Assembly: GCA_016284515.1 (NCBI GenBank)
Contig: JAEEOY010000290.1
Location: 1,951 to 65,950, forward strand
Reading direction: 5' to 3'
DNA length: 64,000 nucleotides
Origin: Kiritimatiellia bacterium
Lineage (GTDB): Bacteria > Verrucomicrobiota > Kiritimatiellia > RFP12 > UBA1067
Shown: in pieces, positions 1 to 64,000 of the stretch
Position numbering within the stretch: position 1 is the stretch's first letter
Layout: the number at the start of each line of letters is the position of its first letter
Translations under genes and position numbers: made by a program
The notes under the pieces: model-generated
Databases searched by the model: none
What the model was told of the DNA's origin: nothing
The model's input: the letters and a program-made list of their open reading frames with translations, nothing else

Positions 1-38
1 GTGGTAACGGAGCCCCTTTGCCAACCGTCGGAGTTATT

Positions 39-62
39 GATTTCCCGGGGGGACTGTCCCCG
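39..62. promoter_or_regulatory. operator-like palindromic site, copy 1 (GATTTCCCGGGGGGACTGTCCCCG)
   Basis: Core palindrome GGGGAC-T-GTCCCC. A near-identical copy lies at 156-177. This copy sits about 50 nt upstream of the TATAAT at 111-116. Confidence 0.4.
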
Positions 63-110
63 GTGTTTTTGTATCGCGGTATCTCGTTGCGGCGGCAAGG
101 CGGAATTTTG

Positions 111-116
111 TATAAT
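111..116 (+). promoter_or_regulatory. putative -10 box (TATAAT) upstream of the gltS-like gene
   Basis: Exact TATAAT in TTTTGTATAATATG. It lies between the two palindromic sites and 87 nt upstream of the proposed TTG start at 203. Confidence 0.4.
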
Positions 117-155
117 ATGCGCCAGACGGAGGATTGCGCGAAAGAGGAAATCCAA

Positions 156-177
156 GATTTCCCGGGGACTGTCCCCG
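156..177. promoter_or_regulatory. operator-like palindromic site, copy 2 (GATTTCCCGGGGACTGTCCCCG)
   Basis: Same sequence as 39-62 minus two G. Located in the predicted 5' leader, 26 nt before the start codon. Confidence 0.4.
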
Positions 178-202
178 CCGATTCCAAGAACGGAGGTTTG
201 CG

Positions 203-1573
203 TTGCCCCTGGCCATTATAGTGTTCATATCCCTCTGCGGGCTCCTCGTCGCCGGCAAGTTCGCCCGGCTCAGGATTACGTTGCTTCAGCGTCTGTATCT
301 GCCGAGCTCCATAATCGGCGGGGCGATAGGGCTCGCAGTCCTCTCCGCTCTCGGCGACAGGGTGGATCCCGAAATAACCGGCGCCATGCGAAAGGTCCCT
401 GGTTTTCTCATCAATGTCGTCTTCGCCACGCTCTTCCTCGGCACGAAGCTTCCCAGCCTCAAAAGGGTCGTGTCGCTCGCGTTTCCGCAGCTCGTCCTCG
501 GACAGATCATGGCATGGGGGCAATATGTCGTCGGACTTGGTCTCGCTGGATTCGTCCTCTCGAGGTTCTGCGACGTGCCTCCGTGCTTTGGAAATCTCCT
601 CGAGGTTGGCTTCGAGGGCGGACACGGCACCGTCGGAGGAATGGCGGAGAGCTTCGCCGCGGCGGGATGGAGCGATGGCGCGGCGCTCGGCTTTACGGTG
701 GCGACGGTCGGGATGGTTGTCGGCATTGTGATCGGCATTGCGCTCGTCAACTGGGCGCACAGAAAGGGTATCGTCAGCGAGGTAGTGCCGTTCGAGCGAA
801 GGAAGATCCGCGAACGGCTCGGCGTCCACGCACGTCGGACGCGTCCGGCCGCCGGCTTCCAGACCGTCATGAGCGATTCCATTGATTCGCTTGCGTGGCA
901 TCTCGCGATAGTCGGCGTGTCCATCGCCATTGGCGTTGGGCTTCTCTTGCTGCTGAGGCTGACGGGGTGGAGAGTGTTCCACGGCTTCCCGCTGTTTCCA
1001 CTGTGCATGATCGGCGGCATCCTGCTGCAGCTCTGCGCGCGCGCCGCGAAGAAGGACCTCATGATTGACCACGGGCAGATGGAGCGAATCTCTGGCGCCG
1101 CGCTCGACTTCCTCGTCGTCTCCGCCGTTGCGACGATAAGCCTGAAGGTAGTCGCGGCGCATCTTGTCCCTCTCGTGGCGCTCATCGTCGCCGGCGCGGC
1201 GTGGAGCGTCTTCGCGGTGCTGTGGTTCGGCCCTAGGTGCATGAAGGAGGCATGGTTTGAGCGGGCGATTGCGGACTTCGGACAGGCCACGGGCGTGACC
1301 GCTACTGGACTTATGCTGCTGAGGACGGTCGATCCTGACTCCAAGACGTGCGCCGCGGCGAGCTTCGGCTACAAGCAACTGCTGCACGAACCATTCATGG
1401 GTGGCGGACTCTGGACCGCGTTCGCGTTCACCCTCGTCGTGGAACACGGCTGGCTGCCTGTGTTCCTCTTCTCCTGTGTGATGCTCGCACTGTGGATAGC
1501 CTGCTCATTTTTCAGAATCCGGTTGGAGGTTCCCCAATTTTCCGGGCCCGAAAATCGGCACGCCCGTGGATAA
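203..1573 (+). CDS. gltS: sodium/glutamate symporter-like membrane transporter (ESS/GltS family)
   Basis: The track ORF is 134-1573. I prefer TTG 203, preceded by GGAGG at 192-196. Many hydrophobic segments. GFEGGHGT and DFGQATGVTATG resemble the conserved GGHGTGAA and GFGLGATPTA segments of E. coli GltS. The last ~17 codons overlap a MITE-like repeat arm. Confidence 0.7.
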   Translation: MPLAIIVFISLCGLLVAGKFARLRITLLQRLYLPSSIIGGAIGLAVLSALGDRVDPEITGAMRKVPGFLINVVFATLFLGTKLPSLKRVVSLAFPQLVLGQIMAWGQYVVGLGLAGFVLSRFCDVPPCFGNLLEVGFEGGHGTVGGMAESFAAAGWSDGAALGFTVATVGMVVGIVIGIALVNWAHRKGIVSEVVPFERRKIRERLGVHARRTRPAAGFQTVMSDSIDSLAWHLAIVGVSIAIGVGLLLLLRLTGWRVFHGFPLFPLCMIGGILLQLCARAAKKDLMIDHGQMERISGAALDFLVVSAVATISLKVVAAHLVPLVALIVAGAAWSVFAVLWFGPRCMKEAWFERAIADFGQATGVTATGLMLLRTVDPDSKTCAAASFGYKQLLHEPFMGGGLWTAFAFTLVVEHGWLPVFLFSCVMLALWIACSFFRIRLEVPQFSGPENRHARG

Positions 1574-1917
1574 GCAACTCCGAGCGTTTGGGCTCCCGCG
1601 CGGGGCCTTGAGGCTGCTTCGCAGTTCGCGCTTTGCGCTCACCCGACCCGACGCCTTCGGCGCGGGCGCATTCCCGCTCCGCAGCTTCGCGTCCCTCAAC
1701 GACTGTATATGTGCAGGGTTACGCGTTTGGGGATGCGACTGCGTCGCATAAATCGTCCGAAGGCCGCTATAAACACTATGAAAGGAGTCACTTGATCGTG
1801 GTTTAAAAGCGCGAAGCAGTGAAGCGGTAGCGGGAACCCTAACCATCGGAGTTTTTGAAATTCCGCGCGGGTTGTCGTGAAGGGGAGGCAGTACCGGCGA
1901 AAATTGGGGAACCTCCA
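1524..1917. repeat. MITE-like 394-bp element with 19-bp perfect terminal inverted repeats
   Basis: TGGAGGTTCCCCAATTTTC (1524-1542) is the exact reverse complement of GAAAATTGGGGAACCTCCA (1899-1917). No credible ORF lies inside. Confidence 0.6.
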
Positions 1918-1930
1918 GTTGCCTTTGTCA

Positions 1931-1959
1931 TTGACCAACTTGCGGAATAATGGTATCAT
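1931..1959 (+). promoter_or_regulatory. sigma70-type promoter of the giant-protein operon
   Basis: TTGACC (1931-1936), 17-nt spacer, then TGgTATCAT (1951-1959). Confidence 0.6.
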
Positions 1960-2031
1960 TTTAGTCAGAAGGGGGGATGCGGTGTGTGCTGCGTCTTGTC
2001 TTCTAACGAAAAAGGGGAAGAGGAGGGGTAT

Positions 2032-5000
2032 ATGGGCAGGACAATGTCTGTTCTTCTTGCCGCGGTTTCTACTGCGGCAATGGCCGCTACATACGAAGAT
2101 GACTTCATAAGCCTCAACTGGGGCTCGGCCGTCCGGCAGGAGGTGTCGGACGGATATGTCTACACCCTCTCGACAGCGGGCGGAGCCCAGGTGACGCTCA
2201 AGCGCTCGGCGTATTTCAATCGCGCGCTTGTCGTTGGCGGCGGCGGTGGCGGCGGCGGAGTCATCGCCGGCGGTGGCGGCGGTGGCGGAGTCGTCGAGGT
2301 CAATGGAGGCGAAACTCTCTATCCAGCCAACACTTCCTGGACGGCGAACATCGGCGGCGGCGGCCCCGGCAGCTCGAACTGGTGGCGCGGCAGCAGAGGC
2401 GGAAACACTACGCTGACTCTCGACGGCGAACATTCCTACATCGCCTACGGCGGCGGCGGCGGCGGTGGATGGAATGCACCGGACCCGGATGCGTTCGCCT
2501 ATTACGACCCCGCGGCGACAGGTGGCGGCGCGGGTGCGAACTGGCGCGATCAGCGTCGCGCGCCTTTTGAGCTTACCGAGGAGGCGATTAACGCAGGGAA
2601 AAGCGCTGCTGACTTCCAGGGCGGCTATGGCGGCGCGGCCATCGGCGGCAATGGCGGTTCCTCCCCCGGTGGTGGCGGCGGCGCGGCGTACAGCGGCGGC
2701 GACGGCATATACTTGGTGGACGGAGCCAATTCCGGCAAGAACCGTGCCGGAGACGGCGGACAGGGCCGTTCCAGCGACATACGTGAGCTGACCGACGACT
2801 ACTTCGGTGGCGGCGGCGGTGGTGGCGGCGGAAACAACTGTGACTTTGCCGGTAGGGGTGGACTTGGCGGCGGCGGACGCGGCACGGACTGCAACATCGC
2901 GGAACCTCAGTCCGTCCGCAACGGCGAAGACGGACGCGGCGGCGGCGGCGGTGGCGGCGCGTTCTCCGAGAATGCATCGCTCGCTGGCGGCAATGGCGGA
3001 TCCGGCTGCATTATCCTTCGTTTCAAATATGCCAACGTTCCCGGACTCATCGTTGGCGCGAACATTCCCGAATCTCTGGTCTCCGGCGCGCTGTCTCCCG
3101 CGTTCGGGTTCCATGAAATGTCCACCGACGATACGGCGACTCTCACCGCCGCGACAGCAGACGGCTACACGGTGACGGGTTGCATTGTCGAGGAAATGGG
3201 AGCCGACGGACAGTGGGGCGCAGGCGTTCAGCACAGCGGCGCGACGCTCGCCTACACGCAGAGCGCGAATCTTACTCGCGTGACATGGCAGTACGACATT
3301 TCGCAAGAAGGCCCCGAGATTGTCGCGACGCGTTCTGAGACAAAGATCGAGTGGATGCTTAAAGACGTCGGACGCTTCGGCTCGGTGGTCACTTCCGCGA
3401 CAATGGAATGGTCAGACAGCGACAGCTATCCGTCCGAATCCACGTCGTCCGAGAGCATCATCACCTCCGCGACGACAGTGCCGGCCAAGGGTACGATAGC
3501 CCTCGCCAGCGCACCTGAGACGCTGTATGTGCGGATAACGGCTCAGAATGACGCCGGAGGAGAATCGGTCCGCGAATTCAGCCTTCAGGCACCGACGCAG
3601 GGGGCGCGCGTGATCTTCGTCTCGCCGTACGGCGACAACACAAACGGCACGGGGTCGGAGGCGAATCCGTACCTCACGCTGCGGAAGGCGATTGCCGTGG
3701 CGGAACCGGGGGATACGATAAAGCTCCTGCCCGGAGTCTTCGCGGTGGACGAGGAAACTCCTTTTCCCATTAACACCGATGTGACGATAGAAGGCAGCGG
3801 AGAGGCCAGCGTCGTTGACGGAGAGAACGCGGTCGACAATATCTTCGTCAGCACGGGAACCGGCACGCTTAAGAACCTTGTCCTCCGCAACTCCCTGGCG
3901 GACGCCGTGGTCGCATCCGGAACGGACTTCACGGTTGAGGACGTCAAGGTGGAGCAGTCGCGCGGCAGCTTCTTCGCAGCCGGAGGTTTCGCCTTCGTCG
4001 GGGCGTGCCATGCCGTGGTGCGGCGCTGCACGTTCGAGGGAATGCGCCGCCTCGGCTTCATCGGCCAGATCGGCGCGGACGCGAACGTGGAGTACGCTTG
4101 GTCGCTTCTCGTCCAGGACTGCGTGTTCCGAGACCTGATCGTTGGAGGAGCGTCCATTTATACGGCCAACCAGCTCCAGAAGGAAGGAGTTCACTATTCC
4201 GGACGCCACACCTGCTTCAACATCACGGTGGAAGACTGCCTTTTCGAAGGCATTTCCTCGTACAGGGGCGCGGACGACGGCAATTTTGGCGACGACGTGC
4301 TTGGCGACGCGTTTCCTGCCGCTGCGCTTAACATCTGCTCTGGATGGAATCACCGCGGTTACGCCTCCGTCAGCCGCTGCCGCTTCGACCGCAATACTGC
4401 GGCGTCCCTCTTCGGTACTCAGAACGCAGGTGTCAAGGACGCGAACAATCCGGTCCTCGGTCTCCTCGTGAGCGACTGCCTTTTCACGGACAACTCGCCC
4501 AGGATCGCGACCGCTGGCGGATACAACACGAAGATGCTCTACCGAAACTGCACGTTCGTCAACGGCGGAATCGGCAACTACGTGGCGCGCGACATCGCGG
4601 GAACGTTCCAGAACTGCGTCTTCGACAATGCCGGTCCCATGGTGAACTATACTGGGCATTCCTGGAACGGCGCGCAGAGCATCGGCAACGCCGTTATAGG
4701 AAAGGCGGCGTTCCGCAACTTCGAGGCAGGCGTCGCAGCTGCGGTGGACTACGACTCCGCAAACGTCGTAGTCGGCGATCCGCTGCTGGACGACGACTAT
4801 GTGCCGCTTCCGTATTCACCGATCATCGACGCCGGCGACAACGAGGGAGTGCCTTCCGTAGACCTCGTCGGCAATCCGCGCACGGCGGACAACAACGCGG
4901 ACGGCACGAAGACTGTCGACATCGGCTGCCGCGAGTCGACTTTCTGGGATTCGCCTGTTCCGACGGTGCGTGTCTCCGCACCGGGTCTCCTCTCGCTCGT

Positions 5001-8000
5001 GAAGGGCGGCACTGCGACGTTCGAGGTTTCGATCTCCGCGATTCCCCAGGGGGCGTCGGGTCCGTTCGCCGTCACGCTCGACGCGCCGGACACGTTCGTA
5101 GTCTCGCCGACGTCTTTCAGCATCGCCGGCCTTGGCGTGACGCAGACCGTGACTGTGTCCGTTCCTGCGGACGCTGCGGGCTCTGGCATGCTCGCGATCG
5201 GCGCTTCTGCGGAGGGCTTCGCTCCTGCGGAGATGGCGGTATCCTACGATGCGCTCAAGCTTGAAGTTGCCGGCGGAACGCGGCAGTTCGTCCGCGCGGG
5301 CACTGACTACGGCATCTCCGTCTCGCTGACGCTTGAAGGCGCCGTGCCGGGATCGGATGTCGCAATCGCCGCCGCGGTCGTCTCTGGCAATTCCACAGTC
5401 GCGTGGTCCGCAGAGGGCGCGAACATCATAGCAGCCGACGCGCACGCGACGGCGGGCACCCTCGTCGTCTCGCCTGTCGCCGGAACGTCTGTCATCAGGT
5501 TCACGACGCCGACCGGTGTCTTTGAAGAGACGGGAACCGCTACGCTGGACGTGACGGTCGTCGCCGGAGACGGAAGAATTGCGGTCAATCCAGTTGACGG
5601 AGACGACGCGACGGCGGAAGGCACGGCCGAGCATCCGTTCAAGACAATCGAGTCCGCGCTCGCGTTCGCTTCCACAGGCGACACGCTTGTGCTCGCTCCC
5701 GGAATGTACACCGCCTCGTCTTGGCCTATTTATCCGCACGGGGTCGCTCTCGTGGGAATGAACGGAGATAGCCCTGCCGAGGTCGGCGACGTCGTGATCG
5801 ATGCGAACAACACGGCGGAGAATCTTATAGCCTATTCCGCGGCCGACGCAGGGCTCGCGTGCCGTATCGCGAACCTCACGCTCCGCGCCAGCACCAAGGC
5901 GGCGGTAAGCATCAGCAGCGCGGATGTAACCGTTGAGAACTGTGACTTCACCCAGTCCGGTGCGAACGGCGGTGAAGTCGGCGGCGTGCATGTCATGAAC
6001 GATTCTCACGTGACGATATCCGGCTGCTCGTTCCACGACATGTACCGCATGGCCGCCGTGCTTCTGCAGTCCGCGGACACCGCTTCGGACGACACACGCT
6101 CCGTGACGGTGTCGGGGTGCTCTTTCGCCGACGGCACGTACGAGGCGGCAGCCTTGGCGAACTTCAAGGCATACGACGTGAGCGCCAAGTTCGCGCTCAC
6201 CGTAGAGGACTGCGTGTTCGAGCGCAACACGACGCCCGAAGGCAAGGTGCAGCACGACGCCTACGCTGCTGGCGCGATTCTGTTCCATGCGAACGGCGCG
6301 AGCTACACGACGCTCCGCATCGCGCGGTGCTTGTTCCGCCGGAACGTCGGAGGTGTGGTTCTCGGTCTGGAAGGCTTCAATACCGGAAACAACAGCGCCA
6401 ATCCGGGACCGGTCATCTCAGACTGCGTGTTCGACGGCAACACTCCGCGCTACGCCATGGCCAATGGCTACAGCGTCAGGTATAAATACGCGAACTGCAC
6501 GTTCAAGGGCAACACGACGGGCGTGTACAACGGACGCTTCATCGACCCGACGTTCCAGAACTGCCTGTTCGTCGGCGATGGTCCCATTTCGGGCTACCAG
6601 ACTTCCGCTTCCGGTGCCAAGGGAGACTGGGCGAACAGCATCGGAAACGTCACGTTCCTCGGAAAGAATCTCGTGTACGACACTCCGTATGGAGTCTCCG
6701 GAAAGATCACGATGAACGCTGCGGACGTCATTGAGGCCGAGCCAATCATGGACGGATATGCGCTCAGGCCGTATTCGCCCGGAGTCGATGCAGGCGACAA
6801 CGAGTGCGTTGTCTCGACCACCGATTTCGCCGGCAACAAGCGCGTCGCACGCAATACGTCCGGCGCATCTGCCGCGACCGTCGACATCGGCGCGTTCGAG
6901 TGCGCATACGGCGATCCGACCGTGCTGTCTCCGATACTGCCGTTCCCTGGGCTCGCCCCCGTCGCGATAGGCGGAAGCGTCACGATTGCGGTGACCGCGG
7001 GACCGGACGCCGAATGGCCCGTCACTGTTGACATAGAATATCCGTCGGGAATCACCGGCCCCGACTTGGTGCAGCTCACGAGCGCGGATCCCGTCGAAGT
7101 CACGGTCACGGCAACGACCGCGGAGGAGGGACTCAGTCGGCTCGTGTTCTCCATCGAGGACGGAGGCTCGACGGTGTATGATCTTGAGGTCGTGGACATC
7201 AGCGTGAAGATTGCCGGAAAGAAGCGCGTCCATGTGCGCACAGGCGCTTCGGTCGACCTTCCGGTCTCCATGGCCCAGGACGGCTTCGTCGCTCCCGAGA
7301 CGATCGAATTCACCGTCGGCACGCCGTCCGGCGGCAGCGCGGCGCAGTGGACTGGCGCGGCCTCCATCGCGCAGGGCGCGGCCGCGTCCGCCGGTGCGCT
7401 CCATGTCACGGCTGGTCAGCCCGGCGTCACGACAATCCGCTTCTCCGCAGGCGTCCCGTTCGTCGAATCCGGTTCGACCGACTTCGATCTCGAGATCGTC
7501 GCCTACGACGGCAATCTCTACGTCGACTCGGCGGACGGAAGCGACGAGACCGGCACCGGACTTGAAGTCGCTCCGTTCAAGACCATTGCCTTGGCGCTCT
7601 CCTGCGCGCAGCCGGGCGACACGGTGCACCTCGCGGCCGGAACATACGACGCGGCGAGCGGCGAGACGTTCCCGATCCACCCCGCAACCGTCGCGATAGT
7701 CGGCGCGGGTGCGGACAGCACGACGATAGACGCCGGCGACTCCTCGCTGTTTGTCGTCGAATGGAACGGACTCGGCACCGAGGTGTCCGGACGCGTCGCG
7801 GGCGTGACGCTCGCGCATTCGACTGGACCTGCTGTCTCCGTCAGCGGATCCAGCGCGCTCCTGGAGGAGGTCGAAGTCGTGCAGACTGCATCCGTCACCA
7901 ACATCACGGCGGGCGGTGGCGTGTCCGTCGGAGGCGACAGCTTCGTGGAGGTGAAGGGATGCCGTTTCGCAGGATTCGGACGCCGCTACGCCATCTGCGC

Positions 8001-8940
8001 CGAAGGCGGACTCCCGACGCTTCACGGCAGGCGGGTCACGGTAGTCGACACCGTCTTCGAGAACCTCTACTGCGGCGTTGCGCCGCTGGCGGTGCTCGAC
8101 GGCGCGGTGTACGATCTTGCCGTGACGAACTGCACGTTCTCCGGCAACTCTACGCCGATAGTGTCCGCTCGCGACACCAATGACCCCGCGATGGTCAAGG
8201 ATGCGTACGCGGCGAGCGCGATGTTCCTGCAATGCGGAGACCACCACAAGATGCTCGACGGACAGGACATCGGCTTCCGCTGCGGAACGGTCACGATCGA
8301 CCGCTGCCGCTTCGAGAAGGGGAACGCCAACCACGTCATCGGCTGTGCGTATTCCGCGTGGAATTACACATGGAACGGAAGCGAAAACGTCCAGCAAGTT
8401 CCCGAAGGCGAGCTAGACTCCATCGAAATATCGAACTCTCTGTTTGCGGACTGCGCTTCCGCTGCGTGCACAATCTACGGATACAGCACCGACTTCAGCT
8501 TCCGCAACTGCACGTTCGCCAACCTTCCCGACGGCGGACTTTGCGGACGCGTCATCAAGTCGCGGCTGTACAACTGCGTCGTGACCGAGTGCGGCCCGAT
8601 AAACGCCCATTCGCGCGCCGGCGATATCGTCTGGTGGGAGAATGAAGGCGCAAACGGCACGGCGACGCTTCACCGCACGCTTGTGTGGCACACCGTTGAC
8701 GGCGCGGATGCGACCGACGCGGCGAATGTAACGCGTCCGGACGACGACTGCCTTTCGGTCGATCCGCAGCTTCGCGCTGACTACGTTCCGCTCATCAGCT
8801 CGCCGGTGAAGAACATCGCCGTCGCCGCCGAGGTGCGCGGAGAGTTCGACCTTTCCGGCGGAACTCGCAGAAGGGGCAACGTCGCCGACCTCGGATGCTT
8901 CGAGACGGCCACTGGAGGATTTACCATCACTGTTCGCTGA
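2032..8940 (+). CDS. giant secreted protein: N-terminal poly-glycine (PGII-like) domain plus three tandem right-handed beta-helix (DUF1565/pectate-lyase-fold) modules
   Basis: ATG 2032 follows AGGAGG (2021-2026). Signal-like MGRTMSVLLAAVSTAAMAA. Gly-run domain at ~2140-3030 ends in GGNGGSGCIILRFKY. Three modules open with NPYLTLRKAIAVAEPGDTIKL, HPFKTIESALAFASTGDTLVL and APFKTIALALSCAQPGDTVHL (~3664, 5631, 7570). Each closes with VDIGCRE, VDIGAFE or ADLGCFE. Confidence 0.8.
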   Translation: MGRTMSVLLAAVSTAAMAATYEDDFISLNWGSAVRQEVSDGYVYTLSTAGGAQVTLKRSAYFNRALVVGGGGGGGGVIAGGGGGGGVVEVNGGETLYPANTSWTANIGGGGPGSSNWWRGSRGGNTTLTLDGEHSYIAYGGGGGGGWNAPDPDAFAYYDPAATGGGAGANWRDQRRAPFELTEEAINAGKSAADFQGGYGGAAIGGNGGSSPGGGGGAAYSGGDGIYLVDGANSGKNRAGDGGQGRSSDIRELTDDYFGGGGGGGGGNNCDFAGRGGLGGGGRGTDCNIAEPQSVRNGEDGRGGGGGGGAFSENASLAGGNGGSGCIILRFKYANVPGLIVGANIPESLVSGALSPAFGFHEMSTDDTATLTAATADGYTVTGCIVEEMGADGQWGAGVQHSGATLAYTQSANLTRVTWQYDISQEGPEIVATRSETKIEWMLKDVGRFGSVVTSATMEWSDSDSYPSESTSSESIITSATTVPAKGTIALASAPETLYVRITAQNDAGGESVREFSLQAPTQGARVIFVSPYGDNTNGTGSEANPYLTLRKAIAVAEPGDTIKLLPGVFAVDEETPFPINTDVTIEGSGEASVVDGENAVDNIFVSTGTGTLKNLVLRNSLADAVVASGTDFTVEDVKVEQSRGSFFAAGGFAFVGACHAVVRRCTFEGMRRLGFIGQIGADANVEYAWSLLVQDCVFRDLIVGGASIYTANQLQKEGVHYSGRHTCFNITVEDCLFEGISSYRGADDGNFGDDVLGDAFPAAALNICSGWNHRGYASVSRCRFDRNTAASLFGTQNAGVKDANNPVLGLLVSDCLFTDNSPRIATAGGYNTKMLYRNCTFVNGGIGNYVARDIAGTFQNCVFDNAGPMVNYTGHSWNGAQSIGNAVIGKAAFRNFEAGVAAAVDYDSANVVVGDPLLDDDYVPLPYSPIIDAGDNEGVPSVDLVGNPRTADNNADGTKTVDIGCRESTFWDSPVPTVRVSAPGLLSLVKGGTATFEVSISAIPQGASGPFAVTLDAPDTFVVSPTSFSIAGLGVTQTVTVSVPADAAGSGMLAIGASAEGFAPAEMAVSYDALKLEVAGGTRQFVRAGTDYGISVSLTLEGAVPGSDVAIAAAVVSGNSTVAWSAEGANIIAADAHATAGTLVVSPVAGTSVIRFTTPTGVFEETGTATLDVTVVAGDGRIAVNPVDGDDATAEGTAEHPFKTIESALAFASTGDTLVLAPGMYTASSWPIYPHGVALVGMNGDSPAEVGDVVIDANNTAENLIAYSAADAGLACRIANLTLRASTKAAVSISSADVTVENCDFTQSGANGGEVGGVHVMNDSHVTISGCSFHDMYRMAAVLLQSADTASDDTRSVTVSGCSFADGTYEAAALANFKAYDVSAKFALTVEDCVFERNTTPEGKVQHDAYAAGAILFHANGASYTTLRIARCLFRRNVGGVVLGLEGFNTGNNSANPGPVISDCVFDGNTPRYAMANGYSVRYKYANCTFKGNTTGVYNGRFIDPTFQNCLFVGDGPISGYQTSASGAKGDWANSIGNVTFLGKNLVYDTPYGVSGKITMNAADVIEAEPIMDGYALRPYSPGVDAGDNECVVSTTDFAGNKRVARNTSGASAATVDIGAFECAYGDPTVLSPILPFPGLAPVAIGGSVTIAVTAGPDAEWPVTVDIEYPSGITGPDLVQLTSADPVEVTVTATTAEEGLSRLVFSIEDGGSTVYDLEVVDISVKIAGKKRVHVRTGASVDLPVSMAQDGFVAPETIEFTVGTPSGGSAAQWTGAASIAQGAAASAGALHVTAGQPGVTTIRFSAGVPFVESGSTDFDLEIVAYDGNLYVDSADGSDETGTGLEVAPFKTIALALSCAQPGDTVHLAAGTYDAASGETFPIHPATVAIVGAGADSTTIDAGDSSLFVVEWNGLGTEVSGRVAGVTLAHSTGPAVSVSGSSALLEEVEVVQTASVTNITAGGGVSVGGDSFVEVKGCRFAGFGRRYAICAEGGLPTLHGRRVTVVDTVFENLYCGVAPLAVLDGAVYDLAVTNCTFSGNSTPIVSARDTNDPAMVKDAYAASAMFLQCGDHHKMLDGQDIGFRCGTVTIDRCRFEKGNANHVIGCAYSAWNYTWNGSENVQQVPEGELDSIEISNSLFADCASAACTIYGYSTDFSFRNCTFANLPDGGLCGRVIKSRLYNCVVTECGPINAHSRAGDIVWWENEGANGTATLHRTLVWHTVDGADATDAANVTRPDDDCLSVDPQLRADYVPLISSPVKNIAVAAEVRGEFDLSGGTRRRGNVADLGCFETATGGFTITVR

Positions 8941-8962
8941 TGAAACAACAAAAGGGGAGTAA

Positions 8963-11900
8963 ATGAACAAAATGAAGTTGATTGCGCTTGCCGGAATCGT
9001 TCCGGCGGCGCTTTCGGCGACGGCGGGGCTGTTCTCGCCGGCGCCGACCAAGAAGGTGTCCGATGCGCTCCAGCCCGAGGCGCGCGTCTTCGTGAAGCGC
9101 GGCTCCGTCGCGTGGAAGGTGGCGGACTGGAACGGGATGAAGGCGGAGACGAAGGCGGTCGATGCGCCGCTTGCGCCCGGCGGGCGCGCAATCTCCGCAG
9201 AGTGGCGGCGCGGCGGGAAAGTCGTCCGCAAGGAGACGTATCCGCTGCCATCCGACGCAAAGGCGCTGGAGGCCGAGCTCCGAGAGGAGGCGATGCGAAT
9301 TGTTATCCCGTTCGACATGCCCTTCGACGGCAAGGCGACGATCGCGATCGACACGCCGGACGGAGTGAGGGTGCGCAACCTCGTCAACGGCATCCCGTAC
9401 GGCAAGGGGCGCCACGAGGTCGTGTGGGACGGATACCGCGAGGACGGCACGCTTGCCGACGCGGGCGAATACCGCACGCGCATAGCGGTTCATCCCGGCC
9501 TTTCGTACGAGTACCTCGGCTACTTCGCGTGCGGAGGAGATCCGGACCAGTGGAACGCGTGGGGGCCGAACCACCTTCCGTTCCTGCGCACGCTGCGCGG
9601 ACGCGGACGCGTCGCCGCGAGCACGTACTTCACCGAGGGCGGACACTCCACTGTGGTGCTTGGGCTCGACGGACACTACATGCACGGATGGGGCGACAAC
9701 TGGTTCAACGCGAACGACTCGATCCATCTCGTCGACGGACTTTCCGGCGAGCGCTTCTACGCGGTGCGCGGCTCGAAGGAGAAGAAGGAGCTGTCGATAC
9801 TCGCGTACAGCTGGACCGCCGAGCGCAAGTACAACGTCCGCTTCGCCGGCGAGGTTGGTCCGTGCTTCCCTGCAGGCGCGGCGGTCGTGGGCGATACGCT
9901 CTACGTCGCGAACGCAGAGACGAAGACGCTCGACAAGTTCCGCATCGACGAATCCGACCAGGGCACGACGGTCTTCGAGAAGATTGGCTCCGATGCGCTC
10001 GACTCGCCCGGCGCGCTTGATTCGTTCGACGGTAAGCTTGTGACCGCGCCAGCGCCGGGGGTTATCTCCTTCGACACCGACGGACGCGAGATATTCGCCG
10101 TCAAGGAGGGGTCGGACGTCATCCACGTCTACGACTTCGCGACGAAGGCCGAGAAGCGCACGATCGGCGTTCCGGGCGGATTCGCGACCGGCGCGTGGAA
10201 TGCGGACCGCCTCGTTTCGCCCTCGGGCGTGGCGCTCGACGAGAAGGGCTTCCTCTGGGTCGCCGAGAACCGCTTCACTCCGAAGCGCCTTTCGCGCTGG
10301 GACGCGAAGGCGGGGAAGTGCGTCTACGAGAAGTTCGGCTCTTCCGCCTACGGCTATCCCGGGATGGGAATGGACAGCGAGGATCCGTCCCGCTGGATGG
10401 CGTACGACGTCCTCTGGCACGTCGACGACAAGGCGAAGACCGACCACCCCGTCGCGATTGTGCACGAGCCGCAGGACTCCGTAAACCCGCTCCCCGTCTC
10501 GGCGATGCACTACACGTGGTTCCGCCGCTCCGGGCGCACGTTCGTCATGGGCTACGACAAGGCGACGACGATGTACGAGCTCAAGGACGGACGCTTCCAT
10601 CCGCTCGCCCTCGTGAGCTGCATACACGCCTATCTCGTCGGGCTCGGCCGCTTCGAGGAGAAGACGCCGTGTCCGCCGGCGATCATCGCAGCGTACCGCC
10701 GCTATCATCCCGAGTTCAAGGACCGCTCCGACGCGGACACCGCTCGCGCCCTGCGCTACGACAGGCGTGCCTTCTTCTGGAAGGACCTCAACCGCGACGG
10801 CAAGATGCAGGAGGGCGAAATCGAGCTCGAGATGGCGGACGTCGCTGGCGGATACTGGGGATACTGGGCGGAGTCGCTCGACTTCAACTACCCCGTCTCC
10901 GTTGACGGAAAGCTCTACCTGCTCCGCTTCGACGCGGGCGACATGAAGGGCGACTCGCTCCCCGACTGGTCGCTTTCCAGGGCGTTCGGCGCAAAGAAGC
11001 CGCTCGCCGGCTCGCTCCCTGCGGGCGAGTGCTCGCTCGGCGGCGAGGCGATGACGGACGTCCACGGCAGGACGGTCCTTCTCGGGATGACGCCGTACAT
11101 GCTCGGCATCGGACCCGAGGGGCGCATCGACTGGTCGATGTACAATCCGTTCCCGGGCGTGCACGGCGCGCAGAAGGCGTCGCTTCCCGTGCCGGGCGAG
11201 CTGCAGGGCCTTCTCTTTTCGCTGGGGACAGTCCCATACTCGAAGACGGCGGACGTCTTCGCGACGATCAACGACCACGGGCGGATGTTCTTCATCACGA
11301 CGGACGGACTCTACATCGACGAGATGTTCAGCGACTGCCGCGTCTCGGCGAAAATGGACGAGTCGACTGTCGGCGGCGAGGCGTTCGGCGGCAGCTTCCA
11401 CTACGACAAGGTGAACAAGAAGTGCGTGCTGCAGGCGGGTGGATACCGCAAGTACAACATCATCGGACTCGACAAGGTTCGCGAGACACGCGGGAATCTC
11501 AAGGTCTCGGAGGCGCAGATGCGCCTTGCCGCGGAGCATCCGCCGCGCTCGGCGGGCGAGTCGCGTCCGCAGTCCGCGTCCCTGCCCGGCCGCTTCTCGT
11601 GGAACGCCGGCGCGAACCACGTCAGCGTGGAGACCGAGGTGGCAGGCGAGAACATGCGCTTCCGCTTCAGCGTGCAGGATCCGTCGCCCTGGGTAAACAA
11701 CGGCCTCGACCGCCATCTCATGTTCAAGACGGGCGACTGCGTCGATGTGCAGTTCATCGACAGGAACGGACTCCCCGTGCGCGTGATGCTCTCGCCTGCG
11801 GCGGGGAATCCGGGCGAGACGCAGCTCACGTTCTACAGGCACACGGTGCCGGAGGCGGAGCGCGCGAAGGCGCATCCTCAGGACTTCTCTTCGCCGTGGC

Positions 11901-13855
11901 GCACGCACCACGCCGAGGACGTTACGTATCCCGACTGGTCGCGCGTCGTCCATCGCGGGCAGGGCGCGTACAACGCCGAGCTGTGCATACCGCTCTCGCT
12001 CTTCCCCGCGAACGGGGACATCAAGATCGACGTCGGCGTCATATACGGCGACGAGGAGGGCAAGATCAACCTCTCGCGCTCGTACTGGTCCAACAAGGAG
12101 ACGGGGCTCGTCAACGACGTCCCGGGAGAGATAATCCCGCAGCCCGAGAAGTGGGGCACGTTCGCCCGCGCTGGCTCGGCGTCTTCGGAGAAGGACGCGT
12201 CGAAGGGCTCGACTGCGGCTTCGTCAAAGCCGGTAAAGCTGCGCCGCGTAGGCTACGTGTTCAACCAGGGCGGGGTCACGACCAGCCGCGCCGAGGGCTG
12301 GCGTCCGGGAGACGAGACGCCAACGGTGGGTCCGGTCTACGACGCGGACGAGGGAGTGCTCTACATGGGCGGCTCGTTCGGGTCCGTCAACGCAATCGGG
12401 CTCGACGGACGCCTCCGCGCGACGTACACGCTTCCGGAATGCTCGCGGTTCGGCTACTTCGACCGCATGGTGCGCGATCCCGCTTCGGGCGACGTCTATC
12501 TCAACGTCGGCGGCACTGCCGAGGCTGGCACGGCGCGCAACCATCTGACCGGTCATGTCTACCGCATACCGGCGCACGCGGCGTCCGGCACTCTCGCCGA
12601 GATCGTCGCGAGCAACGTGACGGCGATTTCGTCGAAAGTGATGGACGGGAAGATCCTCCTCGTCAGGCGCGGAGGGGAGCTTGCCAGCTTCGACGTCCGC
12701 ACGCGCACCGAGGCGCCGTACGGGAAGGCTGAGATCGACGGGGCGGACTACTACACGTGCATGTACGACTGGATGCCGTCCGGGAAGCTCGTCGCGTGCA
12801 TCATGCACCAGAACCTGTGGGAGTTCGACGGAGGCCGCACGAACGGCGTGGTGCGGGCGATCTTCGGCGAGCGCGAGATCAAGATGGGCAAGGGCTTCAT
12901 ACTCGGCGACATCATGTGGTCGCTCACCGGCGGAACGGTCAAGCGCTACCGCGCCGAGAGCCTGCAGGCCGCGCCTGGCGTCGTGCTTGGCGGAGCGTCG
13001 GGGTACTTCCTCGGACGCGTCGACAACTTCCACGAGCTTAACGCAAGCGGAATATGTCCGCTCGGCGGGGAGCTCTTCGCCATAGGCTCGGGCGAGAACG
13101 CGGACTGCTATGTCTTCGAGTACGACCACTCGAAGGGCAAGCTAGTCGCGCTGCGCAGGCTCGGCCCGGTGGTGGATCCGTGGAACCTTGCGATCGACCG
13201 CGACGGATGGATCTGCTGCGACAACATGGTCTGGCCCTGGACGGCGCGCTCTTCCGCTCCGCCGACCACGCACTTCATGCGCATGCCCGAGCGCGGCGCG
13301 GCGGTTCTCCCGAACGGCACGTTCGTGCGCATCATGGAGTCGCACGGCGCGCGCATAGAGGCGTACCACGGAAAGCTGTGCGACGGGGAGATGCAGATCA
13401 CGGACTGGAACCGCAACGTCAAGGACTTCCCGGAGCCGGGCAACCACAAGCGTCCGGACGGATCCTGGAACTGGGCGCAGGTCCCCGTGAGGACCGATGT
13501 CGCGGAGAGCGGCGAGGTCGACGGGCGGAAGGGTTACGAGCTAAGGACCTTCTACGCCGACGGACTCGTCAAGTGCTACCGCGTCAGCGAGAACGGCGAG
13601 TTCGCGAAGGACGACTTCTACCGCGAGTACCGCCACGAGGGGAACGTACTCTACGCGGCGAGGGACGGAGACTATGCCGCCGTGACGGACCGCGAGAAGG
13701 GCACGGTTACGCTGTTCGCCAAGGGGGCGGGCGGCAAGCGCGTGCGCGTCGGCGTGGCGGAGGGGCTCAAGGGTCCCACGAAGGTCGCCATCTCCAACCG
13801 GCGCCTCGTCGTCTACGAGGCCGACGCCCAGCGGCTCGTGAAGTTCGAGTTCTGA
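8963..13855 (+). CDS. large secreted protein (FlgD-Ig-like, beta-propeller/NHL-like and CBM9/DOMON-like regions), function unknown
   Basis: AAGGGGAG RBS at 8952-8959. Signal peptide MNKMKLIALAGIVPAALSATAG. FlgD-Ig-like segment IAIDTPDGVRVRNLV..GRHEVVWDG..GEYRTRI. NHL-like SPSGVALDEKGFLWVAENR. Starts 22 nt after the preceding giant gene, so probably co-transcribed. Confidence 0.7.
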   Translation: MNKMKLIALAGIVPAALSATAGLFSPAPTKKVSDALQPEARVFVKRGSVAWKVADWNGMKAETKAVDAPLAPGGRAISAEWRRGGKVVRKETYPLPSDAKALEAELREEAMRIVIPFDMPFDGKATIAIDTPDGVRVRNLVNGIPYGKGRHEVVWDGYREDGTLADAGEYRTRIAVHPGLSYEYLGYFACGGDPDQWNAWGPNHLPFLRTLRGRGRVAASTYFTEGGHSTVVLGLDGHYMHGWGDNWFNANDSIHLVDGLSGERFYAVRGSKEKKELSILAYSWTAERKYNVRFAGEVGPCFPAGAAVVGDTLYVANAETKTLDKFRIDESDQGTTVFEKIGSDALDSPGALDSFDGKLVTAPAPGVISFDTDGREIFAVKEGSDVIHVYDFATKAEKRTIGVPGGFATGAWNADRLVSPSGVALDEKGFLWVAENRFTPKRLSRWDAKAGKCVYEKFGSSAYGYPGMGMDSEDPSRWMAYDVLWHVDDKAKTDHPVAIVHEPQDSVNPLPVSAMHYTWFRRSGRTFVMGYDKATTMYELKDGRFHPLALVSCIHAYLVGLGRFEEKTPCPPAIIAAYRRYHPEFKDRSDADTARALRYDRRAFFWKDLNRDGKMQEGEIELEMADVAGGYWGYWAESLDFNYPVSVDGKLYLLRFDAGDMKGDSLPDWSLSRAFGAKKPLAGSLPAGECSLGGEAMTDVHGRTVLLGMTPYMLGIGPEGRIDWSMYNPFPGVHGAQKASLPVPGELQGLLFSLGTVPYSKTADVFATINDHGRMFFITTDGLYIDEMFSDCRVSAKMDESTVGGEAFGGSFHYDKVNKKCVLQAGGYRKYNIIGLDKVRETRGNLKVSEAQMRLAAEHPPRSAGESRPQSASLPGRFSWNAGANHVSVETEVAGENMRFRFSVQDPSPWVNNGLDRHLMFKTGDCVDVQFIDRNGLPVRVMLSPAAGNPGETQLTFYRHTVPEAERAKAHPQDFSSPWRTHHAEDVTYPDWSRVVHRGQGAYNAELCIPLSLFPANGDIKIDVGVIYGDEEGKINLSRSYWSNKETGLVNDVPGEIIPQPEKWGTFARAGSASSEKDASKGSTAASSKPVKLRRVGYVFNQGGVTTSRAEGWRPGDETPTVGPVYDADEGVLYMGGSFGSVNAIGLDGRLRATYTLPECSRFGYFDRMVRDPASGDVYLNVGGTAEAGTARNHLTGHVYRIPAHAASGTLAEIVASNVTAISSKVMDGKILLVRRGGELASFDVRTRTEAPYGKAEIDGADYYTCMYDWMPSGKLVACIMHQNLWEFDGGRTNGVVRAIFGEREIKMGKGFILGDIMWSLTGGTVKRYRAESLQAAPGVVLGGASGYFLGRVDNFHELNASGICPLGGELFAIGSGENADCYVFEYDHSKGKLVALRRLGPVVDPWNLAIDRDGWICCDNMVWPWTARSSAPPTTHFMRMPERGAAVLPNGTFVRIMESHGARIEAYHGKLCDGEMQITDWNRNVKDFPEPGNHKRPDGSWNWAQVPVRTDVAESGEVDGRKGYELRTFYADGLVKCYRVSENGEFAKDDFYREYRHEGNVLYAARDGDYAAVTDREKGTVTLFAKGAGGKRVRVGVAEGLKGPTKVAISNRRLVVYEADAQRLVKFEF

Positions 13856-13878
13856 CCGAAAACGGCGCGGCGGCGATA

Positions 13879-13887
13879 TGGTATAAT
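13879..13887 (+). promoter_or_regulatory. extended -10 promoter (TGGTATAAT), leaderless-type
   Basis: Exact TGnTATAAT. ATG 13896 is only 8 nt downstream and there is no SD. Confidence 0.55.
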
Positions 13888-13895
13888 ATGCAGCC

Positions 13896-14735
13896 ATGAT
13901 CGAATTTGCCAAAGAGACCCTGTCGCTACTGCCGTTCCTGTTCGTCACGTACCTCGTTCTAGAGGCCGTGGAGGCCCATGCGGGCGGCGCGCTCGAGAAG
14001 CTGCTTGAGCGCGCCCGCTCCATAGGTCCGCTCGCAGGCGCCGCCGCGGGGGCGATTCCGCAGTGCGGCGTATCCGCCGCGGCTGCCTCGCTGTATGCGG
14101 GCGGCGTGGTGACGGTGGGCACGCTCGTCGCCGTATTTCTGTCGACGTCCGACGAGCTTCTGCCGGTCCTTGTGTCCAAGCAGGTCCCTGCGGCGCTGAT
14201 GGTCAAGATCGTGGCGCTGAAGGTCGCCGCGGCGATTGCAATCGGCTTCTCGCTTAACGCCGTCCTCGCGTTTGCGCGGCACATGCGCCGCCACGTGGAG
14301 GTGCATGAGCTGTGCGAGCACAGCAGGTGCGGATGCGGCGAGCACAAGGGCATACTCGTTCCTGCGCTCATACACACCGCGGAGATATTCGCGTTCATCG
14401 TCGTCGTTTCGGGGGCGATCGAGCTCGCGATGCACTTCTGGGGCGAGGACTGCCTGCAGACGCTGCGGCTCAACACGCCGGTGTTCGGGGAATTCGCCGC
14501 GGGGCTTCTCGGGCTTGTCCCCAACTGCGCCGTCTCCGTCGCGGGCGCGGAGCTCTACTGCAAGGGCGCGATGTCCGCAGGCGCGCTTATGGCGTCGTCT
14601 TTCACGGGCTCTGGACTCGGGCTTCTGGTGCTCTTCCGCACCAACCGCAACCTCCGCGAGAACCTCTCCATCCTCGCGTTCGTCTACTTCTCCGGCGTCG
14701 CGCTTGGCTGGCTTACTGGTTTCCTCTTTGACTGA
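13896..14735 (+). CDS. polytopic membrane protein, putative heavy-metal/manganese exporter (ArsP_2-like)
   Basis: IPQCG and STSDELLP motifs and a multi-TM profile, as in proteins annotated as putative 10-TM heavy-metal exporters. His/Cys-rich loop HMRRHVEVHELCEHSRCGCGEH at 14280-14345. Confidence 0.55.
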   Translation: MIEFAKETLSLLPFLFVTYLVLEAVEAHAGGALEKLLERARSIGPLAGAAAGAIPQCGVSAAAASLYAGGVVTVGTLVAVFLSTSDELLPVLVSKQVPAALMVKIVALKVAAAIAIGFSLNAVLAFARHMRRHVEVHELCEHSRCGCGEHKGILVPALIHTAEIFAFIVVVSGAIELAMHFWGEDCLQTLRLNTPVFGEFAAGLLGLVPNCAVSVAGAELYCKGAMSAGALMASSFTGSGLGLLVLFRTNRNLRENLSILAFVYFSGVALGWLTGFLFD

Positions 14736-14756
14736 CGCCACCGCTGCGCGACAGCC

Positions 14757-14800
14757 CCCCAATTGGGTAATGGTGCGGCGGCGCGCACATTTGATAGAAT
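14757..14800 (+). promoter_or_regulatory. promoter with upstream CCC-W-GGG box (CCCCAATTGGGTAATG), 22 nt, then TGaTAGAAT
   Basis: Box at 14757-14772. Extended -10 at 14792-14800. Same geometry at 16435, 18216 and 23123. Confidence 0.5.
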
Positions 14801-14870
14801 AAAGCCGTGATGTTCAATGGATTCCGACGGCACGGTGCCAAGGGGTTCAGGACGCGCAAGGAGGTAGAGC

Positions 14871-16379
14871 ATGACGGCAGGAATCTTGTTGGCGGCGGTT
14901 GCCGCCACGCACTTTGCAAGCGTCGAAGGAGACGAGTGGAAATCGTCCCCGCTGCAATCTGAGAATGTGAGCGAGCGAAGCGGAGGAAGCGAAGCCGCGA
15001 ACTCCACCCTTGAGCTATTTGCAACGGACGGCAAAACGCCGCGCGCGGGGTCCGTTCCGTGGCGCGCGTGGGGCACGACGTTCAACGAGCTCGACCTCGA
15101 CGCGCTGCGGATGCTGAAACCGGCGGAGCAGGACGAGATACTGAAAAAGCTCTTTGCGCCGAAGGGCGAGCTGCGCTTCACGCGCGGACGCCTGACGATG
15201 AACGCGAACGACTACTCCCGCGAGTGGTATTCGTGCAGCGAGACGGAAGGCGACTTCGAGCTGAAGCACTTCAACATTGAGCACGACAAGGAGAACCAGA
15301 TCGCGCTCATCAAGATGGCGCAGAAATTCCAGCCGAAGCTCACGTTCTGGGTGAGCCCGTGGTCTCCGCCCGCGTGGATGAAGATCAACAAGGACTACTG
15401 CGTCCTTTCGAGCAAGTTCAACAACCAGCCGAAGGAAAAGGACGCGCTTCTCTACGGAGGCGGAGAGTCCGACGCGGTCGATCCCAACGAGATGTGGCTT
15501 CAGGGCGACAGGCGCAAGCCTTTTCCGCGCCGCCTCGCAACGCAGAACTATTTCATCCAGGAGCCGGAGTACCTCCAGGCATATGCGGACATGTTCGTCA
15601 GGTTCATCGAGCTGTACAGGAAAGAGGGCGTTCCGATCGACATGGTGATGTACCAGAACGAGGCGTATTCCTACACTCCGTATCCGGGATGTCCGTGGAC
15701 CGCCGAAGGGACGGTGCGCTTCAACCGCGACTACCTTGCGCCTGCGCTGAAGGCGAAGGCGCCCGGCGTGAAGCTGTATCTCGGCACGTTCAACACGAAC
15801 CGCAGAAGCTACATCGAGCAGATCTTCGACGCGCCTGGAATGCTGGATGTCGTCGATGGATTCGGATTCCAGTGGGAAGGTCGGGACGTGATGGAGGCGA
15901 TAGCGGACAAGTATCCGGGGAAGCACCGCATCTGCTCCGAGTCGGAGTGCGGGAACGGACGCATGGACTGGAAGGCCGGCGAGCACACAAGCTGGCTCAT
16001 CTTCCAGAACCTCGGCAACGGAGCGGACGAATGGTACAACTGGAACTTCATCCTCTGCGACATGGGCCGCTCGCGCTGGGGCTGGTGCCAGAACGCGCTC
16101 ATCCGCGTCGACTCGAAGACGAAAGAGTTCTCGTACCGTCCTGAGTATTACGCGGTCCGCCACTTCGCGCAGTTCATAAAGCCCGGCGCGGTGCAGCTCG
16201 CGTACTCGCCGTGGCGCGACAGCACCGAGGCCCTCTGCTACCGCAACCCGGACGGGGAAATCGTCGTCGTAGCGACGAACTGGGCCAACGGCGAAAAGCG
16301 CGTCAGGTTCTCCGTCGCGGGAAAGGCCTATGCCGTCAACCTCAAGCCGCATTCGTTCAACACCTTCACAATCAAGTAG
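14871..16379 (+). CDS. glycoside hydrolase family 30-like (glucosylceramidase/xylanase fold)
   Basis: AAGGAGG RBS at 14858-14864. FWVSPWSPPAWMKIN and MYQNEAYSYTP match GH30 signatures (SPWSPPxWMK and the catalytic NE). Confidence 0.7.
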   Translation: MTAGILLAAVAATHFASVEGDEWKSSPLQSENVSERSGGSEAANSTLELFATDGKTPRAGSVPWRAWGTTFNELDLDALRMLKPAEQDEILKKLFAPKGELRFTRGRLTMNANDYSREWYSCSETEGDFELKHFNIEHDKENQIALIKMAQKFQPKLTFWVSPWSPPAWMKINKDYCVLSSKFNNQPKEKDALLYGGGESDAVDPNEMWLQGDRRKPFPRRLATQNYFIQEPEYLQAYADMFVRFIELYRKEGVPIDMVMYQNEAYSYTPYPGCPWTAEGTVRFNRDYLAPALKAKAPGVKLYLGTFNTNRRSYIEQIFDAPGMLDVVDGFGFQWEGRDVMEAIADKYPGKHRICSESECGNGRMDWKAGEHTSWLIFQNLGNGADEWYNWNFILCDMGRSRWGWCQNALIRVDSKTKEFSYRPEYYAVRHFAQFIKPGAVQLAYSPWRDSTEALCYRNPDGEIVVVATNWANGEKRVRFSVAGKAYAVNLKPHSFNTFTIK

Positions 16380-16434
16380 GCGATGCTGTCTTTCGTGCGC
16401 AGGAGATGGGCTACATCCGCTTGTAGAGTCGTTT

Positions 16435-16477
16435 CCCAAAAAGGGGATGGCGACAGGTTCTCGCGTTTTGTTATAAT
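16435..16477 (+). promoter_or_regulatory. promoter with CCC-W-GGG box (CCCAAAAAGGGGATG), 22 nt, then TGtTATAAT; leaderless-type
   Basis: Box at 16435-16449. Extended -10 at 16469-16477. ATG 16484 is 6 nt downstream. Confidence 0.55.
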
Positions 16478-16483
16478 TGCGGC

Positions 16484-18196
16484 ATGAAAATCATCCTTCT
16501 TGTTGCTTCGCTTGCCATGTCTGCGGTTGTAATCGCCGCGGAGGGGGAGCCGCGCATCTCCAAGGGCAAGAAGTTCGTCCATCCGGGGATATTCTACACG
16601 GAGGGGGACTTCGGACGCATGAGGGCGATGGTAGCGGCAGGACGCGAGCCGTGGAAGAAGTCGTTCGACGCGCTGAGGTTCAGTCCGTATGCGAATTCCG
16701 GCGCGTGGGCGCGTCCGCGGGGCGGAGTTATCGACCAGGGGCGCTTCAACGCGACGATAGGAATCGACGGACGCCGCGCGCACGACATCGCGCTTATGTG
16801 GAAGCTCACGGGCGAGGAGCACTACGCGGCGAAGGCGCGCGACTTCCTCGTCCAGAACGCGAACTGGACAGAGACGAGCTGGGGCGGGACCGGTCCGCTC
16901 GACAACGGCAAGATATATCTTCTCGTCGAGGCGGCCGAAATGATTCGCGACTATCCCGGCTGGGCGAAGGAAGACCAGAAGAAGTTCGGCGACATGCTTC
17001 GCAATGTTTTCGTTCCGCACATCTACTCCGGCGACATAATGCGCTGGGGCAATCAGGGACTGACCGCCTGGCACGGTCTCCTCGCCATCGCGATATTCCT
17101 CGACGACGAAAAGCTGTATGACCGCGTGTGGAACTACCTTACGGGTCGTCCGCACCGTCCGGACGACAATCCGTTCCCCTCGGGCGGCGTGTGGAAGCCC
17201 GACTGGCCCGCGCACTACGGCGAGTTCTTCGTCGAGCGCACGAAGCCGCCGGCGTTCGGCAACGAGCCGGACTGGGGATACGACGACCTGCTCCAGTACT
17301 ACATATATCCGAACGGACAATGCGAGGAGTCGTGCCGCGACCAGGCGCATGCGACGTACGGCATCTCGCAGATGGTTGCGATTGCCGAGATATTCTGGAA
17401 CCAGGGAGACGATCTCTACGGACACCTCGACAACAGGCTTCTGCGCGGACTCGAATGGTCGCTTCGCTACAACCTGAGCGACTGGGAGCCGTCCGGGTTC
17501 ACGGAAAACCCCGCTGAGGCGACATTCGAAAACGGAATGTTCCTGCGCACGCGCACGCGCAACAATCGCTGGAGTTCTGTGAAGCCGTCCTTCCACGCGC
17601 GTGGCGCGGATGGAGGTCCGGCCGCGCCGCGAACCGCCGCGCTGATGCACTACACGGTCCGACGCGGCGTATCCACAAACGAGACATTCTGGCTGCAGAA
17701 GGCGGTCGACAACCACTTCGCGAACGGAGGAGTCGGCGAGGTGTGGGGGTTTGGCCCGAACTGGTACTACGAGTTCGAGGGATGGGGAACGCTCACGAAG
17801 ACTCGCACGCCGTGGATGCGCGGTGATCCTGTCGCGGTGCCGAAGGTCCCTGCGACAGTCAAGGCAATCGACTACGACCGCCGTCCGGCGTGCAAACCCG
17901 TCATTGAAAGCGGTGCGCTCAGCCGCATAAAGCGCGGCGACTCCTTCGACTACACGGTGAACGTACCGGAGGCGGGTGACTACCGCATTTCAGTTGTGTA
18001 CAAAAGTGCGAGGCGACTTGAGCTGGCGCTTGCGGCGGATGGCGGGCGATACAGGGGCAAGGAGCTTCCGCCTGCGGACGACTACAAGAAGGCAACGCTC
18101 GGCGTGCGCAAGCTGGAGGCGGGCGCGGTAGTCCTCAAGATCGGCGTCGTAAACGCCACCGGCGCGCGAATTAGGTCGATTGTGGTAGAGAAGTAA
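16484..18196 (+). CDS. alginate-lyase-like (alpha/alpha toroid) polysaccharide lyase with C-terminal CBM6/35-like module
   Basis: Signal peptide MKIILLVASLAMSAVVIAA. RAHDIALMWKLTGEEHYAAKARDFL and WGNQGLTAWHG are typical of alginate lyase/heparinase-type toroids. The C-terminal beta-sandwich (GDSFDYTVNVPEAGDYRISVVYKS) looks CBM-like. Confidence 0.55.
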   Translation: MKIILLVASLAMSAVVIAAEGEPRISKGKKFVHPGIFYTEGDFGRMRAMVAAGREPWKKSFDALRFSPYANSGAWARPRGGVIDQGRFNATIGIDGRRAHDIALMWKLTGEEHYAAKARDFLVQNANWTETSWGGTGPLDNGKIYLLVEAAEMIRDYPGWAKEDQKKFGDMLRNVFVPHIYSGDIMRWGNQGLTAWHGLLAIAIFLDDEKLYDRVWNYLTGRPHRPDDNPFPSGGVWKPDWPAHYGEFFVERTKPPAFGNEPDWGYDDLLQYYIYPNGQCEESCRDQAHATYGISQMVAIAEIFWNQGDDLYGHLDNRLLRGLEWSLRYNLSDWEPSGFTENPAEATFENGMFLRTRTRNNRWSSVKPSFHARGADGGPAAPRTAALMHYTVRRGVSTNETFWLQKAVDNHFANGGVGEVWGFGPNWYYEFEGWGTLTKTRTPWMRGDPVAVPKVPATVKAIDYDRRPACKPVIESGALSRIKRGDSFDYTVNVPEAGDYRISVVYKSARRLELALAADGGRYRGKELPPADDYKKATLGVRKLEAGAVVLKIGVVNATGARIRSIVVEK

Positions 18197-18212
18197 CTAC
18201 ACTTCCATCCCT

Positions 18213-18258
18213 GCGCCCAAATGGGGGATGTTTCCCGAGCCGCCGCGTGTGGTAAAAT
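18213..18258 (+). promoter_or_regulatory. promoter of PATR giant gene A: conserved 19-mer GCGCCCAAATGGGGGATGT, 21 nt (22 from its ATG), then TGgTAAAAT
   Basis: The 19-mer at 18213-18231 is identical to 23120-23138. Extended -10 at 18250-18258. Confidence 0.55.
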
Positions 18259-18305
18259 GGTGTCGCATAGTTGGCATGGTCCAGCACAAGAAAGGAAAGT
18301 GGTAT

Positions 18306-21300
18306 ATGAAGCTCAAAACATTAGCCATCGCATTTCTCTCGACAGTTGTCTCGCTGTCGTCATTAGTCGCCGATACATTCTGGACTGCCGGGAGCGAGTC
18401 TGAGACGAAATACTGGGACGACGCCGCCAATTGGAACGCCGGCGGCGGAAACTACGTGGTGAACATGAGCGGGAATCCAGAGACGGAGATAAACTTTCGC
18501 ACCCATGGATTTGACTCGTTCGGAACCGGGTTCTGGGTTGAGAACAAGCTTTCCGGCGTCGTCACATTCAAGTCGGAATCCTCGGACTGCGGACTGAACA
18601 TGACGGGCAGTTTGTCCATGCACGTGGGCGGATGGGGCAATCCTGGCGCACTTGTCATAGATGGCGGAACATACCACTTTGCAAACGACCTGCTTGTCGG
18701 ATACGACAGGAATGTTGGGAGCATGACATTGAAGAACGGCCGAGTCGAAGTCGCGTACTGGTTGCCGATGGGTGCTGGTGACAACATTCCCGCCGATCAG
18801 ACATCAGAGATGATCGTTGAAGGTGGCGAACTCATCGTCGGATGGCGAGATGGCGCGTATGCCGACAATGCGAGGATCGAGATACCGCGCACGGACGGAA
18901 AGAAGGCTTCGTTTCTCCTGAAGGGAGGTCTTGTGAGCGTGCATGGTTCTGGCGGACGCTCTCTTTCGATATGCGAGGGCGCCAATACCACCGGCACGTT
19001 CACGATTTCAAACGGCACATTCGTGGCGCGCAGCGAGAATGTCGTCGTAGCAAACGGTAGCGGCTCGACGGGAACGCTGAATCTTCACGGAGGGACTTTC
19101 AAGGCCCCGGCGATCACTGCTGGGAGCGGAACAGCGGTCATCAATTTCGACGGCGGAACGTTCACGCCGACGGCGATAGGCGACGCGCTGCCGGCGAATG
19201 ACAAGCTGACGGTCAACCTTGGCGCACATGGAGGTGTCATCGACGCCAAAATGTCGGCGTCCGTCTCCTCGCCTTTTGTCGGGACCGGTACTCTTTCAAA
19301 ACGCGGTGCTGGACTTGTCACGATCAACGGCACTGTGGCAGACGGCACGGTGAGCGTCGAAGAAGGCGCGGTGGCGATTCCGGAAGGGGCAACTATAAAC
19401 ACGGTGAGGCTTGGCGCTGGCACATCGCTGTACATAAAGGGAGAAAATGCGACGTCGGGGAAGACCGTCGAAGAGCTGAAGGCGTTGGTGAATGTGGAAA
19501 ACTGGGATATTGCGGAGAGCGCATCTGTATCCGCTGTCGGCGAACGCGGCGCCGACGCGGAAACGCCCATCGACACGACATGGATACTCCCTGCCGGCGG
19601 TGCAGGGCTATATGATGATCCGTCGAACTGGTCGCGCGGCGTGCCGACTGCGATAGACAGGGCTGTCTTCGTTTCGGATGCCGAAGTCTGCACATCGGGA
19701 GACAACAACGGACGAAGCATGTCCGGACTTGAGGTGAGGAACGGAGCGACGGTGTGGTTCCACACCATTCAGCAAGGGAATTATCCGCAGTTCAACTTCT
19801 CGTCCATCACCGGAGATGGCACAGTAGGATTCAACCGCTGCGGTTTCGCACCTCTGCAGAACGGAGACGAGCTCGTCATTCCGTCTTCCGTCACCCTGGC
19901 GTTTGCCAACGATACCGCCTCAACGGCGGGCAATGATTCGTGGATCCAGGGTTCTCCTGGATCCGTGGTCGTGAACGGCGATGTGCTAGTTAAAAACTAT
20001 CTTCTGATTTGGACAGGCGTCACCTTCAACGGGACTGTTGTCATGGAGAACGGTTCACGCATCAACGGCAACGGTGCGGCTGTGGTGCTTGGGGAAAACT
20101 TCCGACTTGTCGTGCCCGAAGGGAGCACGGCTACGGTGGACGGAAGCTGGAATAATAACACGTCTGTGTTCAACAAAGTGGGAGCCGGTACTCTTGTTGC
20201 AAATCATACTGGCTACGGCAATCTCGTAATGAAAGAGGGCGTCGCAAGGCTGCAGTCGAGCGAGGGCCCATGGACGTACTTCACTTTCCAGGGCGGGACG
20301 CTGCAGTTCGCATACGCCATGAACTGGTTCGACGAACTAGTCAACCGAATCAACAGCTCAACCGTACACACTGAAGCAATCAAGCTCGACACGCAGCTCG
20401 ACGTCACGCTCAACACGGCGCTCGGCAATAACAATACGACGACCAACGGATTCGTCAAGCTTGGTCCGAACACGCTGACGCTCACAAGTCAGCCCGCTTA
20501 CACTGGCGACACCGAAGTGCGGGAGGGCGTACTGGAGATTCCTGTTGGCGCGACTCTCCCGGGCGAACTTTCCGTGGGCGAAGGCGCTAAGATCAAGCTG
20601 ACGGTCAATCCGGTCGTTTGGATGGCGGGATACACTGGTACATTGTTTGAATACGGCACGCTGGCTGAGGGGCTTGTTCTCGGCGTGGGCAACATTGAGG
20701 TTGCCGGACTCTCTGGAGAGATCGGCATTGCATTCGACTTCACAGAGTCGGGCAAGGTCAAGGCGACGGTGACCGGTGAACAGCTTGTCTGGAAGGGTGC
20801 CGATCAAACAAACTGGGTGGGCGAGTACACCTGGAAGAGCTCCGCCGACGGTTCGGACAAGCTATATGCGGCGGGATACGACGTCGTCTTCAACGCGTCA
20901 GAAATCGGCGAGGGAGTCCTCGCCACGAATACTGTTGTCGTGAACCAAGATGTCGCGCCGGGATATGTATTTGCAGCAGTTCCTGCCGGTAAGGGTTATC
21001 GGCTCGCGGGGGAGAGTGTAGAGGCGTCAGGGCTGACCAAGTCAGGCGCAGGCGTGTTCATCCTCGCAAACGAGCAGTTCCACTCAAGCGGCGCGACGAC
21101 GGTGTCCGAAGGCGAACTGGTGCTCGAAGGTTCTACATTCAGCGCGGGAGCGGACATCTCTAACTCCGGCGTTATACGCGCATCCGGAGACGCTGTGTCG
21201 ACGATTACCCGCCATGTGACGGGCGAGGGATCGGTTGCAATCGACGAGAATGCCACGCTTTGCCTAGCGGATCAGGACCTGGACCAAGACGTGACGGGAA

Positions 21301-22316
21301 CGGGCACGCTCCTCGTGACGAACGGCTGGCTGACACTCGTCCGGTTGCGGAGTCTGTCGAATTTCCGCGGGAATATTCGCCTTGCCCAAGGTGGAACTGT
21401 TTACGAGAAGACGGAGTTCAACAACGATCTCCGTAACGGCAATGTTTATCCGCTCGGGCAGAACTCCACGATAGTCTTCGCGGGCGGAACGCTCGATGGA
21501 TTCTACTTAAACAACAACACTGTCATCACCTCGCCTTTCGTGATGGAGAACGGAACGACGAGCCGTCTCAACAACACGCACCAGCGCAGCGGCGCCGGAA
21601 ATAACATGTGGGTTTATTCGACGCTCTCGGGCGGCGGCAACCTGCGGTTCCAGTCGAACGGGCGGACCACGTATCTGTACGGCGATGCATCGGCCTTCAC
21701 TGGGGAAATAGAGCTGGTGGGCGGGCTGTTCCGTTTCCAGAATGAAGTCGCGGGCGGAGCGAACTCGACATGGAAATTCGCGTCTGCGCAGACATATGAC
21801 ATCTATAACGCCTGGAACACTACGATTCATTTCGGCGCGCTGAATGCGCCGGAGTCCGGCACGCAGATATGGGTCAACAATGGCGGCGCCATTGTCGAGA
21901 TCGGCAACAAGGCCGATAGTGTAATCAACGGTTACTTCGGCGGTTCCGAGTTCACGCTCAGCAAGGTCGGCAGCACGTCGCTTGTCGTCAACGGAAACTC
22001 GCCGAGCGCAAACGTTGTCGTTAGTGCGGGTGCGTTCGGCGGAACGGGCACGTTCAAGTCTCTGAACTTCTCCATCGGGACGAAGGTAGTGTTCGGCGAT
22101 CTTTCGGACAAGAAGCTCGTGTACGACGGACCGAAGTCGCTCTCCGAGCCGGTATGGGCGAAGGAGCCGGACATTGTGCAGCCGGAAGGTATCCGCGGAC
22201 GCTGGAAGCTCGGTGTGCGGAAGGATTCGGTCCAGCCCGAGGAAGGCGATGCCTATGACGTGTGGACCCTTACGGCGACATATTCGAAGCCTGGGTTCGC
22301 GCTTTCCCTGCGTTGA
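18306..22316 (+). CDS. giant exported protein with autotransporter-associated beta-strand (PATR) repeats, paralog A
   Basis: Track ORF starts at 18228. ATG 18306 yields the signal peptide MKLKTLAIAFLSTVVSLSSLVA. PATR-type units KLGPNTLTLTSQPAYTGDTEVREGVLEI and KSGAGVFILANEQFHSSGATTVSEGELVL. Ends in ..KPGFALSLR. Confidence 0.8.
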   Translation: MKLKTLAIAFLSTVVSLSSLVADTFWTAGSESETKYWDDAANWNAGGGNYVVNMSGNPETEINFRTHGFDSFGTGFWVENKLSGVVTFKSESSDCGLNMTGSLSMHVGGWGNPGALVIDGGTYHFANDLLVGYDRNVGSMTLKNGRVEVAYWLPMGAGDNIPADQTSEMIVEGGELIVGWRDGAYADNARIEIPRTDGKKASFLLKGGLVSVHGSGGRSLSICEGANTTGTFTISNGTFVARSENVVVANGSGSTGTLNLHGGTFKAPAITAGSGTAVINFDGGTFTPTAIGDALPANDKLTVNLGAHGGVIDAKMSASVSSPFVGTGTLSKRGAGLVTINGTVADGTVSVEEGAVAIPEGATINTVRLGAGTSLYIKGENATSGKTVEELKALVNVENWDIAESASVSAVGERGADAETPIDTTWILPAGGAGLYDDPSNWSRGVPTAIDRAVFVSDAEVCTSGDNNGRSMSGLEVRNGATVWFHTIQQGNYPQFNFSSITGDGTVGFNRCGFAPLQNGDELVIPSSVTLAFANDTASTAGNDSWIQGSPGSVVVNGDVLVKNYLLIWTGVTFNGTVVMENGSRINGNGAAVVLGENFRLVVPEGSTATVDGSWNNNTSVFNKVGAGTLVANHTGYGNLVMKEGVARLQSSEGPWTYFTFQGGTLQFAYAMNWFDELVNRINSSTVHTEAIKLDTQLDVTLNTALGNNNTTTNGFVKLGPNTLTLTSQPAYTGDTEVREGVLEIPVGATLPGELSVGEGAKIKLTVNPVVWMAGYTGTLFEYGTLAEGLVLGVGNIEVAGLSGEIGIAFDFTESGKVKATVTGEQLVWKGADQTNWVGEYTWKSSADGSDKLYAAGYDVVFNASEIGEGVLATNTVVVNQDVAPGYVFAAVPAGKGYRLAGESVEASGLTKSGAGVFILANEQFHSSGATTVSEGELVLEGSTFSAGADISNSGVIRASGDAVSTITRHVTGEGSVAIDENATLCLADQDLDQDVTGTGTLLVTNGWLTLVRLRSLSNFRGNIRLAQGGTVYEKTEFNNDLRNGNVYPLGQNSTIVFAGGTLDGFYLNNNTVITSPFVMENGTTSRLNNTHQRSGAGNNMWVYSTLSGGGNLRFQSNGRTTYLYGDASAFTGEIELVGGLFRFQNEVAGGANSTWKFASAQTYDIYNAWNTTIHFGALNAPESGTQIWVNNGGAIVEIGNKADSVINGYFGGSEFTLSKVGSTSLVVNGNSPSANVVVSAGAFGGTGTFKSLNFSIGTKVVFGDLSDKKLVYDGPKSLSEPVWAKEPDIVQPEGIRGRWKLGVRKDSVQPEEGDAYDVWTLTATYSKPGFALSLR

Positions 22317-22357
22317 GTCGGAGGCATACCCTCGGCGTTAATTTGTGCTCTGACCGC

Positions 22358-22398
22358 GCCTCGCTGCGCGCCCCTCGTAGCCATTGCCAATTTTCGCC
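22358..22398 (+). repeat. conserved 3'-flank element of PATR genes, copy A
   Basis: 35/41 ungapped identity to 29451-29491 (..TGCGCGyCCCTmGTAGCCATTGCnnATTTTCGCC). Located 41 nt after the stop codon. Confidence 0.55.
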
Positions 22399-22432
22399 CC
22401 CGGCGGGTTCTCCGTCCGTTTGCGATAGGATA

Positions 22433-22441
22433 TGGTATAAT
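22433..22441 (+). promoter_or_regulatory. extended -10 promoter (TGGTATAAT)
   Basis: Exact TGnTATAAT. ATG 22448 is 6 nt downstream. ATG 22443 is 1 nt downstream. Confidence 0.45.
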
Positions 22442-22442
22442 A

Positions 22443-23045
22443 ATGGCATGGCGACTTGCGAAAAGAAGATTAAGGTGCCCACCACGGGGCTGTGTGACTT
22501 CCCAGGGCGGCTACCTCACGCTTTCCGAGATAATCGACGAGAGCATGTTCCGTCTCGGCATACCGAACAACGAAATCGCGAACTCCCTTTCCGAGGGCTA
22601 TGTCGCGGCACTGCTCGGCAGCGGCATGACGGACTGGACCGAGCAGCTCGCCGAGTCGCGCGCCGGGCTTCGTGCGAAGGGCGTTGAGACGCTTCTGAAG
22701 AAGAACCTAAAGTCTGCTTTCGCGGCGGTCCCGCACGAGTGGAAGATCGAGAGCGAGAGGGAGGCGAAGCGCTACTTCCTTTTGTTCATGAAGCTGATCG
22801 GCTCGGAGATCTCCGGCGAGCGGCAGAGCGCTCGCGGAAGGGCGGACGCGATACTTAAGGACAAGAGCGGCGTCTACGTCTTCGAGTTCAAGTACGGCAA
22901 GACGGCCCAAGAGGCGCTAGCACAGGCCCGGACGAAGGAATACGCGGGCCCCTGGCTCGACGGAGCGCCGCCTGTTTTCTACGTGGGCGTAAACTACGAC
23001 CCCGCGAAGCGCGGAATCGACGACCCGCTGGTCGAGCCGGCATAA
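22443..23045 (+). pseudogene. internally deleted AAA-ATPase / PD-(D/E)XK (PDDEXK_9-like) gene remnant
   Basis: The C-terminal 200 aa keep GYLT..LGIPNNEI and ..RADAILKDKSGVYVFEFKYGK (nuclease core). An N-terminal-like MATCEKKIKVPTTGLCDF is read from ATG 22448 in another frame. The ~300-aa ATPase domain is absent. Confidence 0.5.
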
Positions 23046-23119
23046 GGCCGCTGTATAGGTCCATCGCGGAACGGCGGAGCCCCCTGTAATTCGACTTAAC
23101 CGAAGGTGGCCAAAACTCC

Positions 23120-23164
23120 GCGCCCAAATGGGGGATGTCGGAATCGGCAGAAAATTGGTATCAT
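23120..23164 (+). promoter_or_regulatory. promoter of PATR giant gene B: conserved 19-mer GCGCCCAAATGGGGGATGT, 20 nt (21 from its ATG), then TGgTATCAT
   Basis: Identical 19-mer to 18213-18231. Extended -10 at 23156-23164. Confidence 0.55.
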
Positions 23165-23198
23165 GGATTTGTAATTAAAGCAAAGAAGGACTGAACTT

Positions 23199-26100
23199 AT
23201 GAGCATTAACGCTAAATCCGTTAAAGTTTTGGCGACGGCAGCATTCGCCATTCCTATGTTCGTATTTGCGGGGCACGACTGGGTGGGTGAAACGCTTGAC
23301 GCCACTGAAAATCTCTATTTGACCGGCACTGCTGCAAACTGGACGCCGGAATCGGTTCCGGAAAGCGATTATGTGCGTTTCATGAAGGGCAACACGACGG
23401 CAACTTTCAACAATATGATAACCCCGACAGACTATTTTTGGGTCGGGTCGACGTCAGGCACCTTCACCGATACGGAAGGCAATCCGCTTTGGTGCGTCTG
23501 GCAGTCTTTGGATGATAGCGCCGACTGCGGCATCAATGCAGACTGCAAGCTGGCGGTGTGCGATGCGGTCGACCAGCGTGGAAACCTCTGGATCAAGAGC
23601 GGGTCGTATACATTCAACAGCCTTGACTGGGGCAAGGGGCTTGGACCAGCAAAAATCAAGTTGACCGGCGGCACCCTGAAGTCAAAAGGTTTTACGAATT
23701 TCTCGGGCAAGCCGGATGCGACTTTGGAAATAGATGGCGGCACTTTCGACACTGACGCCGAGTTTGTGATAGGAACGACGGAGGGAAGTACTGGCATTGT
23801 CCATCAGACAGGCGGAACATTTACCCCGAAGAAGTTCTGGGTGGGGTCACGCTATGAGTACGGTCAAAAGGCCTTTGGCCGGTATGTCATGACAGGCGGT
23901 TCGATTACGACGGACAGCGGTGAGGATTTTGTTGTTGGCGGACAGGACTACTCTACCGGCGTTGTTGAGGTCGTCAGCGGCACAATAAACGTCGGAGGCA
24001 ATCTCTTGGTGCCATGGGGCGGGAATTCCACGGGCCGCATGACGGTCGGCGATGGCTCGGTGATTGAGTGCGGCAATTTCAGACTGAGTGACAACAATGG
24101 GGGAGATGGCGAATATACGCAGAACGGCGGGAAGATGACGGTGAGGTCTGCGGCGACGATAGCTAACACTGCTAGCCGGGCCGTGGCCACGATCAAAGGC
24201 GGAGAGCTCTTGGCGAGCGGGAATATCAATGTCGCTACGGCTGCTGGCGGCGACGGAACACTTGTATTAACGGGCGGAACATTGAGTTCTGGGGCATGGG
24301 TCTGCATCGGCGCAGGCGGAAACGGATACTATGTGCAGAAAGGCGGGACATTTAACATTACCCAGGCGTTCATCTCGGGTCAGGGCTCGAACAACTCAGC
24401 AGCATCATACAGCATCATTTCAAACGGAACGCTGAATGCAAACCAGCTTTTTATCGCAGAGAACAGCACCTCAAGCGACATGACTATCGAGGGCGGAACG
24501 GTCGCAATTTCGAGCACGGCCTACATTTCCAAGAATTCATCAGAAGGCAGAGGTGTGTTGACGATGAACGGCGGACGCCTCACAATCGGCGCCGAGACGT
24601 ATATTGCAAACGCCGATAATTCAACTGCGCTAGTCACCCTGAACGGCGGCGACCTAGAGACAACCGCGGCAAAGAAGTTCTATGTCGGCAAGGGCGTGGG
24701 TTCAAAAGGCGAAATTGTGGTGGACGGAGGACACCTTAAGGTGAACAACGAAATTCACCTTGCGCCGTCGTCGGGATCGACAGGCATTGTCCATGTGACG
24801 AGCGGAACGATCACCAATACGAGCTGGCTGGTGCTTGGCATAAACGATGCCTATCATGAATCGACGTTGCGCATTGACGGCGGCGAGGTGTACAACCAAG
24901 GCAATGTTACACTCGGATCTTCGATGGGCAACGGTTCCAAAGACAATCTTGTGGTCGCGGGGACGGGTATCCTTCGTACTACGGGAAACATCTACATCGC
25001 TGAGGGCCACACGCACGATGCCTCAAATCCTGCGGAGGCAACGGTCACTGTGGATGGCGGGCTCGTGGACAATTCCGCTGGCGAGACACAGTTTTTCATG
25101 GGCAACAGCATCGCGGGGACTACGGGGACACTCAACCTCAACGGTGGTGAGTATATAACGAAGCAGATACAGTATGTGAATGGAGCTGGCACGGCCAAGG
25201 TCAATTTCGGAGGAGGAAAGCTCAAGGCTGCTTCAGGGTCCGATTCATACATAATCTGGGCCAACGGCTCAGCCCATATGTCCGCATCACTAGTGGAGGA
25301 CACTACTTCGACGATTGACACCTCTTCGCAGAACCTGACGATTAATGTTCCGATAGACGGAGCTGGAAATCTTGTCGTCACCGGAGGTGGATCGCTCGCG
25401 CTTGGTGCCGGAATGACCTATACAGGAACCACTGCAGTTGAAGCAGGGACAACCCTTTCCCTGAGCGACGCATCGGCAACCACATCGCGACTGATACTCA
25501 GGGGCGGCAGCGTCTCGGCTCCGGCGAACTTCAGCGTCGCCGAGGTGGAACTAGCTTCTGGTGGCGAGGTCTCGCTTCCGTCTTGGTACACGACGAGCAT
25601 GAAGCTGATCATAAGCGGCAATACGACGCTTGTTGTGCCGCAGGGTACGGAGCTGGGCGATGTCGAGTTCAGGGACAACGGCAAGATCGTATACACGCTT
25701 TCGACCTACACGGCAGGCGAGACGGCTAGTGTCGCCACAATTGGAACGGTTACTTATCCTGAAAGCGAGACAATCGCCGAACATATCTACATCTCGGTAG
25801 ACGGCGTTCGCATGGCGACGGTAGCGGATACGAACGGAGCCCTTACTGCAGCGCCGCGCGAGGTAGAGTGGATCGGCAACGGCACTGTTGATTACTCCGA
25901 CGGCACGCAGTGGCAGGGTGGATCGCTTACGGGCTTTGACATTGCAGTCCTTGGCAAGGATGCAACAGTTTCAAGCGCGCACCCAGCAATGAAACTGACT
26001 GGTGGAGCGACCGTTGCAGTCGCGCAGGAAGTGACAATCGACGCACTTGCCATCGGTGCCGGCGGCGGTTCTATCAATACGGGCAGCTACGGCGTGACGA

Positions 26101-29100
26101 TTGTGAATGTAAAGAGCGTTGAAGGGACTCTTGGTTTCTCCGGTACTGGTACTGCGACGATAAGCGCGGCACCTGCTGCGTCGGTTGGGCTTGCTTTGTC
26201 CGGCACTGTGGTCGCGACAGTCCCGTATGCGACTAAGTTCAGCTCGCTGTCGTTCGCCGCAAGAAATCTTCTGTTTGTCGATGTGTCGGGATTGAGCGAG
26301 GCAACGACACTTGAGACGCCATGTCCCATCTCTTTGCCTCAGGGCTATTCCGATCCGAACTGGTTTATCGCGCCCAAAGGCAAACGTGTCGTCTTTGACT
26401 ACAATTATGACAACGGAATCAAGCTTACGTCAATGCATCCTGCAGCCGAGGGCGAGAGCGTGGTGGCCGTGTTCCTCGGCTCCGGCAGCGGCACGGGTGA
26501 GTGGCGTACGAGCGGACATTGGGTGCTGGGAACAGCGCCAACGAGTGTCGATACAGCGGTGTTGCCCTTCAGCGGAACAGTCAACATGATAAGCGGCGGC
26601 AACCAGACGGCAAGCAACGTGGTGATCAAAACGTCGCATGTAAAGTTCAACAGCACCAACGGCTGGCCGAGCTTTGGCGCCGAGGAAATCATCGGCATTG
26701 AAGGCGCGACACTTGAACTCCAGACCGTGGGTCTCAAGCCCGCCTCGGGAAAGACGATGAAGGTATATGTGGACTGCGACTGTGTGGCCACCAACCCCGA
26801 CCAGGATACCTGGTTCGACGGCAACGATGCCGACAGCCGCCTCGAAATGCACGGCAACATCTGCGCCACCAACTCCCCCTTCCGCCTGAACGGCCATACC
26901 GACATCTACGGCAAACTCATTGCAAACCGTCCCCTTGGCGACGACAACTACATCTCCGGCGGCGTCACCTTCCAGCCCGGTTCGGAACTGATAATCGGTG
27001 AAAACGGCGAAGTGAAAATCACCGGCTCGAACACGTTCCAGGGCAACGTCACCGTCAACGGCGTGCTGCAAAACCGCTCCAACGGCACAACCTTCTCCGC
27101 CGGGACGGTTCTGAGCGGCTCGGGGACGCTGGACTTCTCCCACAGCGCGAATTTCGCGGCGAATATTTCGGGCGCTTTGACTATCAACCTCACCGGCTTT
27201 GGCAAGAATGGCGAGGGCCAGACGTATTTCAGCGGCGATAATAGCGCGTTCACCGGGTATTTGAATTCGTCCAGCCCCTACCACAACCCCTACTTCGCCG
27301 CTGCCTCGGCCGGTAGCGCATCGGCGCGCTTCAACTTCGTGGGCGACGTGCGCACAAAGTTCGCCGAGGGCGTCATCAAATTCGGCGAGGCGAAATTCAC
27401 GAAAAACGACTGGTGCGTGTGCTACATAGACGACGCCACGGGCCCTGTCGTATTCGAGATCGGCGCGCTTTCCACTGGCGAGGACACGATCGGCGCGGGC
27501 TACTCCTTCGGCTCCAACAAAGACAAGCTCACCATCCGTAAGGTCGGCACGGGGCTTCTTTCCACCTGGGGCGACCAGTATCAGCACCTCGAAGTAAAGT
27601 CCGGCACCGTTGCTATGAAAGACAATCACGGGCCATCTAGCACCTTCATTTGGACTGGCGGAACGCTGCGCTTCGACGCGGCGTACAGCTGGGATCCGAC
27701 CCCGCGCTTCGACTGCGTAAATTCCACTGTCGTCGATATTGATACTGCCGGTCACGACTTCACATGGGGAACGGCCTTGACGGATAATGTCGGCATTACA
27801 AAGCGTGGCGACGGCGTTCTTACGCTTACTGGTGCGCACACATACACGGGCGATACGACTGTACTTGGCGGAACGCTCGTGCTCCCGCTGAACACGGGCG
27901 TAGGCACTCTTGCAGTCGCAGATGGCGCGACGCTTGCCGTCGACGGCAGTTCGCTTGAAGTGCTCGAAAATACGGCTTATGAAATCCTGTCGGGTTCTAC
28001 GGATTCTGCGTCGATTGCAAGGATACGGGTCACCAATTCGGACTGGGATTGGACCACATCGTCCGCCGACGGCAAGATCAGCGCCACGGCGGAGGCCTGG
28101 GGAGATGTGCCGAACGTGTGGGTCGGCGGAGAAGAAGGGTACTGGAAGGATGGCGTGAACTGGAGCCGTAACATAGCTCCACTGGCGACGCATACTGCCA
28201 AGTTCACATCGAGCGCGCTTGTATATCTCGACGGAGACAAGAGCATCGCTACGCTCGACGCGGAAACTGGCGCTCGCGTGCTTTTCAAGTCTGCAAGCGG
28301 CGACAGGACCCTCCGACCCAAGACCATGACCGGATCAGGTACCGTCGCACTGCATCACGTGGGCATAATTCCGTCTGTAGCCATGACCATCCCCGATACG
28401 CTGACTCTCGAGATCGTGAAGGTCAACGACGACAACACAATCGACAGTTGGCTTGAGGGAGATACGGCAGAAACGGCGCTTACAATCAACGCTCCGATTG
28501 TCGGCGACGGCTATATAATCTTTCGCGACCACGTTGTCCTCGCTGGCGACAACTCCGGCTTCACGGGCAAAGTGCTGAGGGACGCGAATGGCACGCTTAC
28601 GTTCAAAGCCACTAAAAGCGGTTCTGCCGCCGCCGCGTGGGAATTCCAGGGCGACATAAACACATCAGCCATAACAGAGGGAACGCTGAGCTTCGGCTCG
28701 CTTACCCTTAGCGGACAGAAGTGCTGGTATCAGAATTCCAGCAGCTCCATGACGATTGAAATCGGGGCACTCGGACAGGACATGCAGTTCGGCGGGAATT
28801 TCTTCTTCGGAGCAGAATACTACGACACTGGCACGAATCCCGAAAACGTGACGCTGAAGGTCGTCGGCGGGAAATTGACCTATGCGAGCTACGGCATGCG
28901 CAAGATAGAGGTTGTCGCCGGTGAAATGGTTCTCGCCGCGCCGACGCACGGCGATGGACACTGGACGAGCTACCGCGACAACCGCGCAGGATACCAGATA
29001 GACTCGCTGGTCGTTCGAAGCGGCGCAGCGCTCTCTGGCAGCAATGGCGACCAAAAGATACTATCGGCGACGTTCGGCAATGGGTCGATACTCAAGACGA

Positions 29101-29444
29101 CGCTCAAGAAGACGTCCGAGACTGTCGGCGAGACGACTGTGACGACATACACAGCTTCTCCGGTGCCTGCGGTTGAGGGAACGGTTGACGTCTCGGGAAT
29201 CCATGTCCAGGTGGCAAACCCCGAGTTCGTAAACGACGACATTATGTCCGGGGAAGACGAGGCTGCAAAGTCGGCGCTTGCATCGACGGTGTTCCCGCTT
29301 CTTAAGGCTGGTGCGGTCTCCGGCAAGGCGACGCTTGACTCTGAACTTACGGGGCTCGGGACGAAAGTCTGGAGGACGTGCAATTCGGCGACTTCTCTGG
29401 GGCTTTGTTGCCGCAACGCAAAGTTCGTTTTCCTAGTCAGGTGA
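23199..29444 (+). CDS. giant exported protein with PATR repeats, paralog B (2081 aa)
   Basis: Signal peptide MSINAKSVKVLATAAFAIPMFVFA. PATR units KRGDGVLTLTGAHTYTGDTTVLGGTLVL and GNLVVTGGGSLALGAGMTYTGTTAVEAGTTLSL. Many G-rich beta-helix-like repeats. Ends in ..NAKFVFLVR. Confidence 0.8.
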   Translation: MSINAKSVKVLATAAFAIPMFVFAGHDWVGETLDATENLYLTGTAANWTPESVPESDYVRFMKGNTTATFNNMITPTDYFWVGSTSGTFTDTEGNPLWCVWQSLDDSADCGINADCKLAVCDAVDQRGNLWIKSGSYTFNSLDWGKGLGPAKIKLTGGTLKSKGFTNFSGKPDATLEIDGGTFDTDAEFVIGTTEGSTGIVHQTGGTFTPKKFWVGSRYEYGQKAFGRYVMTGGSITTDSGEDFVVGGQDYSTGVVEVVSGTINVGGNLLVPWGGNSTGRMTVGDGSVIECGNFRLSDNNGGDGEYTQNGGKMTVRSAATIANTASRAVATIKGGELLASGNINVATAAGGDGTLVLTGGTLSSGAWVCIGAGGNGYYVQKGGTFNITQAFISGQGSNNSAASYSIISNGTLNANQLFIAENSTSSDMTIEGGTVAISSTAYISKNSSEGRGVLTMNGGRLTIGAETYIANADNSTALVTLNGGDLETTAAKKFYVGKGVGSKGEIVVDGGHLKVNNEIHLAPSSGSTGIVHVTSGTITNTSWLVLGINDAYHESTLRIDGGEVYNQGNVTLGSSMGNGSKDNLVVAGTGILRTTGNIYIAEGHTHDASNPAEATVTVDGGLVDNSAGETQFFMGNSIAGTTGTLNLNGGEYITKQIQYVNGAGTAKVNFGGGKLKAASGSDSYIIWANGSAHMSASLVEDTTSTIDTSSQNLTINVPIDGAGNLVVTGGGSLALGAGMTYTGTTAVEAGTTLSLSDASATTSRLILRGGSVSAPANFSVAEVELASGGEVSLPSWYTTSMKLIISGNTTLVVPQGTELGDVEFRDNGKIVYTLSTYTAGETASVATIGTVTYPESETIAEHIYISVDGVRMATVADTNGALTAAPREVEWIGNGTVDYSDGTQWQGGSLTGFDIAVLGKDATVSSAHPAMKLTGGATVAVAQEVTIDALAIGAGGGSINTGSYGVTIVNVKSVEGTLGFSGTGTATISAAPAASVGLALSGTVVATVPYATKFSSLSFAARNLLFVDVSGLSEATTLETPCPISLPQGYSDPNWFIAPKGKRVVFDYNYDNGIKLTSMHPAAEGESVVAVFLGSGSGTGEWRTSGHWVLGTAPTSVDTAVLPFSGTVNMISGGNQTASNVVIKTSHVKFNSTNGWPSFGAEEIIGIEGATLELQTVGLKPASGKTMKVYVDCDCVATNPDQDTWFDGNDADSRLEMHGNICATNSPFRLNGHTDIYGKLIANRPLGDDNYISGGVTFQPGSELIIGENGEVKITGSNTFQGNVTVNGVLQNRSNGTTFSAGTVLSGSGTLDFSHSANFAANISGALTINLTGFGKNGEGQTYFSGDNSAFTGYLNSSSPYHNPYFAAASAGSASARFNFVGDVRTKFAEGVIKFGEAKFTKNDWCVCYIDDATGPVVFEIGALSTGEDTIGAGYSFGSNKDKLTIRKVGTGLLSTWGDQYQHLEVKSGTVAMKDNHGPSSTFIWTGGTLRFDAAYSWDPTPRFDCVNSTVVDIDTAGHDFTWGTALTDNVGITKRGDGVLTLTGAHTYTGDTTVLGGTLVLPLNTGVGTLAVADGATLAVDGSSLEVLENTAYEILSGSTDSASIARIRVTNSDWDWTTSSADGKISATAEAWGDVPNVWVGGEEGYWKDGVNWSRNIAPLATHTAKFTSSALVYLDGDKSIATLDAETGARVLFKSASGDRTLRPKTMTGSGTVALHHVGIIPSVAMTIPDTLTLEIVKVNDDNTIDSWLEGDTAETALTINAPIVGDGYIIFRDHVVLAGDNSGFTGKVLRDANGTLTFKATKSGSAAAAWEFQGDINTSAITEGTLSFGSLTLSGQKCWYQNSSSSMTIEIGALGQDMQFGGNFFFGAEYYDTGTNPENVTLKVVGGKLTYASYGMRKIEVVAGEMVLAAPTHGDGHWTSYRDNRAGYQIDSLVVRSGAALSGSNGDQKILSATFGNGSILKTTLKKTSETVGETTVTTYTASPVPAVEGTVDVSGIHVQVANPEFVNDDIMSGEDEAAKSALASTVFPLLKAGAVSGKATLDSELTGLGTKVWRTCNSATSLGLCCRNAKFVFLVR

Positions 29445-29450
29445 CGTCGT

Positions 29451-29512
29451 GCCTCTGTGCGCGTCCCTAGTAGCCATTGCGGATTTTCGCCACGAAAATT
29501 TCGCAATGGCTA
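29451..29512 (+). terminator. conserved 3'-flank element copy B forming a 42-nt compound hairpin (terminator-like)
   Basis: TAGCCATTGCG-g-ATTTTCG-cca-CGAAAAT-tt-CGCAATGGCTA (29471-29512), followed by TTGCTTTC. The first 41 nt are homologous to 22358-22398. Confidence 0.5.
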
Positions 29513-29532
29513 TTGCTTTCGTCCGCTGGTTA

Positions 29533-29541
29533 TGCTAAGAT
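29533..29541 (+). promoter_or_regulatory. extended -10 promoter (TGcTAAGAT), leaderless-type
   Basis: GTG 29548 and ATG 29551 lie 6 and 9 nt downstream. Confidence 0.4.
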
Positions 29542-29550
29542 TCAGGTGTG

Positions 29551-31626
29551 ATGACTTTGCGAGCGACAACGGCTGCCATCTTGCTGGCCGCAGGCCTTTC
29601 CGCCTATGGCGAGAAGGCCTATGTCTTTTCGTACTTCAACGACATTCCGTTCGGAGGCCGCCGCGGAGAGGCGGCGGGGCTTAGGCTCGCGACGTCGCCG
29701 GATGCGAAGCGCTGGACGGTCGTGAACGAGGGGCGGCCGGTGCTTGTTCCCGAAGTCGGCAAGGATCGGCTCATGCGCGATCCGTCCATCTGCCGCGGAC
29801 CGGACGGCACCTTCCACCTCGTGTGGACGCTCAGCTGGTATTCGAATTCCATCGGGTACGCCTCCTCTCGCGACCTGATACACTGGTCCGAGCAGCGCGA
29901 AATACCGGTCATGGAGGGTATCCCGGAGACGCGCAACTGCTGGGCTCCCGAGGTCACGTACAACCCAGACGACGGGCTCTTCTACGTCTACTGGTCTTCG
30001 ACCGTCACAGGAAGGCATACTCCGATTCCCGACATGCACAGAAAGGAAGCCGGGCTCAACCACCGCACCTACCTCTCGACTACGCGCGACTTCACGGTGT
30101 TCTCCCCTCCGAGACTCTGGTTCAACCCCGACTTCAGCACTATCGACGCCTTCGCCCTGCGCGATCCGAAGGACGGCAGCTGGATTCTCTTCGCCAAGAA
30201 CGAGAACCACACGCCGGTGCAGAAGAACATCGTTGTCGCGTTCTCTGAGAGCCTTGCGGACGGATTCCACGAGCCGGTGTCGGGTCCGATAACGGACCAT
30301 ATCACCGAGGGCCCCACCGCGTTCTTCATCGGCGACGACCTGTATCTCTTCTACGAGAACTACCGCAGCCACTTCTACGGCGCGATGGTGAGCAGGGACC
30401 GCGGCAGGACTTGGGCGGACGTGACGGCGGAGTTTGAATTCCCGCGCGACATCAGGCACGGCACGGTCTTCGAGGTTGACGCCGGAATCGCCGCCTCGCT
30501 GCACCGGCCCGGACGCTTCGGGCATGAAGAGGCGGCGGGCAAGCCAGCCGTTGCCGTATCCGACATGACGATGCTCAGCCTCAAGATGTCGGCGGAGAAG
30601 ATGAACGGACTCGGCGAGCGCATCCGCTTCACGGGCGAGGTGAAGGACGTGGTGCGGGGTGCGGACACCGTGCAGATGGTTCTCGACGACTGGCATGGTT
30701 CGTTTGTGGCGACGATTCCGCTGCCGGCCCGCTCGAAGGTGCCGCGGGAATGGGGCGTCGGAGCGCGCCTCTGCGTCTGCGGCACGCTCTCGTTCCGCTA
30801 TCCGGAGTGCGACGACTTTCGCATCGCCGTCGCCAAGCGCGACGACGTGCAGGTGCTTCGCGCTCCCGCCTGGTGGACTCCGGTACGCCTTGCCGCCGCA
30901 ATCACGCTTGTGGCGCTCCTTTTCCTCGCGATACTCGGCTGGGCGCTCCTGCTGCGCCACCAGAAGGCGGCCGAACTGAAGGTGCACGATGCAGTTCAGA
31001 AGGAGCGGCTGCGTCTCTCCAGCGACCTGCACGACGGCTACCAGCAGCTCCTCGCGGGGTGCATGTTCCGCCTCACCGCCGCGATGACGCTCGGCGAGAA
31101 GCTGAGGAACGGAGGAAGCCCCGCGCTGTGGCGCAAGGTGGACGAGCAGTTCGACGGACTCCGCTCCTCGCTTACGCACGCGCAGGACGAGCTGCGCGCG
31201 GCGCTCTGGACCATGAAGGAGGAGGCGGAGGGCCCGGCAGCCATCGGCGATCTCTTCCGCTACGCGGCGTCGAGGCTTCCGCAGTGGGAGGGAATCGTCT
31301 CCTTCGAGACGGAGGGCGAGGAGTCGCCGATCTCCCGCCGCTATGCTGGCGCGCTGCTGATGATCCTGCAGGAGGCGGTCGGGAATGCGCTCCGGCACGG
31401 AAGGGCGAAGCACGTGAAGGTGCGCGTCGTCTTCGGCAGGAAGGGGCTCGCGATGATCGTCAAGGACGACGGATGCGGCTTCGACGTGGCGGCTTCCGGC
31501 GGGGCGCCTGGAGTGCACCTCGGGCTCAAGAGCATGCAGTCGCGAGCGGAGAACATCGGCGGCAGGTTCGCGGTGCGTTCCGCGCCTGGGAGCGGAACTG
31601 AAGTAAAAGTAGTGCTGGAGGCGTAA
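29551..31626 (+). CDS. sensor histidine kinase with extracytoplasmic GH43-like five-bladed propeller domain (HisKA_3 + HATPase_c)
   Basis: Signal-like N-terminus. GH43-type motifs LMRDPSI, WAPEVTY, TIDAFALRDPKDGSW and ITEGPTAFF. TM segment VRLAAAITLVALLFLAILGWALLL. H-box SSDLHDGYQQLL. ATPase motifs GNALRHG and DDGCGF..GLKSM. Confidence 0.8.
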   Translation: MTLRATTAAILLAAGLSAYGEKAYVFSYFNDIPFGGRRGEAAGLRLATSPDAKRWTVVNEGRPVLVPEVGKDRLMRDPSICRGPDGTFHLVWTLSWYSNSIGYASSRDLIHWSEQREIPVMEGIPETRNCWAPEVTYNPDDGLFYVYWSSTVTGRHTPIPDMHRKEAGLNHRTYLSTTRDFTVFSPPRLWFNPDFSTIDAFALRDPKDGSWILFAKNENHTPVQKNIVVAFSESLADGFHEPVSGPITDHITEGPTAFFIGDDLYLFYENYRSHFYGAMVSRDRGRTWADVTAEFEFPRDIRHGTVFEVDAGIAASLHRPGRFGHEEAAGKPAVAVSDMTMLSLKMSAEKMNGLGERIRFTGEVKDVVRGADTVQMVLDDWHGSFVATIPLPARSKVPREWGVGARLCVCGTLSFRYPECDDFRIAVAKRDDVQVLRAPAWWTPVRLAAAITLVALLFLAILGWALLLRHQKAAELKVHDAVQKERLRLSSDLHDGYQQLLAGCMFRLTAAMTLGEKLRNGGSPALWRKVDEQFDGLRSSLTHAQDELRAALWTMKEEAEGPAAIGDLFRYAASRLPQWEGIVSFETEGEESPISRRYAGALLMILQEAVGNALRHGRAKHVKVRVVFGRKGLAMIVKDDGCGFDVAASGGAPGVHLGLKSMQSRAENIGGRFAVRSAPGSGTEVKVVLEA

Positions 31627-31627
31627 A

Positions 31628-32236
31628 ATGATAAAGGTAATGATAGTGGACGACCATCCGGTCGTGAGGAACGGACTCGAGGCCATGCTCTCGGTCGAGG
31701 AGGACATGGAGGTCGTCGCGGCGGTCGAAGGCGGCGACGCGGCGGTCGCGTGGTGCGCGGAGAACGCGCGGAACCTCCCGGACGTGGTCGTTGCCGACGT
31801 GCATATGCCAAAGGGGGACGGATTCGGCATGCTGTCCGCGCTGAGGAACGCCCACCACGGTGTCCGCGTGCTGCTTCTCGCCGGGATGCCGCTGAAGGAC
31901 GAGGAGACGCGTGCGAGGGAGGACGGAGCGCGCGGGTATCTTCCGAAGAGCCTCGACGGACGCGAGCTGGTCAAGTTCATACGGAGGATCGCGAAGACGG
32001 ATTCCGGCTTCGAGGCCAACGCCTATGAGCAGAACACGGGCGTACTGTCCGACAAGGAGCTGACGGTCCTGCAGTACGCGAGCGAGGGGAAGACGCGCGA
32101 CGAGATAGCCGTGATAGTCGGCATCAGCCCCGAGACAGTGAAGACCCACCTGAAGCACATCATGGAGAAGTTGAACACTGTGAACACCGCGGCGTCCGTT
32201 GCGCGCGGCTTCGAACTCGGCCTTCTGCGCGCATAA
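31628..32236 (+). CDS. response regulator, NarL/LuxR family (REC + HTH_LuxR)
   Basis: MIKVMIVDDHPVVRNGL..VVVADVHMP (receiver domain) and LSDKELTVLQYASEGKTRDEIAVIVGISPETVKTHLKHIMEKL (LuxR HTH). Starts 1 nt after the kinase stop. Confidence 0.9.
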   Translation: MIKVMIVDDHPVVRNGLEAMLSVEEDMEVVAAVEGGDAAVAWCAENARNLPDVVVADVHMPKGDGFGMLSALRNAHHGVRVLLLAGMPLKDEETRAREDGARGYLPKSLDGRELVKFIRRIAKTDSGFEANAYEQNTGVLSDKELTVLQYASEGKTRDEIAVIVGISPETVKTHLKHIMEKLNTVNTAASVARGFELGLLRA

Positions 32237-32284
32237 GGCAAAGTCAAAATACCCCATGTCGCGGTGAATGCAAAACCGGAATGC

Positions 32285-32306
32285 TGTAGTGAGCAAAACT
32301 GGAATG
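32285..32306. repeat. extra (outer) copy of the IS left terminal repeat
   Basis: TGTAGTGAGCAAAACTGGAATG is 20/22 identical to the true IRL at 32416-32437. A further 14-nt partial copy, GCAAAACCGGAATG, lies at 32270-32283. Confidence 0.55.
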
Positions 32307-32415
32307 GAGCGAGAGAGCCTGTTAAGCGGGCTTCAGCGAGGGATTTTGCTTCAAAGATGGCGATTGTTGAAAGTTAAGAAAACCATACGCCCCCCATGGG
32401 GGGCGGCAGTCTCGG

Positions 32416-33784
32416 TGTAGCGAGCAAAACCGGAATGTGGAGTATACTATGCTCCATGAAACAGCAAATATCAAACCGACTGGGTGTCGCGCATGTCCGC
32501 GACACGATGATGCAGTTCATAACCGGTGCGATCACACGCCAGCAGGCGATGGAGTCGCTTCAGGTCGGGCAGTCGCAACTGTATTCGTTGCGCACGTCCT
32601 ACCTCGCGGCGCGGGCTCAGGGGCGTGGCGACGACTGGGAGCCGGGTTCGTCCGGCGGCAACCACATGCCGACTTGGCCTGACAAGGTGCAGTCGTTCCT
32701 GCGCAGGGCCCTGGAGCCGGATGGCGACGCGAAACGGTATTCGTATGCGTTTGCCGCCAGCGAGGTCGGGAGGCGCTTCGGCTTCCCCGTAGACCGCTCC
32801 CAGGTCCGGCACTGGGCCATTGCGCACAACCTCCACCTGGCCGACCACAGGGCGCGGCCTCCGGCGCACGTCCGCCGCTGGCAGCGCAAGTCGGTCGGCG
32901 AGCTGTGGCAGCTGGACGCGACGCCCGACTACTTTCTCGGACGCTCCTGCCAGGCTCTGCAGCTCATCGACATGGTTGACGACTGCAGCCGGATGCAGGT
33001 CGGCTGCCGGCTCTACCGGAGGGAGACGGTCGCGTCGTATCTGGACTTGTTCTACAGAGCCTTCACAAGATACGGCCTCCCCCTGGAAATCTACGTGGAC
33101 AAGGCGGGTTTCTTCAGGAACGACGACGGGTCGTTGACCCAGCTCGGCAGGAGGCTGAAGTTCGTCGACATCTCCTTCGTCTTTGCGAACACGCCCGAGG
33201 CGAAGGGGAAGATCGAGCGCGTGCATCAGGTCTGGCAGGACAGGCTTCCGGCGTACGCGGCGAGGGAAGGCATTACGGGAGACACTCCCCTTGAAGAGGT
33301 AAACGAACAGCTGGACTGCCTGGTCGACTACCGCAACGGGTTCGAGCGTCACCGTGAGCTTCACGACGTGCCGCTGAACGTCTGGACGGACAAGATCAGG
33401 TCGGGCCAGTGCAAGCTGCGTCAGCCCCCGCAGGACGGATGGTGGGAGCTGATCTGGTCGGAATGGAAAGGTTCGACGATCGGGCCGCGCGGGCGGTTGC
33501 TGGTCGACGGATCCCTCTGCTCGACGGAATGTGCAAATGGAACCCGCGTGTGGATCTGCCGGCACCTCGACGGAACCGTGTCTCTCGTGCTCAACAAGCC
33601 GGAAAAGGGAACGTCGCCGAAGGTGGTGTTCACCAACAATCCGAAGGTGTACAGGAGTCGGTGACTGAATGGAGTGGTGTCGCGGCGGGGTGCCCAAGCG
33701 GCAGCCGGGCCTTCAAAACAGCCCGGCTGTATTAGCTTGGGTCGCCGCGAGAGCATGAAAATCATTCCGGTTTTGCTCGCTACA
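32416..33784 (+). mobile_element. IS481-like insertion sequence (1369 bp) with perfect 22-bp terminal inverted repeats
   Basis: IRL TGTAGCGAGCAAAACCGGAATG (32416-32437) is the exact reverse complement of IRR (33763-33784). TGT..ACA termini. Single rve/DDE transposase ORF. No clear target-site duplication seen. Confidence 0.8.
32456..33664 (+). CDS. DDE transposase (integrase core/rve domain, IS481-like)
   Basis: The track ORF (32396) begins outside the IRL. ATG 32456 (or 32435) lies inside the element. WQLDATPDYF, IYVDKAGFF and PEAKGKIERVHQ fit the D, D, E catalytic segments of rve transposases. HTH-like N-terminus. Confidence 0.8.
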   Translation: MKQQISNRLGVAHVRDTMMQFITGAITRQQAMESLQVGQSQLYSLRTSYLAARAQGRGDDWEPGSSGGNHMPTWPDKVQSFLRRALEPDGDAKRYSYAFAASEVGRRFGFPVDRSQVRHWAIAHNLHLADHRARPPAHVRRWQRKSVGELWQLDATPDYFLGRSCQALQLIDMVDDCSRMQVGCRLYRRETVASYLDLFYRAFTRYGLPLEIYVDKAGFFRNDDGSLTQLGRRLKFVDISFVFANTPEAKGKIERVHQVWQDRLPAYAAREGITGDTPLEEVNEQLDCLVDYRNGFERHRELHDVPLNVWTDKIRSGQCKLRQPPQDGWWELIWSEWKGSTIGPRGRLLVDGSLCSTECANGTRVWICRHLDGTVSLVLNKPEKGTSPKVVFTNNPKVYRSR

Positions 33785-33808
33785 ACTTTTCCGGTTTTGA
33801 AATCTACA
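33785..33808. repeat. extra (outer) degenerate copy of the IS right terminal repeat
   Basis: The reverse complement TGTAGATTTCAAAACCGGAAAAGT shares TGTAG and CAAAACCGGA with the IR. It abuts the true IRR directly. Confidence 0.45.
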
Positions 33809-33849
33809 CGACAAGTCAAAATACCCCATTGACTGCGGCGCACAGGTTT

Positions 33850-33858
33850 TGATATACT
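33850..33858 (+). promoter_or_regulatory. extended -10 promoter (TGaTATACT) for the tRNA pair
   Basis: Located 19 nt upstream of tRNA-Thr. Confidence 0.4.
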
Positions 33859-33877
33859 ATCCACCTACAAGTCACAG

Positions 33878-33953
33878 GCCAGGTTAGCACAGTTGGTAGT
33901 GCGGCTCATTCGTAATGAGCAGGTCGGGGGTTCGAATCCCTTACCTGGCTCCA
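33878..33953 (+). tRNA. tRNA-Thr (anticodon CGT)
   Basis: Manual cloverleaf: acceptor GCCAGGT/ACCTGGC, D-stem GCAC/GTGC, anticodon stem GCTCA/TGAGC with loop TTCGTAA, T-arm GGGGG-TTCGAAT-CCCTT, encoded CCA. Confidence 0.9.
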
Positions 33954-33958
33954 CAGAT

Positions 33959-34036
33959 GGCGGGAGTAGATCAATTGGTTAGATCAACAGATTGTGATTC
34001 TGTGGGTTGCGGGTTCGAGTCCCGTCTCCTGCCCCA
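33959..34036 (+). tRNA. tRNA-His (anticodon GTG) with encoded G-1
   Basis: Acceptor GCGGGAG/CTCCTGC, D-stem GATC/GATC, anticodon stem ACAGA/TCTGT with loop TTGTGAT, T-arm GCGGG-TTCGAGT-CCCGT. Extra 5' G opposite C73. Encoded CCA. Confidence 0.9.
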
Positions 34037-34066
34037 GGCGAGAAACTTAGGGATTGGGGTAAAGAG

Positions 34067-34792
34067 ATGACAGTTGTGCAGTCGCTGATCGATTTGCAGG
34101 AAGTCGACGGACGCATTCGCGAGCTCGAGCTCGAGCTCAAGGACCTTCCCCGCCGCAAGGCGCTTGAGACGGCCCGTCTTTCGGGCGTTTCGGCCGATCT
34201 TCAGGCGGCAAAGGCGAGCCAGGAGTACGCTGCCCAGCGCGTGAAGGGCTTCGAGGAGGACGCGAAGGAGCTTCGCGAGAAGATCCAGCAGCTCAAGACG
34301 ACGCAGATGGGGCTCAAGTCGAACAAGGAGTACCAGCAGTACTCGGTGCAGATCGACCTTGTCTCCCACGACCTCGAGACGACGGAGAACAACCAGCTCG
34401 CGGCGATGGAGCATCTGCCGTCCGCGGAGGCGCGCATTGCCGACGCGCAGGCGAAGTTCGACCGCGAGGCGGGCGGCGTGAAGGCGTTCTGCGACGAGAT
34501 CGACGAGCGAATCGCGAATGTGACTGCGGCTCTCGCGGAGGCGCAGAAGGAGCGCGCCGAGAAGGCGAAGCTCGTCACAGATCCCAGGTACATGCTCTAC
34601 TACGAGCGCCTCAGGACCAAGCGCTGGCCCGTGGTGGTCGCGCTTACGCACGAAGGTGTTTGCGACGGGTGTCATCTCGTCCAGCCGCCGAGCGTCTCGC
34701 AGATGGTCGACGCGAACGAGAAGCTGGGCGAGGCCGGAAGGCCCCAGAACATCGTCGCGTGCACGATGTGCGGACGCATCCTGTACCGCTGA
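34067..34792 (+). CDS. COG1579-type coiled-coil protein with C-terminal C4 zinc ribbon
   Basis: The track ORF (34007) overlaps tRNA-His. ATG 34067 gives MTVVQSLIDLQEVDGRIRELELELKDLP.., a long coiled coil, and CDGCH..(28 aa)..CTMCGRILY. Confidence 0.8.
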   Translation: MTVVQSLIDLQEVDGRIRELELELKDLPRRKALETARLSGVSADLQAAKASQEYAAQRVKGFEEDAKELREKIQQLKTTQMGLKSNKEYQQYSVQIDLVSHDLETTENNQLAAMEHLPSAEARIADAQAKFDREAGGVKAFCDEIDERIANVTAALAEAQKERAEKAKLVTDPRYMLYYERLRTKRWPVVVALTHEGVCDGCHLVQPPSVSQMVDANEKLGEAGRPQNIVACTMCGRILYR

Positions 34793-34806
34793 TCTTTGAA
34801 ATTTCT

Positions 34807-35237
34807 CCTGAAGTGACGCGCGAGTGACCGGTCGCTGCCGCAAGGCAGAGGAAAGTCCGGACTCCGCAGGGCAGAGGGTCCGCTTGTCAAGGGCGGAAGG
34901 CGCGCGGCAATCGCGCGCGATGGAAAGTGCCACAGAAAACAGACAACGGAAAGTCTGGCGAGCAAGCGAGCGGAGGCGTATGCCGAAGGGAGCGAACGAG
35001 CCAGTTCCGAAATGGTGAAAAGGCGGTGTAAGAGACCACCGGCGCGGCTGAAACGACGCGCGCATGGCAAACCCCCCTCGGAGCAAGATCAAATAGGGAG
35101 TCGAACGGGCGGCCCGTCCGGCTGGCATCGCGCGAGCGGAGCCATTAGACTTCGGGTTGATTGCTCAGATGAATGATCGGAGTCTTCCGCAAGGGAGATG
35201 AACAGAATCCGGCTTATTCGCCGCGCGCCACTTCAGG
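34807..35237 (+). ncRNA. rnpB: RNase P RNA (bacterial type A)
   Basis: P1 pairing CCTGAAGTG.CGCGCG / CGCGCG.CACTTCAGG. Universally conserved GAGGAAAGTCCGG, GTGCCACAGAAAACA, GGTGAAAAGGCGGTGTAAGAGACCACC, GGCAAACCCC, AGCAAG and ACAGAATCCGGCTTAT. End positions are +/-5 nt. Confidence 0.93.
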
Positions 35238-35296
35238 AGATTTTTACCCCTATACCCCAAGTGGGGTAATAAATAAAAAAATTTTCATTAGCCCCC

Positions 35297-35325
35297 TTGA
35301 CAATCTCCCCCGTATGGGGTAGAAT
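35297..35325 (+). promoter_or_regulatory. near-consensus sigma70 promoter (TTGACA-17-TAGAAT)
   Basis: TTGACA at 35297-35302, 17-nt spacer, TAGAAT at 35320-35325. An A/T-rich UP-like tract (AATAAATAAAAAAATTTTCATTA) lies upstream. AAGGAGG RBS at 35345-35351. Confidence 0.75.
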
Positions 35326-35356
35326 ATGTGGCGTAAACTCTTTTAAGGAGGATTAG

Positions 35357-36439
35357 ATGAAAGCTAAAACGATAGTCGGACTGATGGCTTGCGCAGTGCT
35401 CGCTCCTGCGTTCGCTGATACAACGCCCATCGACAACAACAAACCGACCACCAACGATTGGTTCAGCACAAAAGTCGAGAACAGTGCGGTCTCTGCCACG
35501 TATGCGACGTGGGCTGCAACTTCTGCTCCTACTGTGGAAAGCGGCGCTTCCGTCATGGTGATTGATGCTGATGCTACCTCGCCCGCCACGCTGACGCCGA
35601 CAATCGCTGATGCGGATACGAAGGGATCTCTCGGAGTCGTGACGATCGCCTCGAAGGCGTATCTTGCTCCGAGCGCAGTGGCCGATCTTCCCTCCGCCAC
35701 AGCCCTTGGAAATGCGCAGGTCGGTTTTGCGGTTGCGACGGAATCGGAGACAACGAGCTTCTACGCGTACACGAAAACTTCCACCAGCGGAGTGTGGACA
35801 AAGCTCAAGGATGCCACTCCTCCTTCAGATGAGAGCGATACCGAATTTACGATTGTCCTCAACTACAATACGAGCAATGTGACTTTCATGGTCGGTTCGA
35901 CTCCGCTTGCCGTTGCGGTGGCTTCAGATGCGGGTGCAGTTAACGCGACCGAACTGTCATTCACGCCTGCCGCTGCGATGATTTCCGATGTTGCGGCAAT
36001 CGGCAGCGGCACGATCACTTCAATCGACGCCAAGTTCGAGAACGCGGTTGCGGTCAAGGGCGATACCAAGTATGCTACTATCGCTGATGCCTACAATGCG
36101 TCGGGCTCGGGCACTGTAAAGGTCTGGGATCCTGCAAACGGCGCTGCAGCTACGGAGCAGACGGCAGCGAATGGACTTTCCAAGGCTGAGTGCATGGCGC
36201 TCAACATTGCCGAGAACGCGGCAATTGCGCTTGAGCCAACTACGCAGGCCGATGACGGCAAGATTACGGTTAAGACTGTAGTCAACCCGGTGAACGATGT
36301 CACTGTTGGGTTCCAGGTTGTTAAGATCGCTGGAGAGGCGGCGGCGGATTCAACTTCCTATCCGGCGAACGCTATCAAGCTCCCCAAGACGACTGGACAG
36401 TACAGGATTCAGCCTACGATTGGTCCGAAGTCCAACTGA
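35357..36439 (+). CDS. exported Ala/Thr-rich protein, unknown family (P1 of four-gene operon)
   Basis: Signal peptide MKAKTIVGLMACAVLAPAFA. Strong SD. 360 aa. I recognise no motif. Confidence 0.65.
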   Translation: MKAKTIVGLMACAVLAPAFADTTPIDNNKPTTNDWFSTKVENSAVSATYATWAATSAPTVESGASVMVIDADATSPATLTPTIADADTKGSLGVVTIASKAYLAPSAVADLPSATALGNAQVGFAVATESETTSFYAYTKTSTSGVWTKLKDATPPSDESDTEFTIVLNYNTSNVTFMVGSTPLAVAVASDAGAVNATELSFTPAAAMISDVAAIGSGTITSIDAKFENAVAVKGDTKYATIADAYNASGSGTVKVWDPANGAAATEQTAANGLSKAECMALNIAENAAIALEPTTQADDGKITVKTVVNPVNDVTVGFQVVKIAGEAAADSTSYPANAIKLPKTTGQYRIQPTIGPKSN

Positions 36440-36477
36440 GTCCACATGAAACTCAAATTTAAGTAAGGAACCACAAA

Positions 36478-37185
36478 ATGAAAAAGACTATTGCTGCTCT
36501 TTTCGCGGTTGCCGCCACGGCGGCCTTCGCCGGCGCGAACGATCTGCTGATCATGTTCTCGACTCCCGGCGTTGACAAGTACGCCGACGGCACGACGGTT
36601 CTCGACGGCGAGTCGTATGCTCTCGTCTGGACGCCGACCGAGGGTGCGCAGGAGACGGTTCTCTCCGTTCCGCTCGCCAAGGACGGCAAGTGCCCGCCCG
36701 TTCTCTTCGTCGTCGACGAGAACGACGCGCCCAAGTACAAGGACGGAACATGGGGTGTCTTCCTCCTCGACTCTCGTGACTTCGCGAAGGACGCGACTGG
36801 CAAGACGCTCGCCGCGCTTGACGAGAGCGGCAAGCCGAGTGTTGTGAACGTGAAGGCGTCCGTTGCGGACGGACTCGCCAAGTCCAGCGGCTTCGCGAGC
36901 GCAGTCGCCTCGAAGGGCGTTTCCGCCGGAGAGTATGATCTCGAGGGGGCGAATGTTCCGAAGCCGGTCGTCGCCGGAATCAAGATTGTCGGCGCGAATG
37001 TAATCGTCACGGTCAAGAACACGGTTCCGTTTGTCGGCTATACGCTTCAGGCGGGCGATGATGTGTCGAACTTCGCGGTTCCCGATGGGGCTTCCACCGA
37101 GGCCGGCAGCGCGTCCAACGAGATCAACCTGGTCGCTCCCAAGAAGGACGGCGCCCAGTTCTTCAAGGTTTCCACAATCAAGTAA
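36478..37185 (+). CDS. exported protein, unknown family (P2)
   Basis: Signal peptide MKKTIAALFAVAATAAFAGA. 235 aa. Ends in ..FFKVSTIK. Confidence 0.65.
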   Translation: MKKTIAALFAVAATAAFAGANDLLIMFSTPGVDKYADGTTVLDGESYALVWTPTEGAQETVLSVPLAKDGKCPPVLFVVDENDAPKYKDGTWGVFLLDSRDFAKDATGKTLAALDESGKPSVVNVKASVADGLAKSSGFASAVASKGVSAGEYDLEGANVPKPVVAGIKIVGANVIVTVKNTVPFVGYTLQAGDDVSNFAVPDGASTEAGSASNEINLVAPKKDGAQFFKVSTIK

Positions 37186-37209
37186 GTAAATTCAAGGAGG
37201 TACTGAACG

Positions 37210-37941
37210 ATGAAAAGGCTCCTAATTGCGGCATTTGCCTCGCTGGCCTTCACTGCGCTGGCGGACGGTGAGAATACAAGCTACAGTCCTAATATCGGCG
37301 TAACCGAGATTTCTCCGACTCTGCAGAATACCATCATTCCTGTGAAGTTTACTTCTTTGGCTGGCGGTACTGAGAGAACGATTAAGGCTGTCGATCTGGT
37401 TCATCCTGTCGGCATCCCCTCCGGCACACAGCTCTATGTATTTGTAGATAACAAATACGAGGCGTTTGTTATGGGCACCAACGAATGGGCTCCGCTTACA
37501 ACGACATCTACCTCGGATCCTTCGCTCCATACGGCAGACATTGGACAGGTCGCGGTGGCAGGCACGGCCCTTTGGCTTGTGTTCCCGCAAGCCCCTGCGG
37601 GCACGCAGAAAGTCTACATATATGGAGAAGTTGTTGCCAACCCTACCTCTGCAATCACAGCGGGGGCAAAGGCTACTCCCGTTTCCAACCTTCTCTGTAA
37701 TCCGACAGATTCTGCGGTGGCGATAGGGGAAAAGCTTAGCGGCATTACGCTTGCCAAGGGAGACAAGATCATTCCTATAGGCGCTACTTTTGCCGGTGAG
37801 TATGTCTATTCGGGTTCCGTGTGGTGGCATGTGAATCCCAATGGCACGATCGACAAGGAGAATGTTACCTTGCCTAGTATTCCCGCTAATGGCGGATTTT
37901 GGTTTGTTTCCAAAGGCGGGACCGGGGCAATCAATTGGTGA
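37210..37941 (+). CDS. exported protein, unknown family (P3)
   Basis: AAGGAGG RBS at 37194-37200. Signal peptide MKRLLIAAFASLAFTALA. 243 aa. Ends in ..GTGAINW. Confidence 0.65.
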   Translation: MKRLLIAAFASLAFTALADGENTSYSPNIGVTEISPTLQNTIIPVKFTSLAGGTERTIKAVDLVHPVGIPSGTQLYVFVDNKYEAFVMGTNEWAPLTTTSTSDPSLHTADIGQVAVAGTALWLVFPQAPAGTQKVYIYGEVVANPTSAITAGAKATPVSNLLCNPTDSAVAIGEKLSGITLAKGDKIIPIGATFAGEYVYSGSVWWHVNPNGTIDKENVTLPSIPANGGFWFVSKGGTGAINW

Positions 37942-37982
37942 TTGTTGGATTGCAGTTGAATTCTTACTCAAAACTAAAACTA

Positions 37983-37991
37983 TGTTATAAT
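37983..37991 (+). promoter_or_regulatory. internal extended -10 promoter (TGtTATAAT) before the PEP-CTERM gene
   Basis: Exact TGnTATAAT in an AT-rich 60-nt spacer. ATG 38002 is 10 nt downstream. Confidence 0.45.
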
Positions 37992-38001
37992 AACTACACC
38001 T

Positions 38002-38445
38002 ATGAAAAAGACAATTTTTGCATTAGGTTTGATGGCCGCACTTGTGGCTAAAGCAGACTACCTTTATTGGATGGTGGATGATGCCGCGTCTAGTGACTAC
38101 AACTGGACTTCTGCGACGATCTATCAGGATACATCTCCTTTGGCGAGTGCGACATCCGATGACTTTGATGTTATTGGATATAGTACGGCCTCGCTAAATC
38201 CAGGATATGATGTGGCAACCTACTACATTGAGCTGTATAATGGGAGTACTCCTGTGGCAAAAGCTTCGCTGGGTTATAATGACATCAAGAACAATATTTT
38301 CACGGACAACTCTATGGGGATTCCCACAAGAATGCCGTTTGTTGCTCCTGCAGGTTCCTTCCAGGCGGTTCCTGAGCCGACGAGTGGGCTGTTGTTCCTC
38401 GTGGGTGGAATGCTTCTCGGGCTGCGGCGCAAGCGCCGCGTCTGA
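38002..38445 (+). CDS. small exported PEP-CTERM protein (P4)
   Basis: Signal peptide MKKTIFALGLMAALVAKA. C-terminal VPEPTSGLLFLVGGMLLGLRRKRRV (38368-38442) is the PEP motif, a TM helix and a basic tail, i.e. an exosortase sorting signal. Confidence 0.85.
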   Translation: MKKTIFALGLMAALVAKADYLYWMVDDAASSDYNWTSATIYQDTSPLASATSDDFDVIGYSTASLNPGYDVATYYIELYNGSTPVAKASLGYNDIKNNIFTDNSMGIPTRMPFVAPAGSFQAVPEPTSGLLFLVGGMLLGLRRKRRV

Positions 38446-38475
38446 GCGTGGTTTGGTGTTCATTGTGTGTGCAAA

Positions 38476-38508
38476 CGGCCGGGGGAAACCTCGGCCGATT
38501 TGCTTTTG
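38476..38508 (+). terminator. rho-independent terminator of the four-gene operon
   Basis: 9-bp stem CGGCCGGGG/CCTCGGCCG with a GAAA tetraloop, followed by ATTTGCTTTTG. Confidence 0.7.
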
Positions 38509-38621
38509 TGGCAACTAGCGCGTACATCGAGCGGATGTGAACGAGAATTACCTCGCGAGGTGCCCCATGTCTGCCGCAAGTCGCTAGTTGGATGTGGCGC
38601 CGTGCAGAGGCGCGGCGGATA

Positions 38622-38630
38622 TGGTATAAT
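38622..38630 (+). promoter_or_regulatory. extended -10 promoter (TGGTATAAT), leaderless-type
   Basis: ATG 38638 is 7 nt downstream and there is no SD. Confidence 0.55.
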
Positions 38631-38637
38631 TCTCACA

Positions 38638-38931
38638 ATGGGATATCTGACAGAGACGGCGGAGGGAGTGATCCTCAATGTGCGCGCGCAGCCGCGTTCC
38701 TCGAAGGCGGGGATCGACGGGCTTCTCGGCGACGCGGTGAAGGTGCGCATAAAGTGCGCGCCGGTGGACGGCAAGGCCAACAAGGAGCTTGTGGAGACGC
38801 TGGCCGACGAGTTCGGCATAGCGAAGTCGTCCGTCGTCTTCAAGAGCGGCGAGACTTCGAAGCAGAAGCGGCTGCTCCTGCGCGGCGTATCCGCCGCGGA
38901 CGTGGAGAGGAAGCTTAAGGGGGAAATATGA
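38638..38931 (+). CDS. yggU: DUF167/YggU-family protein (UPF0235)
   Basis: GVILNVRAQPRSSKAGIDG..VKVRIKCAPVDGKANKELVETLADEFGIAKSSV is the typical YggU pattern. The track ORF 38467 is over-extended at its 5' end. Confidence 0.85.
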   Translation: MGYLTETAEGVILNVRAQPRSSKAGIDGLLGDAVKVRIKCAPVDGKANKELVETLADEFGIAKSSVVFKSGETSKQKRLLLRGVSAADVERKLKGEI

Positions 38932-40280
38932 CAGAAAACGCAGATTCCGTGAAGCCGAGTGGCTTCGCGCTTATTCCGTTTGCCGTGTTCGCGGCGTTCT
39001 ACGTCGGGCTTTCGCTCTATGCCGACCACCTTGGCTTCGAGATGCCCTGGTACAAGGTCTCGATGCCAGTCGCGTTCGTCGTTGCGTCCGCAGTTTCCCT
39101 CATCATCGGACGCCGCCGCACGCTCGACGAGAAGGTCGAGATATATGCGCGCGGCATGGGCGAGCCGAACATCATGATCATGTGCCTCATCTTCATCCTC
39201 GCCGGAGCGTTCGCGACCATCGCGAAGGGCTCGGGGGCCGTGGATGCCGCGGTGACGATCGCGCAGTCGCTCGTCCCCGCGAAGCTCATGGTCGCAGGCG
39301 TATTCCTCGTCTCGTGCCTCATCTCGCTCGCGATCGGCACGTCGTGCGGCACAATCGCCGCGGTGACGCCCATCGCGCTCGGATTCGCCGGTCCGCTCCA
39401 GCTCAATCCTGCGCTCCTCATGGGCGCGGTAGTGGGAGGCGCGATGTTCGGCGACAACCTGTCGATGATATCCGACACAACGATCGCCGCGACGCGCACG
39501 CAGGGCGTGAGGATGAGGGACAAGTTCCTCGCCAACGGGCTTATAGCGTCCCCTGCCGCTCTCGTCGCGCTGTTCCTCTACGCGATGTCCGGCTCCGCCG
39601 CCGGCGTTGTCGAGGCGCCGGCGGTCACGTGGCAGCACGTGGTGCTCATCATGCCGTACGTGCTGGTCCTTGCTCTCGCCCTCGCCGGGTTCAACGTGAT
39701 GGCGCTGCTCTTCTCCGGAACGGTGCTCTCGGCGGTGATAGGCGGCGCGTTCGGCAAGTTCGCGTTCTTCGACGCGATGGACCTTCTCGGCAAGGGCACT
39801 CTCGGCATGGGCGAGACGCTCATCGTCGCGCTTCTCGCGGGAGGGCTTTTCAGGTCCGTGCAGGCGAACGGCGGCGTACTGTGGCTCACGGACAGAATCG
39901 CGAAGGTCATCCGCGGACCTCGCACGTGCGAGCTCGGCGTGTTTTTCCTTGTTGCGGCGGTAAACTGCTTCACGGCGAACAACACCGTCGCGATCGTGAT
40001 CGCGGGTCCGATTGCGAAGGAGTGCGCGGATAAGTTCAAGGCGGAGCCGGTGCGCATCGCGTCCGTCCTTGACACAGCGTCGTGCGTCGTGCAGGGTCTC
40101 ATCCCCTACGGCGCGCAGATACTTATCGCCATGGGCGTTGCGAAGGGGCTCGACATGAGGGTCGACTCGCTTGCGCTTCTCAAGTGCCTCTACTACCAGC
40201 CTCTCCTGGCGCTTGTGGTCTTTGCGTCGATGGTGTTCTCTGGACGCCGCTTCAAGTCTCCGATCCCGCACGCCAGCTGA
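38928..40280 (+). CDS. nhaC: Na+/H+ antiporter NhaC-family membrane transporter
   Basis: ATGA start/stop overlap with yggU. Polytopic. IGTSCGTIAAVTPIALG and GDNLSMISDTTI resemble NhaC-family conserved segments. Confidence 0.65.
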   Translation: MTENADSVKPSGFALIPFAVFAAFYVGLSLYADHLGFEMPWYKVSMPVAFVVASAVSLIIGRRRTLDEKVEIYARGMGEPNIMIMCLIFILAGAFATIAKGSGAVDAAVTIAQSLVPAKLMVAGVFLVSCLISLAIGTSCGTIAAVTPIALGFAGPLQLNPALLMGAVVGGAMFGDNLSMISDTTIAATRTQGVRMRDKFLANGLIASPAALVALFLYAMSGSAAGVVEAPAVTWQHVVLIMPYVLVLALALAGFNVMALLFSGTVLSAVIGGAFGKFAFFDAMDLLGKGTLGMGETLIVALLAGGLFRSVQANGGVLWLTDRIAKVIRGPRTCELGVFFLVAAVNCFTANNTVAIVIAGPIAKECADKFKAEPVRIASVLDTASCVVQGLIPYGAQILIAMGVAKGLDMRVDSLALLKCLYYQPLLALVVFASMVFSGRRFKSPIPHAS

Positions 40281-40287
40281 GCGCCGC

Positions 40288-41718
40288 ATGAAGAATTCCG
40301 AATCAATCGCTAAAGAGCCGCTTCCCGCGGACGAGATCGGCAGGGGTTCCAGGCGCGTATGCGTGCGCATTCCGGGGACGGACCTCTGCATGAAGCGCTA
40401 CCGCGACGACGACGCTGTCGGCGCGACGGTGCGGCGCGAAATCGCGCGCTGCCGCCACGACAGGCGGCGCAACACGTGCGCGCAGGAGTACGACTACCTC
40501 CAGGTGCTGAAGACCTCGCTGCCCGCGGACGTGCTGGCCGTTTTTCCCGAAACGTTCGAGCTGAGGCACGACGACGCGGCTGGGTGGCATCTTGTGGAGA
40601 GCCTGGTGCTGAACGGGGACGGATCGGTTCCGGATCGCTTCTCGCGCACCTACCGCGCCGCGACGCCGCGCGTGCGTCAGCTTCTCTACGCCGCGTTCCG
40701 CAACCTCATGCACGCGTTCGAGGCCGCGGCGGTGAAGTTCTACGATCCGCAGAACGTAATCGTGCAGTGGCCGGGGAAGCCGCAGGAGGGCGAGGAGTTC
40801 AGGCTCAGGATCGTCGACTTCGAGCCAGCGTCGCGCACGCTGCTTCCGGTCGATTCCCTGTTCCCATTCCTGCGCCGCATGAAGCTTCGGCGGCGCGTGA
40901 CTCGCTATCTGTGGCAGCACGTCGCCGCGAAGTACAATCCGCTGCCGTGGCGCGAGCGCGCCGCGTGGGACGCGCACGTGGCGGAGGAGGGCGCGAAGAT
41001 GGGTCTTACGGGACTCAGGGCTTTCCTCGAGAACAAGCTCGTGAACGACATTTTCTACGAGGGGCTCTTCAACGGGCGGCCCTGCGTCGTGAAGTGCTCC
41101 TCGCGCGCGCCGGAGTCGATCGGGAACGAATACGAGCTCGCCTCGCGGTTGCATGCGCGCGATCCGATTCACTTTCCGGAGGTGTTCGCGGTGTGCCGCG
41201 GTCCGATGGCGTTCGTCGTGACGGAGAAGATCGGGGGAGGGCGGACCCTTGCCGACGAGCCTGCGGGGTCGCACGAGGAGGACGCGCTGGCGATTCTGGA
41301 CGCGCTCTACGCGGAGCGCGTGGTGTACCGCGACATACTGCCGGCGAACTTTCTGGTGGGGCCTGACGGACATCTGAAGCTCATAGACTTCCAGTTCGCT
41401 GTGGACATGGAAACGAAGCGGATCGACCCGTGGCTTGCGCGGCGTCCGGAATACCACTTCCTTGTCTTTGCCGCAGGTGTCGGGAAGGGGTTTGCGTGGT
41501 GGGACGACGCGTCGTTCCTCGGTTTTCTTGTCCCGGCGCTGCGTCCGGCGGTCGCTTCCCGCATCGGACGCCTGAGGCTCGAGCTGCCGTTCTCTCCGCT
41601 TGTGCGGCTGAGGCTGGCGATCGTTGTCCTCTCCATGCGCGTCAGGCGGGCATTTGCGAAGGAGGGGTCGCGCAGGCGGCTCGCGCTTGACCGCAGGCTG
41701 GAGCGGCTTCGCACATAG
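40288..41718 (+). CDS. tandem protein-kinase-like-fold protein (YrbL-like N-terminal half plus kinase-like C-terminal half)
   Basis: ATG 40288 (track ORF 40171 over-extended). N-terminal half: GRGSRRVCVRIPGTDLCMKRY, YDPQNVIV, RIVDFE. C-terminal half: PCVVKCS, VVYRDILPANFLV, LKLIDFQFA (catalytic-loop-like and DFG-like). Confidence 0.55.
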   Translation: MKNSESIAKEPLPADEIGRGSRRVCVRIPGTDLCMKRYRDDDAVGATVRREIARCRHDRRRNTCAQEYDYLQVLKTSLPADVLAVFPETFELRHDDAAGWHLVESLVLNGDGSVPDRFSRTYRAATPRVRQLLYAAFRNLMHAFEAAAVKFYDPQNVIVQWPGKPQEGEEFRLRIVDFEPASRTLLPVDSLFPFLRRMKLRRRVTRYLWQHVAAKYNPLPWRERAAWDAHVAEEGAKMGLTGLRAFLENKLVNDIFYEGLFNGRPCVVKCSSRAPESIGNEYELASRLHARDPIHFPEVFAVCRGPMAFVVTEKIGGGRTLADEPAGSHEEDALAILDALYAERVVYRDILPANFLVGPDGHLKLIDFQFAVDMETKRIDPWLARRPEYHFLVFAAGVGKGFAWWDDASFLGFLVPALRPAVASRIGRLRLELPFSPLVRLRLAIVVLSMRVRRAFAKEGSRRRLALDRRLERLRT

Positions 41719-41727
41719 GGCGGAGGC

Positions 41728-41761
41728 AAAAAAAGGAGCCGCGGCGCATTCGCCGCGGCTC
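41728..41761 (-). terminator. rho-independent terminator between convergent genes
   Basis: 11-bp stem GAGCCGCGGCG/CGCCGCGGCTC with loop CATT. On the minus strand it is followed by C plus T7 (A-run 41728-41734). Confidence 0.8.
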
Positions 41762-41790
41762 GCTGCCTTTCCGTCAGCTTCTCGTCCGTC

Positions 41791-42147
41791 TTACTTGACG
41801 GTGATGACGGAGTTGAACGTGCCCTGGTCGTTCTTGATCGCGTTCACGTTCTCGGGATCGGCGCACCACGTGCCGTCGATCACGAACTTGTACTGGTACT
41901 CGCCCGGAGCGAGCTGCACAGTCGCGGAGTAGACGCCAGCCTTGTAGGCCATCTTCTTGGCGGTGGTGCTCCACTCGTTGAACGATCCGGCGAGGTACAC
42001 CTCTTTGCCCTTATCGGCATTGACGGTGAACGTAACCGACTTCTTGGCGGGCGCGGCCGCCTTCTTGGCGACAGCCTTCGCCGGCGCCTTCTTAGCGACG
42101 ACCTTGACGGTCTCGCACTGCTTCTTGCTGGTGGTCTTGATCTTCAT
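41791..42147 (-). CDS. CBM48/AMPK-beta glycogen-binding-type domain protein with Lys/Ala-rich (histone H1-like) N-terminus
   Basis: VTFTVNADKGKEVYLAGSFNEWS..YKAGVYSATVQLAPGEYQYKFVIDGTWCADPEN is the CBM48 pattern. N-terminus VAKKAPAKAVAKKAAAPAKK. Confidence 0.75.
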   Translation of the reverse strand: MKIKTTSKKQCETVKVVAKKAPAKAVAKKAAAPAKKSVTFTVNADKGKEVYLAGSFNEWSTTAKKMAYKAGVYSATVQLAPGEYQYKFVIDGTWCADPENVNAIKNDQGTFNSVITVK

Positions 42148-42285
42148 GTGTGTTGTCCTTTCATCTGTCTCCTTGGAAGGCGCCTCTTTGTTGCTTCATC
42201 GTCTCCGCAGAGCCTATTTTGAATGAACGGGCGTATAGTATCTCATATTTTTTCAGAAAGTCAATGGGAAACTTTGCATTTTTTT

Positions 42286-42294
42286 TGGTATAAT
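42286..42294 (+). promoter_or_regulatory. extended -10 promoter (TGGTATAAT) after a T-tract
   Basis: Exact TGnTATAAT. 48-nt leader to ATG 42343. Confidence 0.5.
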
Positions 42295-42342
42295 CTTCTG
42301 CGCTGGCCCTTTAAAGGCGAAAGAAGGGGTCGCGAACGCGAT

Positions 42343-42630
42343 ATGAAAGAAGGATTCAAAGACAAGGTTGCGAAGTTCTGCACCATCGCGCTGCTGGTCG
42401 TGATTGGCGCAGGCGGTGCGGTCTCGGTGTGGCCGACGTATCTCCGCGGTAGGAGCCTCAAGCTCCAGGACGCGGAGCTGACGCGGCGCATAGAGGAGAA
42501 GAAGCGCGAGATCGAGAAGCTCAAGGAGAACCAGCGCCGCTTCAAGACCGACCGCGACTACGTGGAGCAGATTGCGCGCAAGAACGGCCGTGTGTTCCCG
42601 GGCGAGCTCGTCTTCAAGTTCGAAGACTGA
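42343..42630 (+). CDS. septum formation initiator (FtsB/DivIC family)-like protein
   Basis: 95 aa. One N-terminal TM (FCTIALLVVIGAGGAVSVW), then a coiled coil (LQDAELTRRIEEKKREIEKLKENQRRFKTDRDYVEQIAR). Confidence 0.6.
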   Translation: MKEGFKDKVAKFCTIALLVVIGAGGAVSVWPTYLRGRSLKLQDAELTRRIEEKKREIEKLKENQRRFKTDRDYVEQIARKNGRVFPGELVFKFED

Positions 42631-42633
42631 AAA

Positions 42634-43356
42634 ATGGCGAACTTCCTGAGGCTGCTCATAGGGGTCGCGCTCGTTCCCGCGTGCTGGGGTGTAACCCGCG
42701 CGTTCGTTGACTCCGTTGTCGTGGCGGGCGGTTCGGAGGGCGTGAGCGTCGAGGCGCTTTCGCTGCTTGGCGGGCTATTCGCCTTCGCGCTGTGCTGGCT
42801 GGCGCTGTCGCATCCCGTGCGCGCGTACGTCTTCGGACACGAGCTGACGCACGCGATCTGGGGCATCGCGTTCGGCGCGATGCCGTCGAAGCTTCGCGTG
42901 TCGAAGTCCGGCGGAAGCGTAAACCTCACGAAGTCGAACATGCTCATCACGCTCGCGCCGTACTTCTTCCCGTTCTACACCTTCCTCGTCGGGGTGGCGG
43001 CGCTCGCAGTGCTCGCGTTCGTGCGTCCGCTTCCGTGGCTTCCGCTCTGGATGTTCCTCATCGGCTTCACCTGGTCGTTCCACATCCTCTTCACGATAGA
43101 CTCGCTCGCGCGCGAGCAGCCGGACGTGGAGCTGTACGGACGAGTCTTCTCGTGGGTGTTCATCTTCCTTGCCAACGTGGCGCTTGTGCTCGTCTGGCTC
43201 GCGGCTGTTACGCCGCTTTCGTTCCGCGAACTCGGCGCGTCCCTCTGCGGACGCGTCTCGTCCGCATACATCGGCGTTGGCACGGCGCTTGCCGCGGCCG
43301 CGGAGTGGATCCGCGGCGCATTTGCCGCGCGCACCGCCACAGCAGGAGCAGCATGA
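42634..43356 (+). CDS. polytopic membrane protein with HExxH motif (DUF3267/zincin-like)
   Basis: YVFGHELTHAIWG lies next to a TM segment. About 6 hydrophobic helices. Confidence 0.5.
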   Translation: MANFLRLLIGVALVPACWGVTRAFVDSVVVAGGSEGVSVEALSLLGGLFAFALCWLALSHPVRAYVFGHELTHAIWGIAFGAMPSKLRVSKSGGSVNLTKSNMLITLAPYFFPFYTFLVGVAALAVLAFVRPLPWLPLWMFLIGFTWSFHILFTIDSLAREQPDVELYGRVFSWVFIFLANVALVLVWLAAVTPLSFRELGASLCGRVSSAYIGVGTALAAAAEWIRGAFAARTATAGAA

Positions 43357-43357
43357 A

Positions 43358-44104
43358 ATGCATCCGGACCTGATAGACCTCGGTTTCCTCCACCTCAAGA
43401 CGTACGGCGCGTGCATGGCCGTGGGCTTCATCCTGTGCTGGACGCTCATCGAGCGGCTTTCCGGACGCAAGGACCTCTCGAACTTCATACTTTCGCTTAT
43501 GCTCTCCGGCGTGGTCGGAAGCCGCATTGCGTACGTGATCGAGCACTGGCAGAGCGAGTTCGCCGCGCGTCCGCTGGACGTGGTGAGGGTAGACCAGGGC
43601 GGACTCATGTTCTACGGCGGGCTTATACTGTCCGTCGTCGTGTTCTTCGCGTGGTGCCGGTGGAAGAAGGAGAGTCCGCTGGCGCTTGCGGACCTCTTCT
43701 GCACGGTGATCCCCCTCGGGCATGCGTGCGGGCGGATAGGGTGCTTCTTCTACGGATGCTGCTACGGACGCGACTCGGACGCCTGGTGCGCGGTCGTGTT
43801 TCCGAAGTTCTCCCCGAGCTGGTACGAGCACGGGCAGCGGATGGTGTCCGTCCTGCCGACGCAGCTTTTCGAGGCTGCGGCGCTCCTTGTCCTCTTCGCG
43901 GTTCTGCTGGCGCTCTACCTGCGCTTCAGGCGCGGCACATGCGCCGCGTATCTCATCGGCTACGGGGTCATACGCTTCTGCCTTGAGTTCGCGAGGGGCG
44001 ATCCGCGCGCCGCCTTCTGGGGGCTTAGCATCGGACAGGTCATCTCGATTGGGCTCATCCTGGCGGGTCTTGCGCTTCTCTGGCGCTCCGCGCATAGCAA
44101 GTGA
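43358..44104 (+). CDS. lgt: prolipoprotein diacylglyceryl transferase
   Basis: ATG 43358 gives MHPDLIDLGFLHLKTYGACMAVGF. Also MFYGGLI, GRIGCFFYGCCYGR and PTQLFEA. The track ORF 43169 is over-extended. Confidence 0.85.
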   Translation: MHPDLIDLGFLHLKTYGACMAVGFILCWTLIERLSGRKDLSNFILSLMLSGVVGSRIAYVIEHWQSEFAARPLDVVRVDQGGLMFYGGLILSVVVFFAWCRWKKESPLALADLFCTVIPLGHACGRIGCFFYGCCYGRDSDAWCAVVFPKFSPSWYEHGQRMVSVLPTQLFEAAALLVLFAVLLALYLRFRRGTCAAYLIGYGVIRFCLEFARGDPRAAFWGLSIGQVISIGLILAGLALLWRSAHSK

Positions 44105-44142
44105 ATGAACCAAGGAGATGCGGCGTCCCGCCGCGTCATGAT

Positions 44143-44170
44143 GGCGGAGCTGGAAGCTCCGCCTTCTTGT
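44143..44170 (+). terminator. rho-independent terminator after lgt
   Basis: 9-bp stem GGCGGAGCT/AGCTCCGCC with loop GGA, followed by TTCTTGT. Confidence 0.55.
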
Positions 44171-44228
44171 GAGAGGGCGCGGAAAGGGCTGAAAATGCCA
44201 AGTCCCCCTTGATTTTCCCACGTTTTTT

Positions 44229-44237
44229 TGATATACT
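44229..44237 (+). promoter_or_regulatory. extended -10 promoter (TGaTATACT) of fba
   Basis: Preceded by T7. The leader contains the inverted repeat TTTCCC-gaaaata-GGGAAA (44247-44265). AAGGAG RBS at 44272-44277. Confidence 0.5.
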
Positions 44238-44287
44238 TGCGCGCAATTTCCCGAAAATAGGGAAAATACACAAGGAGAAACCTAAAA

Positions 44288-45286
44288 ATGGTCAGCTACA
44301 AGAAGCTTGGTCTCGTCAACACCAAGAAAATGTTCGCTAAGGCGGTTAAGGGCGGCTACGCCATTCCCGCGTTCAACTTCAACACGATGGAGCAGATGCA
44401 GGCCATCGTCCAGGCCGCGGTCGAGACCAAGTCCCCCGTGATCATGCAGGTCTCCAAGGGCGCGCGCAAGTACGCGAACCCGACGATCCTCCGCTACATG
44501 GCCGAAGGCGCCGTTCAGTACGCGAAGGAGCTCGGCTGCAAGAAGCCGCAGATCGTCCTCCACCTCGACCACGGCGACAGCTTCGAGACGTGCAAGAGCT
44601 GCATCGACTCCGGCTTCTCGTCCGTCATGATCGACGGCAGCTCGCTTCCGTTCAAGGACAACATCAAGCTCACCAAGAAGGTCGTCAACTACGCGCACAA
44701 GCACGACGTGACGGTCGAGGCCGAGCTCGGCGTCCTCGCTGGCGTCGAAGACGAAGTCCAGGCCGAGGAGAGCCACTACACGAAGCCCGAGGAAGTGATC
44801 GAGTTCGCGACCAAGACGGGCTGCGACTCGCTCGCGATCTCCATCGGCACCTCGCACGGCGCCTACAAGTTCAAGCCCGAGCAGTGCACGCGCGACAAGA
44901 AGACGGGCAAGCTCATCCCGCCTCCGCTCGCGTTCGACGTCCTCAAGGCCGTCGAGAAGAAGCTCCCCGGCTTCCCGATCGTCCTCCACGGCTCGTCCAG
45001 CGTTCCGCAGGAGCACGTCGACACGATCAACAAGTTCGGCGGCAAGCTTCCCGACGCGGTCGGCATTCCCGAGGAGCAGCTCCGCAAGGCGGCGAAGAGC
45101 GCGGTGTGCAAGATCAACATCGACTCCGACTCGCGCCTCGCGATGACGGCGGCGATCCGCAAGCACTTCGCTGAGCATCCCGAGCACTTCGACCCGCGCC
45201 AGTACCTCACTCCGGCGCGCGACGCGATGAAGGAGCTCTACATCCACAAGATCGTCAAGGTCCTCGGCTCGAACAACAAGCTCTGA
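44288..45286 (+). CDS. fba: fructose-bisphosphate aldolase, class II
   Basis: GGYAIPAFNFNTMEQMQAIVQAAVETKSPVIMQVS, HLDHGDSFE and ISIGTSHGAYKF are canonical class II FBA segments. Confidence 0.92.
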   Translation: MVSYKKLGLVNTKKMFAKAVKGGYAIPAFNFNTMEQMQAIVQAAVETKSPVIMQVSKGARKYANPTILRYMAEGAVQYAKELGCKKPQIVLHLDHGDSFETCKSCIDSGFSSVMIDGSSLPFKDNIKLTKKVVNYAHKHDVTVEAELGVLAGVEDEVQAEESHYTKPEEVIEFATKTGCDSLAISIGTSHGAYKFKPEQCTRDKKTGKLIPPPLAFDVLKAVEKKLPGFPIVLHGSSSVPQEHVDTINKFGGKLPDAVGIPEEQLRKAAKSAVCKINIDSDSRLAMTAAIRKHFAEHPEHFDPRQYLTPARDAMKELYIHKIVKVLGSNNKL

Positions 45287-45299
45287 GCCTGACGATACG

Positions 45300-45327
45300 G
45301 AGGGCGCACGGGAGGCCGTGCGCCCTC
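45300..45327 (+). terminator. strong hairpin after fba (terminator or attenuator, no U-tract)
   Basis: Perfect 12-bp stem GAGGGCGCACGG/CCGTGCGCCCTC with loop GAGG. No T-run follows. Confidence 0.4.
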
Positions 45328-45364
45328 TGCAGTTCACACTATTCTAAAGTCGGGAGTTACACAA

Positions 45365-46408
45365 GTGGCGACGGATATCAAGAAGTCGGCGTACGCGCAG
45401 GCGGGCGTCAACATCGACGTCAAGATGAACGCGGTCGGGTCCATCAAGCAGATGGTCGCGGAGACGAAGACCCAGGCGGTCATCGGCAACATCGGGGCAT
45501 TTGGAGGCCTGCACAAGGTTCCGTCCGGGAAGGACGAGATTCTCGTCGCGTCGGCGGACGGCGTGGGCACGAAGCTCAAGGTTGCGTCGATGATGAACAA
45601 GCACGACACGGTCGGGCAGGATATCGTCAACCACTGCGTGAACGACATCCTCGTCCAGGGTGCGCTGCCGCTCTTCTTCATGGACTACATCGGCACGTCC
45701 AAGGTCGATCCCGTCGTGTTCAAGTCCGTCGTTTCCGGACTCTGCAAGGCCTGCAAGGAGAACCACATGGCGCTCCTGGGCGGCGAGACGGCGGAGATGC
45801 CCGGGCTCTATCCCGTTGGCGAGTACGATCTCGTCGGCACGATCGTCGGGCACGTGAAGAAGTCGCAGCTCATCACCGGCAAGTCGATCCGCGCCGGAGA
45901 CATGATCATCGGCTTCCCGTCCGGCGGACTCCAGACGAACGGCTTCTCGCTCGCCCGCCGCGTGATCTTCGACCTCTGCCAGTACTCGTGGCAGGACAAG
46001 CTGCCCGGCACCAACCAGACTTTCGGCGAGGCGCTTCTCGCCGTGCACAAGAGCTTTCTCAGGCCCGTCGCCAAGCTCCTCGAGCGCAAGATCAACATCA
46101 CCGGAATGGCGCATATCACGGGCGGCGGATTCCAGGACAACATTCCGCGCGTCCTCCCGAAGGCGGTCAACGCCGAGATCGACCGCGCGTCATGGGAGGT
46201 CCCGACGATCTTCAAGTTCATCCAGAACCAGGGCAAGGTCGATCGCGACGAGATGTACCGCGTCTTCAACATGGGCATCGGCTACGTGGTGATCATCCCC
46301 AAGAACCAGATGGAGAAGGCGACGAACATCCTCAAGGCCCAGCACCAGCCGTACCACGTCATCGGCGTGATCAGGAAGGGCACGGGCATCGTCACCTACA
46401 AGAACTGA
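45365..46408 (+). CDS. purM: phosphoribosylformylglycinamidine cyclo-ligase (AIR synthetase)
   Basis: GTG start. YAQAGVNID, ASADGVGTKLKVA, GQDIVNHCVNDILVQGA and ALLGGETAEMPG are canonical PurM segments. Confidence 0.92.
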   Translation: MATDIKKSAYAQAGVNIDVKMNAVGSIKQMVAETKTQAVIGNIGAFGGLHKVPSGKDEILVASADGVGTKLKVASMMNKHDTVGQDIVNHCVNDILVQGALPLFFMDYIGTSKVDPVVFKSVVSGLCKACKENHMALLGGETAEMPGLYPVGEYDLVGTIVGHVKKSQLITGKSIRAGDMIIGFPSGGLQTNGFSLARRVIFDLCQYSWQDKLPGTNQTFGEALLAVHKSFLRPVAKLLERKINITGMAHITGGGFQDNIPRVLPKAVNAEIDRASWEVPTIFKFIQNQGKVDRDEMYRVFNMGIGYVVIIPKNQMEKATNILKAQHQPYHVIGVIRKGTGIVTYKN

Positions 46409-46428
46409 CGGACAGAGGGAGGCTCAGA

Positions 46429-47595
46429 ATGGCGGGCGTGGGCGGAAGATTCGATCTCGACGAGCTTAGGCGCGAAGCCGAGGCGGAGAAGAAGGCCGCC
46501 CGCGTCCGCTCCATCGTTTCCAATGTCATTCTCGTCGTCCTGCTGATCGCCGTCGCCGTAGGCGGCAAGATCGGCTGGGACAAATGGCAGGAGAAGCGCG
46601 AGGCGGACCGCATTGCGGAGGAGGCGGCGATAGCCGCCGCCGAGAAGGCCGCCGCGGAGAAGAAGGCGGCCGAGGCCGAGCGCGAGCGGATTGCAGCCGA
46701 GAAGCGCGAGGCGGAGAAGAAGGCGCGCGAAGAGGCCAGGGAGGCGGAGCGCAAGGCCCGCGAGGAGAAGATCGCCGCCGAGAAGAAGGCCCGCGAGGAG
46801 GAGCGCCGCCGCAAGGAGGAGGAGCGGCGCTACGCCGAGGAGCACAAGGCGGAGCAGCAGGAACTCAAGAAATACGAGGACCGCGTTGTCTCTGACCTCA
46901 GTTTCCAGATTGGCGACCACCTCTGCTACGGATACGGCATAGACGACATCGTCGACTCTTCGGTCGACGAGACGCGCTGGGCCGAGCTTGCCCAGCGCGC
47001 GCAGAAAAAGCAGACAATAGAATTTCTGGAGGAGCTCCGCGGCGAGTCCGTGACGAACAGCTTCTCCGACACGCGCTATCCAGACCGCGACACATTCGCG
47101 AAGCTCCTGGACAATCTGGACGCGGAGCGCTTCACGATTGTGCTGAGGCTCAAGGAAGAGGCCCGCGGGAGAAAGCTGGCGCTCGTGGCGCCCAGCATAG
47201 AGAAGGGGCTTGAGGAGCCCGAGGGCGCGCGGCAGATGAAGTCCGGCGCGCGCGTGATCGGCTGGACCGTCCCGTTCGCGTACGGCGACAAGCTGCCGCT
47301 ATTCCTCGTCGACCAGACGACTGCAGATGCCTTCGCGCGCGAGTGGACGCAGCTCCGCCGCAGGCTGCGCAGCGAGGCCGCCAAGCTTGACAACCGCGAC
47401 GAATACATCGCGCGCAGACTTGAGAAGGAGCTGCCCGATTTCGTGAAGTCGATGAAGATCGAGGTCACAACGCCTCCGCCGGAGGACAAGCCCGCGAAGG
47501 AGTCCGCCCAGAAGCGCGAGTCCAAGCCCAAGGCCACTATGAAGGGCAGCAATTCCGACATCCGGACCCTTGGCGGACCCAGGAACCGCCGCTGA
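46429..47595 (+). CDS. membrane-anchored protein with long Lys/Glu/Ala-rich helical region (TolA-like architecture), function unknown
   Basis: GAGGGAGG precedes ATG 46429. TM segment IVSNVILVVLLIAVAVGG. About 110 aa of AEKAAAEKKAAEAERERIAAEKREAEKKAREE.. followed by a ~250-aa C-terminal domain. The track ORF 45988 is a 5' extension overlapping purM. Confidence 0.55.
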   Translation: MAGVGGRFDLDELRREAEAEKKAARVRSIVSNVILVVLLIAVAVGGKIGWDKWQEKREADRIAEEAAIAAAEKAAAEKKAAEAERERIAAEKREAEKKAREEAREAERKAREEKIAAEKKAREEERRRKEEERRYAEEHKAEQQELKKYEDRVVSDLSFQIGDHLCYGYGIDDIVDSSVDETRWAELAQRAQKKQTIEFLEELRGESVTNSFSDTRYPDRDTFAKLLDNLDAERFTIVLRLKEEARGRKLALVAPSIEKGLEEPEGARQMKSGARVIGWTVPFAYGDKLPLFLVDQTTADAFAREWTQLRRRLRSEAAKLDNRDEYIARRLEKELPDFVKSMKIEVTTPPPEDKPAKESAQKRESKPKATMKGSNSDIRTLGGPRNRR

Positions 47596-47640
47596 CAAGC
47601 CTTCCCGCGTTGCGTTGCGCATGTTTCTTTCCGCCGCCAC

Positions 47641-47670
47641 TTGACATACATACCCGAAGGTATGTATAAT
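47641..47670 (+). promoter_or_regulatory. sigma70 promoter with embedded TetR-type palindromic operator
   Basis: TTGACA (47641-47646), 18 nt, TATAAT (47665-47670). Palindrome ATACATACC-cgaa-GGTATGTAT (47646-47667) spans the spacer and the -10. ATG 47681 is 10 nt downstream. Confidence 0.65.
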
Positions 47671-47680
47671 ATGCGTTCAA

Positions 47681-48298
47681 ATGGCTCGTAAAAGGAAAGA
47701 GGACGCAGAGAAGACGCGCACGAGGATACTCGCGAGCGCGCTCTCGCTTTTTGCGAAAAAGGGCTACGAGCACACGACGTTCACCGACATCGCGGCGCGG
47801 CTGAAGATGACGAAGGGTGCGGTCTACTGGCATTTCGAGTCGAAGGAGGCGCTCCTCATCGCGCTCGTCGACGAAATGCTCGAGAAGTTCACGCGCCAGA
47901 CCGAGGCGATCATGCCGAAGGACGAGCTCACGTTCCTCGCGGTGTCGGACATGATGGTCGAGAACGCGAGGCTCGTGGTGGACGACGCGTGGGGCCGGGC
48001 GTTCTTCATGCTGATGAGGACGCAGATCCGCTGGGGCGAGGAGTCGATGCACGGGGTGCGCGAGGAGCTCCTCACCAACCAGCGGTTCGGTCCGTGGCAC
48101 GCGTTCATCCGCGCCGTCGAGAACGACAAGGCCGCTGGGCGCGTGCGTCCCGACGTGGACGCGACGGAGGTAGCCAACATCTGCGTCTCCGTGTGGGACG
48201 GGATGGTGCAGGGCAGGATAGACGGATTTCTGCGCACGGACATGTGCCTCACGATACGGCATGCGTTCGACGCGGTATGGGGATACATAAAGGCTTGA
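47681..48298 (+). CDS. TetR/AcrR-family transcriptional repressor
   Basis: N-terminal HTH TRTRILASALSLFAKKGYEHTTFTDIAARLKMTKGAVYWHFESKEAL. Confidence 0.9.
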   Translation: MARKRKEDAEKTRTRILASALSLFAKKGYEHTTFTDIAARLKMTKGAVYWHFESKEALLIALVDEMLEKFTRQTEAIMPKDELTFLAVSDMMVENARLVVDDAWGRAFFMLMRTQIRWGEESMHGVREELLTNQRFGPWHAFIRAVENDKAAGRVRPDVDATEVANICVSVWDGMVQGRIDGFLRTDMCLTIRHAFDAVWGYIKA

Positions 48299-48335
48299 AA
48301 ACAAAGGCTTAAAAGGCAAAGGAAAGGCGGAAGAA

Positions 48336-49568
48336 ATGTCCGAAAACAACGAGAAGAGCACGGGATCCGCGATTGGGTCCATCATCGGGACGATTGTCCT
48401 CGCGGCGGTCTGCGTCGCGGGCGGATGGATAGCGAAGGACATGTGGCCGAAGGGCGACGGCGGCGCGGCGGCCGCGCAGGCCGCGAAGCTCGCTGCGATG
48501 GCGGCGATGCAGCAGACCGTCGCTGTCACGAACGCGGAGATGCGCGTCTACAACCTCCCCGAGAGGTTCGTCGCGCACGCGGAGGCGGTGCAGGAGGTCG
48601 ATCTCCTTCCGCAGATCGACGGATACGTCAGGGAGATCAAGTTCAAGGAAGGCGACGTCGTTAAGGAGGGGCAGGTCCTCTACGTGATCGACGACGAGCG
48701 CTACCAGGCGGTCGCCAACCAGCGCAAGGCCGACCTCGCGGCGGCCGAGGCAGAGGCGCGCAGGGCGGAGCGCTACTTCGAGCGAATGGAGAAGGCGGAC
48801 GAGCGCGGCATCACGCAGCTCGAGCGCGACAACGCGGAGGCTGCGGCGGAGAAGGCGAAGGCCGCGGTCCTCCAGGCGAAGGCGAACCTCGTCGTCGCGG
48901 AGTACGACCTCAAGAAGACCACGGTGTTCGCTCCGATCTCCGGGCAGATCGGCAAGTCGTCCGCCCACGTCGGCGACTATGTCGCGCCGTCGAAGGGCGC
49001 GCTCGCGAAGATCGTGCAGATCGACCCGATCCGCGTCTCGTTCCCGCTCACCGACCGCGCCTACATCGCGTGGCGGCAGGCGCAGCGCGAGGGGAAGGAC
49101 TATGCGTTCCGCATGAGGCTCATCCTCCCCGACGGAAGCGAATACGACCGCGAGGGCGTGTGGGACTTCGACGACAACCAGATGTCTCGCGAGACGGCGT
49201 CGATCATGATGCGCCTCAGGTTCCCGAACCCGGAGCGCCTGCTCATTCCGAACAGCTACGTGACGCTCCTCACCGACTACCAGGAGCCCCCGAGCTATCC
49301 GTCCGTCCCGCAGCAGGCGCTTGTCGACCTTCCCGGCGGGAACCAGGGCGTGTGGATCCTGAAGGACGACATGACGGTCGAGCAGCGTCCCGTGGAGACG
49401 AAGGAGGCGTTTGGCGGATGGACCCCGCTCGTGAAGGGCGTGAAGGAAGGCGAGCGCGTCGTCATCTCCGGCATCTCCAAGCTCGGTCCCGGCGTGAAGG
49501 TCGCGCTCGTCCAGCCGACCTCCAACGACGACATCAACGCGAACCACAAGTCCCCGATCGAGGAGTAG
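48336..49568 (+). CDS. efflux RND transporter periplasmic adaptor subunit (MFP)
   Basis: N-terminal TM, then FKEGDVVKEGQVLYVIDD (lipoyl-like), a coiled coil, VFAPISGQIGKS and C-terminal beta-barrel segments. Confidence 0.88.
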   Translation: MSENNEKSTGSAIGSIIGTIVLAAVCVAGGWIAKDMWPKGDGGAAAAQAAKLAAMAAMQQTVAVTNAEMRVYNLPERFVAHAEAVQEVDLLPQIDGYVREIKFKEGDVVKEGQVLYVIDDERYQAVANQRKADLAAAEAEARRAERYFERMEKADERGITQLERDNAEAAAEKAKAAVLQAKANLVVAEYDLKKTTVFAPISGQIGKSSAHVGDYVAPSKGALAKIVQIDPIRVSFPLTDRAYIAWRQAQREGKDYAFRMRLILPDGSEYDREGVWDFDDNQMSRETASIMMRLRFPNPERLLIPNSYVTLLTDYQEPPSYPSVPQQALVDLPGGNQGVWILKDDMTVEQRPVETKEAFGGWTPLVKGVKEGERVVISGISKLGPGVKVALVQPTSNDDINANHKSPIEE

Positions 49569-49636
49569 TCTAAAGCATAAAACACCATGAACGGCGACAT
49601 CAAGGCGTACGCGACGCTTGCGGCTTAATTTGCAAC

Positions 49637-52186
49637 ATGGTTCAGACATTCGCATATCCGTTGTCACTCCGCGAGGAGGAGCTGAAAAACAAAGTCGCAG
49701 CCGACTGGTTCGGCGCGTTCGACTGCACACGCATAATCGGGAACATCGACTTCTGCGTCGACCTCCCGGCGACCGAGCTGGCACTCGGCTATGACGCGGA
49801 GCCCATTCTGTGGGCGGAGGCAAAGGCCGGAAACAAGAAGGACATCGTAGCCAGTTTCGTGCAGCTTATCCTGACCATCGGCGGAGGGCACACGGCGGAC
49901 AGGAATCTCCCTCCTCACTTTCTCGGCGCATTCGACGCGGAGAAGATCGCGTTCATCCCATACAATGCCGTGTTAGGCGTTCTCGGGAAGAACGACTTCG
50001 ACTGGACGGTCGCACCGAGCGACCACGAGTCAAAGGAGTTCAAGGAACTCTACACGCTCGCAAAGGGCGTGATAGAGCGTGAGAAGTTGCTGTTCAGATA
50101 TGCGGAGGACGGCGATATTCTGCGGCGGTTCATCAAGTCCAACTTCAAGTCGGGACGCCGCGACATCTCGAAGATACTAATCAACAAGAACAACTTCACG
50201 CACATCTATCGGCAGTGGCGGGAAATCGTCATGCCGTTCATCGACGCGCCGTGGGACGTGCTGAAGAAGAAGTACAACATCTACGACCGGGACTTCTATC
50301 TCGCCGAGATGAACATCGACGACAACGGAACGACCGACATCGCCGACGATCGCGTCGCCAACGACTTCTACATCACGTTCGACGCGAGATCCACGACGCC
50401 GTATACCGTGAAGCGCAAGAACGAGGACGATTTGTTCAATATCCTTGCCTTCGGGTTCAAATCCGGCGGACTCGATGCGTACGCGGAATTCTGGCGCCGT
50501 TACAAGCGTCCGCCGCGCAAAGACTACTGGAACTTCATCGTGAACCGTCTCGACCTCCTTGTGCCGCAGGACGTGCGCGAGCGCAAGGGCTCGTTCTTCA
50601 CGCCGAAAAAATGGGTGGAGCTGTCGCAGCACTATCTCGAGCTGGCGCTTGGCGAAAACTGGCAGGACGAGTATTACGTCTGGGACTGCTGCGCCGGTAC
50701 GGGGAACCTCCTCGCCGGACTCACGAACAAATACCGCATCTGGGCGTCGACCTTGGACCAGCAGGATGTCGACGTGATGCGCGAGCGCGCGAAGAACGGC
50801 GCGAACCTGCTTGAAAGCCACATCTTCCAGTTCGACTTCCTCAACGACTCCTTCGACAGACTGCCGAAGGGCCTCAAGGAAATCATCGACGCCCCCGAAA
50901 AACGCCGTAGACTCGTCATCTACATCAACCCACCGTATGCGGAGGCGGGGGACGCGAAGCAAAGATCCCACACCGGTGCGAACAAGACTGATGTCTCCGT
51001 AGTCCATGCAACCTACGATAAGTATCTCGCAAAAATAGGCATCGCCGGACGAGAGTTGTTTGCGCAGTTCCTCATGCGGATCCACGACGAAATTTCAGAG
51101 TGCATCGTCGGGCAGTTCTCAACGTTGAAACATTTGATGGGCCCGAATTTCAAGTTGTTCCGGCAGGCGTTCCATGGTGCGCTGGCGCGATGCTTCATTA
51201 CGCCCGCCGACACATTCGACAATGTGAAAGGCCAGTTTCCAATTGGCTTCTTTGTGTGGCGGCTGGGAGAAAGATCAACTCCGACTTCTACCGATGGCTT
51301 CGCTAACGCTTCGCCTTCTTTAAACGCCGCAGCGGTAGCGGAGGCTTCGGATAAATCGGAGTTAAAAATTAACGGCGTGTTCACCGAGACGACGGCGGAT
51401 GTGTATGATCGCAAGGGGGAGTTTATTGGAACTAAGACGATCCTTGCGTATGACAATGAACGCTCCATAAACGACTGGCTTATTGAGACCCGGAAGAGAC
51501 CGACAGCGCTCAACCTCGGTTTCCTCTCCTGCCGTTCCCATGATGTGCAACACGTTAACGACATTTTCTTCCGAAACGAGAAGTCTCTCATAAAGTCGGC
51601 CCGAGGCTCGTGGATCACCGATGCCAATCTTGTGGAGGCGTCAGTCTATGTAGCGGTTTGCCATAGCATTGATGCTGACTGGCTGAATGATCGCGACCAG
51701 TTCCTTTTTCCTAATGATGGTTGGAAGGATGATGGGAGATTCCATCTTGATGGTATTGTATACACGCTTTTTGCCAACGCCAACAACATCAAGTCCGCCG
51801 ACGGCGTGAACCACTGGATACCGTTTACAGAAGAGGAGGTTGGAGCGAAGGATTGCTTCAAGAGCCACTTCATGAGCGAATATCTCCGCGTCTTTGCGCC
51901 TCTGCGTGAGAAATTATCCCCCGCTGCTACGTCTGTCCTCGATGCCGGGCGCGAGTTGTGGCGGTACTACCACGCGCAGTTAGGCGCGAATCCCGACGCC
52001 TCCTACTACGACATACGGCTTCACTTCCAGGGCGTGACGACCGACGCGCGGGGCAAGGCGAAGATGAACTCCGACAGCAAGGACGCGAAATACACGGAGC
52101 TCATCGGCAATCTACGCGCCGCGATGAAGCGACTTGCGAAAGAGATCGAACCGAAAGTCTACGAATACGGGTTCTTGAAGAAGTAA
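49637..52186 (+). CDS. type IIG-like restriction-modification protein: N-terminal PD-(D/E)xK-like motif plus gamma-class N6-adenine DNA methyltransferase plus C-terminal specificity-like region
   Basis: D53-x7-E61-A-K63 (YDAEPILWAEAK, 49811-49825). Motif X GSFFTPKKWV. Motif I VWDCCAGTGNLL. Motif IV NPPY (50927-50938). ~400-aa C-terminal region. Confidence 0.7.
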   Translation: MVQTFAYPLSLREEELKNKVAADWFGAFDCTRIIGNIDFCVDLPATELALGYDAEPILWAEAKAGNKKDIVASFVQLILTIGGGHTADRNLPPHFLGAFDAEKIAFIPYNAVLGVLGKNDFDWTVAPSDHESKEFKELYTLAKGVIEREKLLFRYAEDGDILRRFIKSNFKSGRRDISKILINKNNFTHIYRQWREIVMPFIDAPWDVLKKKYNIYDRDFYLAEMNIDDNGTTDIADDRVANDFYITFDARSTTPYTVKRKNEDDLFNILAFGFKSGGLDAYAEFWRRYKRPPRKDYWNFIVNRLDLLVPQDVRERKGSFFTPKKWVELSQHYLELALGENWQDEYYVWDCCAGTGNLLAGLTNKYRIWASTLDQQDVDVMRERAKNGANLLESHIFQFDFLNDSFDRLPKGLKEIIDAPEKRRRLVIYINPPYAEAGDAKQRSHTGANKTDVSVVHATYDKYLAKIGIAGRELFAQFLMRIHDEISECIVGQFSTLKHLMGPNFKLFRQAFHGALARCFITPADTFDNVKGQFPIGFFVWRLGERSTPTSTDGFANASPSLNAAAVAEASDKSELKINGVFTETTADVYDRKGEFIGTKTILAYDNERSINDWLIETRKRPTALNLGFLSCRSHDVQHVNDIFFRNEKSLIKSARGSWITDANLVEASVYVAVCHSIDADWLNDRDQFLFPNDGWKDDGRFHLDGIVYTLFANANNIKSADGVNHWIPFTEEEVGAKDCFKSHFMSEYLRVFAPLREKLSPAATSVLDAGRELWRYYHAQLGANPDASYYDIRLHFQGVTTDARGKAKMNSDSKDAKYTELIGNLRAAMKRLAKEIEPKVYEYGFLKK

Positions 52187-52227
52187 TGACCAACGGCAGA
52201 GGACAAGAAAGGCAATAGACAACAACG

Positions 52228-54873
52228 ATGATGGAGACAATCCAGCATGAGTTGATGCGCGCCTGCCTTATGGGGCTGGCGGCGTCGCTTGCCGTACTTG
52301 CGTTTCGGTCGTCGTTTGTTCGTGGCTCGCTTGCACGGCTGACATTGCTGTGGCGTGGCATGACGACATTCGGACGCGCCGCCGTATGCTCGTTTCTTCT
52401 CGTCGGAATCCTTGTTGGCGGAGACAAAACAAACAACGTCAACAATCTGCCGCCGCAGATTATGCAGGGCGGAGGTTCTTTTGAGACAGGATTTACAGGA
52501 TTGGCAGGATTATCAGCGGCGTTGCTTTACCCGCCATCGTCTCCAAATCCTGTTAATCTTGTTAATCCTGTCCAAAACCAATCCCCCGTCCAAACCACTA
52601 GCGAGGACATCGCTCGCGGATATCGTCAGGTCTGTGTTACGGCAAACGAGAGCGTTTCCTACACCATGCCGACAGGCGCGGCCATAGTTGGCAACTGGCA
52701 CAGACGCGGCACATTTAGCGAGTGGATGCGTCTCGATCTTGGCGGCTTCGCCTTTCCTCTTGGTACGAACGAAACAGCGTATTCGGCGTTCTCCGTTTTC
52801 AACGACGGCAAGATACGTCCCACACCGCGCGATGACGCGCACGAGATTTGCGCTGTAGGTGTTCCGATGCTTGCAATGCAGGGCGCGAGCCGCTTCTGGG
52901 TTGCGGAATGTGATGACGGATCGAAGCTTCTCACATGGGAGAATCTCTTCTTGAATGCCGACACGAACACGCCCGTCAACGCGCAGATACAGCTTTATCC
53001 AAACGGCGGCTTCGCGACTCGTTCAAACGATGTCGAGACAGTCTACGAGCGCATAAATCCGCACGACTGGGACGGGGACGGAAAAGAGAACGGAACCGAC
53101 GCGAATCCGACTGTCTGCGACGGCGACTTCTTTGGGGTGGCAAATGCCTTGCCGACAAACGCAAATCCGGATGCCTACTACTGGCTTGATATTTCGGTGA
53201 CTGGGGTCCTTGGCGTTGCATCTATCAGCATCACATGCGATGGACCGAGCGATCTCGGCGACCATGCGATAATTGCGCGAACGAACGAAGTCTGCCATGT
53301 CCCGCTCCTCGCTGGCGCGACATACGATGTGGAAAGTAATTTGCCGATCTCTCTCTCCACCGTATCAAGCGAGTATGCCACGATTGAAACGAATTCTGAG
53401 AGGTCCTTGACCGTGACTCTGCCGCTTGAGTTTTCGTTTGAGCGAATCCAGATGAGAGGGGCGATGGACGCAGTCAACTACGGCGTGTCATCTTCACCAA
53501 TCAATGTCTTCCCGTCCGTCGTCTCCTGTTCGGGTGGATGTTGCTCCCTTCAAGTTGTAGACGGTGCCCTACGTTGGGTTTGCTCGCCGACATGCACATG
53601 CGGAGGCGCGGATCATCTCCTTGATTCGACGGTGCGCTGGGAAGGGTATTCAACGTCGTTCTTTGGGTATGCCGCGTGCGGGTGCGGTGATGATGCGCCG
53701 GATCCAGTGCCGCAGTCTGGGCCGTATGCCGCGTCGGTTTCTGTCGGTTTCAGCAAGAACGCCGTTATCTTCGAGGATGGATATTTGGATCAACCAGGGC
53801 GGTTTGTCCCGCGAAGATCATCGGCGACGGCACTGACGATCCATGCAAACGGTGGGTCTAACGGCGGCGTTCTGTCTGTGTCTTCTACGAACCTTTCAAA
53901 GCTCCAGAAGAATTCCGGCCCCGCATTCCCCGCACAGTCGATTGCAGTTCCCGCTGACCACTCCATCACATACGAGATGAACTATGTGGGATTGTCGGCG
54001 AGTGATACGACAAACGATGTCGTCGTAAGCGCGACGCTGACGGAAAATGGGACGGGCGCGATCTCTACGAGTGCTGCCTCGGCGACGGTGGTAAAGGTTG
54101 AACTGGAATCGCGCAACACTGCATCTGCGAATAAGGATAGGCATCGGCATACATTTGGCGTCTTAGAGGCATTTGATTATCGGCAATATCCTTCTGATGC
54201 TCCCGTAGCATGGTACTTTTGTGAGGGTGAAACAGAGCTGCTACCTTTTTCCCCTGGGTATATGATATTGAATGCGACAACAAATGAGACATCAGGTGGG
54301 CATTGCGAGTTTCGCGCAACATGCGGGGGTGCGGCATATACCAACGATTTTCTAATGGTGATGCCTCGCATTGAGGTCCAAAACCCGCGATGCAACGAAA
54401 ACCAGACAATGATATACGGTGAGGCAGGGTGGTTATTGCTTCATATGGATTTCCTTGTCGGTCCGTTTTATGTTTCATTCATGGGTGTAGATTTTATGGA
54501 GATACCCGACGAAAGCGGAAATTGCCCACATTCCGGTTATTACAACGATGTCACTAAAGGAGGATATCTCTCACATTGTGCGTTGGCTGGAGCGGGAAAA
54601 TGGAATAGAGTTAACGGGAATGGATATTGGTGCCGAGACATGGCAGGTCGCGCTGGTAGGTATGAGGCACCATGGTCTAATGGCTGGAAGGAATGGCCAA
54701 TTCCAATAGGCTGGGGCATGAATCAGATACTGCTGGGACAGTTTGACGCACCTCCAACAACGCAAAAGTTTACGTTGAGTTCGAATGGGACCTTTACAAT
54801 TCGAAAGTTCTGGTTCGAAGCCACCAGGGGCATTTTAGACGTTCTTCCAACCATAAGGAGAGTCGAGGAATGA
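52228..54873 (+). CDS. 881-aa membrane-anchored/exported protein, unknown family (Cys cluster, TSP3-like Ca-binding motif)
   Basis: N-terminal hydrophobic segments (LMGLAASLAVLAF, AAVCSFLLVGILVGG). DWDGDGKENGTDANP is thrombospondin-type-3-like. Cys-rich block CSGGCCSLQVVDGALRWVCSPTCTCGG..ACGCGDD. Confidence 0.6.
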   Translation: MMETIQHELMRACLMGLAASLAVLAFRSSFVRGSLARLTLLWRGMTTFGRAAVCSFLLVGILVGGDKTNNVNNLPPQIMQGGGSFETGFTGLAGLSAALLYPPSSPNPVNLVNPVQNQSPVQTTSEDIARGYRQVCVTANESVSYTMPTGAAIVGNWHRRGTFSEWMRLDLGGFAFPLGTNETAYSAFSVFNDGKIRPTPRDDAHEICAVGVPMLAMQGASRFWVAECDDGSKLLTWENLFLNADTNTPVNAQIQLYPNGGFATRSNDVETVYERINPHDWDGDGKENGTDANPTVCDGDFFGVANALPTNANPDAYYWLDISVTGVLGVASISITCDGPSDLGDHAIIARTNEVCHVPLLAGATYDVESNLPISLSTVSSEYATIETNSERSLTVTLPLEFSFERIQMRGAMDAVNYGVSSSPINVFPSVVSCSGGCCSLQVVDGALRWVCSPTCTCGGADHLLDSTVRWEGYSTSFFGYAACGCGDDAPDPVPQSGPYAASVSVGFSKNAVIFEDGYLDQPGRFVPRRSSATALTIHANGGSNGGVLSVSSTNLSKLQKNSGPAFPAQSIAVPADHSITYEMNYVGLSASDTTNDVVVSATLTENGTGAISTSAASATVVKVELESRNTASANKDRHRHTFGVLEAFDYRQYPSDAPVAWYFCEGETELLPFSPGYMILNATTNETSGGHCEFRATCGGAAYTNDFLMVMPRIEVQNPRCNENQTMIYGEAGWLLLHMDFLVGPFYVSFMGVDFMEIPDESGNCPHSGYYNDVTKGGYLSHCALAGAGKWNRVNGNGYWCRDMAGRAGRYEAPWSNGWKEWPIPIGWGMNQILLGQFDAPPTTQKFTLSSNGTFTIRKFWFEATRGILDVLPTIRRVEE
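52487..52570. repeat. phased heptamer inverted-repeat array inside a CDS (3x CAGGATT ... 3x AATCYTG, 9-nt period)
   Basis: CAGGATT at 52487, 52496 and 52505. AATCCTG, AATCTTG and AATCCTG at 52546, 52555 and 52564. The 25-nt arms are 21/25 complementary across a 34-nt spacer. 84 nt is exactly 28 codons. Confidence 0.7.
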
Positions 54874-55673
54874 AGAGGAAATTGATAGTGGCCGCCGGAA
54901 TGGTTGTTGCGGTGGTTGGCGGAGTGACGGGCACGGCGCTTTGCCTGTCGCGCTGTCTATCCGTTTCATTTGAATGTCGGGTCGATTTTCTTTATGAGTT
55001 CGACAGGCCGTTCAAGGATGTTCCGGGGCGCGGAACACTCAATGCTGACGAGAGCAATCGTAACTCCCGATATGAGAGTATTTTAGATGACTTCAGGCGC
55101 GATATGCTATTTTGCGCGTCTAAAGACGGGATCATTAGGTGTCAGCGAGACTCGGCCTTTCAGGGCGAACCTGATTCGCGTATCACGGCTGTACTCTCGT
55201 CGGTTCGTCTCGATGTCACAGGAATGCCGAGCACTAACTTCGTATATCCGTGCAGGCTTGTCCTGTCTGATGGCGACAGGAGGGCCCTTGATGTGTATGC
55301 ACGTTTTTGCATGGATAAGGTCAAGGAGCAATTGGAAGAGGAGAACATGATTTCGATTGGCAGGGGTACAACAAGAGAGTTTCAGGTGTTAAAAAAGTCC
55401 GAGAAGAAGATAGAAGAACTCGAGAAAGCCATTGTAAAAGGCGAGGTCTCTCCATCTGTGAAGAATGAGTTGCGTAATGAGAGACGGACTGTCGATGAGA
55501 TGAAAAAGAAGATTGAAGAGATCAAGGAGTTAGTGTTGTCAACGGGCGGGCGGCGTATAATCTATGAGACGCCGCCGGAGATATCGTGGGTTATCCGGCG
55601 CAAATCACGGAAACCCTCGGCTGCCGTGGGCGATATGGCGCATTCACCAGTCTCATCCGAGGAGATGAAATGA
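54870..55673 (+). CDS. N-terminally anchored coiled-coil protein, unknown family
   Basis: ATGA overlap with the upstream stop. AAGGAG at 54855-54860. TM segment LIVAAGMVVAVVGGVTGTAL. Charged coiled coil KKSEKKIEELEKAIVKGE..DEMKKKIEEIKEL. Confidence 0.6.
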   Translation: MKRKLIVAAGMVVAVVGGVTGTALCLSRCLSVSFECRVDFLYEFDRPFKDVPGRGTLNADESNRNSRYESILDDFRRDMLFCASKDGIIRCQRDSAFQGEPDSRITAVLSSVRLDVTGMPSTNFVYPCRLVLSDGDRRALDVYARFCMDKVKEQLEEENMISIGRGTTREFQVLKKSEKKIEELEKAIVKGEVSPSVKNELRNERRTVDEMKKKIEEIKELVLSTGGRRIIYETPPEISWVIRRKSRKPSAAVGDMAHSPVSSEEMK

Positions 55674-56182
55674 GTAGACTGAAATCTTATTTATTCGCTC
55701 CTGCTGCCTTGCTGTGCGCGCTTGCCATGCCGCTCTCTCTCTTGGCTGTGCGGACCGTTGCGCTGCCGTCGCTGCCGACAGGGGAACTGCCCAACAGCGA
55801 GGTCGTGACGAACATTGCGCTTGACGTCAATTCCGAAAGGCTCATTTGCCTGACTTTTTCTCTTGAGCTGGACGCGAGCACGTCGAACGGAGTCTCGATC
55901 GCCGTAGGCGCGGCTGCGGGAGAAACACTGATGCTGGAAGAGGCGGATTTCGAGTGGGGCTACGACTGCGGGAAATGGTTCTACGCCGACACAGCGACCG
56001 GCGAAGTCGAGGAGTGGACAGATGTCTTCACTGGGAGGGTTTCGCGGACATTGTCAATCGCTGGCTGCGACTTCAATCCACTGTGGAATCGACTTAAGAT
56101 CACAAAGCGGGGGACGGGCGATATCGAGATAGATTCGTCGTTGACCGTCGAGAACAAGAAATTTTCAATCAGGCTGCGCTGA
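55670..56182 (+). CDS. small exported protein, unknown family, ending in the KFSIRLR tail
   Basis: ATGA overlap with the upstream stop. Signal peptide MSRLKSYLFAPAALLCALAMPLSLLA. 170 aa. The track ORF 55586 is over-extended. Confidence 0.6.
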   Translation: MSRLKSYLFAPAALLCALAMPLSLLAVRTVALPSLPTGELPNSEVVTNIALDVNSERLICLTFSLELDASTSNGVSIAVGAAAGETLMLEEADFEWGYDCGKWFYADTATGEVEEWTDVFTGRVSRTLSIAGCDFNPLWNRLKITKRGTGDIEIDSSLTVENKKFSIRLR

Positions 56183-56184
56183 TT

Positions 56185-56193
56185 TGATATAAT
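56185..56193 (+). promoter_or_regulatory. extended -10 promoter (TGaTATAAT) driving the RND gene from the island edge
   Basis: Starts 3 nt after the island's last stop codon. ATG 56207 is 13 nt downstream. Confidence 0.5.
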
Positions 56194-56206
56194 AAGAGGC
56201 ACAATC

Positions 56207-59200
56207 ATGAAATTATCGTTAAGAAAATCCATTGACGAGATAAAGACGTTCTCGAGGATCTTCGTGGAGCGTCCGCGCTTCGCGATGGTCATCGCGATCG
56301 TGCTGTCCATGGCCGGCACGATGTCGATCTTCAACCTGCCCGTCACGCAGTATCCGCGCGTGACGCCTCCTTCGATACAGGTGAGCTACAACTATCCGGG
56401 CGCAAACGCGAAGGAGGTGCTGAACACCGTCGCGATGCCGCTCGAGGACGAGGTGAACGGCGTGGACGACATGCTCTACATGACGGGCCAGTGCGGCGAC
56501 GACGGAAGCTACTCGCTCAACGTCTCGTTCGAGGTCGAGTCTGACCGCGACATGGACCAGGTCAAGGTGCAGAACCGCGTCGTGCAGGCGGAGCCGAAGC
56601 TCCCCGCGGAGGTCAGACAGCTCGGCGGACGAATCCGCGCGCAGAACTCCGACATGCTCGGCTTCATCGCGGTACGCTCGCCGAACGGGACGCTCTCGCG
56701 CCTGCAGATATCCGACTACATCTACGCTAACATCCAGCCGGTGCTCCTGCGAGTCCCGGGCGTGGGCGACGCGACGGTGTACGGTCCGAAGCTCTCGATG
56801 CGCGTCTGGCTCGACCCCGCGCGCATGGCCGCGCAGGGAATGAACACCGAGGAGGTGATGGCGGCGGTCTCGAAGCAGAACATCCAGGCCTCGCTCGGAT
56901 CCGTCGGCGCGGCGCCCACGGGCGGACACGCCGCGTGGACGATGTCGCTCCTCGCGAAGGGACGCCTCATGTCCGCGAAGGAGTTCGACGACATCGTCGT
57001 GCGGCGCGACGCGAACGGAGGCGTCGTGCGCCTGAAGGACATCGCGCGCACGGAAATCGGCGAGCAGAACTACATGTTCACCGGACAGCTCAACGGCGGG
57101 AACGCCGTCTCGATCGCTCTCCAGCAGAAGCCGGGCGCGAACGCCATCGCGACGATGAAGGCGATACGCAAGGCGATGGCGCAGCTCGAGGAGGCGTTCC
57201 CGGACGACCTCGAGTGGGTCATCCCCTACGATGCGACGGACTACGTGAGCACGTGCATCGACGAGATCGTGTACACGCTGCTCATCACGTTCGGACTCGT
57301 CGTGCTCGTCTGCTACCTGTTCCTGCAGGACTGGCGCGCGACGCTGATTCCGTGCCTCACCATCCCCGTGTCGCTTTCCTCGACGTTCATCCTGATGGCC
57401 TTCCTCGGCTACTCGATCAACATCCTCACTCTGTTCGGACTCGTCCTCGCGATCGGCGTCGTGGTAGACGACTGCATCGTCGTGGTGGAGCGCGTCCAGT
57501 TCCTCATCGAGACGCGCGGCCTCAACTCGAAGGAGGCGGCGATCCAGGCGATGAGCGACGTGACCTCCGCCGTCATCGCGACGACGCTCGTCCTTCTCGG
57601 CATCTTCGTCCCCGTCGGCTTCATGAGCGGCATCACCGGACGCATCTACCAGCAGTTCTCCGTGACGCTCTCCGCTGCGGTCTGCTTCTCGACCGTGTGC
57701 GCGCTCACGCTCGCGCCGGCGCTCTGCTCGCTCATCCTGCACGAGGCGAGGCCCTACAAGCACGGACCTCTCGCGTGGTTCAACTGGGCGATCAACTCGT
57801 TCAAGGGACTCTTCGTCAGGCTCGCGAAGTGGCTTGCGTCGCGCATCTTCCTTGCGCTCGCGCTCCTCGTGCTCACGGTCCTGCTGACCGTCCAGATGTT
57901 CCGCTCGACGCAGACGGCGTTCCTCCCCGAGGAGGACCAGTGCGTCGTCTTCGCATCCATGGAGATGCCCGAGGGATCGACCCGCGACCGCACGCGCGAC
58001 GTGTCGCTCCGCGCAGTTGATCTCCTCCTCAAGGTCCCCGAGGTGCGCAGCGTCCTCACGATCACCGGCTTCTCGATGGTCGGCGGACGCGGCGAGAACC
58101 AGTCGATGGTCATCATCGACCTCAAGGACTGGTCGGAGCGCAAGGGCAAGGACCAGAGCGCCGCGGCGATGGTGCAGAAGCTGCAGGCCTACCTCGCGCA
58201 GGTCCCGGAGCCGAACTGGAAGGTGTTCATGCCTCCGGCCATCCCCGGACTCGGCATGACGAACGGAATCAGCGTCGACCTCCAGGACAAGGGCACGGCG
58301 GATCCGATCCGCATGGACGGTGTGAAGAACCGCGTCCTCGCCGAGCTCAACGACAAGACGAAGCATCCTGACATCATGGTCGCGTACTCGGGCTACAACG
58401 CCGTCACGCCGCACCTCCGCTTCAACCTCGACCGCGTGAAGGCCGAGATGTACAAGGTGCCGGTAGCGACGGTCTACTCGACGCTGCAGAACTACCTCGG
58501 CTCGCGCTACGTAAACGACGTCAACCTCGGTACGCAGGTGAACCGCGTGACGGTTCAGGCAGACTGGGACGGACGCGCCACGCCCGAGGCCGTCTCGCGC
58601 CTCTACGTGCGCGGCGAGAACGGGGCGATGGTGCAGATCGGCTCGCTCGGTGACATCACGCGCGAACTCGGTCCGCGCACGGTCTACACGCGCGACAAGT
58701 ACGTCTCGTGCGGCATAACCGTGATGCCGATGCCCGGCGTCGCATCCGGCAAGATCATGAACGACCTCAGGCAGGTCTTCAGGGACGTCCTTCCGGAGGA
58801 CTACGGATACGACTGGGCGGCGCTCTCCTTCCAGGAGGCGCGCAACGAGGGCGGCGCGGCGCCGCTCATCGCGCTCGCGATTCTGTTCGGATACCTCTTC
58901 CTCGTCGCGCAGTACGAGTCGTGGACGATTCCGCTCCCCGTGATGCTCTCGATCTTCGTCGCCGTGTTCGGCGCGCTGTGCGGACTCAAGTGGTTCGGCA
59001 TCTGGATGACGGGCTCGCCGTATCCGCTGTCGATATACGCGCAGCTCGGCCTCGTCCTTCTCGTCGGCCTTGCCTCCAAGAATGCGATCTTGATCGTCGA
59101 GTTCGCGAAGGACAAGCGCGAGAACGAGGGCTACTCGATCGCGGACGCCGCGGGCGCGGCGGCTGGCGAGCGTCTCAGGGCGCTTTTGATGACGGCCTTG

Positions 59201-59434
59201 ACGACGCTCCTCGGCACTCTCCCGATGATGATCGCGACGGGCGCGGGCGCGGCGAGCCGCAACCACCTCGGCACGACCGAGTTCTGGGGCATGTTCGCGT
59301 CCGTGTCGTTCGGAATCCTCCTGGTTCCGGGGCTCTACGCGCTCTTCCAGACGTGGCGCGAGAACGTGAAGCGCTTCTTCGCGTACCTCTCCGCCACGGC
59401 GCTCCGCCGCCGCCAGCTCAAGGCCCGCGCCTGA
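56207..59434 (+). CDS. efflux RND transporter permease (HAE1/AcrB family) with atypical AT-rich 14-codon N-terminal extension
   Basis: 1075 aa, 12-TM pattern. [35 protein letters not shown] and [16 protein letters not shown] are canonical RND segments. Confidence 0.92.
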
Positions 59435-59449
59435 CGGTGGCGTTTCCGA

Positions 59450-59479
59450 TTGACGGGAGCGGAGAAAAAAGAGTAAAAT
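59450..59479 (+). promoter_or_regulatory. sigma70-type promoter upstream of hom
   Basis: TTGACG (59450-59455), 18 nt, TAAAAT (59474-59479). Confidence 0.45.
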
Positions 59480-59507
59480 ATCCGCTTCAATTGCAAAAAG
59501 GCAGAAT

Positions 59508-60803
59508 ATGAAGCAGATTGGAGTCGGAATACTCGGATTCGGAACCGTCGGCGCAGGAGTCGCCGACGGTCTTCTGAAGCATCGCGACGTCATGGCGAAG
59601 CGCCTCGGCGTCGACATTGTACTCAAGAAGATTGCGGACCTCGACATCACGACGGACCGCGGCATCAGCGTCCCCGAAGGTGTGCTCACGACGGACGCAG
59701 GATCCGTCCTCGCTGACCCCGAGGTGGACATCATCGTCGAGACGATCGGTGGCACGGGGATCGCGAAGACGTTCGTCCTCACGGCGCTCGGCAACGGAAA
59801 GTGCGTCGTCACCGCGAACAAGAAGCTCCTCGCGGAGCACGGACGCGAGATATTCGAGACGGCGGCGAAGAACGACGTCGACATCTACTTCGGCGCGTCC
59901 GTCGGAGGCGGAATCCCGATCATCCGCGTGCTGCGCGAAGGCCTTGCCGGAAACGAGATCGAGTCCATACACGGCATCCTCAACGGAACGTGCAACTACA
60001 TTCTCACGCGCATGGAGAACGAGGGGCTTCCCTTCGACAATGTCCTTAAGGACGCGCAGAAGCTCGGCTACGCGGAGGCCAATCCCTCCCTCGACATCGA
60101 CGGATTCGACACCGCGCACAAGGCGTGCATCCTCGCGGCGCTCGCGTACGGCTTCCAGCCGACGCTCGACCAGGTGCAGGTCGAGGGAATCCGCAACCTC
60201 GCCGGCGCAGACGTGAAGTACGCCGCGGACTTCGGCTACCGCATCAAGCTCCTCGCCGTCGTGGCGAAGGAGGGAGACGAGGTGGAGGTCGGGGTGCATC
60301 CGACGCTCATCCCGTTCTCGCACATGCTCGCCAACGTGAACGACGCGTTCAACGCCGCGTACGTGAAGGGCGACATGTCGGACTACACGATGTACTATGG
60401 ACGCGGCGCGGGCCGCGCGCCGACGGCTTCGACCGTGATCGGCGACATCGGCGACATCGCGCGCAACCTCGCCTACGACGAGACGCGCTATGCGCGCGGC
60501 GTGCCGAACTACGCGGAGGGCAAGGTGCGCCTCCGCGCGGCGGGCGACATCAAGTCGAAGTACTACCTCAGGTTCATGCTCACGGACCGTCCCGGCGCGA
60601 TGGGCGTCGTCGCGTCCGCGCTCGGCAAGCACGGCGTGTCCATCTCCGCGCTGTCGCAGAAGGAGTCGTCCGAGGGCAACCTCCCCGTCCCCGTCGTCGC
60701 GATGACGCGCGTCGCGAAGGCGTCCGACATCGACGCGGCGCTCGAGGAGATCAAGGCCGCCGGCGTCACGGGCGAGGACCCCGTGAAGCTCAGGGTCCTG
60801 TAA
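59508..60803 (+). CDS. hom: homoserine dehydrogenase (with C-terminal ACT domain)
   Basis: GILGFGTVGAGV, VVTANKKLLA, FGASVGGGIPII, GILNGTCNYILT and AQKLGYAEANPSLDIDGFDTAHK are canonical segments. Confidence 0.92.
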   Translation: MKQIGVGILGFGTVGAGVADGLLKHRDVMAKRLGVDIVLKKIADLDITTDRGISVPEGVLTTDAGSVLADPEVDIIVETIGGTGIAKTFVLTALGNGKCVVTANKKLLAEHGREIFETAAKNDVDIYFGASVGGGIPIIRVLREGLAGNEIESIHGILNGTCNYILTRMENEGLPFDNVLKDAQKLGYAEANPSLDIDGFDTAHKACILAALAYGFQPTLDQVQVEGIRNLAGADVKYAADFGYRIKLLAVVAKEGDEVEVGVHPTLIPFSHMLANVNDAFNAAYVKGDMSDYTMYYGRGAGRAPTASTVIGDIGDIARNLAYDETRYARGVPNYAEGKVRLRAAGDIKSKYYLRFMLTDRPGAMGVVASALGKHGVSISALSQKESSEGNLPVPVVAMTRVAKASDIDAALEEIKAAGVTGEDPVKLRVL

Positions 60804-60814
60804 AGGCCGAGGAC

Positions 60815-60846
60815 CTTTCAACTTTTCAACCTTTCAACATTTCAAC
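60815..60846 (+). repeat. four tandem octamers (nTTTCAAC) directly upstream of the aspartate kinase start
   Basis: CTTTCAAC TTTTCAAC CTTTCAAC ATTTCAAC at 60815-60846. ATG is at 60857. Confidence 0.8.
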
Positions 60847-60856
60847 TTCCAAAGAC

Positions 60857-62215
60857 ATGAAAGTCTGTAAATTCGGCGGTTCGTCCCTCGCGGACGCGAC
60901 CCAGCTAAACAAGGTGATCGACATCGTCCTGGCGGATCCCGCCAGGCGCATCGTTGTGGTTTCCGCCCCCGGCAAGCGCGACAAGGGCGACACGAAGGTG
61001 ACGGACCTCCTCATCGCGCTCGCGGACGCGGCGCTTGCGGGCGAGAACACGGACCGCCAGTTCGCGGCCGTCGTCGAGCGCTATGCGTCCATCGCGGACG
61101 AGCTGAAGCTCGGCGATGACATCGTGAGCGAGATATCGCGCGACATAAGGGGACGTCTTGCGCAGTGCGCGGAGCTCAGCCCCGCGGAGTTCAAGGACCT
61201 CATGAAGGCCGCCGGCGAGGACAACAACGCGAAGCTCGTCGCTGTCGCGTTCGCGGCGCGCGGCAAGAAGGCGCGCTATGCGGGTCCGAAGGAGACGGGC
61301 ATGATCCTGCGCGGCGAGTTCGGCGACGCGACGCTCGATCCCGAAAGCTACGCGACGCTCTCGCGCGCGTTCTCCAACTTCGAGGGGATCGTCATCTACC
61401 CCGGCTTCTTCGGCTACACGAAGGAGGGCAAGGTCGCGACGTTCCCGCGCGGCGGCTCGGACATCACGGGCTCGATTCTCGCGGCCGCTGTGTGCGCGGA
61501 TGTCTACGAGAACTTCACGGACGTCGACTCGGTGTATCCGGTCGATCCGCGCATCGTTCCCGAGGTGAAGGAGGGCATTCCGACGATGACCTACCGCGAG
61601 ATGCGCGAGCTTGCGTACGCGGGCTTCGGCGTGTTCGCGGACGACGCGGTGATTCCGGCGGTCAGGGCGAGGATCCCGATCAACATCCGCAACACCAACC
61701 ACCCGGGCGAGCCCGGCACGATGATCCAGCAGTCCCGCAGGGTCGTGCCCGGCACGGTCGTGGGCGTCGCGAGCGCGGACGGATTCTGCAACATCGTCGT
61801 CGAGAAGTACCTGATGAACCGCGAGATCGGCTTCGGACGCCGGCTTCTGCAGATCCTCGAGAGCGAGCATATCCCCTACGAGCACATGCCCTCGGGCGTC
61901 GACTCGCAGTGCATCGTCATCAAGGAGCAGTATCTTCCGAAGGAGGTCGAGCGCCGCGTGGTGGCGACGATAAAGCGCGAGCTCGAGCCCGACTTCGTGA
62001 CGGTCGAGCGCGACCTCACGATGCTGATGGTCGTGGGCGAGGGAATGTGCTACACGCCCGGCATGCTCGCCAAGGCGTGCCTCGCGCTCGCGTCCGCTGG
62101 AATCTCCATGTCGATGGTGAACCAGGGTTCCAGCGAGGTCTCGTTCATGATCGCCATCAGGAAGCAGGACCGCGACAACGCCGTCCGCGCGCTCTACAAG
62201 GCGTTCTTCGGCTGA
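60857..62215 (+). CDS. aspartate kinase (monofunctional, with ACT domains)
   Basis: MKVCKFGGSSLADA, VVVSAPGKRDKGDTKVTDLL, FPRGGSDITGSILA, and C-terminal ACT-like LTMLMVVGEGM and ISMSMVNQGSSEVSFMIAI. The track ORF 60125 is an out-of-gene 5' extension. Confidence 0.9.
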   Translation: MKVCKFGGSSLADATQLNKVIDIVLADPARRIVVVSAPGKRDKGDTKVTDLLIALADAALAGENTDRQFAAVVERYASIADELKLGDDIVSEISRDIRGRLAQCAELSPAEFKDLMKAAGEDNNAKLVAVAFAARGKKARYAGPKETGMILRGEFGDATLDPESYATLSRAFSNFEGIVIYPGFFGYTKEGKVATFPRGGSDITGSILAAAVCADVYENFTDVDSVYPVDPRIVPEVKEGIPTMTYREMRELAYAGFGVFADDAVIPAVRARIPINIRNTNHPGEPGTMIQQSRRVVPGTVVGVASADGFCNIVVEKYLMNREIGFGRRLLQILESEHIPYEHMPSGVDSQCIVIKEQYLPKEVERRVVATIKRELEPDFVTVERDLTMLMVVGEGMCYTPGMLAKACLALASAGISMSMVNQGSSEVSFMIAIRKQDRDNAVRALYKAFFG

Positions 62216-62243
62216 GCTCCGCCGGCGAACGGACATTGAAAAT

Positions 62244-62278
62244 CGGCCGCGGTCTTCGGACCGCGGCCGTCAGTTTTT
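62244..62278 (+). terminator. rho-independent terminator after aspartate kinase
   Basis: 11-bp stem CGGCCGCGGTC/GACCGCGGCCG with loop TTCG, followed by TCAGTTTTT. Confidence 0.85.
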
Positions 62279-62286
62279 GGTATAAT
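62278..62286 (+). promoter_or_regulatory. extended -10 promoter (TGGTATAAT), leaderless-type, abutting the terminator U-tract
   Basis: ATG 62293 is 6 nt downstream and there is no SD. Confidence 0.55.
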
Positions 62287-62292
62287 AGTGCC

Positions 62293-64000
62293 ATGAACAC
62301 TAAAACAGCCTTTGCCGTGGCGGCGGCCTTCGGGTCGCTTGCCTGTTTTGCCATGCTCGACGACGCGACCGCCTCCAAGGCGGCGCGCGAGACCCTTGCG
62401 AAGATGACGCTCGAGGAGAAGGTCCTTCTCACGGGCGGCTCCGGGACGATGACGCTTTCCGCGATACCGCGCGTCGGGATCGCGAAGGAGTGGACCATGA
62501 GCGACAACTCGTCCACGGTGCGTCCGCAGATGAAGCGCTGGGACTGGGGTTACACCGATCCGCGCAGCGAGAACACGAAGCTTCCGTCGCTCTCCGCCCT
62601 CGCGTCCACCTGGGATCCCGAGATGGCGCGCCTGCACGGCGAGGTGCTCGGCGCGGAGATGCGCGACCGCGGCGTCGACGAGCTTCTCGGACCAGGCGTC
62701 AACATCGCGCGCACGCCGCTCAACGGGCGCAACTGGGAGTACCTGGGCGAGGATCCCTGCCTCGCCGCGAAGATGTGCGTGCCGATGATCAAGGGCGTGC
62801 AGAGCTTCGACGTCGCCGCAACGGTGAAGCACTTCTGCCTCAACGACCAGGAGTGGAACCGCAACAACGTCGACACGCACTGCGACATGAGGACGCTCCA
62901 TGAGATCTACCTCCCAGCGTTCCGCGCGGCCGTGCAGGAGGCGGGCGTTCTCTGCGTGATGACGTCCTACAACAAGATCGACGGAATCTGGGCTTCCGAG
63001 AACAAGTATCTCCAGACGGGCGTCCTGCGCGACCAGTGGGGCTTCAAGGGCCTTCTCGAGACCGACTGGGGCGGGCAGCACTCGAACGAGTTCTCCGCCA
63101 ACAACGGCGGCGGAATCGAGATGGACCGCGGCGACGAGATCAAGTACCACTTCAATCCGAAGAAGGAAACCCTTCCCCTCGTCGATGCAGTCAAGGCCGG
63201 GAAGGTCTCGGAGGCGACCGTCGACGAGATGGCTCTCCACGTCCTCTACGTGATGGCCAAGACGGGCTTCCTTACCGGCGCGCCGCGCAAGGCCGGCGAG
63301 CGCAACACGAAGAAGCACCAGGAGATCGCTCGCCGCATCGGCGAGGAGTCGGTCGTCCTCGCGAAGAACGAGAAGGGCGTCCTGCCGCTCGACGCGAAGT
63401 CGGTCAGGAAGATTCTCGTCGTCGGCAAGAACGCCGCGGAGAAGCAGTGCCACAAGGGCTGCTCGGGCGAGGGCAACGTGCCGTACGAGGTGACGTTCAT
63501 CGACGGACTCAAGGCGCGTCTCGGCGACGGCGTCGAGATCGTGCTCATGCCGATTCCGAAGGACGCGGTCAAGGCGTCCGACGACAGCCAGCTTGCCGTG
63601 GACCTCAGCGGGGTCGAGCGCGCCGGCGGGCATCTCGACAAGGAGGCGAAGAAGGCGAAGTCCTCCGAGCCCAGCCTCGACGAGATCAAGGCCGTCGCCC
63701 TCGCGTCCGACGCGACGATCGTCTTCACCGGCACGGAGCTCGGCTACGACGGCAACATGGAGTCTGAGGGGCGCGACCGCTCCAACATGCTCGCCGACCC
63801 TGGCGAGGACGAGTCGATCGCCGCGATACTCTCGTGGAACGCGAAGAACACCGTGGTCATCTCGCGCGCCGGCACGCCCGTCGGCTACACGTGGGTCGAC
63901 GCGGCCCCGACGCTGCTCATGAGCTCGTACCTCGGCATGGAGGAGGGCAGCTCGCTTGCCCGCGTCGTGTTCGGCGACGTCAACCCGTCCGGCAAGCTCT
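62293..64000 (+). CDS. glycoside hydrolase family 3 (beta-glucosidase-like), 3' end outside the window
   Basis: Not in the ORF track because it has no stop in the window. I translated frame 1 by hand with no stop through 64000. Signal peptide MNTKTAFAVAAAFGSLACFA. KMTLEEKV, GPGVNIARTPLNGRNWEYLGEDP, KHFCLNDQE, MTSYNKIDG, ETDWGG, ESEGRDR, FGDVNPSGKL. Confidence 0.9.
   Translation, partial: MNTKTAFAVAAAFGSLACFAMLDDATASKAARETLAKMTLEEKVLLTGGSGTMTLSAIPRVGIAKEWTMSDNSSTVRPQMKRWDWGYTDPRSENTKLPSLSALASTWDPEMARLHGEVLGAEMRDRGVDELLGPGVNIARTPLNGRNWEYLGEDPCLAAKMCVPMIKGVQSFDVAATVKHFCLNDQEWNRNNVDTHCDMRTLHEIYLPAFRAAVQEAGVLCVMTSYNKIDGIWASENKYLQTGVLRDQWGFKGLLETDWGGQHSNEFSANNGGGIEMDRGDEIKYHFNPKKETLPLVDAVKAGKVSEATVDEMALHVLYVMAKTGFLTGAPRKAGERNTKKHQEIARRIGEESVVLAKNEKGVLPLDAKSVRKILVVGKNAAEKQCHKGCSGEGNVPYEVTFIDGLKARLGDGVEIVLMPIPKDAVKASDDSQLAVDLSGVERAGGHLDKEAKKAKSSEPSLDEIKAVALASDATIVFTGTELGYDGNMESEGRDRSNMLADPGEDESIAAILSWNAKNTVVISRAGTPVGYTWVDAAPTLLMSSYLGMEEGSSLARVVFGDVNPSGKL

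Follow-up and report, generated by a model that had tools for sequence, protein, structure and literature searches.

A short C-terminal tail ending in arginine, a candidate sorting or anchoring tag on exported proteins of Kiritimatiellae

We describe a heptapeptide, G-[F/L/M/T]-x-[I/V/L]-x-[I/L/V]-R-COOH, that terminates many exported proteins of Kiritimatiellae, and propose, with a probability of roughly 0.6, that it is a modular C-terminal recognition tag docking Sec-exported proteins onto a common envelope reader. Judged from the sequences, the tag is a protein-level feature locked to the extreme C-terminus; it is found on exported proteins only, is independent of the upstream fold and is conserved in orthologues. 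It matches no described sorting signal.

The tail was noticed in the window, that is, the entire 64,000-nucleotide stretch of DNA analysed here, which contains four copies, all on the forward strand; translation placed them exactly at the coordinates given in the preliminary description. The tail GFTITVR with its stop codon (8917–8940, stop 8938–8940) ends a beta-helix surface protein of 2302–2318 amino acids, P0001 (ORF 1984–8940, probable start 2032, MGRTMSV). GFALSLR (22293–22316, stop 22314–22316) ends a PATR-repeat protein of 1340–1362 amino acids (ORF 18228–22316, probable start 18276 or 18306), and KFVFLVR (29421–29444, stop 29442–29444) a PATR-repeat protein of 2081 amino acids (ORF 23199–29444), in which the Pfam scan detected the repeat PF12951. 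KFSIRLR (56159–56182, stop 56180–56182) belongs to a small exported jelly-roll protein of 170 amino acids, whose probable start at 55670 overlaps the stop codon of the upstream gene by ATGA. Each of the four proteins has a Sec-type signal peptide (MGRTMSVLLAAVSTAAMAA.., MKLKTLAIAFLSTVVSLSSLVA.., MSINAKSVKVLATAAFAIPMFVFA.., MSRLKSYLFAPAALLCALAMPLSLLA..), and the Pfam scan of the four revealed beta-helix, PATR and Gly-rich domains. When a position matrix was trained on tail proteins of other contigs, the four held-out tails scored 9.6–17.6 bits (GFTITVR, 10.5; KFVFLVR, 9.6), while all remaining proteins of the window scored at most -12.9.

The genome is a 3.86-Mb MAG, for which we used our own gene calls over the whole assembly (3019 genes); both gene calling and signal-peptide prediction were heuristics made for this analysis. 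The motif F-x-h-x-h-R occurs at 31 C-termini, with 1.02 expected from its internal frequency (Poisson P = 8.5e-35, 3019 genes), whereas the version ending in K is found at a single C-terminus genome-wide, and the motif ending one or two residues before the C-terminus occurs once and three times, respectively. A 14-residue position matrix yielded bimodal scores and set apart 47–50 proteins against a null expectation of 0.2–0.4. Hence the initial impression that four such tails exceed chance holds for the whole genome by either measure. The matrix-defined consensus is G-[F/L/M]-x-[I/V]-x-[I/L/V]-R-stop, where residue -6 is F, L or M and residue -7 is G in 37 of 47 tails; thus, the family is approximately twice as large as the F-only pattern implied. 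The arginine is terminal in 47/47 tails, never followed by any other residue. Of the pattern originally suggested, [G/K]-F-x-h-x-h-R-stop, the terminal Arg and the alternating hydrophobics are retained, and the exclusive Phe at -6 is not, as L and M also occur there. The two ends earlier regarded as looser variants fall outside the family: FKVSTIK of the protein P2 has a matrix score of -16.3, and FNTFTIK of the GH30 protein, scoring -15.9, forms the final strand of that family's own Glyco_hydro_30C beta-sandwich.

The tag is present on about 1.6% of the proteins encoded in the genome and on about 7% of those exported, and the median length of the carriers is 874 amino acids. Of the tail genes, 37 are intact at the 5' end; 34 of these encode a signal peptide according to the heuristic (odds ratio 34, P = 2e-17), and the products of the other three appear exported by visual inspection, so that the predicted enrichment among exported proteins amounts to confinement to them. 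The presence of these signal peptides sets the intact tail proteins apart from type I secretion substrates, which are RTX-type proteins with an uncleaved C-terminal signal and without an N-terminal signal peptide. Most carriers in this rumen/gut bacterium are very large, sugar-handling surface proteins, namely giant adhesin-, lectin- and polysaccharide-lyase-like proteins, which probably serve fibre and mucin foraging.

The tail proteins have only the last 7–8 residues in common. In an alignment of 40 C-terminal segments the terminal R is the sole invariant column and the mean column identity is 14%, and no Pfam family is common to the last 110 residues of these 40 proteins, not even at E <= 1; these two observations rule out a shared C-terminal domain. 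The modules that precede the tail include beta-helices with choice-of-anchor Q, PATR repeats, a glycine-rich domain and the small jelly roll. The model of choice-of-anchor Q, NF041518, assigns P0001 to its family with 49 bits against a cut-off of 25, and the end of this Q-like module (DLGCFE, 8887–8904) lies four residues upstream of the tail. In nine proteins of the genome the Q end, D[IV]G[CA][YFA]E, is followed by 4–8 residues and then the tail, and in the sister-family genome G023 the Q domain likewise precedes a tail, of the GT flavour described below. Many carriers have a hairpin-like strand and a basic turn before the tail, and some have a G-x-Y strand followed by a basic turn and the tail.

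The codons of the tail are diverse, with all six Arg, four Gly and three stop codons in use, and the DNA downstream of the tail genes is unrelated (25% identity). Thus, selection acts on the protein, and a DNA repeat or hairpin as donor of the tail is ruled out on the same grounds. Repeats or hairpins that do donate protein ends were seen elsewhere in the same genome.

Loss of the tail from orthologues had been named in advance as an argument against a tag; the orthologues keep it down to 26–42% identity. For the GFALSLR protein, orthologues with 98, 96, 56, 55 and 42% identity end in GFALSLR, GFALFLR, GFAITVR, GFSVRLR and GFKISIR, and homologues of P0001 end in GFAITVR, GFIVTVR, GLLVIIR, GLLLLVR and GLILFVR. 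A distant homologue of P0001, P0136, has a T9SS C-terminal domain (PF18962) in place of the tail and ends in ...KLMLVK. As read from these sequences, the tail is located where anchors sit, either following choice-of-anchor Q or being replaced by the T9SS domain. In the family of the small protein the end h-x-h-x-h-R is present in 112 of 120 homologues; the positions of the strand that are occupied by F, I, L/I/V and R are fixed (F at -6 in 113 of 115, I at -4 in 110, R at -1 in 112), and positions -5 and -3 vary.

The structure predictions differ between the proteins. The AF2 model of the small protein has the tail as the last strand, paired with the preceding one (pLDDT ~86), and a fold search with this protein gave only weak galectin/LamG-like jelly-roll matches; at least here, the modelled tail could be purely structural. 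In P0001 the last ~40 residues, including the tail, have pLDDT of 33–42, which would be compatible with folding on a partner, although this is weak evidence, because the model was built from only 10 sequences.

The phyletic distribution was assessed with stop-anchored DNA patterns that included built-in controls. The tag is patchy within the class Kiritimatiellae and absent from the 201 genomes of other Verrucomicrobiota classes scanned in this way, in agreement with the proposed lineage specificity; neither do the unbiased ORF samples of two genomes, G028 and G080, contain the tail. A genome scan with the small-protein alignment retrieved rumen MAGs only and no cultured carrier, all carriers found being uncultured MAGs. 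The tag comes in flavours, G-F/L/M-x-I/V-x-h-R in this genome and G-T-L-L-L-h-R in the sister family. The former gave 33 matches vs 3 control ones in its own genome and 118 vs 22 in 12 genomes of the same family, with a ratio of about 1:1 elsewhere. The GT flavour gave 94 vs 2 control matches in the family; its counts were 15 in G023, 27 in G294 and 8 in G376, and 0–1 in 15 genomes of family f11. Overall, families f1, f6, f10, f27, f31 and f82 are tail-positive, and f11, G080 and most other families are tail-negative. An apparent restriction to one family was an artefact of the first DNA pattern, since sister lineages use the GT-hhhh-R flavour. Among proteins selected by their Q domain, this genome has F/L/M/V at -6 and I/V at -4 in 8/8 cases, and G023 has T at -6 in 7/9 and L/F at -4 in 9/9 (Fisher P = 4e-5 for -6 and 0.002 for -4). 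Such a concerted change across many unrelated proteins points to one shared reader.

Like the PEP-CTERM/exosortase, LPXTG, GlyGly-CTERM and PGF-CTERM systems, the tail is a C-terminal tag on many unrelated Sec-exported proteins per genome, and it shares with the PEP-CTERM-type signals the lineage flavours, the place after choice-of-anchor modules and the basic end. However, those signals consist of a signature motif, a transmembrane helix and a basic cluster, whereas the seven residues of the Kiritimatiellae tail are too short for a membrane span. The four window tails lack the features of TIGR02595 (a PEP-like motif, a helix of ~20 residues and an Arg/Lys cluster), and NCBIfam sorting-domain models had no match in the window tail proteins. 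True PEP-CTERM proteins coexist in this genome, one in the window (38002–38445) and three others (..VPEPTSGLL..RRKRRV). Similarly, the outer-membrane beta-signal recognized by BamA/BamD is an alternating-hydrophobic beta-strand of similar length at the extreme C-terminus, but its final residue is aromatic and it closes a barrel; no barrel domain was found in the tail carriers by domain scans. Both PEP-CTERM and beta-signals occur in the same genome, and the tail is distinct from either, as had been supposed.

The tail might be explained without any reader, as a structural end-cap, in which the last edge strand with a charged "gatekeeper" Arg closes a beta-sandwich or beta-solenoid and prevents edge-to-edge aggregation. 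The integral, paired last strand in the model of the small protein and the hairpin-like arrangement preceding the tail in many carriers fit this explanation, as does the fact that no reader was found by gene neighbourhood or barrel co-variation or by the SprA_N search, the latter being silent in the controls too. Still, we consider it unlikely: the same seven residues terminate unrelated folds and also follow the Q module after a linker of 4–8 residues, the tail is always the exact C-terminus, and only certain Kiritimatiellae lineages possess it, whereas proteins of these fold types have other ends elsewhere. Nor would a generic folding rule predict a consensus that changes jointly in unrelated proteins from one lineage to another. 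Another explanation without addressing is a stability code, where the terminal sequence protects the protein from a tail-specific periplasmic protease or marks it for one. Tail-specific proteases (Prc/Tsp, DegS) do read C-terminal residues, and the tail is locked to the free C-terminus. However, seven residues with Gly at -7 and a fixed alternation are far more specific than known protease determinants, and the restriction to large surface proteins and the position right after choice-of-anchor modules would be left unexplained, so that we assign a very small chance to this possibility.

Three further alternatives retain a partner but borrow it from a known system, and two of them would be special cases of the recognition tag. 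The 12-residue C-terminal plug of PilC/PilY1 in type 4a pili is necessary and sufficient for tip localisation via beta-strand augmentation (bioRxiv 10.64898/2026.09.18.752573). Like our tail, it is a very short, lineage-variable C-terminal strand making up ~1% of a Sec-exported protein that is very large and not a pilin; modelled by itself the plug is disordered, just as the P0001 tail is of low confidence. The tail could likewise complete the sheet of a minor (pseudo)pilin, leading to display at a filament tip or handover to type II secretion, and ~12 prepilin-like proteins are encoded in several clusters of the genome. Yet the plug occurs in one or two proteins per genome, adjoining the PilY1 beta-propeller, whereas the tail is borne by ~50 different cargoes of many architectures, many more than the pilin-like genes; the Pfam scan found no propeller (IPR008707) in the four window proteins, and the tail genes were not seen to co-localise with pilin genes. 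This special case therefore seems improbable. The other, a mimic of the beta-signal, would pair with the lateral-gate strand of BamA/Omp85 and tether non-barrel cargo or export it via Omp85, as in a split autotransporter or a two-partner system. It would account for the short amphipathic strand, its Gly at -7 and its alternation of hydrophobics, and for the many carriers that are PATR "passenger" proteins without a barrel of their own; but the last residue of true barrel proteins in this genome is F, W or Y (...VRYEF, ...LRAKF, ...VGYDF, ...VELKF), the tail ends in Arg in all 47 cases and never in an aromatic residue, and GTLLLLR of the sister family is not amphipathic. We thus give it even less credence. 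Finally, the tail could be a remnant or a convergent equivalent of the last strand of the T9SS C-terminal domain, serving a distant translocon with sortase-like removal. In that domain, too, the final beta-strand has a conserved basic residue and the cargo comprises large glycan-degrading or adhesin proteins; integrity of the strand is required for export, and removal of the two terminal residues of RgpB blocks it (PMC11285876). In addition, P0136 ends in its ...KLMLVK inside a PF18962 domain, and the G-x-Y strand, basic turn and tail of some carriers resemble strands 6–7 of the domain. However, the T9SS signal is an Ig-like domain of 70–100 residues that tolerates C-terminal extensions (PMC11285876), while the tail has 7–8 common residues with Arg always last, and neither the four window proteins (P0001–P0004) nor the 40 C-terminal 110-residue segments match PF18962 (Por_Secre_tail), TIGR04183 or TIGR04131 at E <= 1. 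SprA_N (PF14349) had no match in 8 tail-bearing genomes, 14 control genomes being equally silent, and two papers describe T9SS as being confined to Bacteroidota/FCB (PMC11611037, PMC12398890), a group to which the present lineage does not belong. A T9SS-like origin is accordingly among the least probable alternatives.

We return to the recognition tag. Under this model, Kiritimatiellae would append the heptapeptide to Sec-exported, mostly very large glycan-handling or adhesin-like proteins. After Sec export, the tail would form or offer a short beta-strand, whose alternating hydrophobic face and terminal Arg with the free carboxylate may bind, through beta-strand augmentation, to a single envelope reader shared by the carriers, e.g. 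a protein of the outer membrane or a subunit of a filament or tip. Docking would bring the cargo to the cell surface or keep it in place there, a role akin to that of PEP-CTERM, T9SS C-terminal domains or the PilC/PilY1 plug elsewhere. Thus, of the "sorting or anchoring tag" of the preliminary description, the enrichment, export restriction, conservation, lineage specificity and distinctness stand, the looser variants do not, and the sorting or anchoring role is what we infer from them. None of the outcomes that had been named beforehand as refuting the idea was observed.

Inspection of gene neighbourhoods did not yield the reader: the neighbours of tail genes are two-component systems, glycoside hydrolases and regulators, with NarL-type regulators, histidine kinases, glycoside hydrolases and LacI/AraC-like regulators recurring. 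Nor did the phylogenetic profile of seven unknown or FadL-like outer-membrane barrels, run as one concatenated query against 12 tail-positive and 12 tail-negative genomes, as none of them co-varies with the tail; the tail-negative G080 encodes nearly all seven. We tentatively consider a stronger version, at odds well short of even, in which the tail belongs to an undescribed surface-display or outer-membrane export route of Kiritimatiellae, with a free, linear C-terminal strand of seven residues, the last being Arg, as its address. The reader would then co-evolve with the tag, which would explain the flavours G-F-x-I-x-L-R, G-T-L-L-L-L-R and possibly ...L-L-I-I-E. Literature searches combining Kiritimatiellae with sorting or secretion returned no relevant publication, and those for "choice-of-anchor" only papers unrelated to the Kiritimatiellae tag.

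LPXTG, PEP-CTERM, T9SS C-terminal domains and the beta-signal each led to the finding of a dedicated envelope machine. The tag described here marks surface proteins of an abundant, uncultured rumen and gut lineage, provides a simple rule to predict the surface proteome of these organisms and a handle for finding the reader, and its lineage flavours offer a clean natural experiment in the co-evolution of the tag and the reader. Should the reader turn out to be general machinery, for instance an Omp85 protein or the tip of a filament, the principle of a short plug acting by beta-augmentation, recently shown for a single pilus protein, would apply to an entire secretome. If the export route exists, no general sorting signal known in diderm bacteria would be shorter than the tag, and the entire surface proteome with which these rumen and gut bacteria forage for glycans would be governed by the route.

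Translation of the open reading frames gave exactly the four C-terminal ends claimed in the preliminary description, all on the forward strand and all in proteins with a Sec-type signal peptide. They belong to a beta-helix protein (1984-8940; 2318 aa; a Gly-rich domain, three beta-helix/DUF1565 blocks and choice-of-anchor Q; tail at 8917-8937, end ...LGCFETATGGFTITVR), two PATR-repeat proteins (18228-22316, 1362 aa, tail at 22293-22313, end ...TATYSKPGFALSLR; 23199-29444, 2081 aa, tail at 29421-29441, end ...CCRNAKFVFLVR) and a small protein (ORF 55586-56182, real start probably 55670; tail at 56159-56179, end ...VENKKFSIRLR). Pfam and NCBIfam matched the upstream modules and covered none of the four tails; neither a family model in these collections nor a publication on the tail was found, the literature on Kiritimatiellae sorting and secretion and on choice-of-anchor domains included.

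The suggestion that such ends occur more often than by chance held for the whole assembly (3.86 Mb, 61.6% G+C, 292 contigs; assigned by hit names to the uncultured Kiritimatiellae of rumen and gut), in which a codon-usage model with gap filling called 3019 genes. Given 403 protein-internal occurrences of F-x-h-x-h-R (h, hydrophobic), 1.02 C-termini are expected vs. 31 observed (Poisson P = 8.5e-35). In the same gene set, the variant with K in place of the terminal R closed one protein, and the motif lay one or two residues off the end once and three times, respectively. As the list of every x-h-x-h-R end showed L and M replacing F at position -6, the group is wider: a 14-residue matrix converged at 47 proteins (50 with a looser cut-off) with clearly bimodal scores, vs. 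0.2-0.4 expected from internal windows. The 47 tails have G at -7 (n = 37), F, L or M at -6 (n = 25, 14 and 8), I or V at -4 (n = 24 and 18), I, L or V at -2 (n = 44) and invariably R at -1, following a basic or Pro-rich turn at -10 to -8. When the window's contig was left out of training, the four window tails scored 9.6-17.6 bits and all remaining window proteins -12.9 or less, including GH30 and P2, whose ends (FNTFTIK, FKVSTIK) had been taken for looser variants and do not belong here.

Of the tail genes, 37 have an intact 5' end; 34 of these passed a simple signal-peptide heuristic and the other three were signal-peptide-like by eye, vs. 24% of the whole proteome passing (odds ratio 34, Fisher P = 2e-17). 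In this set the tail is confined to exported proteins, in line with the proposal. Tail proteins are also long, with a median of 874 aa where that of the full gene set is 307 aa. Codon choice in the tails is diverse, with all six codons for Arg, four for Gly and each of the three stops in use, and the 60 bases 3' of the genes are unrelated (mean pairwise identity 25%); hence the tail is not a DNA element, and selection acts on the protein. Unlike these diverse codons, eight tails of another genome, G376 (GTMFIIR and close variants, GTLFIIR and GTMFIFR among them), have nearly identical coding DNA (GGCACGATGTTCATYATCCGGTAA); the tail there may be part of a paralogue family that expanded recently, or of a repeated stretch.

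Orthologues retain the tail in the three families compared. Among 120 database homologues of the small protein (56-99% identical), 112 end in h-x-h-x-h-R; the 115 ending in R or K have F at -6 (n = 113), I at -4 (n = 110), L, I or V at -2 (n = 112) and R at -1 (n = 112), with T, F, S, L, I, N, V or Y at -5 and mainly R or K at -3. In named rumen MAGs all 12 intact copies keep it. For the 1362-aa protein, orthologues as distant as 42% identity have the ends GFALSLR, GFALFLR, GFAITVR, GFSVRLR or GFKISIR; for the beta-helix protein, homologues with as little as 24-35% identity end in GFAITVR, GFIVTVR, GLLVIIR, GLLLLVR or GLILFVR, as well as GTLIFLK, GTIFFLR and GTVFTLE. In a distant beta-helix homologue, the 3948-aa database protein P0136, a T9SS Por_Secre_tail domain replaces the tail (...GIYFVRMVSGEFISTQKLMLVK, ...KLMLVK), an instance of one passenger type with another anchor.

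The distribution was assessed with stop-anchored DNA patterns, each with a reversed-pattern control. For G-[FLMI]-x-[IVM]-x-h-R-stop there were 33 matches vs. 3 in the control in the window genome, 118 vs. 22 in 12 further genomes of the same GTDB family, 80 vs. 58 in other families of the order, and a ratio of about 1:1 in the remainder of the class and phylum, in agreement with the lineage specificity originally suggested. Taken on its own, this pattern made the tail look family-specific, which was overturned by G-T-h-h-h-h-R ends in a sister family of the order (genome G023). The latter pattern is almost noise-free: 94 vs. 2 in the 12 family genomes, and about 33 vs. about 45 in the other Verrucomicrobiota classes, represented by about 201 genomes. 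It matched 15 times in G023, 5-7 times in family f10, 27, 8 and 5 times in genomes G294, G376 and G166, and 0-1 times in each of 15 genomes of family f11. Neither of two unbiased ORF samples, from G028 (f11, 228 kb) and G080 (the window's family, 332 kb), contained a tail.

The choice-of-anchor Q proteins of G023 end in GTLLLMR, GTLLLLR, GTLFLLR, GTLLLVR, GTLLFLR, GTMLFLR, GAVLMLR or GSVLILR. Among proteins selected via the Q domain, position -6 is F, L, M or V in the window genome (8 of 8) and T in G023 (7 of 9; Fisher P listed as 4e-5 and 0.002), and position -4 is I or V in the former (8 of 8) and L or F in the latter (9 of 9; P = 4e-5). Thus, unrelated proteins within one genome have a common flavour, and that of the sister lineage differs. 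Such a concerted shift is predicted by co-evolution with a single reader, i.e. an envelope component recognising the tail, whereas a general folding rule makes no such prediction. Families outside the order have other sequences after the Q domain: short hydrophilic ends, FYRV-type domains of 90-200 residues or, in G092 from another family of the class, ...ALPWLMLLL[E/D/P]. The latter closes six giant proteins (loci L090-L091; ...GWLR(G/N/S)(T/Q)ALPWLMLLL[E/D/P]), about 100 residues downstream of the domain. Together with the end of locus L029 from G326 (DIGAFEYEPAPPQGTLLIIE), they could represent additional flavours of a short hydrophobic tail, with an acidic last residue.

Among known C-terminal signals, PEP-CTERM and the T9SS C-terminal domain are closest to the tail in its presumed function, as sorting or anchor signals, and the PilC/PilY1 plug and the last T9SS-domain strand in form; the tail lacks defining features of PEP-CTERM, the T9SS domain and the plug. 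The distinctness from PEP-CTERM and OMP beta-signals noted earlier was upheld within the window genome, where four genuine PEP-CTERM ends are wholly unlike the tail and barrel proteins (FadL, BBP2, DUF481 and DUF3034 families included) end in F, W or Y; the T9SS profile gave no match. Besides about 50 R-tails, the exported proteins of this genome thus have two other kinds of C-terminal end, about 27 FYRV-type modules and four PEP-CTERM signals. The FYRV-type module, ...[FY][FY][KRQ][IV]x[IV] followed by a few polar residues (e.g. C6:3544, C232:39628, C171:6905), closes about 27 giant proteins here; it is also the dominant giant-protein end in tail-free Kiritimatiellae (L106-L145 of G028 and G080, where it reads ...[FY][FY][KR][IV]x[IV]...; also L092-L104), and its final strand, G-F-Y-R-V-x-V, is tail-like. 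The last T9SS-domain strand has a conserved Lys, and removal of two terminal residues from RgpB blocks export (PMC11285876). The T9SS C-terminus, however, tolerates extension, whereas in the tail Arg is always final, which suggests that the free carboxylate would be part of the recognised feature.

Over the last 110 residues, 40 tail proteins have a mean column identity of 14%, the terminal R being the sole invariant column; no Pfam family is common to these segments, even with the threshold relaxed to E <= 1, and none matches Por_Secre_tail. In nine proteins the choice-of-anchor Q end motif D[IV]G[CA][YFA]E is followed by 4-8 residues and then the tail. 'Choice-of-anchor' domains owe their NCBIfam name to preceding different C-terminal sorting signals in different lineages, so that the tail is at the expected anchor position. 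AlphaFold2 (AF2) predicted the small protein (68 sequences) as a ten-strand sandwich (pLDDT 85-90 within the fold), with only weak galectin/LamG-like matches in Foldseek and the tail as the final strand, forming a hairpin with the strand before it. When the final 330 residues of the beta-helix protein were modelled from 10 sequences, the solenoid was reasonable, and the last ~40 residues, tail included, had pLDDT 33-42. The models thus predict a strand-like tail, integral in the small protein and unplaced in the beta-helix protein.

The genes around the tail genes make up a locus of the glycan-utilisation type. It encodes GH30 and an alginate-lyase-like protein, as well as a two-component pair (29548-32236) of a histidine kinase and a NarL-type regulator, the periplasmic part of the kinase matching GH43/BT_3657-like arabinosidase domains; 7-8 more such loci exist genome-wide, and the pairs lie within three genes of tail genes 8-9 times, looking like glycan sensors that control tagged surface proteins. 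An exported 1630-aa NHL-repeat, FlgD-Ig-like protein (8963-13855; end ...RLVKFEF) has two paralogues (C106:33212, C248:16), each directly adjoining tail-protein genes. A gene of the PDDEXK_9 (PD-(D/E)XK nuclease) family lies between two giant tail genes (22443-23045), and a weak integrase-core (rve) match (32396-33664), too low for Pfam's own cut-off, immediately follows the two-component pair; together they hint at a recombinationally active surface-protein locus. With its probable ATG at 55670, the small tail protein starts on the stop codon of the gene before it (54870-55673), the two codons overlapping as ATGA (55670-55673), the arrangement expected for translational coupling inside a three-gene cassette.

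Recurrent neighbours of tail genes were regulators and glycoside hydrolases, and no reader emerged from gene neighbourhood, nor from seven unknown or FadL-like barrels, which did not co-vary with the tail over 24 genomes; SprA_N had no match in tail-bearing genomes, the control genomes being equally silent. Given the PilC/PilY1 plug precedent (bioRxiv 10.64898/2026.09.18.752573), the about 12 prepilin-like genes of the genome are predicted candidate readers.

The tail observation is thus confirmed and extended. As for the proposed sorting or anchoring tag, statistics and phylogeny alike lend good support to its being a lineage-specific tag; as to its role, we infer that the tail serves in sorting or docking with a probability of roughly 0.6, and such a function becomes distinctly likely once the rival readings with a specific reader are counted in.

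Follow-up and report, generated by a model that had tools for sequence, protein, structure and literature searches.

A probable composite accessory block separating adaptor from pump in an RND efflux operon of a Kiritimatiellia bacterium

Introduction

In AcrAB-type operons a TetR-family regulator, a periplasmic adaptor and an HAE1-type RND permease are encoded together and the outer-membrane factor is encoded elsewhere. Upstream insertions, e.g., of IS elements, can provide promoters to efflux pump genes. Flexible genomic islets are integrase-less blocks located between core genes, which are exchanged via recombination in their flanks, and restriction-modification (RM) genes have been documented as mobile units with varied forms of insertion (Furuta, Abe and Kobayashi, 2010; PMC2853133).

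The locus described here lies in a 64-kb stretch of DNA from an uncultured rumen or gut Kiritimatiellae genome, the whole of which stretch was analysed (the window), and bears some similarity to each of these systems. As in the AcrAB-type operons there is a regulator, an adaptor and an HAE1 permease with no linked outer-membrane gene; however, most other Kiritimatiellae relatives do have a linked outer-membrane gene, and the pump belongs to a clade with a conserved 14-residue N-terminal extension which is absent from the curated models. The atypical composition, the lack of mobility genes, the varied cargo found at the same junction across lineages, the mosaic appearance of the flanks and the occurrence of one island with different flank alleles are all reminiscent of flexible genomic islets, but here the hotspot is inside a 7-10 nt, translationally coupled operon junction and not between operons, the island boundaries are exact to gene ends and other junctions of the operon vary too. 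In common with mobile RM units the island holds a single-chain RM-like gene which recurs in various contexts, prophages among them, is of atypical composition and sits inside an operon-like cluster; in contrast to them, neither a long target duplication nor inverted repeats nor an integrase linked to the island was found at this locus, and the island also holds a non-RM surface-protein module. Finally, as in promoter provision by IS elements, the insert is predicted to put a strong -10 element directly 5' of a pump gene formerly dependent on the TetR promoter, but the insert is not an IS, the candidate promoter is in a 24-nt junction and read-through from the operon promoter is possible. The history which we favour, and regard as likely, is that a compact ancestral operon had its adaptor-pump spacer replaced by a composite block, that the pump start is native and that the block has spread by recombination in its flanks.

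Results

The efflux operon and the island

A sequence-only reading of this DNA had given the gene order as tetR, adaptor gene, four co-oriented ORFs and then the RND permease, and both order and coordinates are borne out by the ORFs and domain matches (all features lie on the + strand). The first gene, tetR (47681..48298), encodes a TetR-family regulator (TetR_N, E 1.8e-17). It is preceded by a consensus sigma-70 promoter (47641..47670; TTGACA-18-TATAAT, 12/12 hexamer matches), which ends 10 nt 5' of the tetR ATG, is 99% identical to the same region in the syntenic close relative L044 and is likely to be the operon promoter. The adaptor gene (48336..49568) is complete and encodes an RND periplasmic adaptor or membrane fusion protein (RND_mfp/TIGR01730, E 6.7e-67; 226 bits against a TIGR01730 cut-off of 95), its stop codon forming the left edge of the insert. 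The pump gene (56207..59434), which encodes a 1075-aa HAE1-type RND permease (ACR_tran, E 1.8e-284), is also complete, with positions 1-1020 of the 1021 in ACR_tran aligned and a TIGR00915 score of 1019 bits against a cut-off of 940. Exact-sequence look-ups with the adaptor and pump proteins gave no match, and nothing relevant was found in the literature on Kiritimatiellae efflux. Directly after the pump gene is a homoserine dehydrogenase gene of the species backbone (59508..60803; Pfam Homoserine_dh, E 6.8e-65), the product of which has 99% amino acid identity with that of L044, where it is also directly 3' of the pump. The operon had been described as having no outer-membrane factor gene in the window, which holds true, as no OEP homologue was found across the 64 kb and no linked outer-membrane factor gene was found in L044. 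As L044 likewise passes straight from pump to homoserine dehydrogenase, the absence of this gene is, judging from this comparison, unrelated to the island and predates it.

The distance from adaptor to pump is 6,638 bp (the island, 49569-56206), which is occupied by four co-oriented genes, isl1 to isl4, with tight spacing across the island of 68, 41, -4, -4 and 24 nt. The lower GC content first counted by hand in this region was confirmed by computation, the island having a GC of 0.538 compared to 0.616 in the rest of the window and deviating in tetranucleotide composition more than any other 6.6-kb stretch of the 64 kb (L1 distance 0.31, the next highest being 0.27 at 23-30 kb). GC3 is 0.74, 0.56, 0.58 and 0.67 for the four genes in order, and 0.87, 0.93 and 0.92 for the flanking tetR, adaptor and pump genes; in every context examined, island-type genes have a GC3 below that of their neighbours. 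The drop in GC which had been placed just after a short ORF at the left end was not recovered, the GC being 0.56-0.60 over the first 500 nt and the left boundary soft. The window has further tracts of lower GC, one at 18-30 kb and one at 35-39 kb. There was no excess of terminator-like sites in the island, Rfam and tRNA scans found nothing within or beside it, and no match to its DNA was found among the PLSDB plasmids. The only tRNAs in the window are at 33878-34036.

Island genes and tests of mobility

The product of isl1 (49637..52186; 849 aa) is predicted from invariant motifs and an AF2 model to be a single-chain type IIG/IIL-like restriction-modification enzyme or a DNA adenine methyltransferase. 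Three elements are invariant in 28 homologues: D38...E61-x-K63, DCCAGTGN (350-357) and NPPY (431-434). The latter two are motifs I and IV of the gamma-class N6-adenine methyltransferases; the first is an N-terminal PD-(D/E)xK candidate, residues 32-56 being modelled at pLDDT <50. The model, which is of medium confidence (pLDDT 70, TM about 0.23), has BpuSI as its best PDB match (E 4e-11), followed by M.BseCI, DrdV, LlaBIII, CamA and MmeI, and also resembles HsdM-type methyltransferases. Isl1 is thus comparable to the type IIG/IIL enzymes (BpuSI, MmeI, DrdV) in being a single polypeptide of ~850 aa in which an N-terminal D...ExK motif is followed by a gamma-type N6-adenine methyltransferase region, central and containing NPPY, and by a C-terminal region, but differs from them in that sequence profiles detect no similarity to Pfam, PADLOC or the PDB. 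No match was found in Pfam, PADLOC or PHROG, a sequence-profile search of the PDB with the isl1 family returned nothing at E up to 10, and the sole signal from a curated model was a weak match to the MADS2 methyltransferase (E 0.0023), far below the MADS2 cut-off. The motifs and the model together point to a type IIG-like nuclease/methyltransferase, which could be a methyltransferase alone.

The distribution of isl1 would mark it as a separate mobile module. At least four different contexts have it as a unit of one gene, at 79-96% identity and with boundaries at the gene ends; in L067 the 94% nucleotide identity is confined to the gene and the flanks are other, as are those of the 84% identical copy in L068. 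A homologue of 46% identity sits in a prophage and isl1-like genes are also carried by prophages; no match to isl1 was found among GenBank phage records. An 849-aa gene near the pump of L108 was considered as a further homologue and rejected, the equal length being coincidental.

The possibility has to be weighed that a type IIG-like gene, alone or with others, inserted itself here independently of any recombination in the flanks, as the varied contexts, the prophage homologues and the documented mobility of RM genes (PMC2853133) would allow. A possible duplicated tail of the adaptor gene also adjoins isl1: within the 68-nt left junction spacer (49569..49636), for which none of the fetched loci has a homologue and in which neither significant RNA structure nor a terminator was found, a 24-nt tract (49583-49606) weakly resembles the 3' end of the adaptor gene, ACCTCGAACGACGACATCAACGCG, at 20/24 positions (1/500 shuffles were as good). 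This tract was rejected as a target duplication, both copies being on the same side of the insert. Self-insertion also runs counter to the absence of direct or inverted repeats flanking isl1 or the island, and would leave the isl2-isl4 module and the flank mosaic unexplained, and we consider it rather unlikely.

The sequence-only reading had likewise reported no integrase, terminal repeats or target-site duplication, and on this point the two analyses agree. None of the four island proteins has an integrase or transposase domain; among the window ORFs scanned the nearest candidate integrase is a weak rve-like ORF (32396-33664), which scores below the Pfam cut-off and lies 16 kb from the island; and no terminal direct or inverted repeats or target-site duplication pair the island ends or surround isl1. 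In its composition the island is like a classical integrative island or prophage-like element, but no integrase and no att/tRNA site accompanies it. Nor does it resemble an integron cassette array, there being no intI, intergenic distances (41, -4, -4 and 24 nt) that are too short for attC, and no significant RNA structure at the island junctions. Flexible genomic islets offer the closer comparison, with an empty site between conserved flanks (L044 and ~45 loci) and different cargo at the same site; candidate breakpoints in the flanks are a mosaic and an allele switch in L106, which in metagenome assemblies may also reflect assembler switching.

The remaining genes appear to form a cell-surface module, separated from isl1 by a 41-nt, unstructured junction (52187..52227) on either side of which homology ends (L067, at 52173) and starts (L069, at 52259). 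Isl2 (52228..54873; 881 aa) is predicted to be membrane-anchored and to contain a series of beta-sandwich domains, Ig-like or macroglobulin-like, its AF2 model (pLDDT 77) passing from N-terminal helices through a disordered linker to all-beta domains, and its PDB matches being generic multi-Ig proteins. It has 411 homologues and no Pfam domain, and the family was seen only in Kiritimatiellae-type contigs; no relatives were found in IMG/VR. The 267-aa isl3 (54870..55673), the start of which overlaps the isl2 stop by 4 nt, has an N-terminal hydrophobic segment and a Lys/Glu-rich region, no significant family match, and a position always 3' of isl2-like genes (L069, L070, L079, L098, L104). Isl4 (55670..56182), overlapping the isl3 stop by 4 nt, is a predicted small secreted protein of 170 aa, called at the same length in L069 and L106, and isl4-like paralogues flank isl2-like genes in many loci. 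The four island proteins had no meaningful matches in PADLOC, PHROGs or NCBIfam. In L069, isl2-isl4 are found at 95% nucleotide identity (over 52259-56017) between an EcoRI-type methylase gene and rarA. We infer from these distributions that the island is a composite of two modules, isl1 alone and isl2-isl4.

In L069, L097 and L063 a DNA methyltransferase-like gene is again found immediately 5' of genes of the isl2 or isl4 family, and isl1 and the Ig-like module could for this reason belong to one system and not be neighbours by chance. A bolder proposal would combine such a single functional system with an unrecognised, integrase-free, boundary-exact insertion process for which the gene junctions of this efflux family in gut Kiritimatiellae would be preferred targets, and in which the shuffled units may be self-contained, with a TGnTATAAT box and then an ATG 6-8 nt later (a leaderless gene); we regard this as decidedly improbable.

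Flank mosaic and assembly

Replacement of the spacer by a block which is exchanged through its flanks, the reading preferred here, is consistent with the alleles of the surrounding genes. The 5' part of tetR is species backbone and the 3' part, from ~47800, is a divergent allele, identity to L044 falling from 99% to 61-77% beyond that point. The adaptor stretch 48400-49566 is 93-99% identical to the uninterrupted operons of L001, L008, L013, L022, L023 and L059. Within the pump, 56351-58750 is 97-100% identical to L003-L007 and L020, 58750-59350 matches L001, L008, L010 and L062, and from 59286 on there is ~95% identity with L044; on these alignments the pump gene is an allelic mosaic. Painting in 150-nt chunks gave, in order, L044 backbone, orphan allele, L001-type adaptor gene, island, L003-type pump segment, L001/L010-type pump 3' end and L044 backbone again. 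A contig from another sample, L106, agrees with 3,744 nt of the island without a single difference, but 6 mismatches fall in the 37 nt that follow, within the pump gene. This points to a different pump allele beside the same island, the allele switch lying 84 nt into the gene. The comparison data are all metagenome assemblies, and strain-switching by the assembler, in place of recombination, could account for some of the mosaic in the flanks.

The same data raise the question of whether the contig is a metagenomic chimera, with the island between adaptor and pump in no real genome, since efflux genes that are 93-100% identical among co-occurring strains and species invite mis-joins, the flanks look mosaic, and the contigs of other assemblies break within the adaptor and pump genes. 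However, the joins connect unique island DNA to gene ends and are not within shared sequence, and the junction of isl4, 24 nt and pump recurs at 99.5-99.8% identity in L106 and L107, from two other data sets, and also in GCA_016648615.1. The spacing of adaptor tail, 68 nt and isl1 recurs in GCA_016648615.1 (where the junctions are on two contigs), the independent support for the left junction thus being gene spacing only, on a contig of that assembly. An artefact appears very improbable.

Empty sites in relatives

In ~45 distinct related rumen and gut Kiritimatiellae loci the adaptor stop is 4-60 nt from the pump ATG, typically as ...GAGGAGTGA-GGACCAG-ATG, and none contains the island genes. 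The closest comparison is L044, the flanks of which have 95-99% nucleotide identity with those described here around an adaptor-pump spacer of 10 nt. The inferred insertion is therefore upheld by uninterrupted tetR-adaptor-pump loci. Homology with the relatives ends at the adaptor stop codon (49566) and restarts exactly at the pump ATG (56207), from which it appears that the 7-10-nt spacer was replaced and all coding sequence kept, and not that the pump gene was entered at its 5' end as had been proposed. Other lineages hold other cargo at the adaptor-pump junction: a metallophosphoesterase gene in L003-7, L019, L020 and L055, an SBF-family transporter gene in L027, L029 and L042, and SOD, acyl-ACP thioesterase and SBF genes in L039. 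The site is not unique, as further junctions of the efflux operon vary too (L022, L056).

These occupied junctions, together with the co-orientation and tight operon-like spacing of the island genes, would also be expected if the four genes were old members of the operon since deleted in relatives. That explanation is also very improbable, as the relatives have near-identical 7-10-nt spacers across 70-97% pump identity, the GC3 of the island is far under that of its flanks, each module is found at ~95% nucleotide identity in unrelated contexts with different neighbours, and a metagenome scan recovered 27 isl2-like loci (the best 67% identical) with efflux neighbours in 0/27.

The pump start and the right junction

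The first 14 codons of the pump (56207..56248) had been read as a chimeric N-terminus, with the canonical RND N-terminus beginning after them. The second part of this stands, the Pfam and NCBIfam RND models beginning at pump residue 15-16. The first does not: alignment of N-termini found the extension, MKL[SGPN][LI]R..I[DE].[IL]K[TP], in 117/120 orthologues (77-96% identity), the remaining three being truncated gene calls, and it is present in operons without the insert. L017 encodes the identical 14-residue peptide, and its codons show only four differences, all synonymous. The step in GC at 56249 was likewise mistaken for an island boundary, as 44 distinct 5' ends of orthologues share the same low-GC start (mean GC 0.42 in the first 42 nt and 0.59 in the next 300 nt; the pump of the window has 31% GC in its first 42 nt). 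As the peptide is conserved and its codons are AT-rich everywhere, the extension is, on this comparative evidence, native and ancestral to the pump clade, and not derived from the island. The left spacer does contain the 13-codon ORF (49587-49628) which had been taken for a remnant of the pump, but it has no similarity to pump starts and instead its likeness, albeit weak, is to the adaptor 3' end. That the island entered the 5' end of the pump gene, destroyed its start, left this stump and supplied a new promoter and a chimeric 14-codon N-terminus is almost certainly incorrect, since the AT-rich start outside the RND models and the short ORF after the adaptor gene, which first suggested it, are outweighed by an extension and a base composition shared with uninterrupted orthologues, by homology starting exactly at the ATG and by a stump unlike any pump start.

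The 24-nt right junction spacer (56183..56206) is absent in uninterrupted relatives. The TATAAT box noted there previously was located as an extended -10 box, TGATATAAT, at 56185-56193, followed by a Shine-Dalgarno-like AAGAGG at 56194-56199. The motif TGNTATAAT occurs 8 times in the window, compared to 0.31 expected, mostly 6-10 nt 5' of start codons, and boxes of this kind also precede the pumps of L018 and L060, neither of which has an adaptor gene next to it. The TGATATAAT box ends 13 nt before the pump ATG, which is longer than the 6-10 nt at the other sites, and a transcript starting there would hence be without the Shine-Dalgarno sequence. The box is plausibly a real new promoter; of the earlier proposal of promoter capture, then, the new promoter survives and capture with a chimeric N-terminus does not.

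Discussion

The history which best accommodates these results, and which we hold to be likely, starts from an ancestral operon of tetR, adaptor and RND pump, with 7-10 nt between adaptor stop and pump start, a gap which implies translational coupling, and, in this species, without an outer-membrane gene. In this lineage the short spacer would have been swapped for a 6.6-kb composite accessory block, all in operon orientation, comprised of a type IIG-like RM gene, of a kind also found in prophages, and an envelope module of putative Ig-like surface, membrane coiled-coil-like and small secreted proteins. The block lacks mobility genes and was probably assembled by illegitimate or short-homology joins at gene boundaries. 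Its present spread among strains would depend on homologous recombination in the strongly conserved efflux genes that flank it, a process which would explain both the allelic mosaic and the same island with different pump alleles. Expression of the pump would probably follow two routes. One is read-through from the tetR promoter, using the pump's own Shine-Dalgarno sequence; the other would start at the new extended -10 promoter of the 24-nt junction on the right and would partly uncouple pump expression from TetR and the adaptor.

For annotation, the AT-rich 14-codon start which appears native to this pump clade is a trap, lying as it does outside the curated RND models. More broadly, the locus is a clean comparative example of an uncultured gut lineage which appears to have gained RM-like and surface genes without mobility genes, inside a translationally coupled efflux operon, with the conserved pump genes apparently acting as recombination arms. 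Regulation of the pump may be rewired by the new promoter and partly freed from TetR control. The locus is best seen as an ordinary flexible-genome event with instructive details, one which leaves current concepts unchanged.

Results

The ORF listing and profile searches confirmed the layout described from the sequence alone: on the + strand, a TetR regulator gene (47681-48298) and an RND periplasmic adaptor gene (48336-49568) are separated from a full-length HAE1 RND permease gene (56207-59434), followed by homoserine dehydrogenase (59508-60803), by four ORFs of the same orientation (ORF listing), isl1 to isl4. That observation was largely right. The GC dip reported for 49569-56206 is real (0.538 vs 0.616 in the remaining window), with third-position GC of 0.74, 0.56, 0.58 and 0.67 for isl1 to isl4 in order, against 0.87, 0.93 and 0.92 for tetR, adaptor and pump genes, and no other 6.6-kb stretch of the 64 kb deviates as strongly in tetranucleotide usage; however, the dip sets in gradually on its left side and is not unique, as further tracts of lower GC lie at 18-30 kb and 35-39 kb.

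Scanning species-representative genomes yielded 55 efflux loci in Kiritimatiellae MAGs of rumen and gut origin, and orthologue-protein look-ups seven more; tblastn found the island proteins in none of these 55 + 7 loci, and about 45 distinct loci have an adaptor-pump spacer of 4-60 nt. The syntenic close relative L044, 95-99% identical to the window in nucleotides over 44.1-47.8 kb and 59.3-62.2 kb, has the order tetR, adaptor gene, 10-nt spacer, pump gene, homoserine dehydrogenase, with neither island nor outer-membrane gene, and the absence of an outer-membrane factor therefore predates the island. Relative to these loci the four-gene block is evidently an insertion.

The sequence-only reading had placed this insertion inside the pump gene, which would have left a pump stump and gained a chimeric N-terminus, and this headline was wrong. 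When the window is compared with relatives, nucleotide homology breaks off within the adaptor stop codon (49566) and restarts at the pump ATG itself (56207); the insert took the place of the short adaptor-pump spacer, with no coding sequence removed. A search with the pump protein gave 120 orthologues (77-96% identity; Kiritimatiellae where named), 117 of which start MKL/I-x-L/I-R-x-x-I-D/E-x-I/L-K-T/P, then FSR.F[VI]ERPRFA, the remaining three being truncated gene calls. This extension is also found in uninterrupted operons in which adaptor stop codon and pump ATG lie 7 nt apart, and one locus (L017) encodes the same peptide as the window with differences at four positions, all synonymous. 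Likewise, the GC step at 56249, taken for the island edge, is shared by the gene family as a whole, since 44 distinct pump 5' ends have a mean GC of 0.42 in the first 42 nt vs 0.59 in the next 300 nt. The 14-residue N-terminus is native, and its sharing among orthologues is an outcome that the sequence-only reading had itself named as refuting it. The supposed stump (49587-49628) lies in the left spacer (49569-49636), in which a 24-nt tract resembles the adaptor gene 3' end (20/24; 1/500 shuffles scores as well); this tract is no remnant of the pump gene but may have been left behind by a previous join. The 14-residue cytoplasmic extension (MKLxxRxSIDxIKT; 56207-56248 and the 120 orthologues) is conserved in this Kiritimatiellae RND clade, precedes the canonical RND start and falls outside the Pfam and NCBIfam models.

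An assembly chimera is an unlikely source of the junctions, because they recur elsewhere. Exact-sequence look-up of isl3 located two independent contigs: L106 (run SRR11783237; 99.84% identity over 52546-56326) and L107 (JGI 3300041004; 99.5% over 53947-56399) each hold isl4, the identical 24-nt spacer (56183-56206) and the pump start. In addition, two short contigs of GCA_016648615.1 have gene spacings matching adaptor tail-68 nt-isl1-41 nt-isl2 and isl2-isl3-isl4-24 nt-pump.

The protein encoded by isl1 (49637-52186; 849 aa) is one of a very large family of uncharacterised proteins without a Pfam domain, in which D38...E61-x-K63, DCCAGTGN and NPPY are all invariant across 28 homologues. Its AlphaFold model (pLDDT 70) best matches the type IIG endonuclease BpuSI (E 4e-11), then M.BseCI, DrdV, LlaBIII, CamA and MmeI, and we read it as a putative type IIG/IIL-like restriction-modification enzyme or DNA adenine methyltransferase. 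On its own, isl1 occurs at 94% (L067), 84% (L068) and 79% (L063-66) nucleotide identity with different neighbours each time, and a 46% homologue lies in an IMG/VR prophage, between a RecT/SbcC module and integrase plus endolysin. In L067 the homologue has TGCTATAAT 7 nt before its ATG.

The second module is isl2-isl3-isl4 (52228-54873, 54870-55673 and 55670-56182). Locus L069 is 95% identical to the window over 52259-56017, its module lying between rarA and a pair of genes, one for an EcoRI-type methylase and one isl4-like. The isl2 protein is modelled (pLDDT 77) as a series of Ig-like beta-sandwich domains with a membrane anchor. The three families occur together in many arrangements in Kiritimatiellae contigs, often multicopy, and efflux genes were never found beside them in the contigs examined. 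In every context examined the GC3 of island-type genes is below that of their neighbours; low GC therefore marks the flexible gene pool of the lineage and is no sign of a distant donor. DNA methyltransferase-like genes repeatedly occupy the position just upstream of an isl2 or isl4 family member, namely the EcoRI-type methylase gene (L069, 1-1157), a 28% identical isl1-like gene (L097, 5765-8059) and an 81% isl1 homologue (L063, 10001-13796), which could reflect functional linkage or a common variable region.

As for expression, tetR is preceded by a perfect TTGACA-18-TATAAT, the island genes are co-oriented and closely spaced, and neither an excess of terminator-like sites nor significant folding at the junctions was found; read-through into the pump gene is thus plausible, and its own AAGAGG, 7 nt upstream of the ATG, would be usable on such transcripts. 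Promoter capture was proposed from the box TGATATAAT at 56185-56193, which a two-hexamer promoter scan did not call. The extended -10 motif TGNTATAAT occurs eight times in the window (0.31 expected), always on the + strand, the other copies being at 13879-13887, 16469-16477, 22433-22441, 37983-37991, 38622-38630, 42286-42294 and 62278-62286. Five copies end 6-10 nt ahead of an ATG opening a long ORF, a spacing that has been described for bacterial leaderless transcription (PMC6028130), which suggests that such transcription is frequent in this genome. Two pump genes with no adjoining adaptor gene also carry boxes, one ending 8 nt before the ATG (L018) and one a full TTGACA-17-TGCTATAAT (L060). 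The motif enrichment and these boxes lend the idea comparative support, but the box-to-ATG distance at the pump gene is 13 nt, beyond the 6-10 nt seen elsewhere, and a transcript started there would carry a leader of roughly 6 nt and lack an SD. A putative new pump promoter at the right junction is a reasonable hypothesis.

Elsewhere in the window, an ORF weakly similar to rve (integrase core) and scoring under the Pfam cut-off (32396-33664) lies just upstream of tRNA-Thr and tRNA-His (33878-34036) and the RNase P RNA gene (34816-35232), after which a lower-GC tract (35300-39000) encoding small secreted proteins without family matches may be another islet. Four ORFs for very large secreted proteins (2318, 1630, 1362 and 2081 aa) occupy 1984-13855 and 18228-29444, the last two within a 12-kb lower-GC tract (GC3 0.66-0.68) and separated by a PD-(D/E)XK_9 ORF (22443-23045) with its own TGGTATAAT box.

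Discussion

Neither an integrase or transposase gene nor a tRNA was found at the island, its ends show no terminal repeats and no target duplication, and the module boundaries all fall on gene ends. The window was painted in 150-nt chunks against all fetched loci, and the best match is the L044 backbone to about 47.8 kb, an orphan allele resembling no fetched locus (47.8-48.4 kb), the L001/L008/L013/L022/L023/L059 type over the adaptor gene (48.4-49.57 kb, 93-99%), none among the painted loci over the island (49.57-56.2 kb), the L003-L007/L020 type over the pump gene (56.35-58.75 kb, 97-100%), the L001/L010 type at its 3' end (58.75-59.35 kb) and again L044 from about 59.35 kb. In L106, 3,744 nt of island are identical to the window but are followed by six mismatches in 37 nt of pump gene, hence one island is linked to different pump alleles. 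From this flank mosaic and the differing pump alleles, all drawn from metagenome assemblies, we infer that the block is probably carried between strains by homologous recombination within the conserved efflux genes beside it.

In the metagenome assemblies compared, the adaptor-pump junction of other lineages holds other cargo, consisting of a metallophosphoesterase gene, an SBF-family transporter gene, or SOD, acyl-ACP thioesterase and SBF genes together; in five loci the pump gene has no adjoining adaptor gene. The SBF (bile acid:sodium symporter family) gene is found in L027 (about 9018-10001), L029 and L042, and with Fe/Mn superoxide dismutase and acyl-ACP thioesterase genes in L039 (7531-10001), with host-like GC throughout. 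The metallophosphoesterase-insert loci (L003-L007) have a 36-codon ORF (L003, about 9890-10003) for a single-pass hydrophobic peptide, MKFFNMLFRMAACVVVAALAVYAGRRLSAIRKEKEK, whose end overlaps the pump start codon and whose product could be a small pump-associated protein. Inserts of 2.4 kb between pump and outer-membrane genes (L022, 13222-15673) and 4 kb between tetR and adaptor gene (L056, 804-4958) show that plasticity is not limited to the adaptor-pump junction.

Among known kinds, the nearest are flexible islets without an integrase that are exchanged via flank recombination, and mobile restriction-modification gene units (PMC2853133). An insertion site at a 7-10-nt translationally coupled junction, with gene-exact boundaries, is noteworthy, though not conceptually new. 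Pump and adaptor alleles 93-100% identical in nucleotides to the window (56351-58750 with L003-L007 and L020; 48400-49566 with L001/L008/L013/L022/L023) occur in MAGs where the surrounding genes are quite different, and those of the syntenic L044 share only 70-77% amino-acid identity, suggesting that efflux alleles are frequently exchanged among rumen Kiritimatiellae.

Follow-up and report, generated by a model that had tools for sequence, protein, structure and literature searches.

Bacterial genomes are known to contain hotspots in which variable accessory or defence cargo lies between conserved core genes, as in defence islands and in the enterobacteria and their satellites. Polymorphic toxin and contact-dependent inhibition-type loci combine a conserved N-terminal part with a variable C-terminal part and a cognate downstream gene. 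As to repeated DNA, RAYT transposases accompany REP/REPIN elements, and the palindromic elements of Rickettsia lie in-frame within genes. Here we describe a locus of a Kiritimatiellia bacterium, analysed in a 64,000-nucleotide stretch of contig JAEEOY010000290.1 (hereafter the window), in which three chained genes, A881, B267 and C170, follow a methyltransferase-like gene, M849. A first-pass annotation had read the four genes as a single operon on a horizontally acquired island, tying envelope proteins of no known family to a type IIG-like enzyme; as a whole, this interpretation is partly supported by the analysis reported below.

Results

Accessory cargo within an efflux operon

The segment 49567–56230 is accessory cargo in an intra-operon recombination hotspot, lying exactly between the MFP and RND genes of a host efflux operon (Table 1). 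In the alignment with L029, nt 1–1710 and 1744–7728 of that locus correspond to window positions 47857–49566 and 56231–62215, respectively, with 97.6–97.8% identity, the insertion standing in place of 33 nt of the empty site, which comprise the intergenic spacer and RND codons 1–8. These codons (56207–56230) were imported with the insert and read MKLSLRKS, as in other lineages, versus MKLPLRPA. The GC content of the insertion is 0.51–0.55, compared with ≈0.63 in the flanks. The empty site found in near-identical strains bears out the proposed horizontal acquisition; the supposed single operon with M849 is, on the contrary, the efflux operon of the host, which has received these genes as an insertion.

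Table 1. Position, strand and supporting evidence of the features described in the window.
Feature	Positions	Strand	Evidence or detail
Candidate promoter of the whole TetR-MFP-(insert)-RND unit	47641..47670	+	TTGACA-18-TATAAT, sigma-70-type consensus, 12/12 matches
TetR-family regulator of the host efflux operon	47681..48298	+	Pfam TetR_N, E 1.8e-17
MFP (HlyD/CusB type), host RND efflux operon	48336..49568	+	Pfam HlyD_D23, HlyD_3, Biotin_lipoyl_2
Strain-specific insertion, 6,664 nt	49567..56230	.	Flank alignment to L029, composition
M849, cytoplasmic, 849 aa, separable unit of the insert	49637..52186	+
A881 envelope protein, 881 aa	52228..54873	+	AF2 model (pLDDT 81), hydrophobic segments, homology boundary
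Palindromic DNA repeat within the A881 linker	52471..52586	.	Inverted repeat
A881 acidic loop DWDGDGKENGTDANP, calcium-binding-type DxDxDG motif, residues 280–294	53065..53109	+
A881 Cys-rich domain, residues 438–486, end of the conserved scaffold	53539..53685	+
A881 variable head, residues 487–881	53686..54870	+	All-beta, high-confidence model
B267, 267 aa: N-terminal membrane anchor, globular region, charged coiled coil	54870..55673	+
C170, 170 aa: secreted, mature ≈140 aa, 11-strand jelly-roll	55670..56182	+
TGATATAAT, extended −10-like (TGnTATAAT), directly after the C170 stop	56185..56193	+
RND (AcrB-type) pump gene, right flank of the insertion	56207..59434	+	Pfam ACR_tran, E 1.8e-284

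The MFP gene, which forms the left flank, has orthologues in 80 metagenome loci. A distance of 7–15 nt usually separates it from the RND gene; the junction is empty in about 38 orthologous operons, including L029–L032 with a gap of 11 nt, and occupied in at least 12, with differing co-oriented cargo. This cargo consists of A-B'-C without M849 in L033, of an M849-family fragment with C and A, in this order, in L047, and elsewhere of defence-like genes (Fic/VbhA, DUF4062/HATPase_c_4, AAA ATPases), an SBF transporter, a Fe/Mn SOD, a Na-dependent transporter or a RAYT-like gene, the latter, entire or in fragments, in L075, L053, L064 and L069. Neither an integrase nor an att site was seen at the MFP–RND junction.

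The insert is probably transcribed with the efflux operon, its own promoter or terminator not being evident: a sigma-70-type scan, outside which the phylum's own promoter types lie, retrieved no promoter-like or terminator-like site above chance inside it. The TGATATAAT sequence is kept with window-type C genes regardless of the gene that follows (window, L033 and L023), and may either mark where the cassette ends or serve the RND gene as an outward-reading promoter.

A coupled module of envelope proteins

The insert carries two separable units, M849 and the A-B-C envelope module. As originally described, A881, B267 and C170 are chained by two ATGA start/stop overlaps, both seen in the sequence, and A881 starts 41 nt after the end of M849 (nt 52186); at other loci, too, A is tightly coupled to the gene that follows. 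GC3 is 0.74 in M849 versus 0.56, 0.57 and 0.66 in A881, B267 and C170. None of the three proteins had a match in Pfam, NCBIfam, PADLOC or PHROGs, or a sequence match in the PDB, profiles included, in agreement with their assignment to no known family. Since A881 has more than 411 homologue clusters and C170 has 236 (≈500 clusters at 50% identity), the genes are real. A-B-C was confirmed as an undescribed family of envelope proteins, specific to gut Kiritimatiellae and recurring as a module. Its conserved unit is A plus C, the third gene being variable: a C homologue adjoins A in most loci, in either order, with tandem C-A arrays in L023. Kiritimatiellae MAGs carry multiple copies of the module, in some cases arrayed in tandem; plasmids lack the A family, and on viral contigs it hardly occurs.

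The N-terminal anchors proposed for A881 and B267, and the signal-peptide-like N-terminus proposed for C170, were all recovered as hydrophobic segments (A881, residues 8–31 and 45–65; B267, a single one at 4–30; C170, 6–33). A881 is modelled as a two-helix membrane anchor (residues 1–66), a disordered linker (67–120), a beta-sandwich scaffold (121–486; the conserved scaffold is also given as residues 35–486) and an exchangeable C-terminal half (487–881). Model and alignment show the protein to be held in the cytoplasmic membrane by the predicted N-terminal helical hairpin; with such an inner-membrane anchor in a diderm, A881 would be periplasmic unless released or exported.

Regarding the scaffold, the loop containing DWDGDG...D has residues D280, D282, D284, G285, N288 and D291 invariant in 77 homologues, which supports the acidic motif described earlier as TSP3-like; no Pfam TSP_3 match was obtained for it, and model pLDDT is low at residues 289–304, in the region of this loop. 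The dense Cys block held up well, six of the 23 Cys (C438, C439, C456, C458, C484 and C486) being invariant across the same 77 homologues. The junction between scaffold and head follows directly after C484-G-C486, and the BLASTP alignment to P0084 stops at residue 486. Other members of the A family carry alternative heads, marked by either a zincin-type HEIGH or a His/Cys motif. Identities along the protein are discordant, being, for anchor, linker, scaffold and head, 53/94/97/98% with P0001 and 56/56/82/49% with P0009, while homology to L111 begins within the anchor and stops within C. The best fold matches of A881 were the MG-domain arrays of complement C3, A2ML1 and CD109, titin and the S-layer protein SbsB, with TM-scores no higher than 0.14 and 8–13% sequence identity; with only generic multi-Ig/MG-like chains retrieved (TM ≤ 0.15), the resemblance of the predicted structure to multi-Ig proteins is one of general fold class only.

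The linker contains a palindrome made of three ACAGGATTN units, a 34-nt loop and three inverted AATCCTGTN units, translated as TGFTGLAGLS...NPVNLVNPVQ. The window contains four matches, where chance would give 0, and the DNA hairpin has a folding energy of −27.9 kcal/mol (z −5.35). The same element was also found in-frame in M849 homologues and in intergenic DNA.

B267 is lineage-specific, with homologues only beside closer A relatives, and no relation to the other downstream-gene families was found by hhalign. C170 is shown by model (AF2, pLDDT 78) and alignment to be a secreted protein with a predicted jelly-roll fold, whose matches to galectin/LamG-like folds were non-significant (best E 0.017). 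Its KFSIRLR ending, already pointed out in the first-pass annotation, is part of a conserved C-terminal KKFxIRLR.

M849 as a separable neighbour

M849, in which no hydrophobic segment was found, carries the N6-adenine methyltransferase motifs DCCAGTGN (351–357) and NPPY (431–434) and an N-terminal D38...E61-A-K63 motif, all invariant in 40 homologues. Matches were weak (N6_Mtase, E 0.011; MAD2 MTase, E 0.0023), as was N6_Mtase in 17 of the 40 family members (best E 0.001), and neither an MmeI or Eco57I family model nor a PDB sequence relative, profile included, was matched. The type IIG-like label is therefore supported by motifs and size and not by family models, and M849, a member of an unannotated family, is putatively a restriction-modification-like enzyme made of a single chain.

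This family greatly exceeds the A family in size, comprising 8,000 clusters or more, and is found as a solitary gene on plasmids of other phyla. Methyltransferase genes do recur directly upstream of A-C modules: M849-family genes in the window, L009, L023–25 and L005 (a fragment in L047), EcoRI-type genes in L001 and L111, and Methyltransf_32 in L006. The majority of A-C modules lack M849 (L001, L003, L006, L008, L010–L017, L020–22, L033), a homologue of 81% identity to M849 occurs without A, and a 95.9%-identical copy of A-B-C lies at another site, behind a different methyltransferase and without M849. The claimed tie to a DNA-modification enzyme thus holds for the recurrence of methyltransferases upstream, while the link of M849 itself to A-B-C is facultative and separable.

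Discussion

We propose, with about even confidence, that A-B-C is a recombining, strain-variable envelope display module in an efflux-operon hotspot, and M849 a non-obligatory neighbour. C would bind the conserved A scaffold and B would be an accessory protein, anchored in the membrane, specific to the lineage or the head, and kept in a fixed ratio with A by means of translational coupling; the resulting complex would show differing binding or hydrolytic heads outward, towards other cells, phages or host and dietary polymers. The A family would diversify by recombination between paralogues, with breakpoints near the linker and at the scaffold/head junction, and whole cassettes would pass between strains via homologous recombination through the conserved flanking genes. 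M849 would share the same island dynamics, as defence or selfish cargo, with no obligatory functional partnership.

Defence-type neighbours of the module are frequent, including three methyltransferase families, HsdS, GmrSD/HNH, an AAA_21/DUF4435 ATPase and a toxin–antitoxin pair, so that a defence role would fit too. A-B-C might block phages or mobile DNA at the surface, for example by masking or binding through the variable heads, and, moving together with restriction-modification genes, make up a two-layer defence cassette. Methyltransferase or restriction-modification genes of three unrelated families lie directly upstream in about 7–8 of ≈19 distinct loci; the L001 module is placed between an EcoRI-type methyltransferase and a GmrSD/HNH gene, beside RelB/YoeB; the ATPase and HsdS genes are upstream in L013 and L012, respectively; and strain-specific presence, diversifying heads and the defence-like cargo of the hotspot (Fic/VbhA, DUF4062-HATPase_c_4, AAA ATPases) are in keeping with such a role. 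However, no PADLOC match and no nuclease, ATPase or other effector domain was found in A-B-C, the neighbours of many modules are housekeeping or surface-protein genes (L008, L017, L020), and multiple copies per genome and tandem arrays are atypical of defence systems. M849 being separable, and islands and hotspots gathering non-defence cargo too (SOD, transporters), we consider envelope-level defence or exclusion unlikely.

The sharp conserved/variable junction at residue 486 and the HEIGH and His/Cys heads also recall a polymorphic effector–immunity system, in which A would bear toxic or hydrolytic exchangeable heads on a delivery scaffold, B would be the immunity protein or inhibitor and C an accessory for export or activation. 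The gene after A is always exported or anchored and overlaps the A stop codon, it varies by head type, the His/Cys head always occurring with its own partner family, and the A family is mosaic, multi-copy and tandemly arrayed. Nevertheless, six or more unrelated gene families occur downstream of the window-type head, which is 40–70% identical between loci, and the presumed immunity gene therefore does not follow the type of head; A has its anchor in the membrane of the producing cell itself, its variable part of ≈400 aa is well above typical toxin tips, and neither a recognised toxin domain in the window A881, nor T5/T6/T7 or other secretion genes nearby, nor orphan head–immunity arrays were seen. 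This explanation appears quite unlikely.

That A-B-C acts as accessory periplasmic efflux components, with the MFP/RND pump or the L023 ABC/FtsX transporter, is very improbable and already largely refuted by the empty junctions of the ≈38 orthologous operons: modules do lie between MFP and RND genes (window, L033, L047) or between ABC ATPase and FtsX/MacB permease genes (L023), but functionally unrelated cargo occupies the same junction, most A-C modules are not close to transporters, and the near-identical L111 module adjoins RarA.

The display module that we favour can finally be compared with described systems. As in known hotspots, one exact junction holds no cargo in some strains and differing, partly defence-like cargo in others, this cargo being of lower GC in the window and exchanged through conserved flanks; unlike them, the junction is intra-operon, all cargo is co-oriented and no integrase or att site was found. 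With polymorphic toxins A shares a conserved N-terminal stretch of 486 aa, a sharp junction and an exchangeable C-terminal half, as well as a small exported gene tightly coupled downstream and a mosaic, multi-copy family; it differs in having no recognised toxin, pre-toxin or secretion domain, in its own transmembrane hairpin anchor, in the length of the variable part and in a downstream gene that does not track the window-type head. Like multi-Ig (Big/MG-domain), S-layer and alpha-2-macroglobulin-like proteins, A is predicted to be a chain of beta-sandwich domains, but with no visible thioester CxEQ and no Pfam Big, fn3 or A2M match. M849 resembles MmeI-like type IIG/IIL enzymes in its size of ≈850 aa, lack of a signal peptide, invariant NPPY and CAGTGN, D...ExK N-terminal to the methyltransferase motifs, long C-terminal region and solitary occurrence on small plasmids, whereas the missing MmeI/Eco57I and PDB matches and the weak N6_Mtase set it apart. 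The linker palindrome, in turn, is short, dispersed and forms a strong hairpin as REP/REPIN and Rickettsia elements do, being both intergenic and in-frame in unrelated genes in different reading frames, and RAYT-like genes, as with REP/REPIN, are present in the same genomes; in contrast to these elements, it is built of 9-bp tandem units and is a conserved part of the A linker rather than a sporadic insertion.

Insertion of four genes into an efflux operon

Four consecutive genes, M849, A881, B267 and C170 (representing families M, A, B and C, respectively), sit between the membrane-fusion (MFP) and pump (RND) genes of a TetR-headed efflux operon (see table). As claimed in the first-pass annotation, the sequence holds two ATGA start/stop overlaps (A/B and B/C) and a 41-nt spacer between M849 and A881; the RND start follows 24 nt after the C170 stop. 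GC content is 0.51–0.55 in the insert versus about 0.63 in the flanks, and GC3 is 0.74 (M), 0.56 (A), 0.57 (B) and 0.66 (C) versus about 0.8 in host genes, these GC3 values coming from a crude gene caller that picked antisense ORFs in high-GC DNA. No further copy of A, B, C or M was found within the window, no Rfam RNA family in 47000–60000, and no record identical to A881 or MFP by exact-sequence look-up.

Coordinates of the features discussed in the text
Sequence	Position (nt)	Strand	Feature	Remark
Window	36478-37185		Small signal-peptide protein	
Window	38002-38445		Small signal-peptide protein	
Window	47641-47670		TTGACA-18-TATAAT	11 nt upstream of TetR start
Window	48336-49568		MFP gene	
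Window	49637-52186	+	M849 ORF	
Window	52228-54873	+	A881 ORF	
Window	52471-52586		Palindromic repeat encoding the A881 linker	ACAGGATTN x3, loop, inverted AATCCTGTN x3; 9-bp units
Window	54870-55673	+	B267 ORF	
Window	55670-56182	+	C170 ORF	
Window	56185-56193		TGnTATAAT	
Window	56207-59434		RND gene	
L001	1678-8701		A-B-C module with neighbours	All on one strand
L003	8571-9335		RAYT-like gene	NF047646
L009	2718-2744		Palindrome copy	
L013	12559-12585		Palindrome copy	
L020	8277-8801		Look-alike of small window protein	
L020	8858-9610		Look-alike of small window protein	
L023	1-17654		Cargo in a transporter operon	
L023	7058-7144		Palindrome copy	
L023	7730-7756		Palindrome copy	
L023	about 12025		TGnTATAAT	
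L033	about 5216		TGnTATAAT	
L053	4873-5031		RAYT-like fragment	Hotspot
L057	20438-20510		Palindrome copy	
L064	2694-2771		RAYT-like fragment	Hotspot
L069	11312-11416		RAYT-like fragment	Hotspot
L075	12740-13477		RAYT-like gene	NF047646; hotspot

Scanning with the MFP protein led to 80 orthologous loci. In the closest metagenome loci (L029–L032, MFP 95–99% identical) the MFP stop is separated from the RND start by 11 nt, and L029 aligns to window 47857–49566 and 56231–62215 at 97.6–97.8% identity. As the alignment breaks there, the 6,664 nt of window 49567–56230 stand in place of 33 nt at the empty site, and these near-identical, empty junctions bear out the earlier description of the island as horizontally acquired. 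The first eight codons of the window RND gene are an AT-richer variant, MKLSLRKS, which is the usual RND start in other lineages of the operon; this match indicates that the insert came by homologous recombination through the flanking genes.

A perfect promoter-like sequence, a 12/12 match to the sigma-70 consensus, lies ahead of the TetR gene, and no promoter-like or terminator-like site above chance level was detected by scanning the insert. An extended -10-like TGnTATAAT was also noted directly after the stop of window-type C genes (window, L033 and L023), independent of the gene that follows; this element could be a promoter that reads outwards, or else mark a conserved end of the cassette.

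Across the orthologous loci, the MFP/RND junction is empty in about 38 (gap 7–95 nt) and occupied in at least 12, always with cargo in the orientation of the operon. The cargo comprises another A-B'-C module without M849 (L033), an M849 fragment followed by C-A (L047), SBF-type transporters, a Tat-signal Fe/Mn superoxide dismutase, a Fic/VbhA-type protein, a DUF4062-HATPase_c_4 protein with a RAYT-like gene, a sodium-dependent transporter, an AAA ATPase and an array of three genes (L058). Since some loci are empty and others are filled with differing cargo, the junction is an intra-operon hotspot for cargo. Cargo within a transporter operon was seen a second time in L023 (also L024 and L025), between an ABC ATPase gene and an FtsX/MacB-type permease gene. 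Phage origin was rejected, the A and C families giving one match in 2.9 million viral contigs, on a contig that looks like host DNA, and M849 giving no phage match; a plasmid origin of the module was rejected too, A881 having no plasmid match.

Three envelope protein families and the architecture of A881 and C170

Families A, B and C had been proposed to lie outside known families, and indeed searches of Pfam, PADLOC, NCBIfam and PHROGs were blank for all three, apart from a chance-level PADLOC match of the B267 coiled coil to CasR (E 0.014). PDB sequence searches gave no match, whether run with the single sequences or with family profiles (A, C and M), and literature searches on Kiritimatiellae and restriction-modification (R-M) or surface proteins brought up nothing relevant. 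A881 has more than 411 homologue clusters and C170 has 236 (about 500 at 50% identity), so that the trio, unrecognised by the libraries, is nevertheless real and conserved. Annotation is lacking for almost all A and C homologues; the small number that carry a name derive from gut Kiritimatiellae MAGs, those of ruminants among them. At the N-terminus, A881 (23 Cys) carries two hydrophobic segments, B267 a single one and C170 a signal-peptide-like sequence, while M849 shows neither hydrophobic segments nor a signal peptide.

In the AlphaFold model of A881 (mean pLDDT 81, from an alignment of 77 sequences), three N-terminal helices (1–64) are followed by a disordered linker (64–120) and a chain of beta-sandwich domains. 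Because an Arg-rich loop lies between the two hydrophobic helices, the protein is predicted to form an out-in-out hairpin with its bulk outside the cytoplasm, a topology that would fit the invariant DxDxDG loop and the Cys-rich domain. The TSP3-like motif noticed at first reading is present as an acidic DxDxDGxxDxxD-type loop with D280, D282, D284, G285, N288 and D291 invariant; the likeness is one of motif, Pfam TSP_3 being unmatched. Fold searches of PDB and BFVD returned generic Ig-like/MG-like arrays at TM of at most 0.15 (complement C3, A2ML1, titin, SbsB and phage Ig-domain proteins).

The C-terminal part of A881 (residues 487–881, here called the head) is exchanged in distant relatives. 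P0084 is 53% identical over residues 35–486, the similarity ending exactly at Cys486 with nothing beyond, and other distant members likewise have other C-terminal halves. One alternative head type carries a zincin-type HEIGH motif with weak reprolysin matches (in P0059 at about residue 810), and another the consensus YYSGHGxHD...AGCxVLD, resembling a His/Cys dyad (YYSGHGEHD...IIAGCAVLD in P0084). In a Pfam scan of 42 A-family members, reprolysin motifs were found in three and nothing else, the window head having no match. Identities of anchor, linker, scaffold and head to A881 are discordant (53/94/97/98% in P0001; 56/56/82/49% in P0009), and the A family is therefore a recombination mosaic.

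C170 is modelled as an 11-strand jelly roll (pLDDT 78, about 90 in the core), whose resemblance to galectin, LNS/LamG-like and CBM folds in the PDB is non-significant. Almost all C-family members are stand-alone proteins of 130–210 aa. Twenty-four stretches of P0474 (3,093 aa) match the core of the C170 profile (residues 60–127), and for this reason the C fold is also a repeated module in an adhesin-like protein.

Composition of the module across loci

In a comparison of 20-odd distinct loci, A and C emerge as the conserved pair; C follows A in some (A-B-C) and immediately precedes it in others (C-A-x). The tandem array of L023–L025 comprises three A-C pairs together with one homologue of M849 and reads C-A-265-M-A-241-C-A-C from the ABC ATPase gene to the FtsX permease gene. 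Homologues of B267 were detectable only beside closer A relatives (L001, L008, L010, L020–L022, L111). In other loci the gene after A, which encodes an unrelated N-anchored or signal-peptide protein of 210–270 aa, likewise overlaps the A stop codon or directly adjoins it; these B-like proteins were rejected as mutual remote homologues, the best profile-profile (hhalign) probability being 28%.

The most defence-island-like context of the module was seen in L001, where an EcoRI-type methylase, A, B, a 260-aa protein, C and a GmrSD/HNH nuclease gene share one strand in what appears to be a single gene set, with 17 nt between C and the nuclease gene and RelB/YoeB adjacent. Two small signal-peptide proteins of the window resemble by eye, at their N-termini, the 250-aa and 174-aa proteins just upstream of A-B-C in L020. 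Several giant secreted proteins (1,362–2,318 aa) are encoded in the first 30 kb of the window.

M849, a separable methyltransferase-like protein

Homologues of M849 lie directly upstream of A only in the window, L009 (87% identity), L023–L025 (71%), L005 (27%, distant) and L047 (a fragment). In L026 an 81%-identical M849 stands without an A gene; the genes after it encode a multi-TM protein, a C-like protein and a LamG protein of 2,124 aa. Conversely, L111 carries a copy of the module at a different site, 95.9% identical to window 52351–56017 at the nucleotide level and without M849; an EcoRI-type methyltransferase and another C-like gene lie before this copy, and a RarA-like gene lies after it. 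The M849 family, for which there is no Pfam domain, counts at least 8,000 clusters at 90% identity, and solitary members annotated as "hypothetical protein" occur on small Helicobacter, Acinetobacter and Fluviibacter plasmids (NZ_KM583817.1, NZ_CP090070.1, NZ_AP022348.1). Because of L026, L111 and this autonomous plasmid family, the insert consists of two separable units, M849 and A-B-C. The proposed coupling of envelope genes to a DNA-modification enzyme stands insofar as methyltransferases recur upstream of the module, and is facultative for M849 itself.

DCCAGTGN (351–357) and NPPY (431–434) are invariant in 40 homologues of M849. Matches to methyltransferase HMMs all score below curated cut-offs, leaving support at motif level: N6_Mtase matches weakly, at E 0.011 in M849 and at best 0.001 among the 17 of 40 members concerned, and a MAD2 methyltransferase matches M849 at E 0.0023. 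D38 and E61-A62-K63, also invariant in the 40 homologues, are compatible with a D...ExK site, and no nuclease model matches M849. An LPD3 insertion is present in some members. A fair description of M849 is a divergent N6-adenine methyltransferase that may be a single-chain R-M enzyme. Of the "type IIG-like" label, the gamma-class N6-adenine methyltransferase motifs hold; membership of MmeI/Eco57I does not, those Pfam models matching none of the 40 members at E up to 0.1 and PDB relatives being absent. We thus keep type IIG as an inference from motifs.

The linker palindrome and RAYT-like genes

The palindromic repeat that codes for the disordered linker of A881, and of A-family proteins generally, folds strongly as single-stranded DNA, at -27.9 kcal/mol (z -5.35). 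Palindromes of such 9-bp units are scattered through some 1.1 Mb of related DNA: in-frame in M849 homologues (two insertions in L023, one in L009), in another reading frame of a glycosyltransferase-like gene, and in intergenic DNA. The palindrome could possibly help shuffle the 5' ends of A genes; the breakpoint between the window and L111 (52351) falls some 120 nt ahead of it. Genes resembling REP-associated tyrosine transposases (RAYT; L075_245, E 9e-19; L003_254, E 1.5e-17; both below NCBI's curated cut-off) may be related to these palindromes. They occur at the hotspot in L075, with fragments in L053, L064 and L069, and immediately ahead of the C-A pair in L003 and L011; none was found in the window insert.

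Possible roles of the module

Taken together, A-B-C is best read as an envelope module that varies between strains and recombines. A would be a membrane-anchored scaffold presenting exchangeable heads, C its conserved secreted partner and B a lineage-specific anchored accessory, the three being carried as promoterless cargo in recombination hotspots with M849 as a separable co-resident. Candidate targets for binding or cleavage by the heads are phages, other cells or polymers.

A role of A-B-C in defence or exclusion would agree with the genes that adjoin many A/C modules. The co-occurrence of A/C homologues with methyltransferase genes proposed earlier was recovered in our survey, in which methyltransferase or R-M genes of three unrelated families, namely the M849 family, EcoRI_methylase (L001, L111) and Methyltransf_32 (L006), lie directly upstream in roughly 40% of distinct loci. 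Other defence-type neighbours are HsdS (L012), an AAA_21/DUF4435 ATPase (L013), a DUF4011 helicase-nuclease (L003, L006) and GmrSD/HNH with RelB/YoeB (L001). Defence-type neighbours occur in roughly half of about 19 distinct loci, a raw count over these loci alone. However, M849, A881 and C170 have no match in PADLOC-DB 2.0, and several other A/C loci have housekeeping or surface-protein neighbours; we regard defence as unlikely.

The conserved N-terminal part of A and its exchangeable C-terminal half, with the sharp junction seen at residue 486 against P0084, could also suit an effector-immunity pair, and the His/Cys head has its own partner gene in two of two loci, the window-type head being followed by at least six unrelated downstream families. 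This role is likewise unlikely, as the window head has no toxin domain recognisable by Pfam, reprolysin-like motifs occur in three of 42 relatives, and the neighbourhoods examined showed neither a dedicated secretion system nor a trafficking domain, A having its own transmembrane hairpin. The empty sites all but exclude a role in efflux, and an ABC/RND transporter link as a general feature of the module was rejected by the locus survey, empty sites included.

Beyond the envelope module itself, one may speculate on a new envelope-level conflict system, acting in anti-phage exclusion or contact-dependent antagonism, with heads shuffled at an in-gene palindrome and a Cys-knot junction, and travelling with R-M genes as promoterless, co-oriented cassettes in transporter-operon junctions under borrowed regulation; that all of this should hold jointly is improbable.

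Kiritimatiellae are abundant and almost unstudied gut and rumen bacteria, for which the present analysis defines three unannotated protein families (that of M849 being very large), a recombining, multi-copy envelope module with exchangeable heads, and a precise, strain-variable hotspot in an efflux operon. If anti-phage or anti-competitor, the module would add an extracytoplasmic, display-type mechanism to mostly cytoplasmic systems; if it displays adhesins or enzymes, it would be a main axis of strain-level variation in Kiritimatiellae. Strains with empty and filled sites offer a natural experiment on its function and on the effect of 6.6 kb on pump expression.

Comparison with known systems

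Thrombospondin type-3-like repeats share with A881 the acidic loop, here a single copy and a resemblance of motif only. Alpha-2-macroglobulin/MG proteins are the best fold matches of A881 (TM at most 0.14), yet CxEQ and the A2M Pfam domains are absent. With polymorphic toxin-immunity systems A shares the sharp conserved/variable junction, and differs from them in lacking recognisable toxin and secretion domains. Unlike integron cassettes, the hotspot cargo showed no integrase in the loci examined and no attC-like end common to the junctions compared, TGnTATAAT after window-type C genes being the only motif noted there. The linker palindrome recalls REP/RPE elements in forming a hairpin and in being dispersed both in-frame and in intergenic DNA. 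Variable multi-Ig surface proteins, accessory cargo in hotspots and orphan R-M-like genes are already known kinds; the three protein families and the intra-operon hotspot are undescribed.
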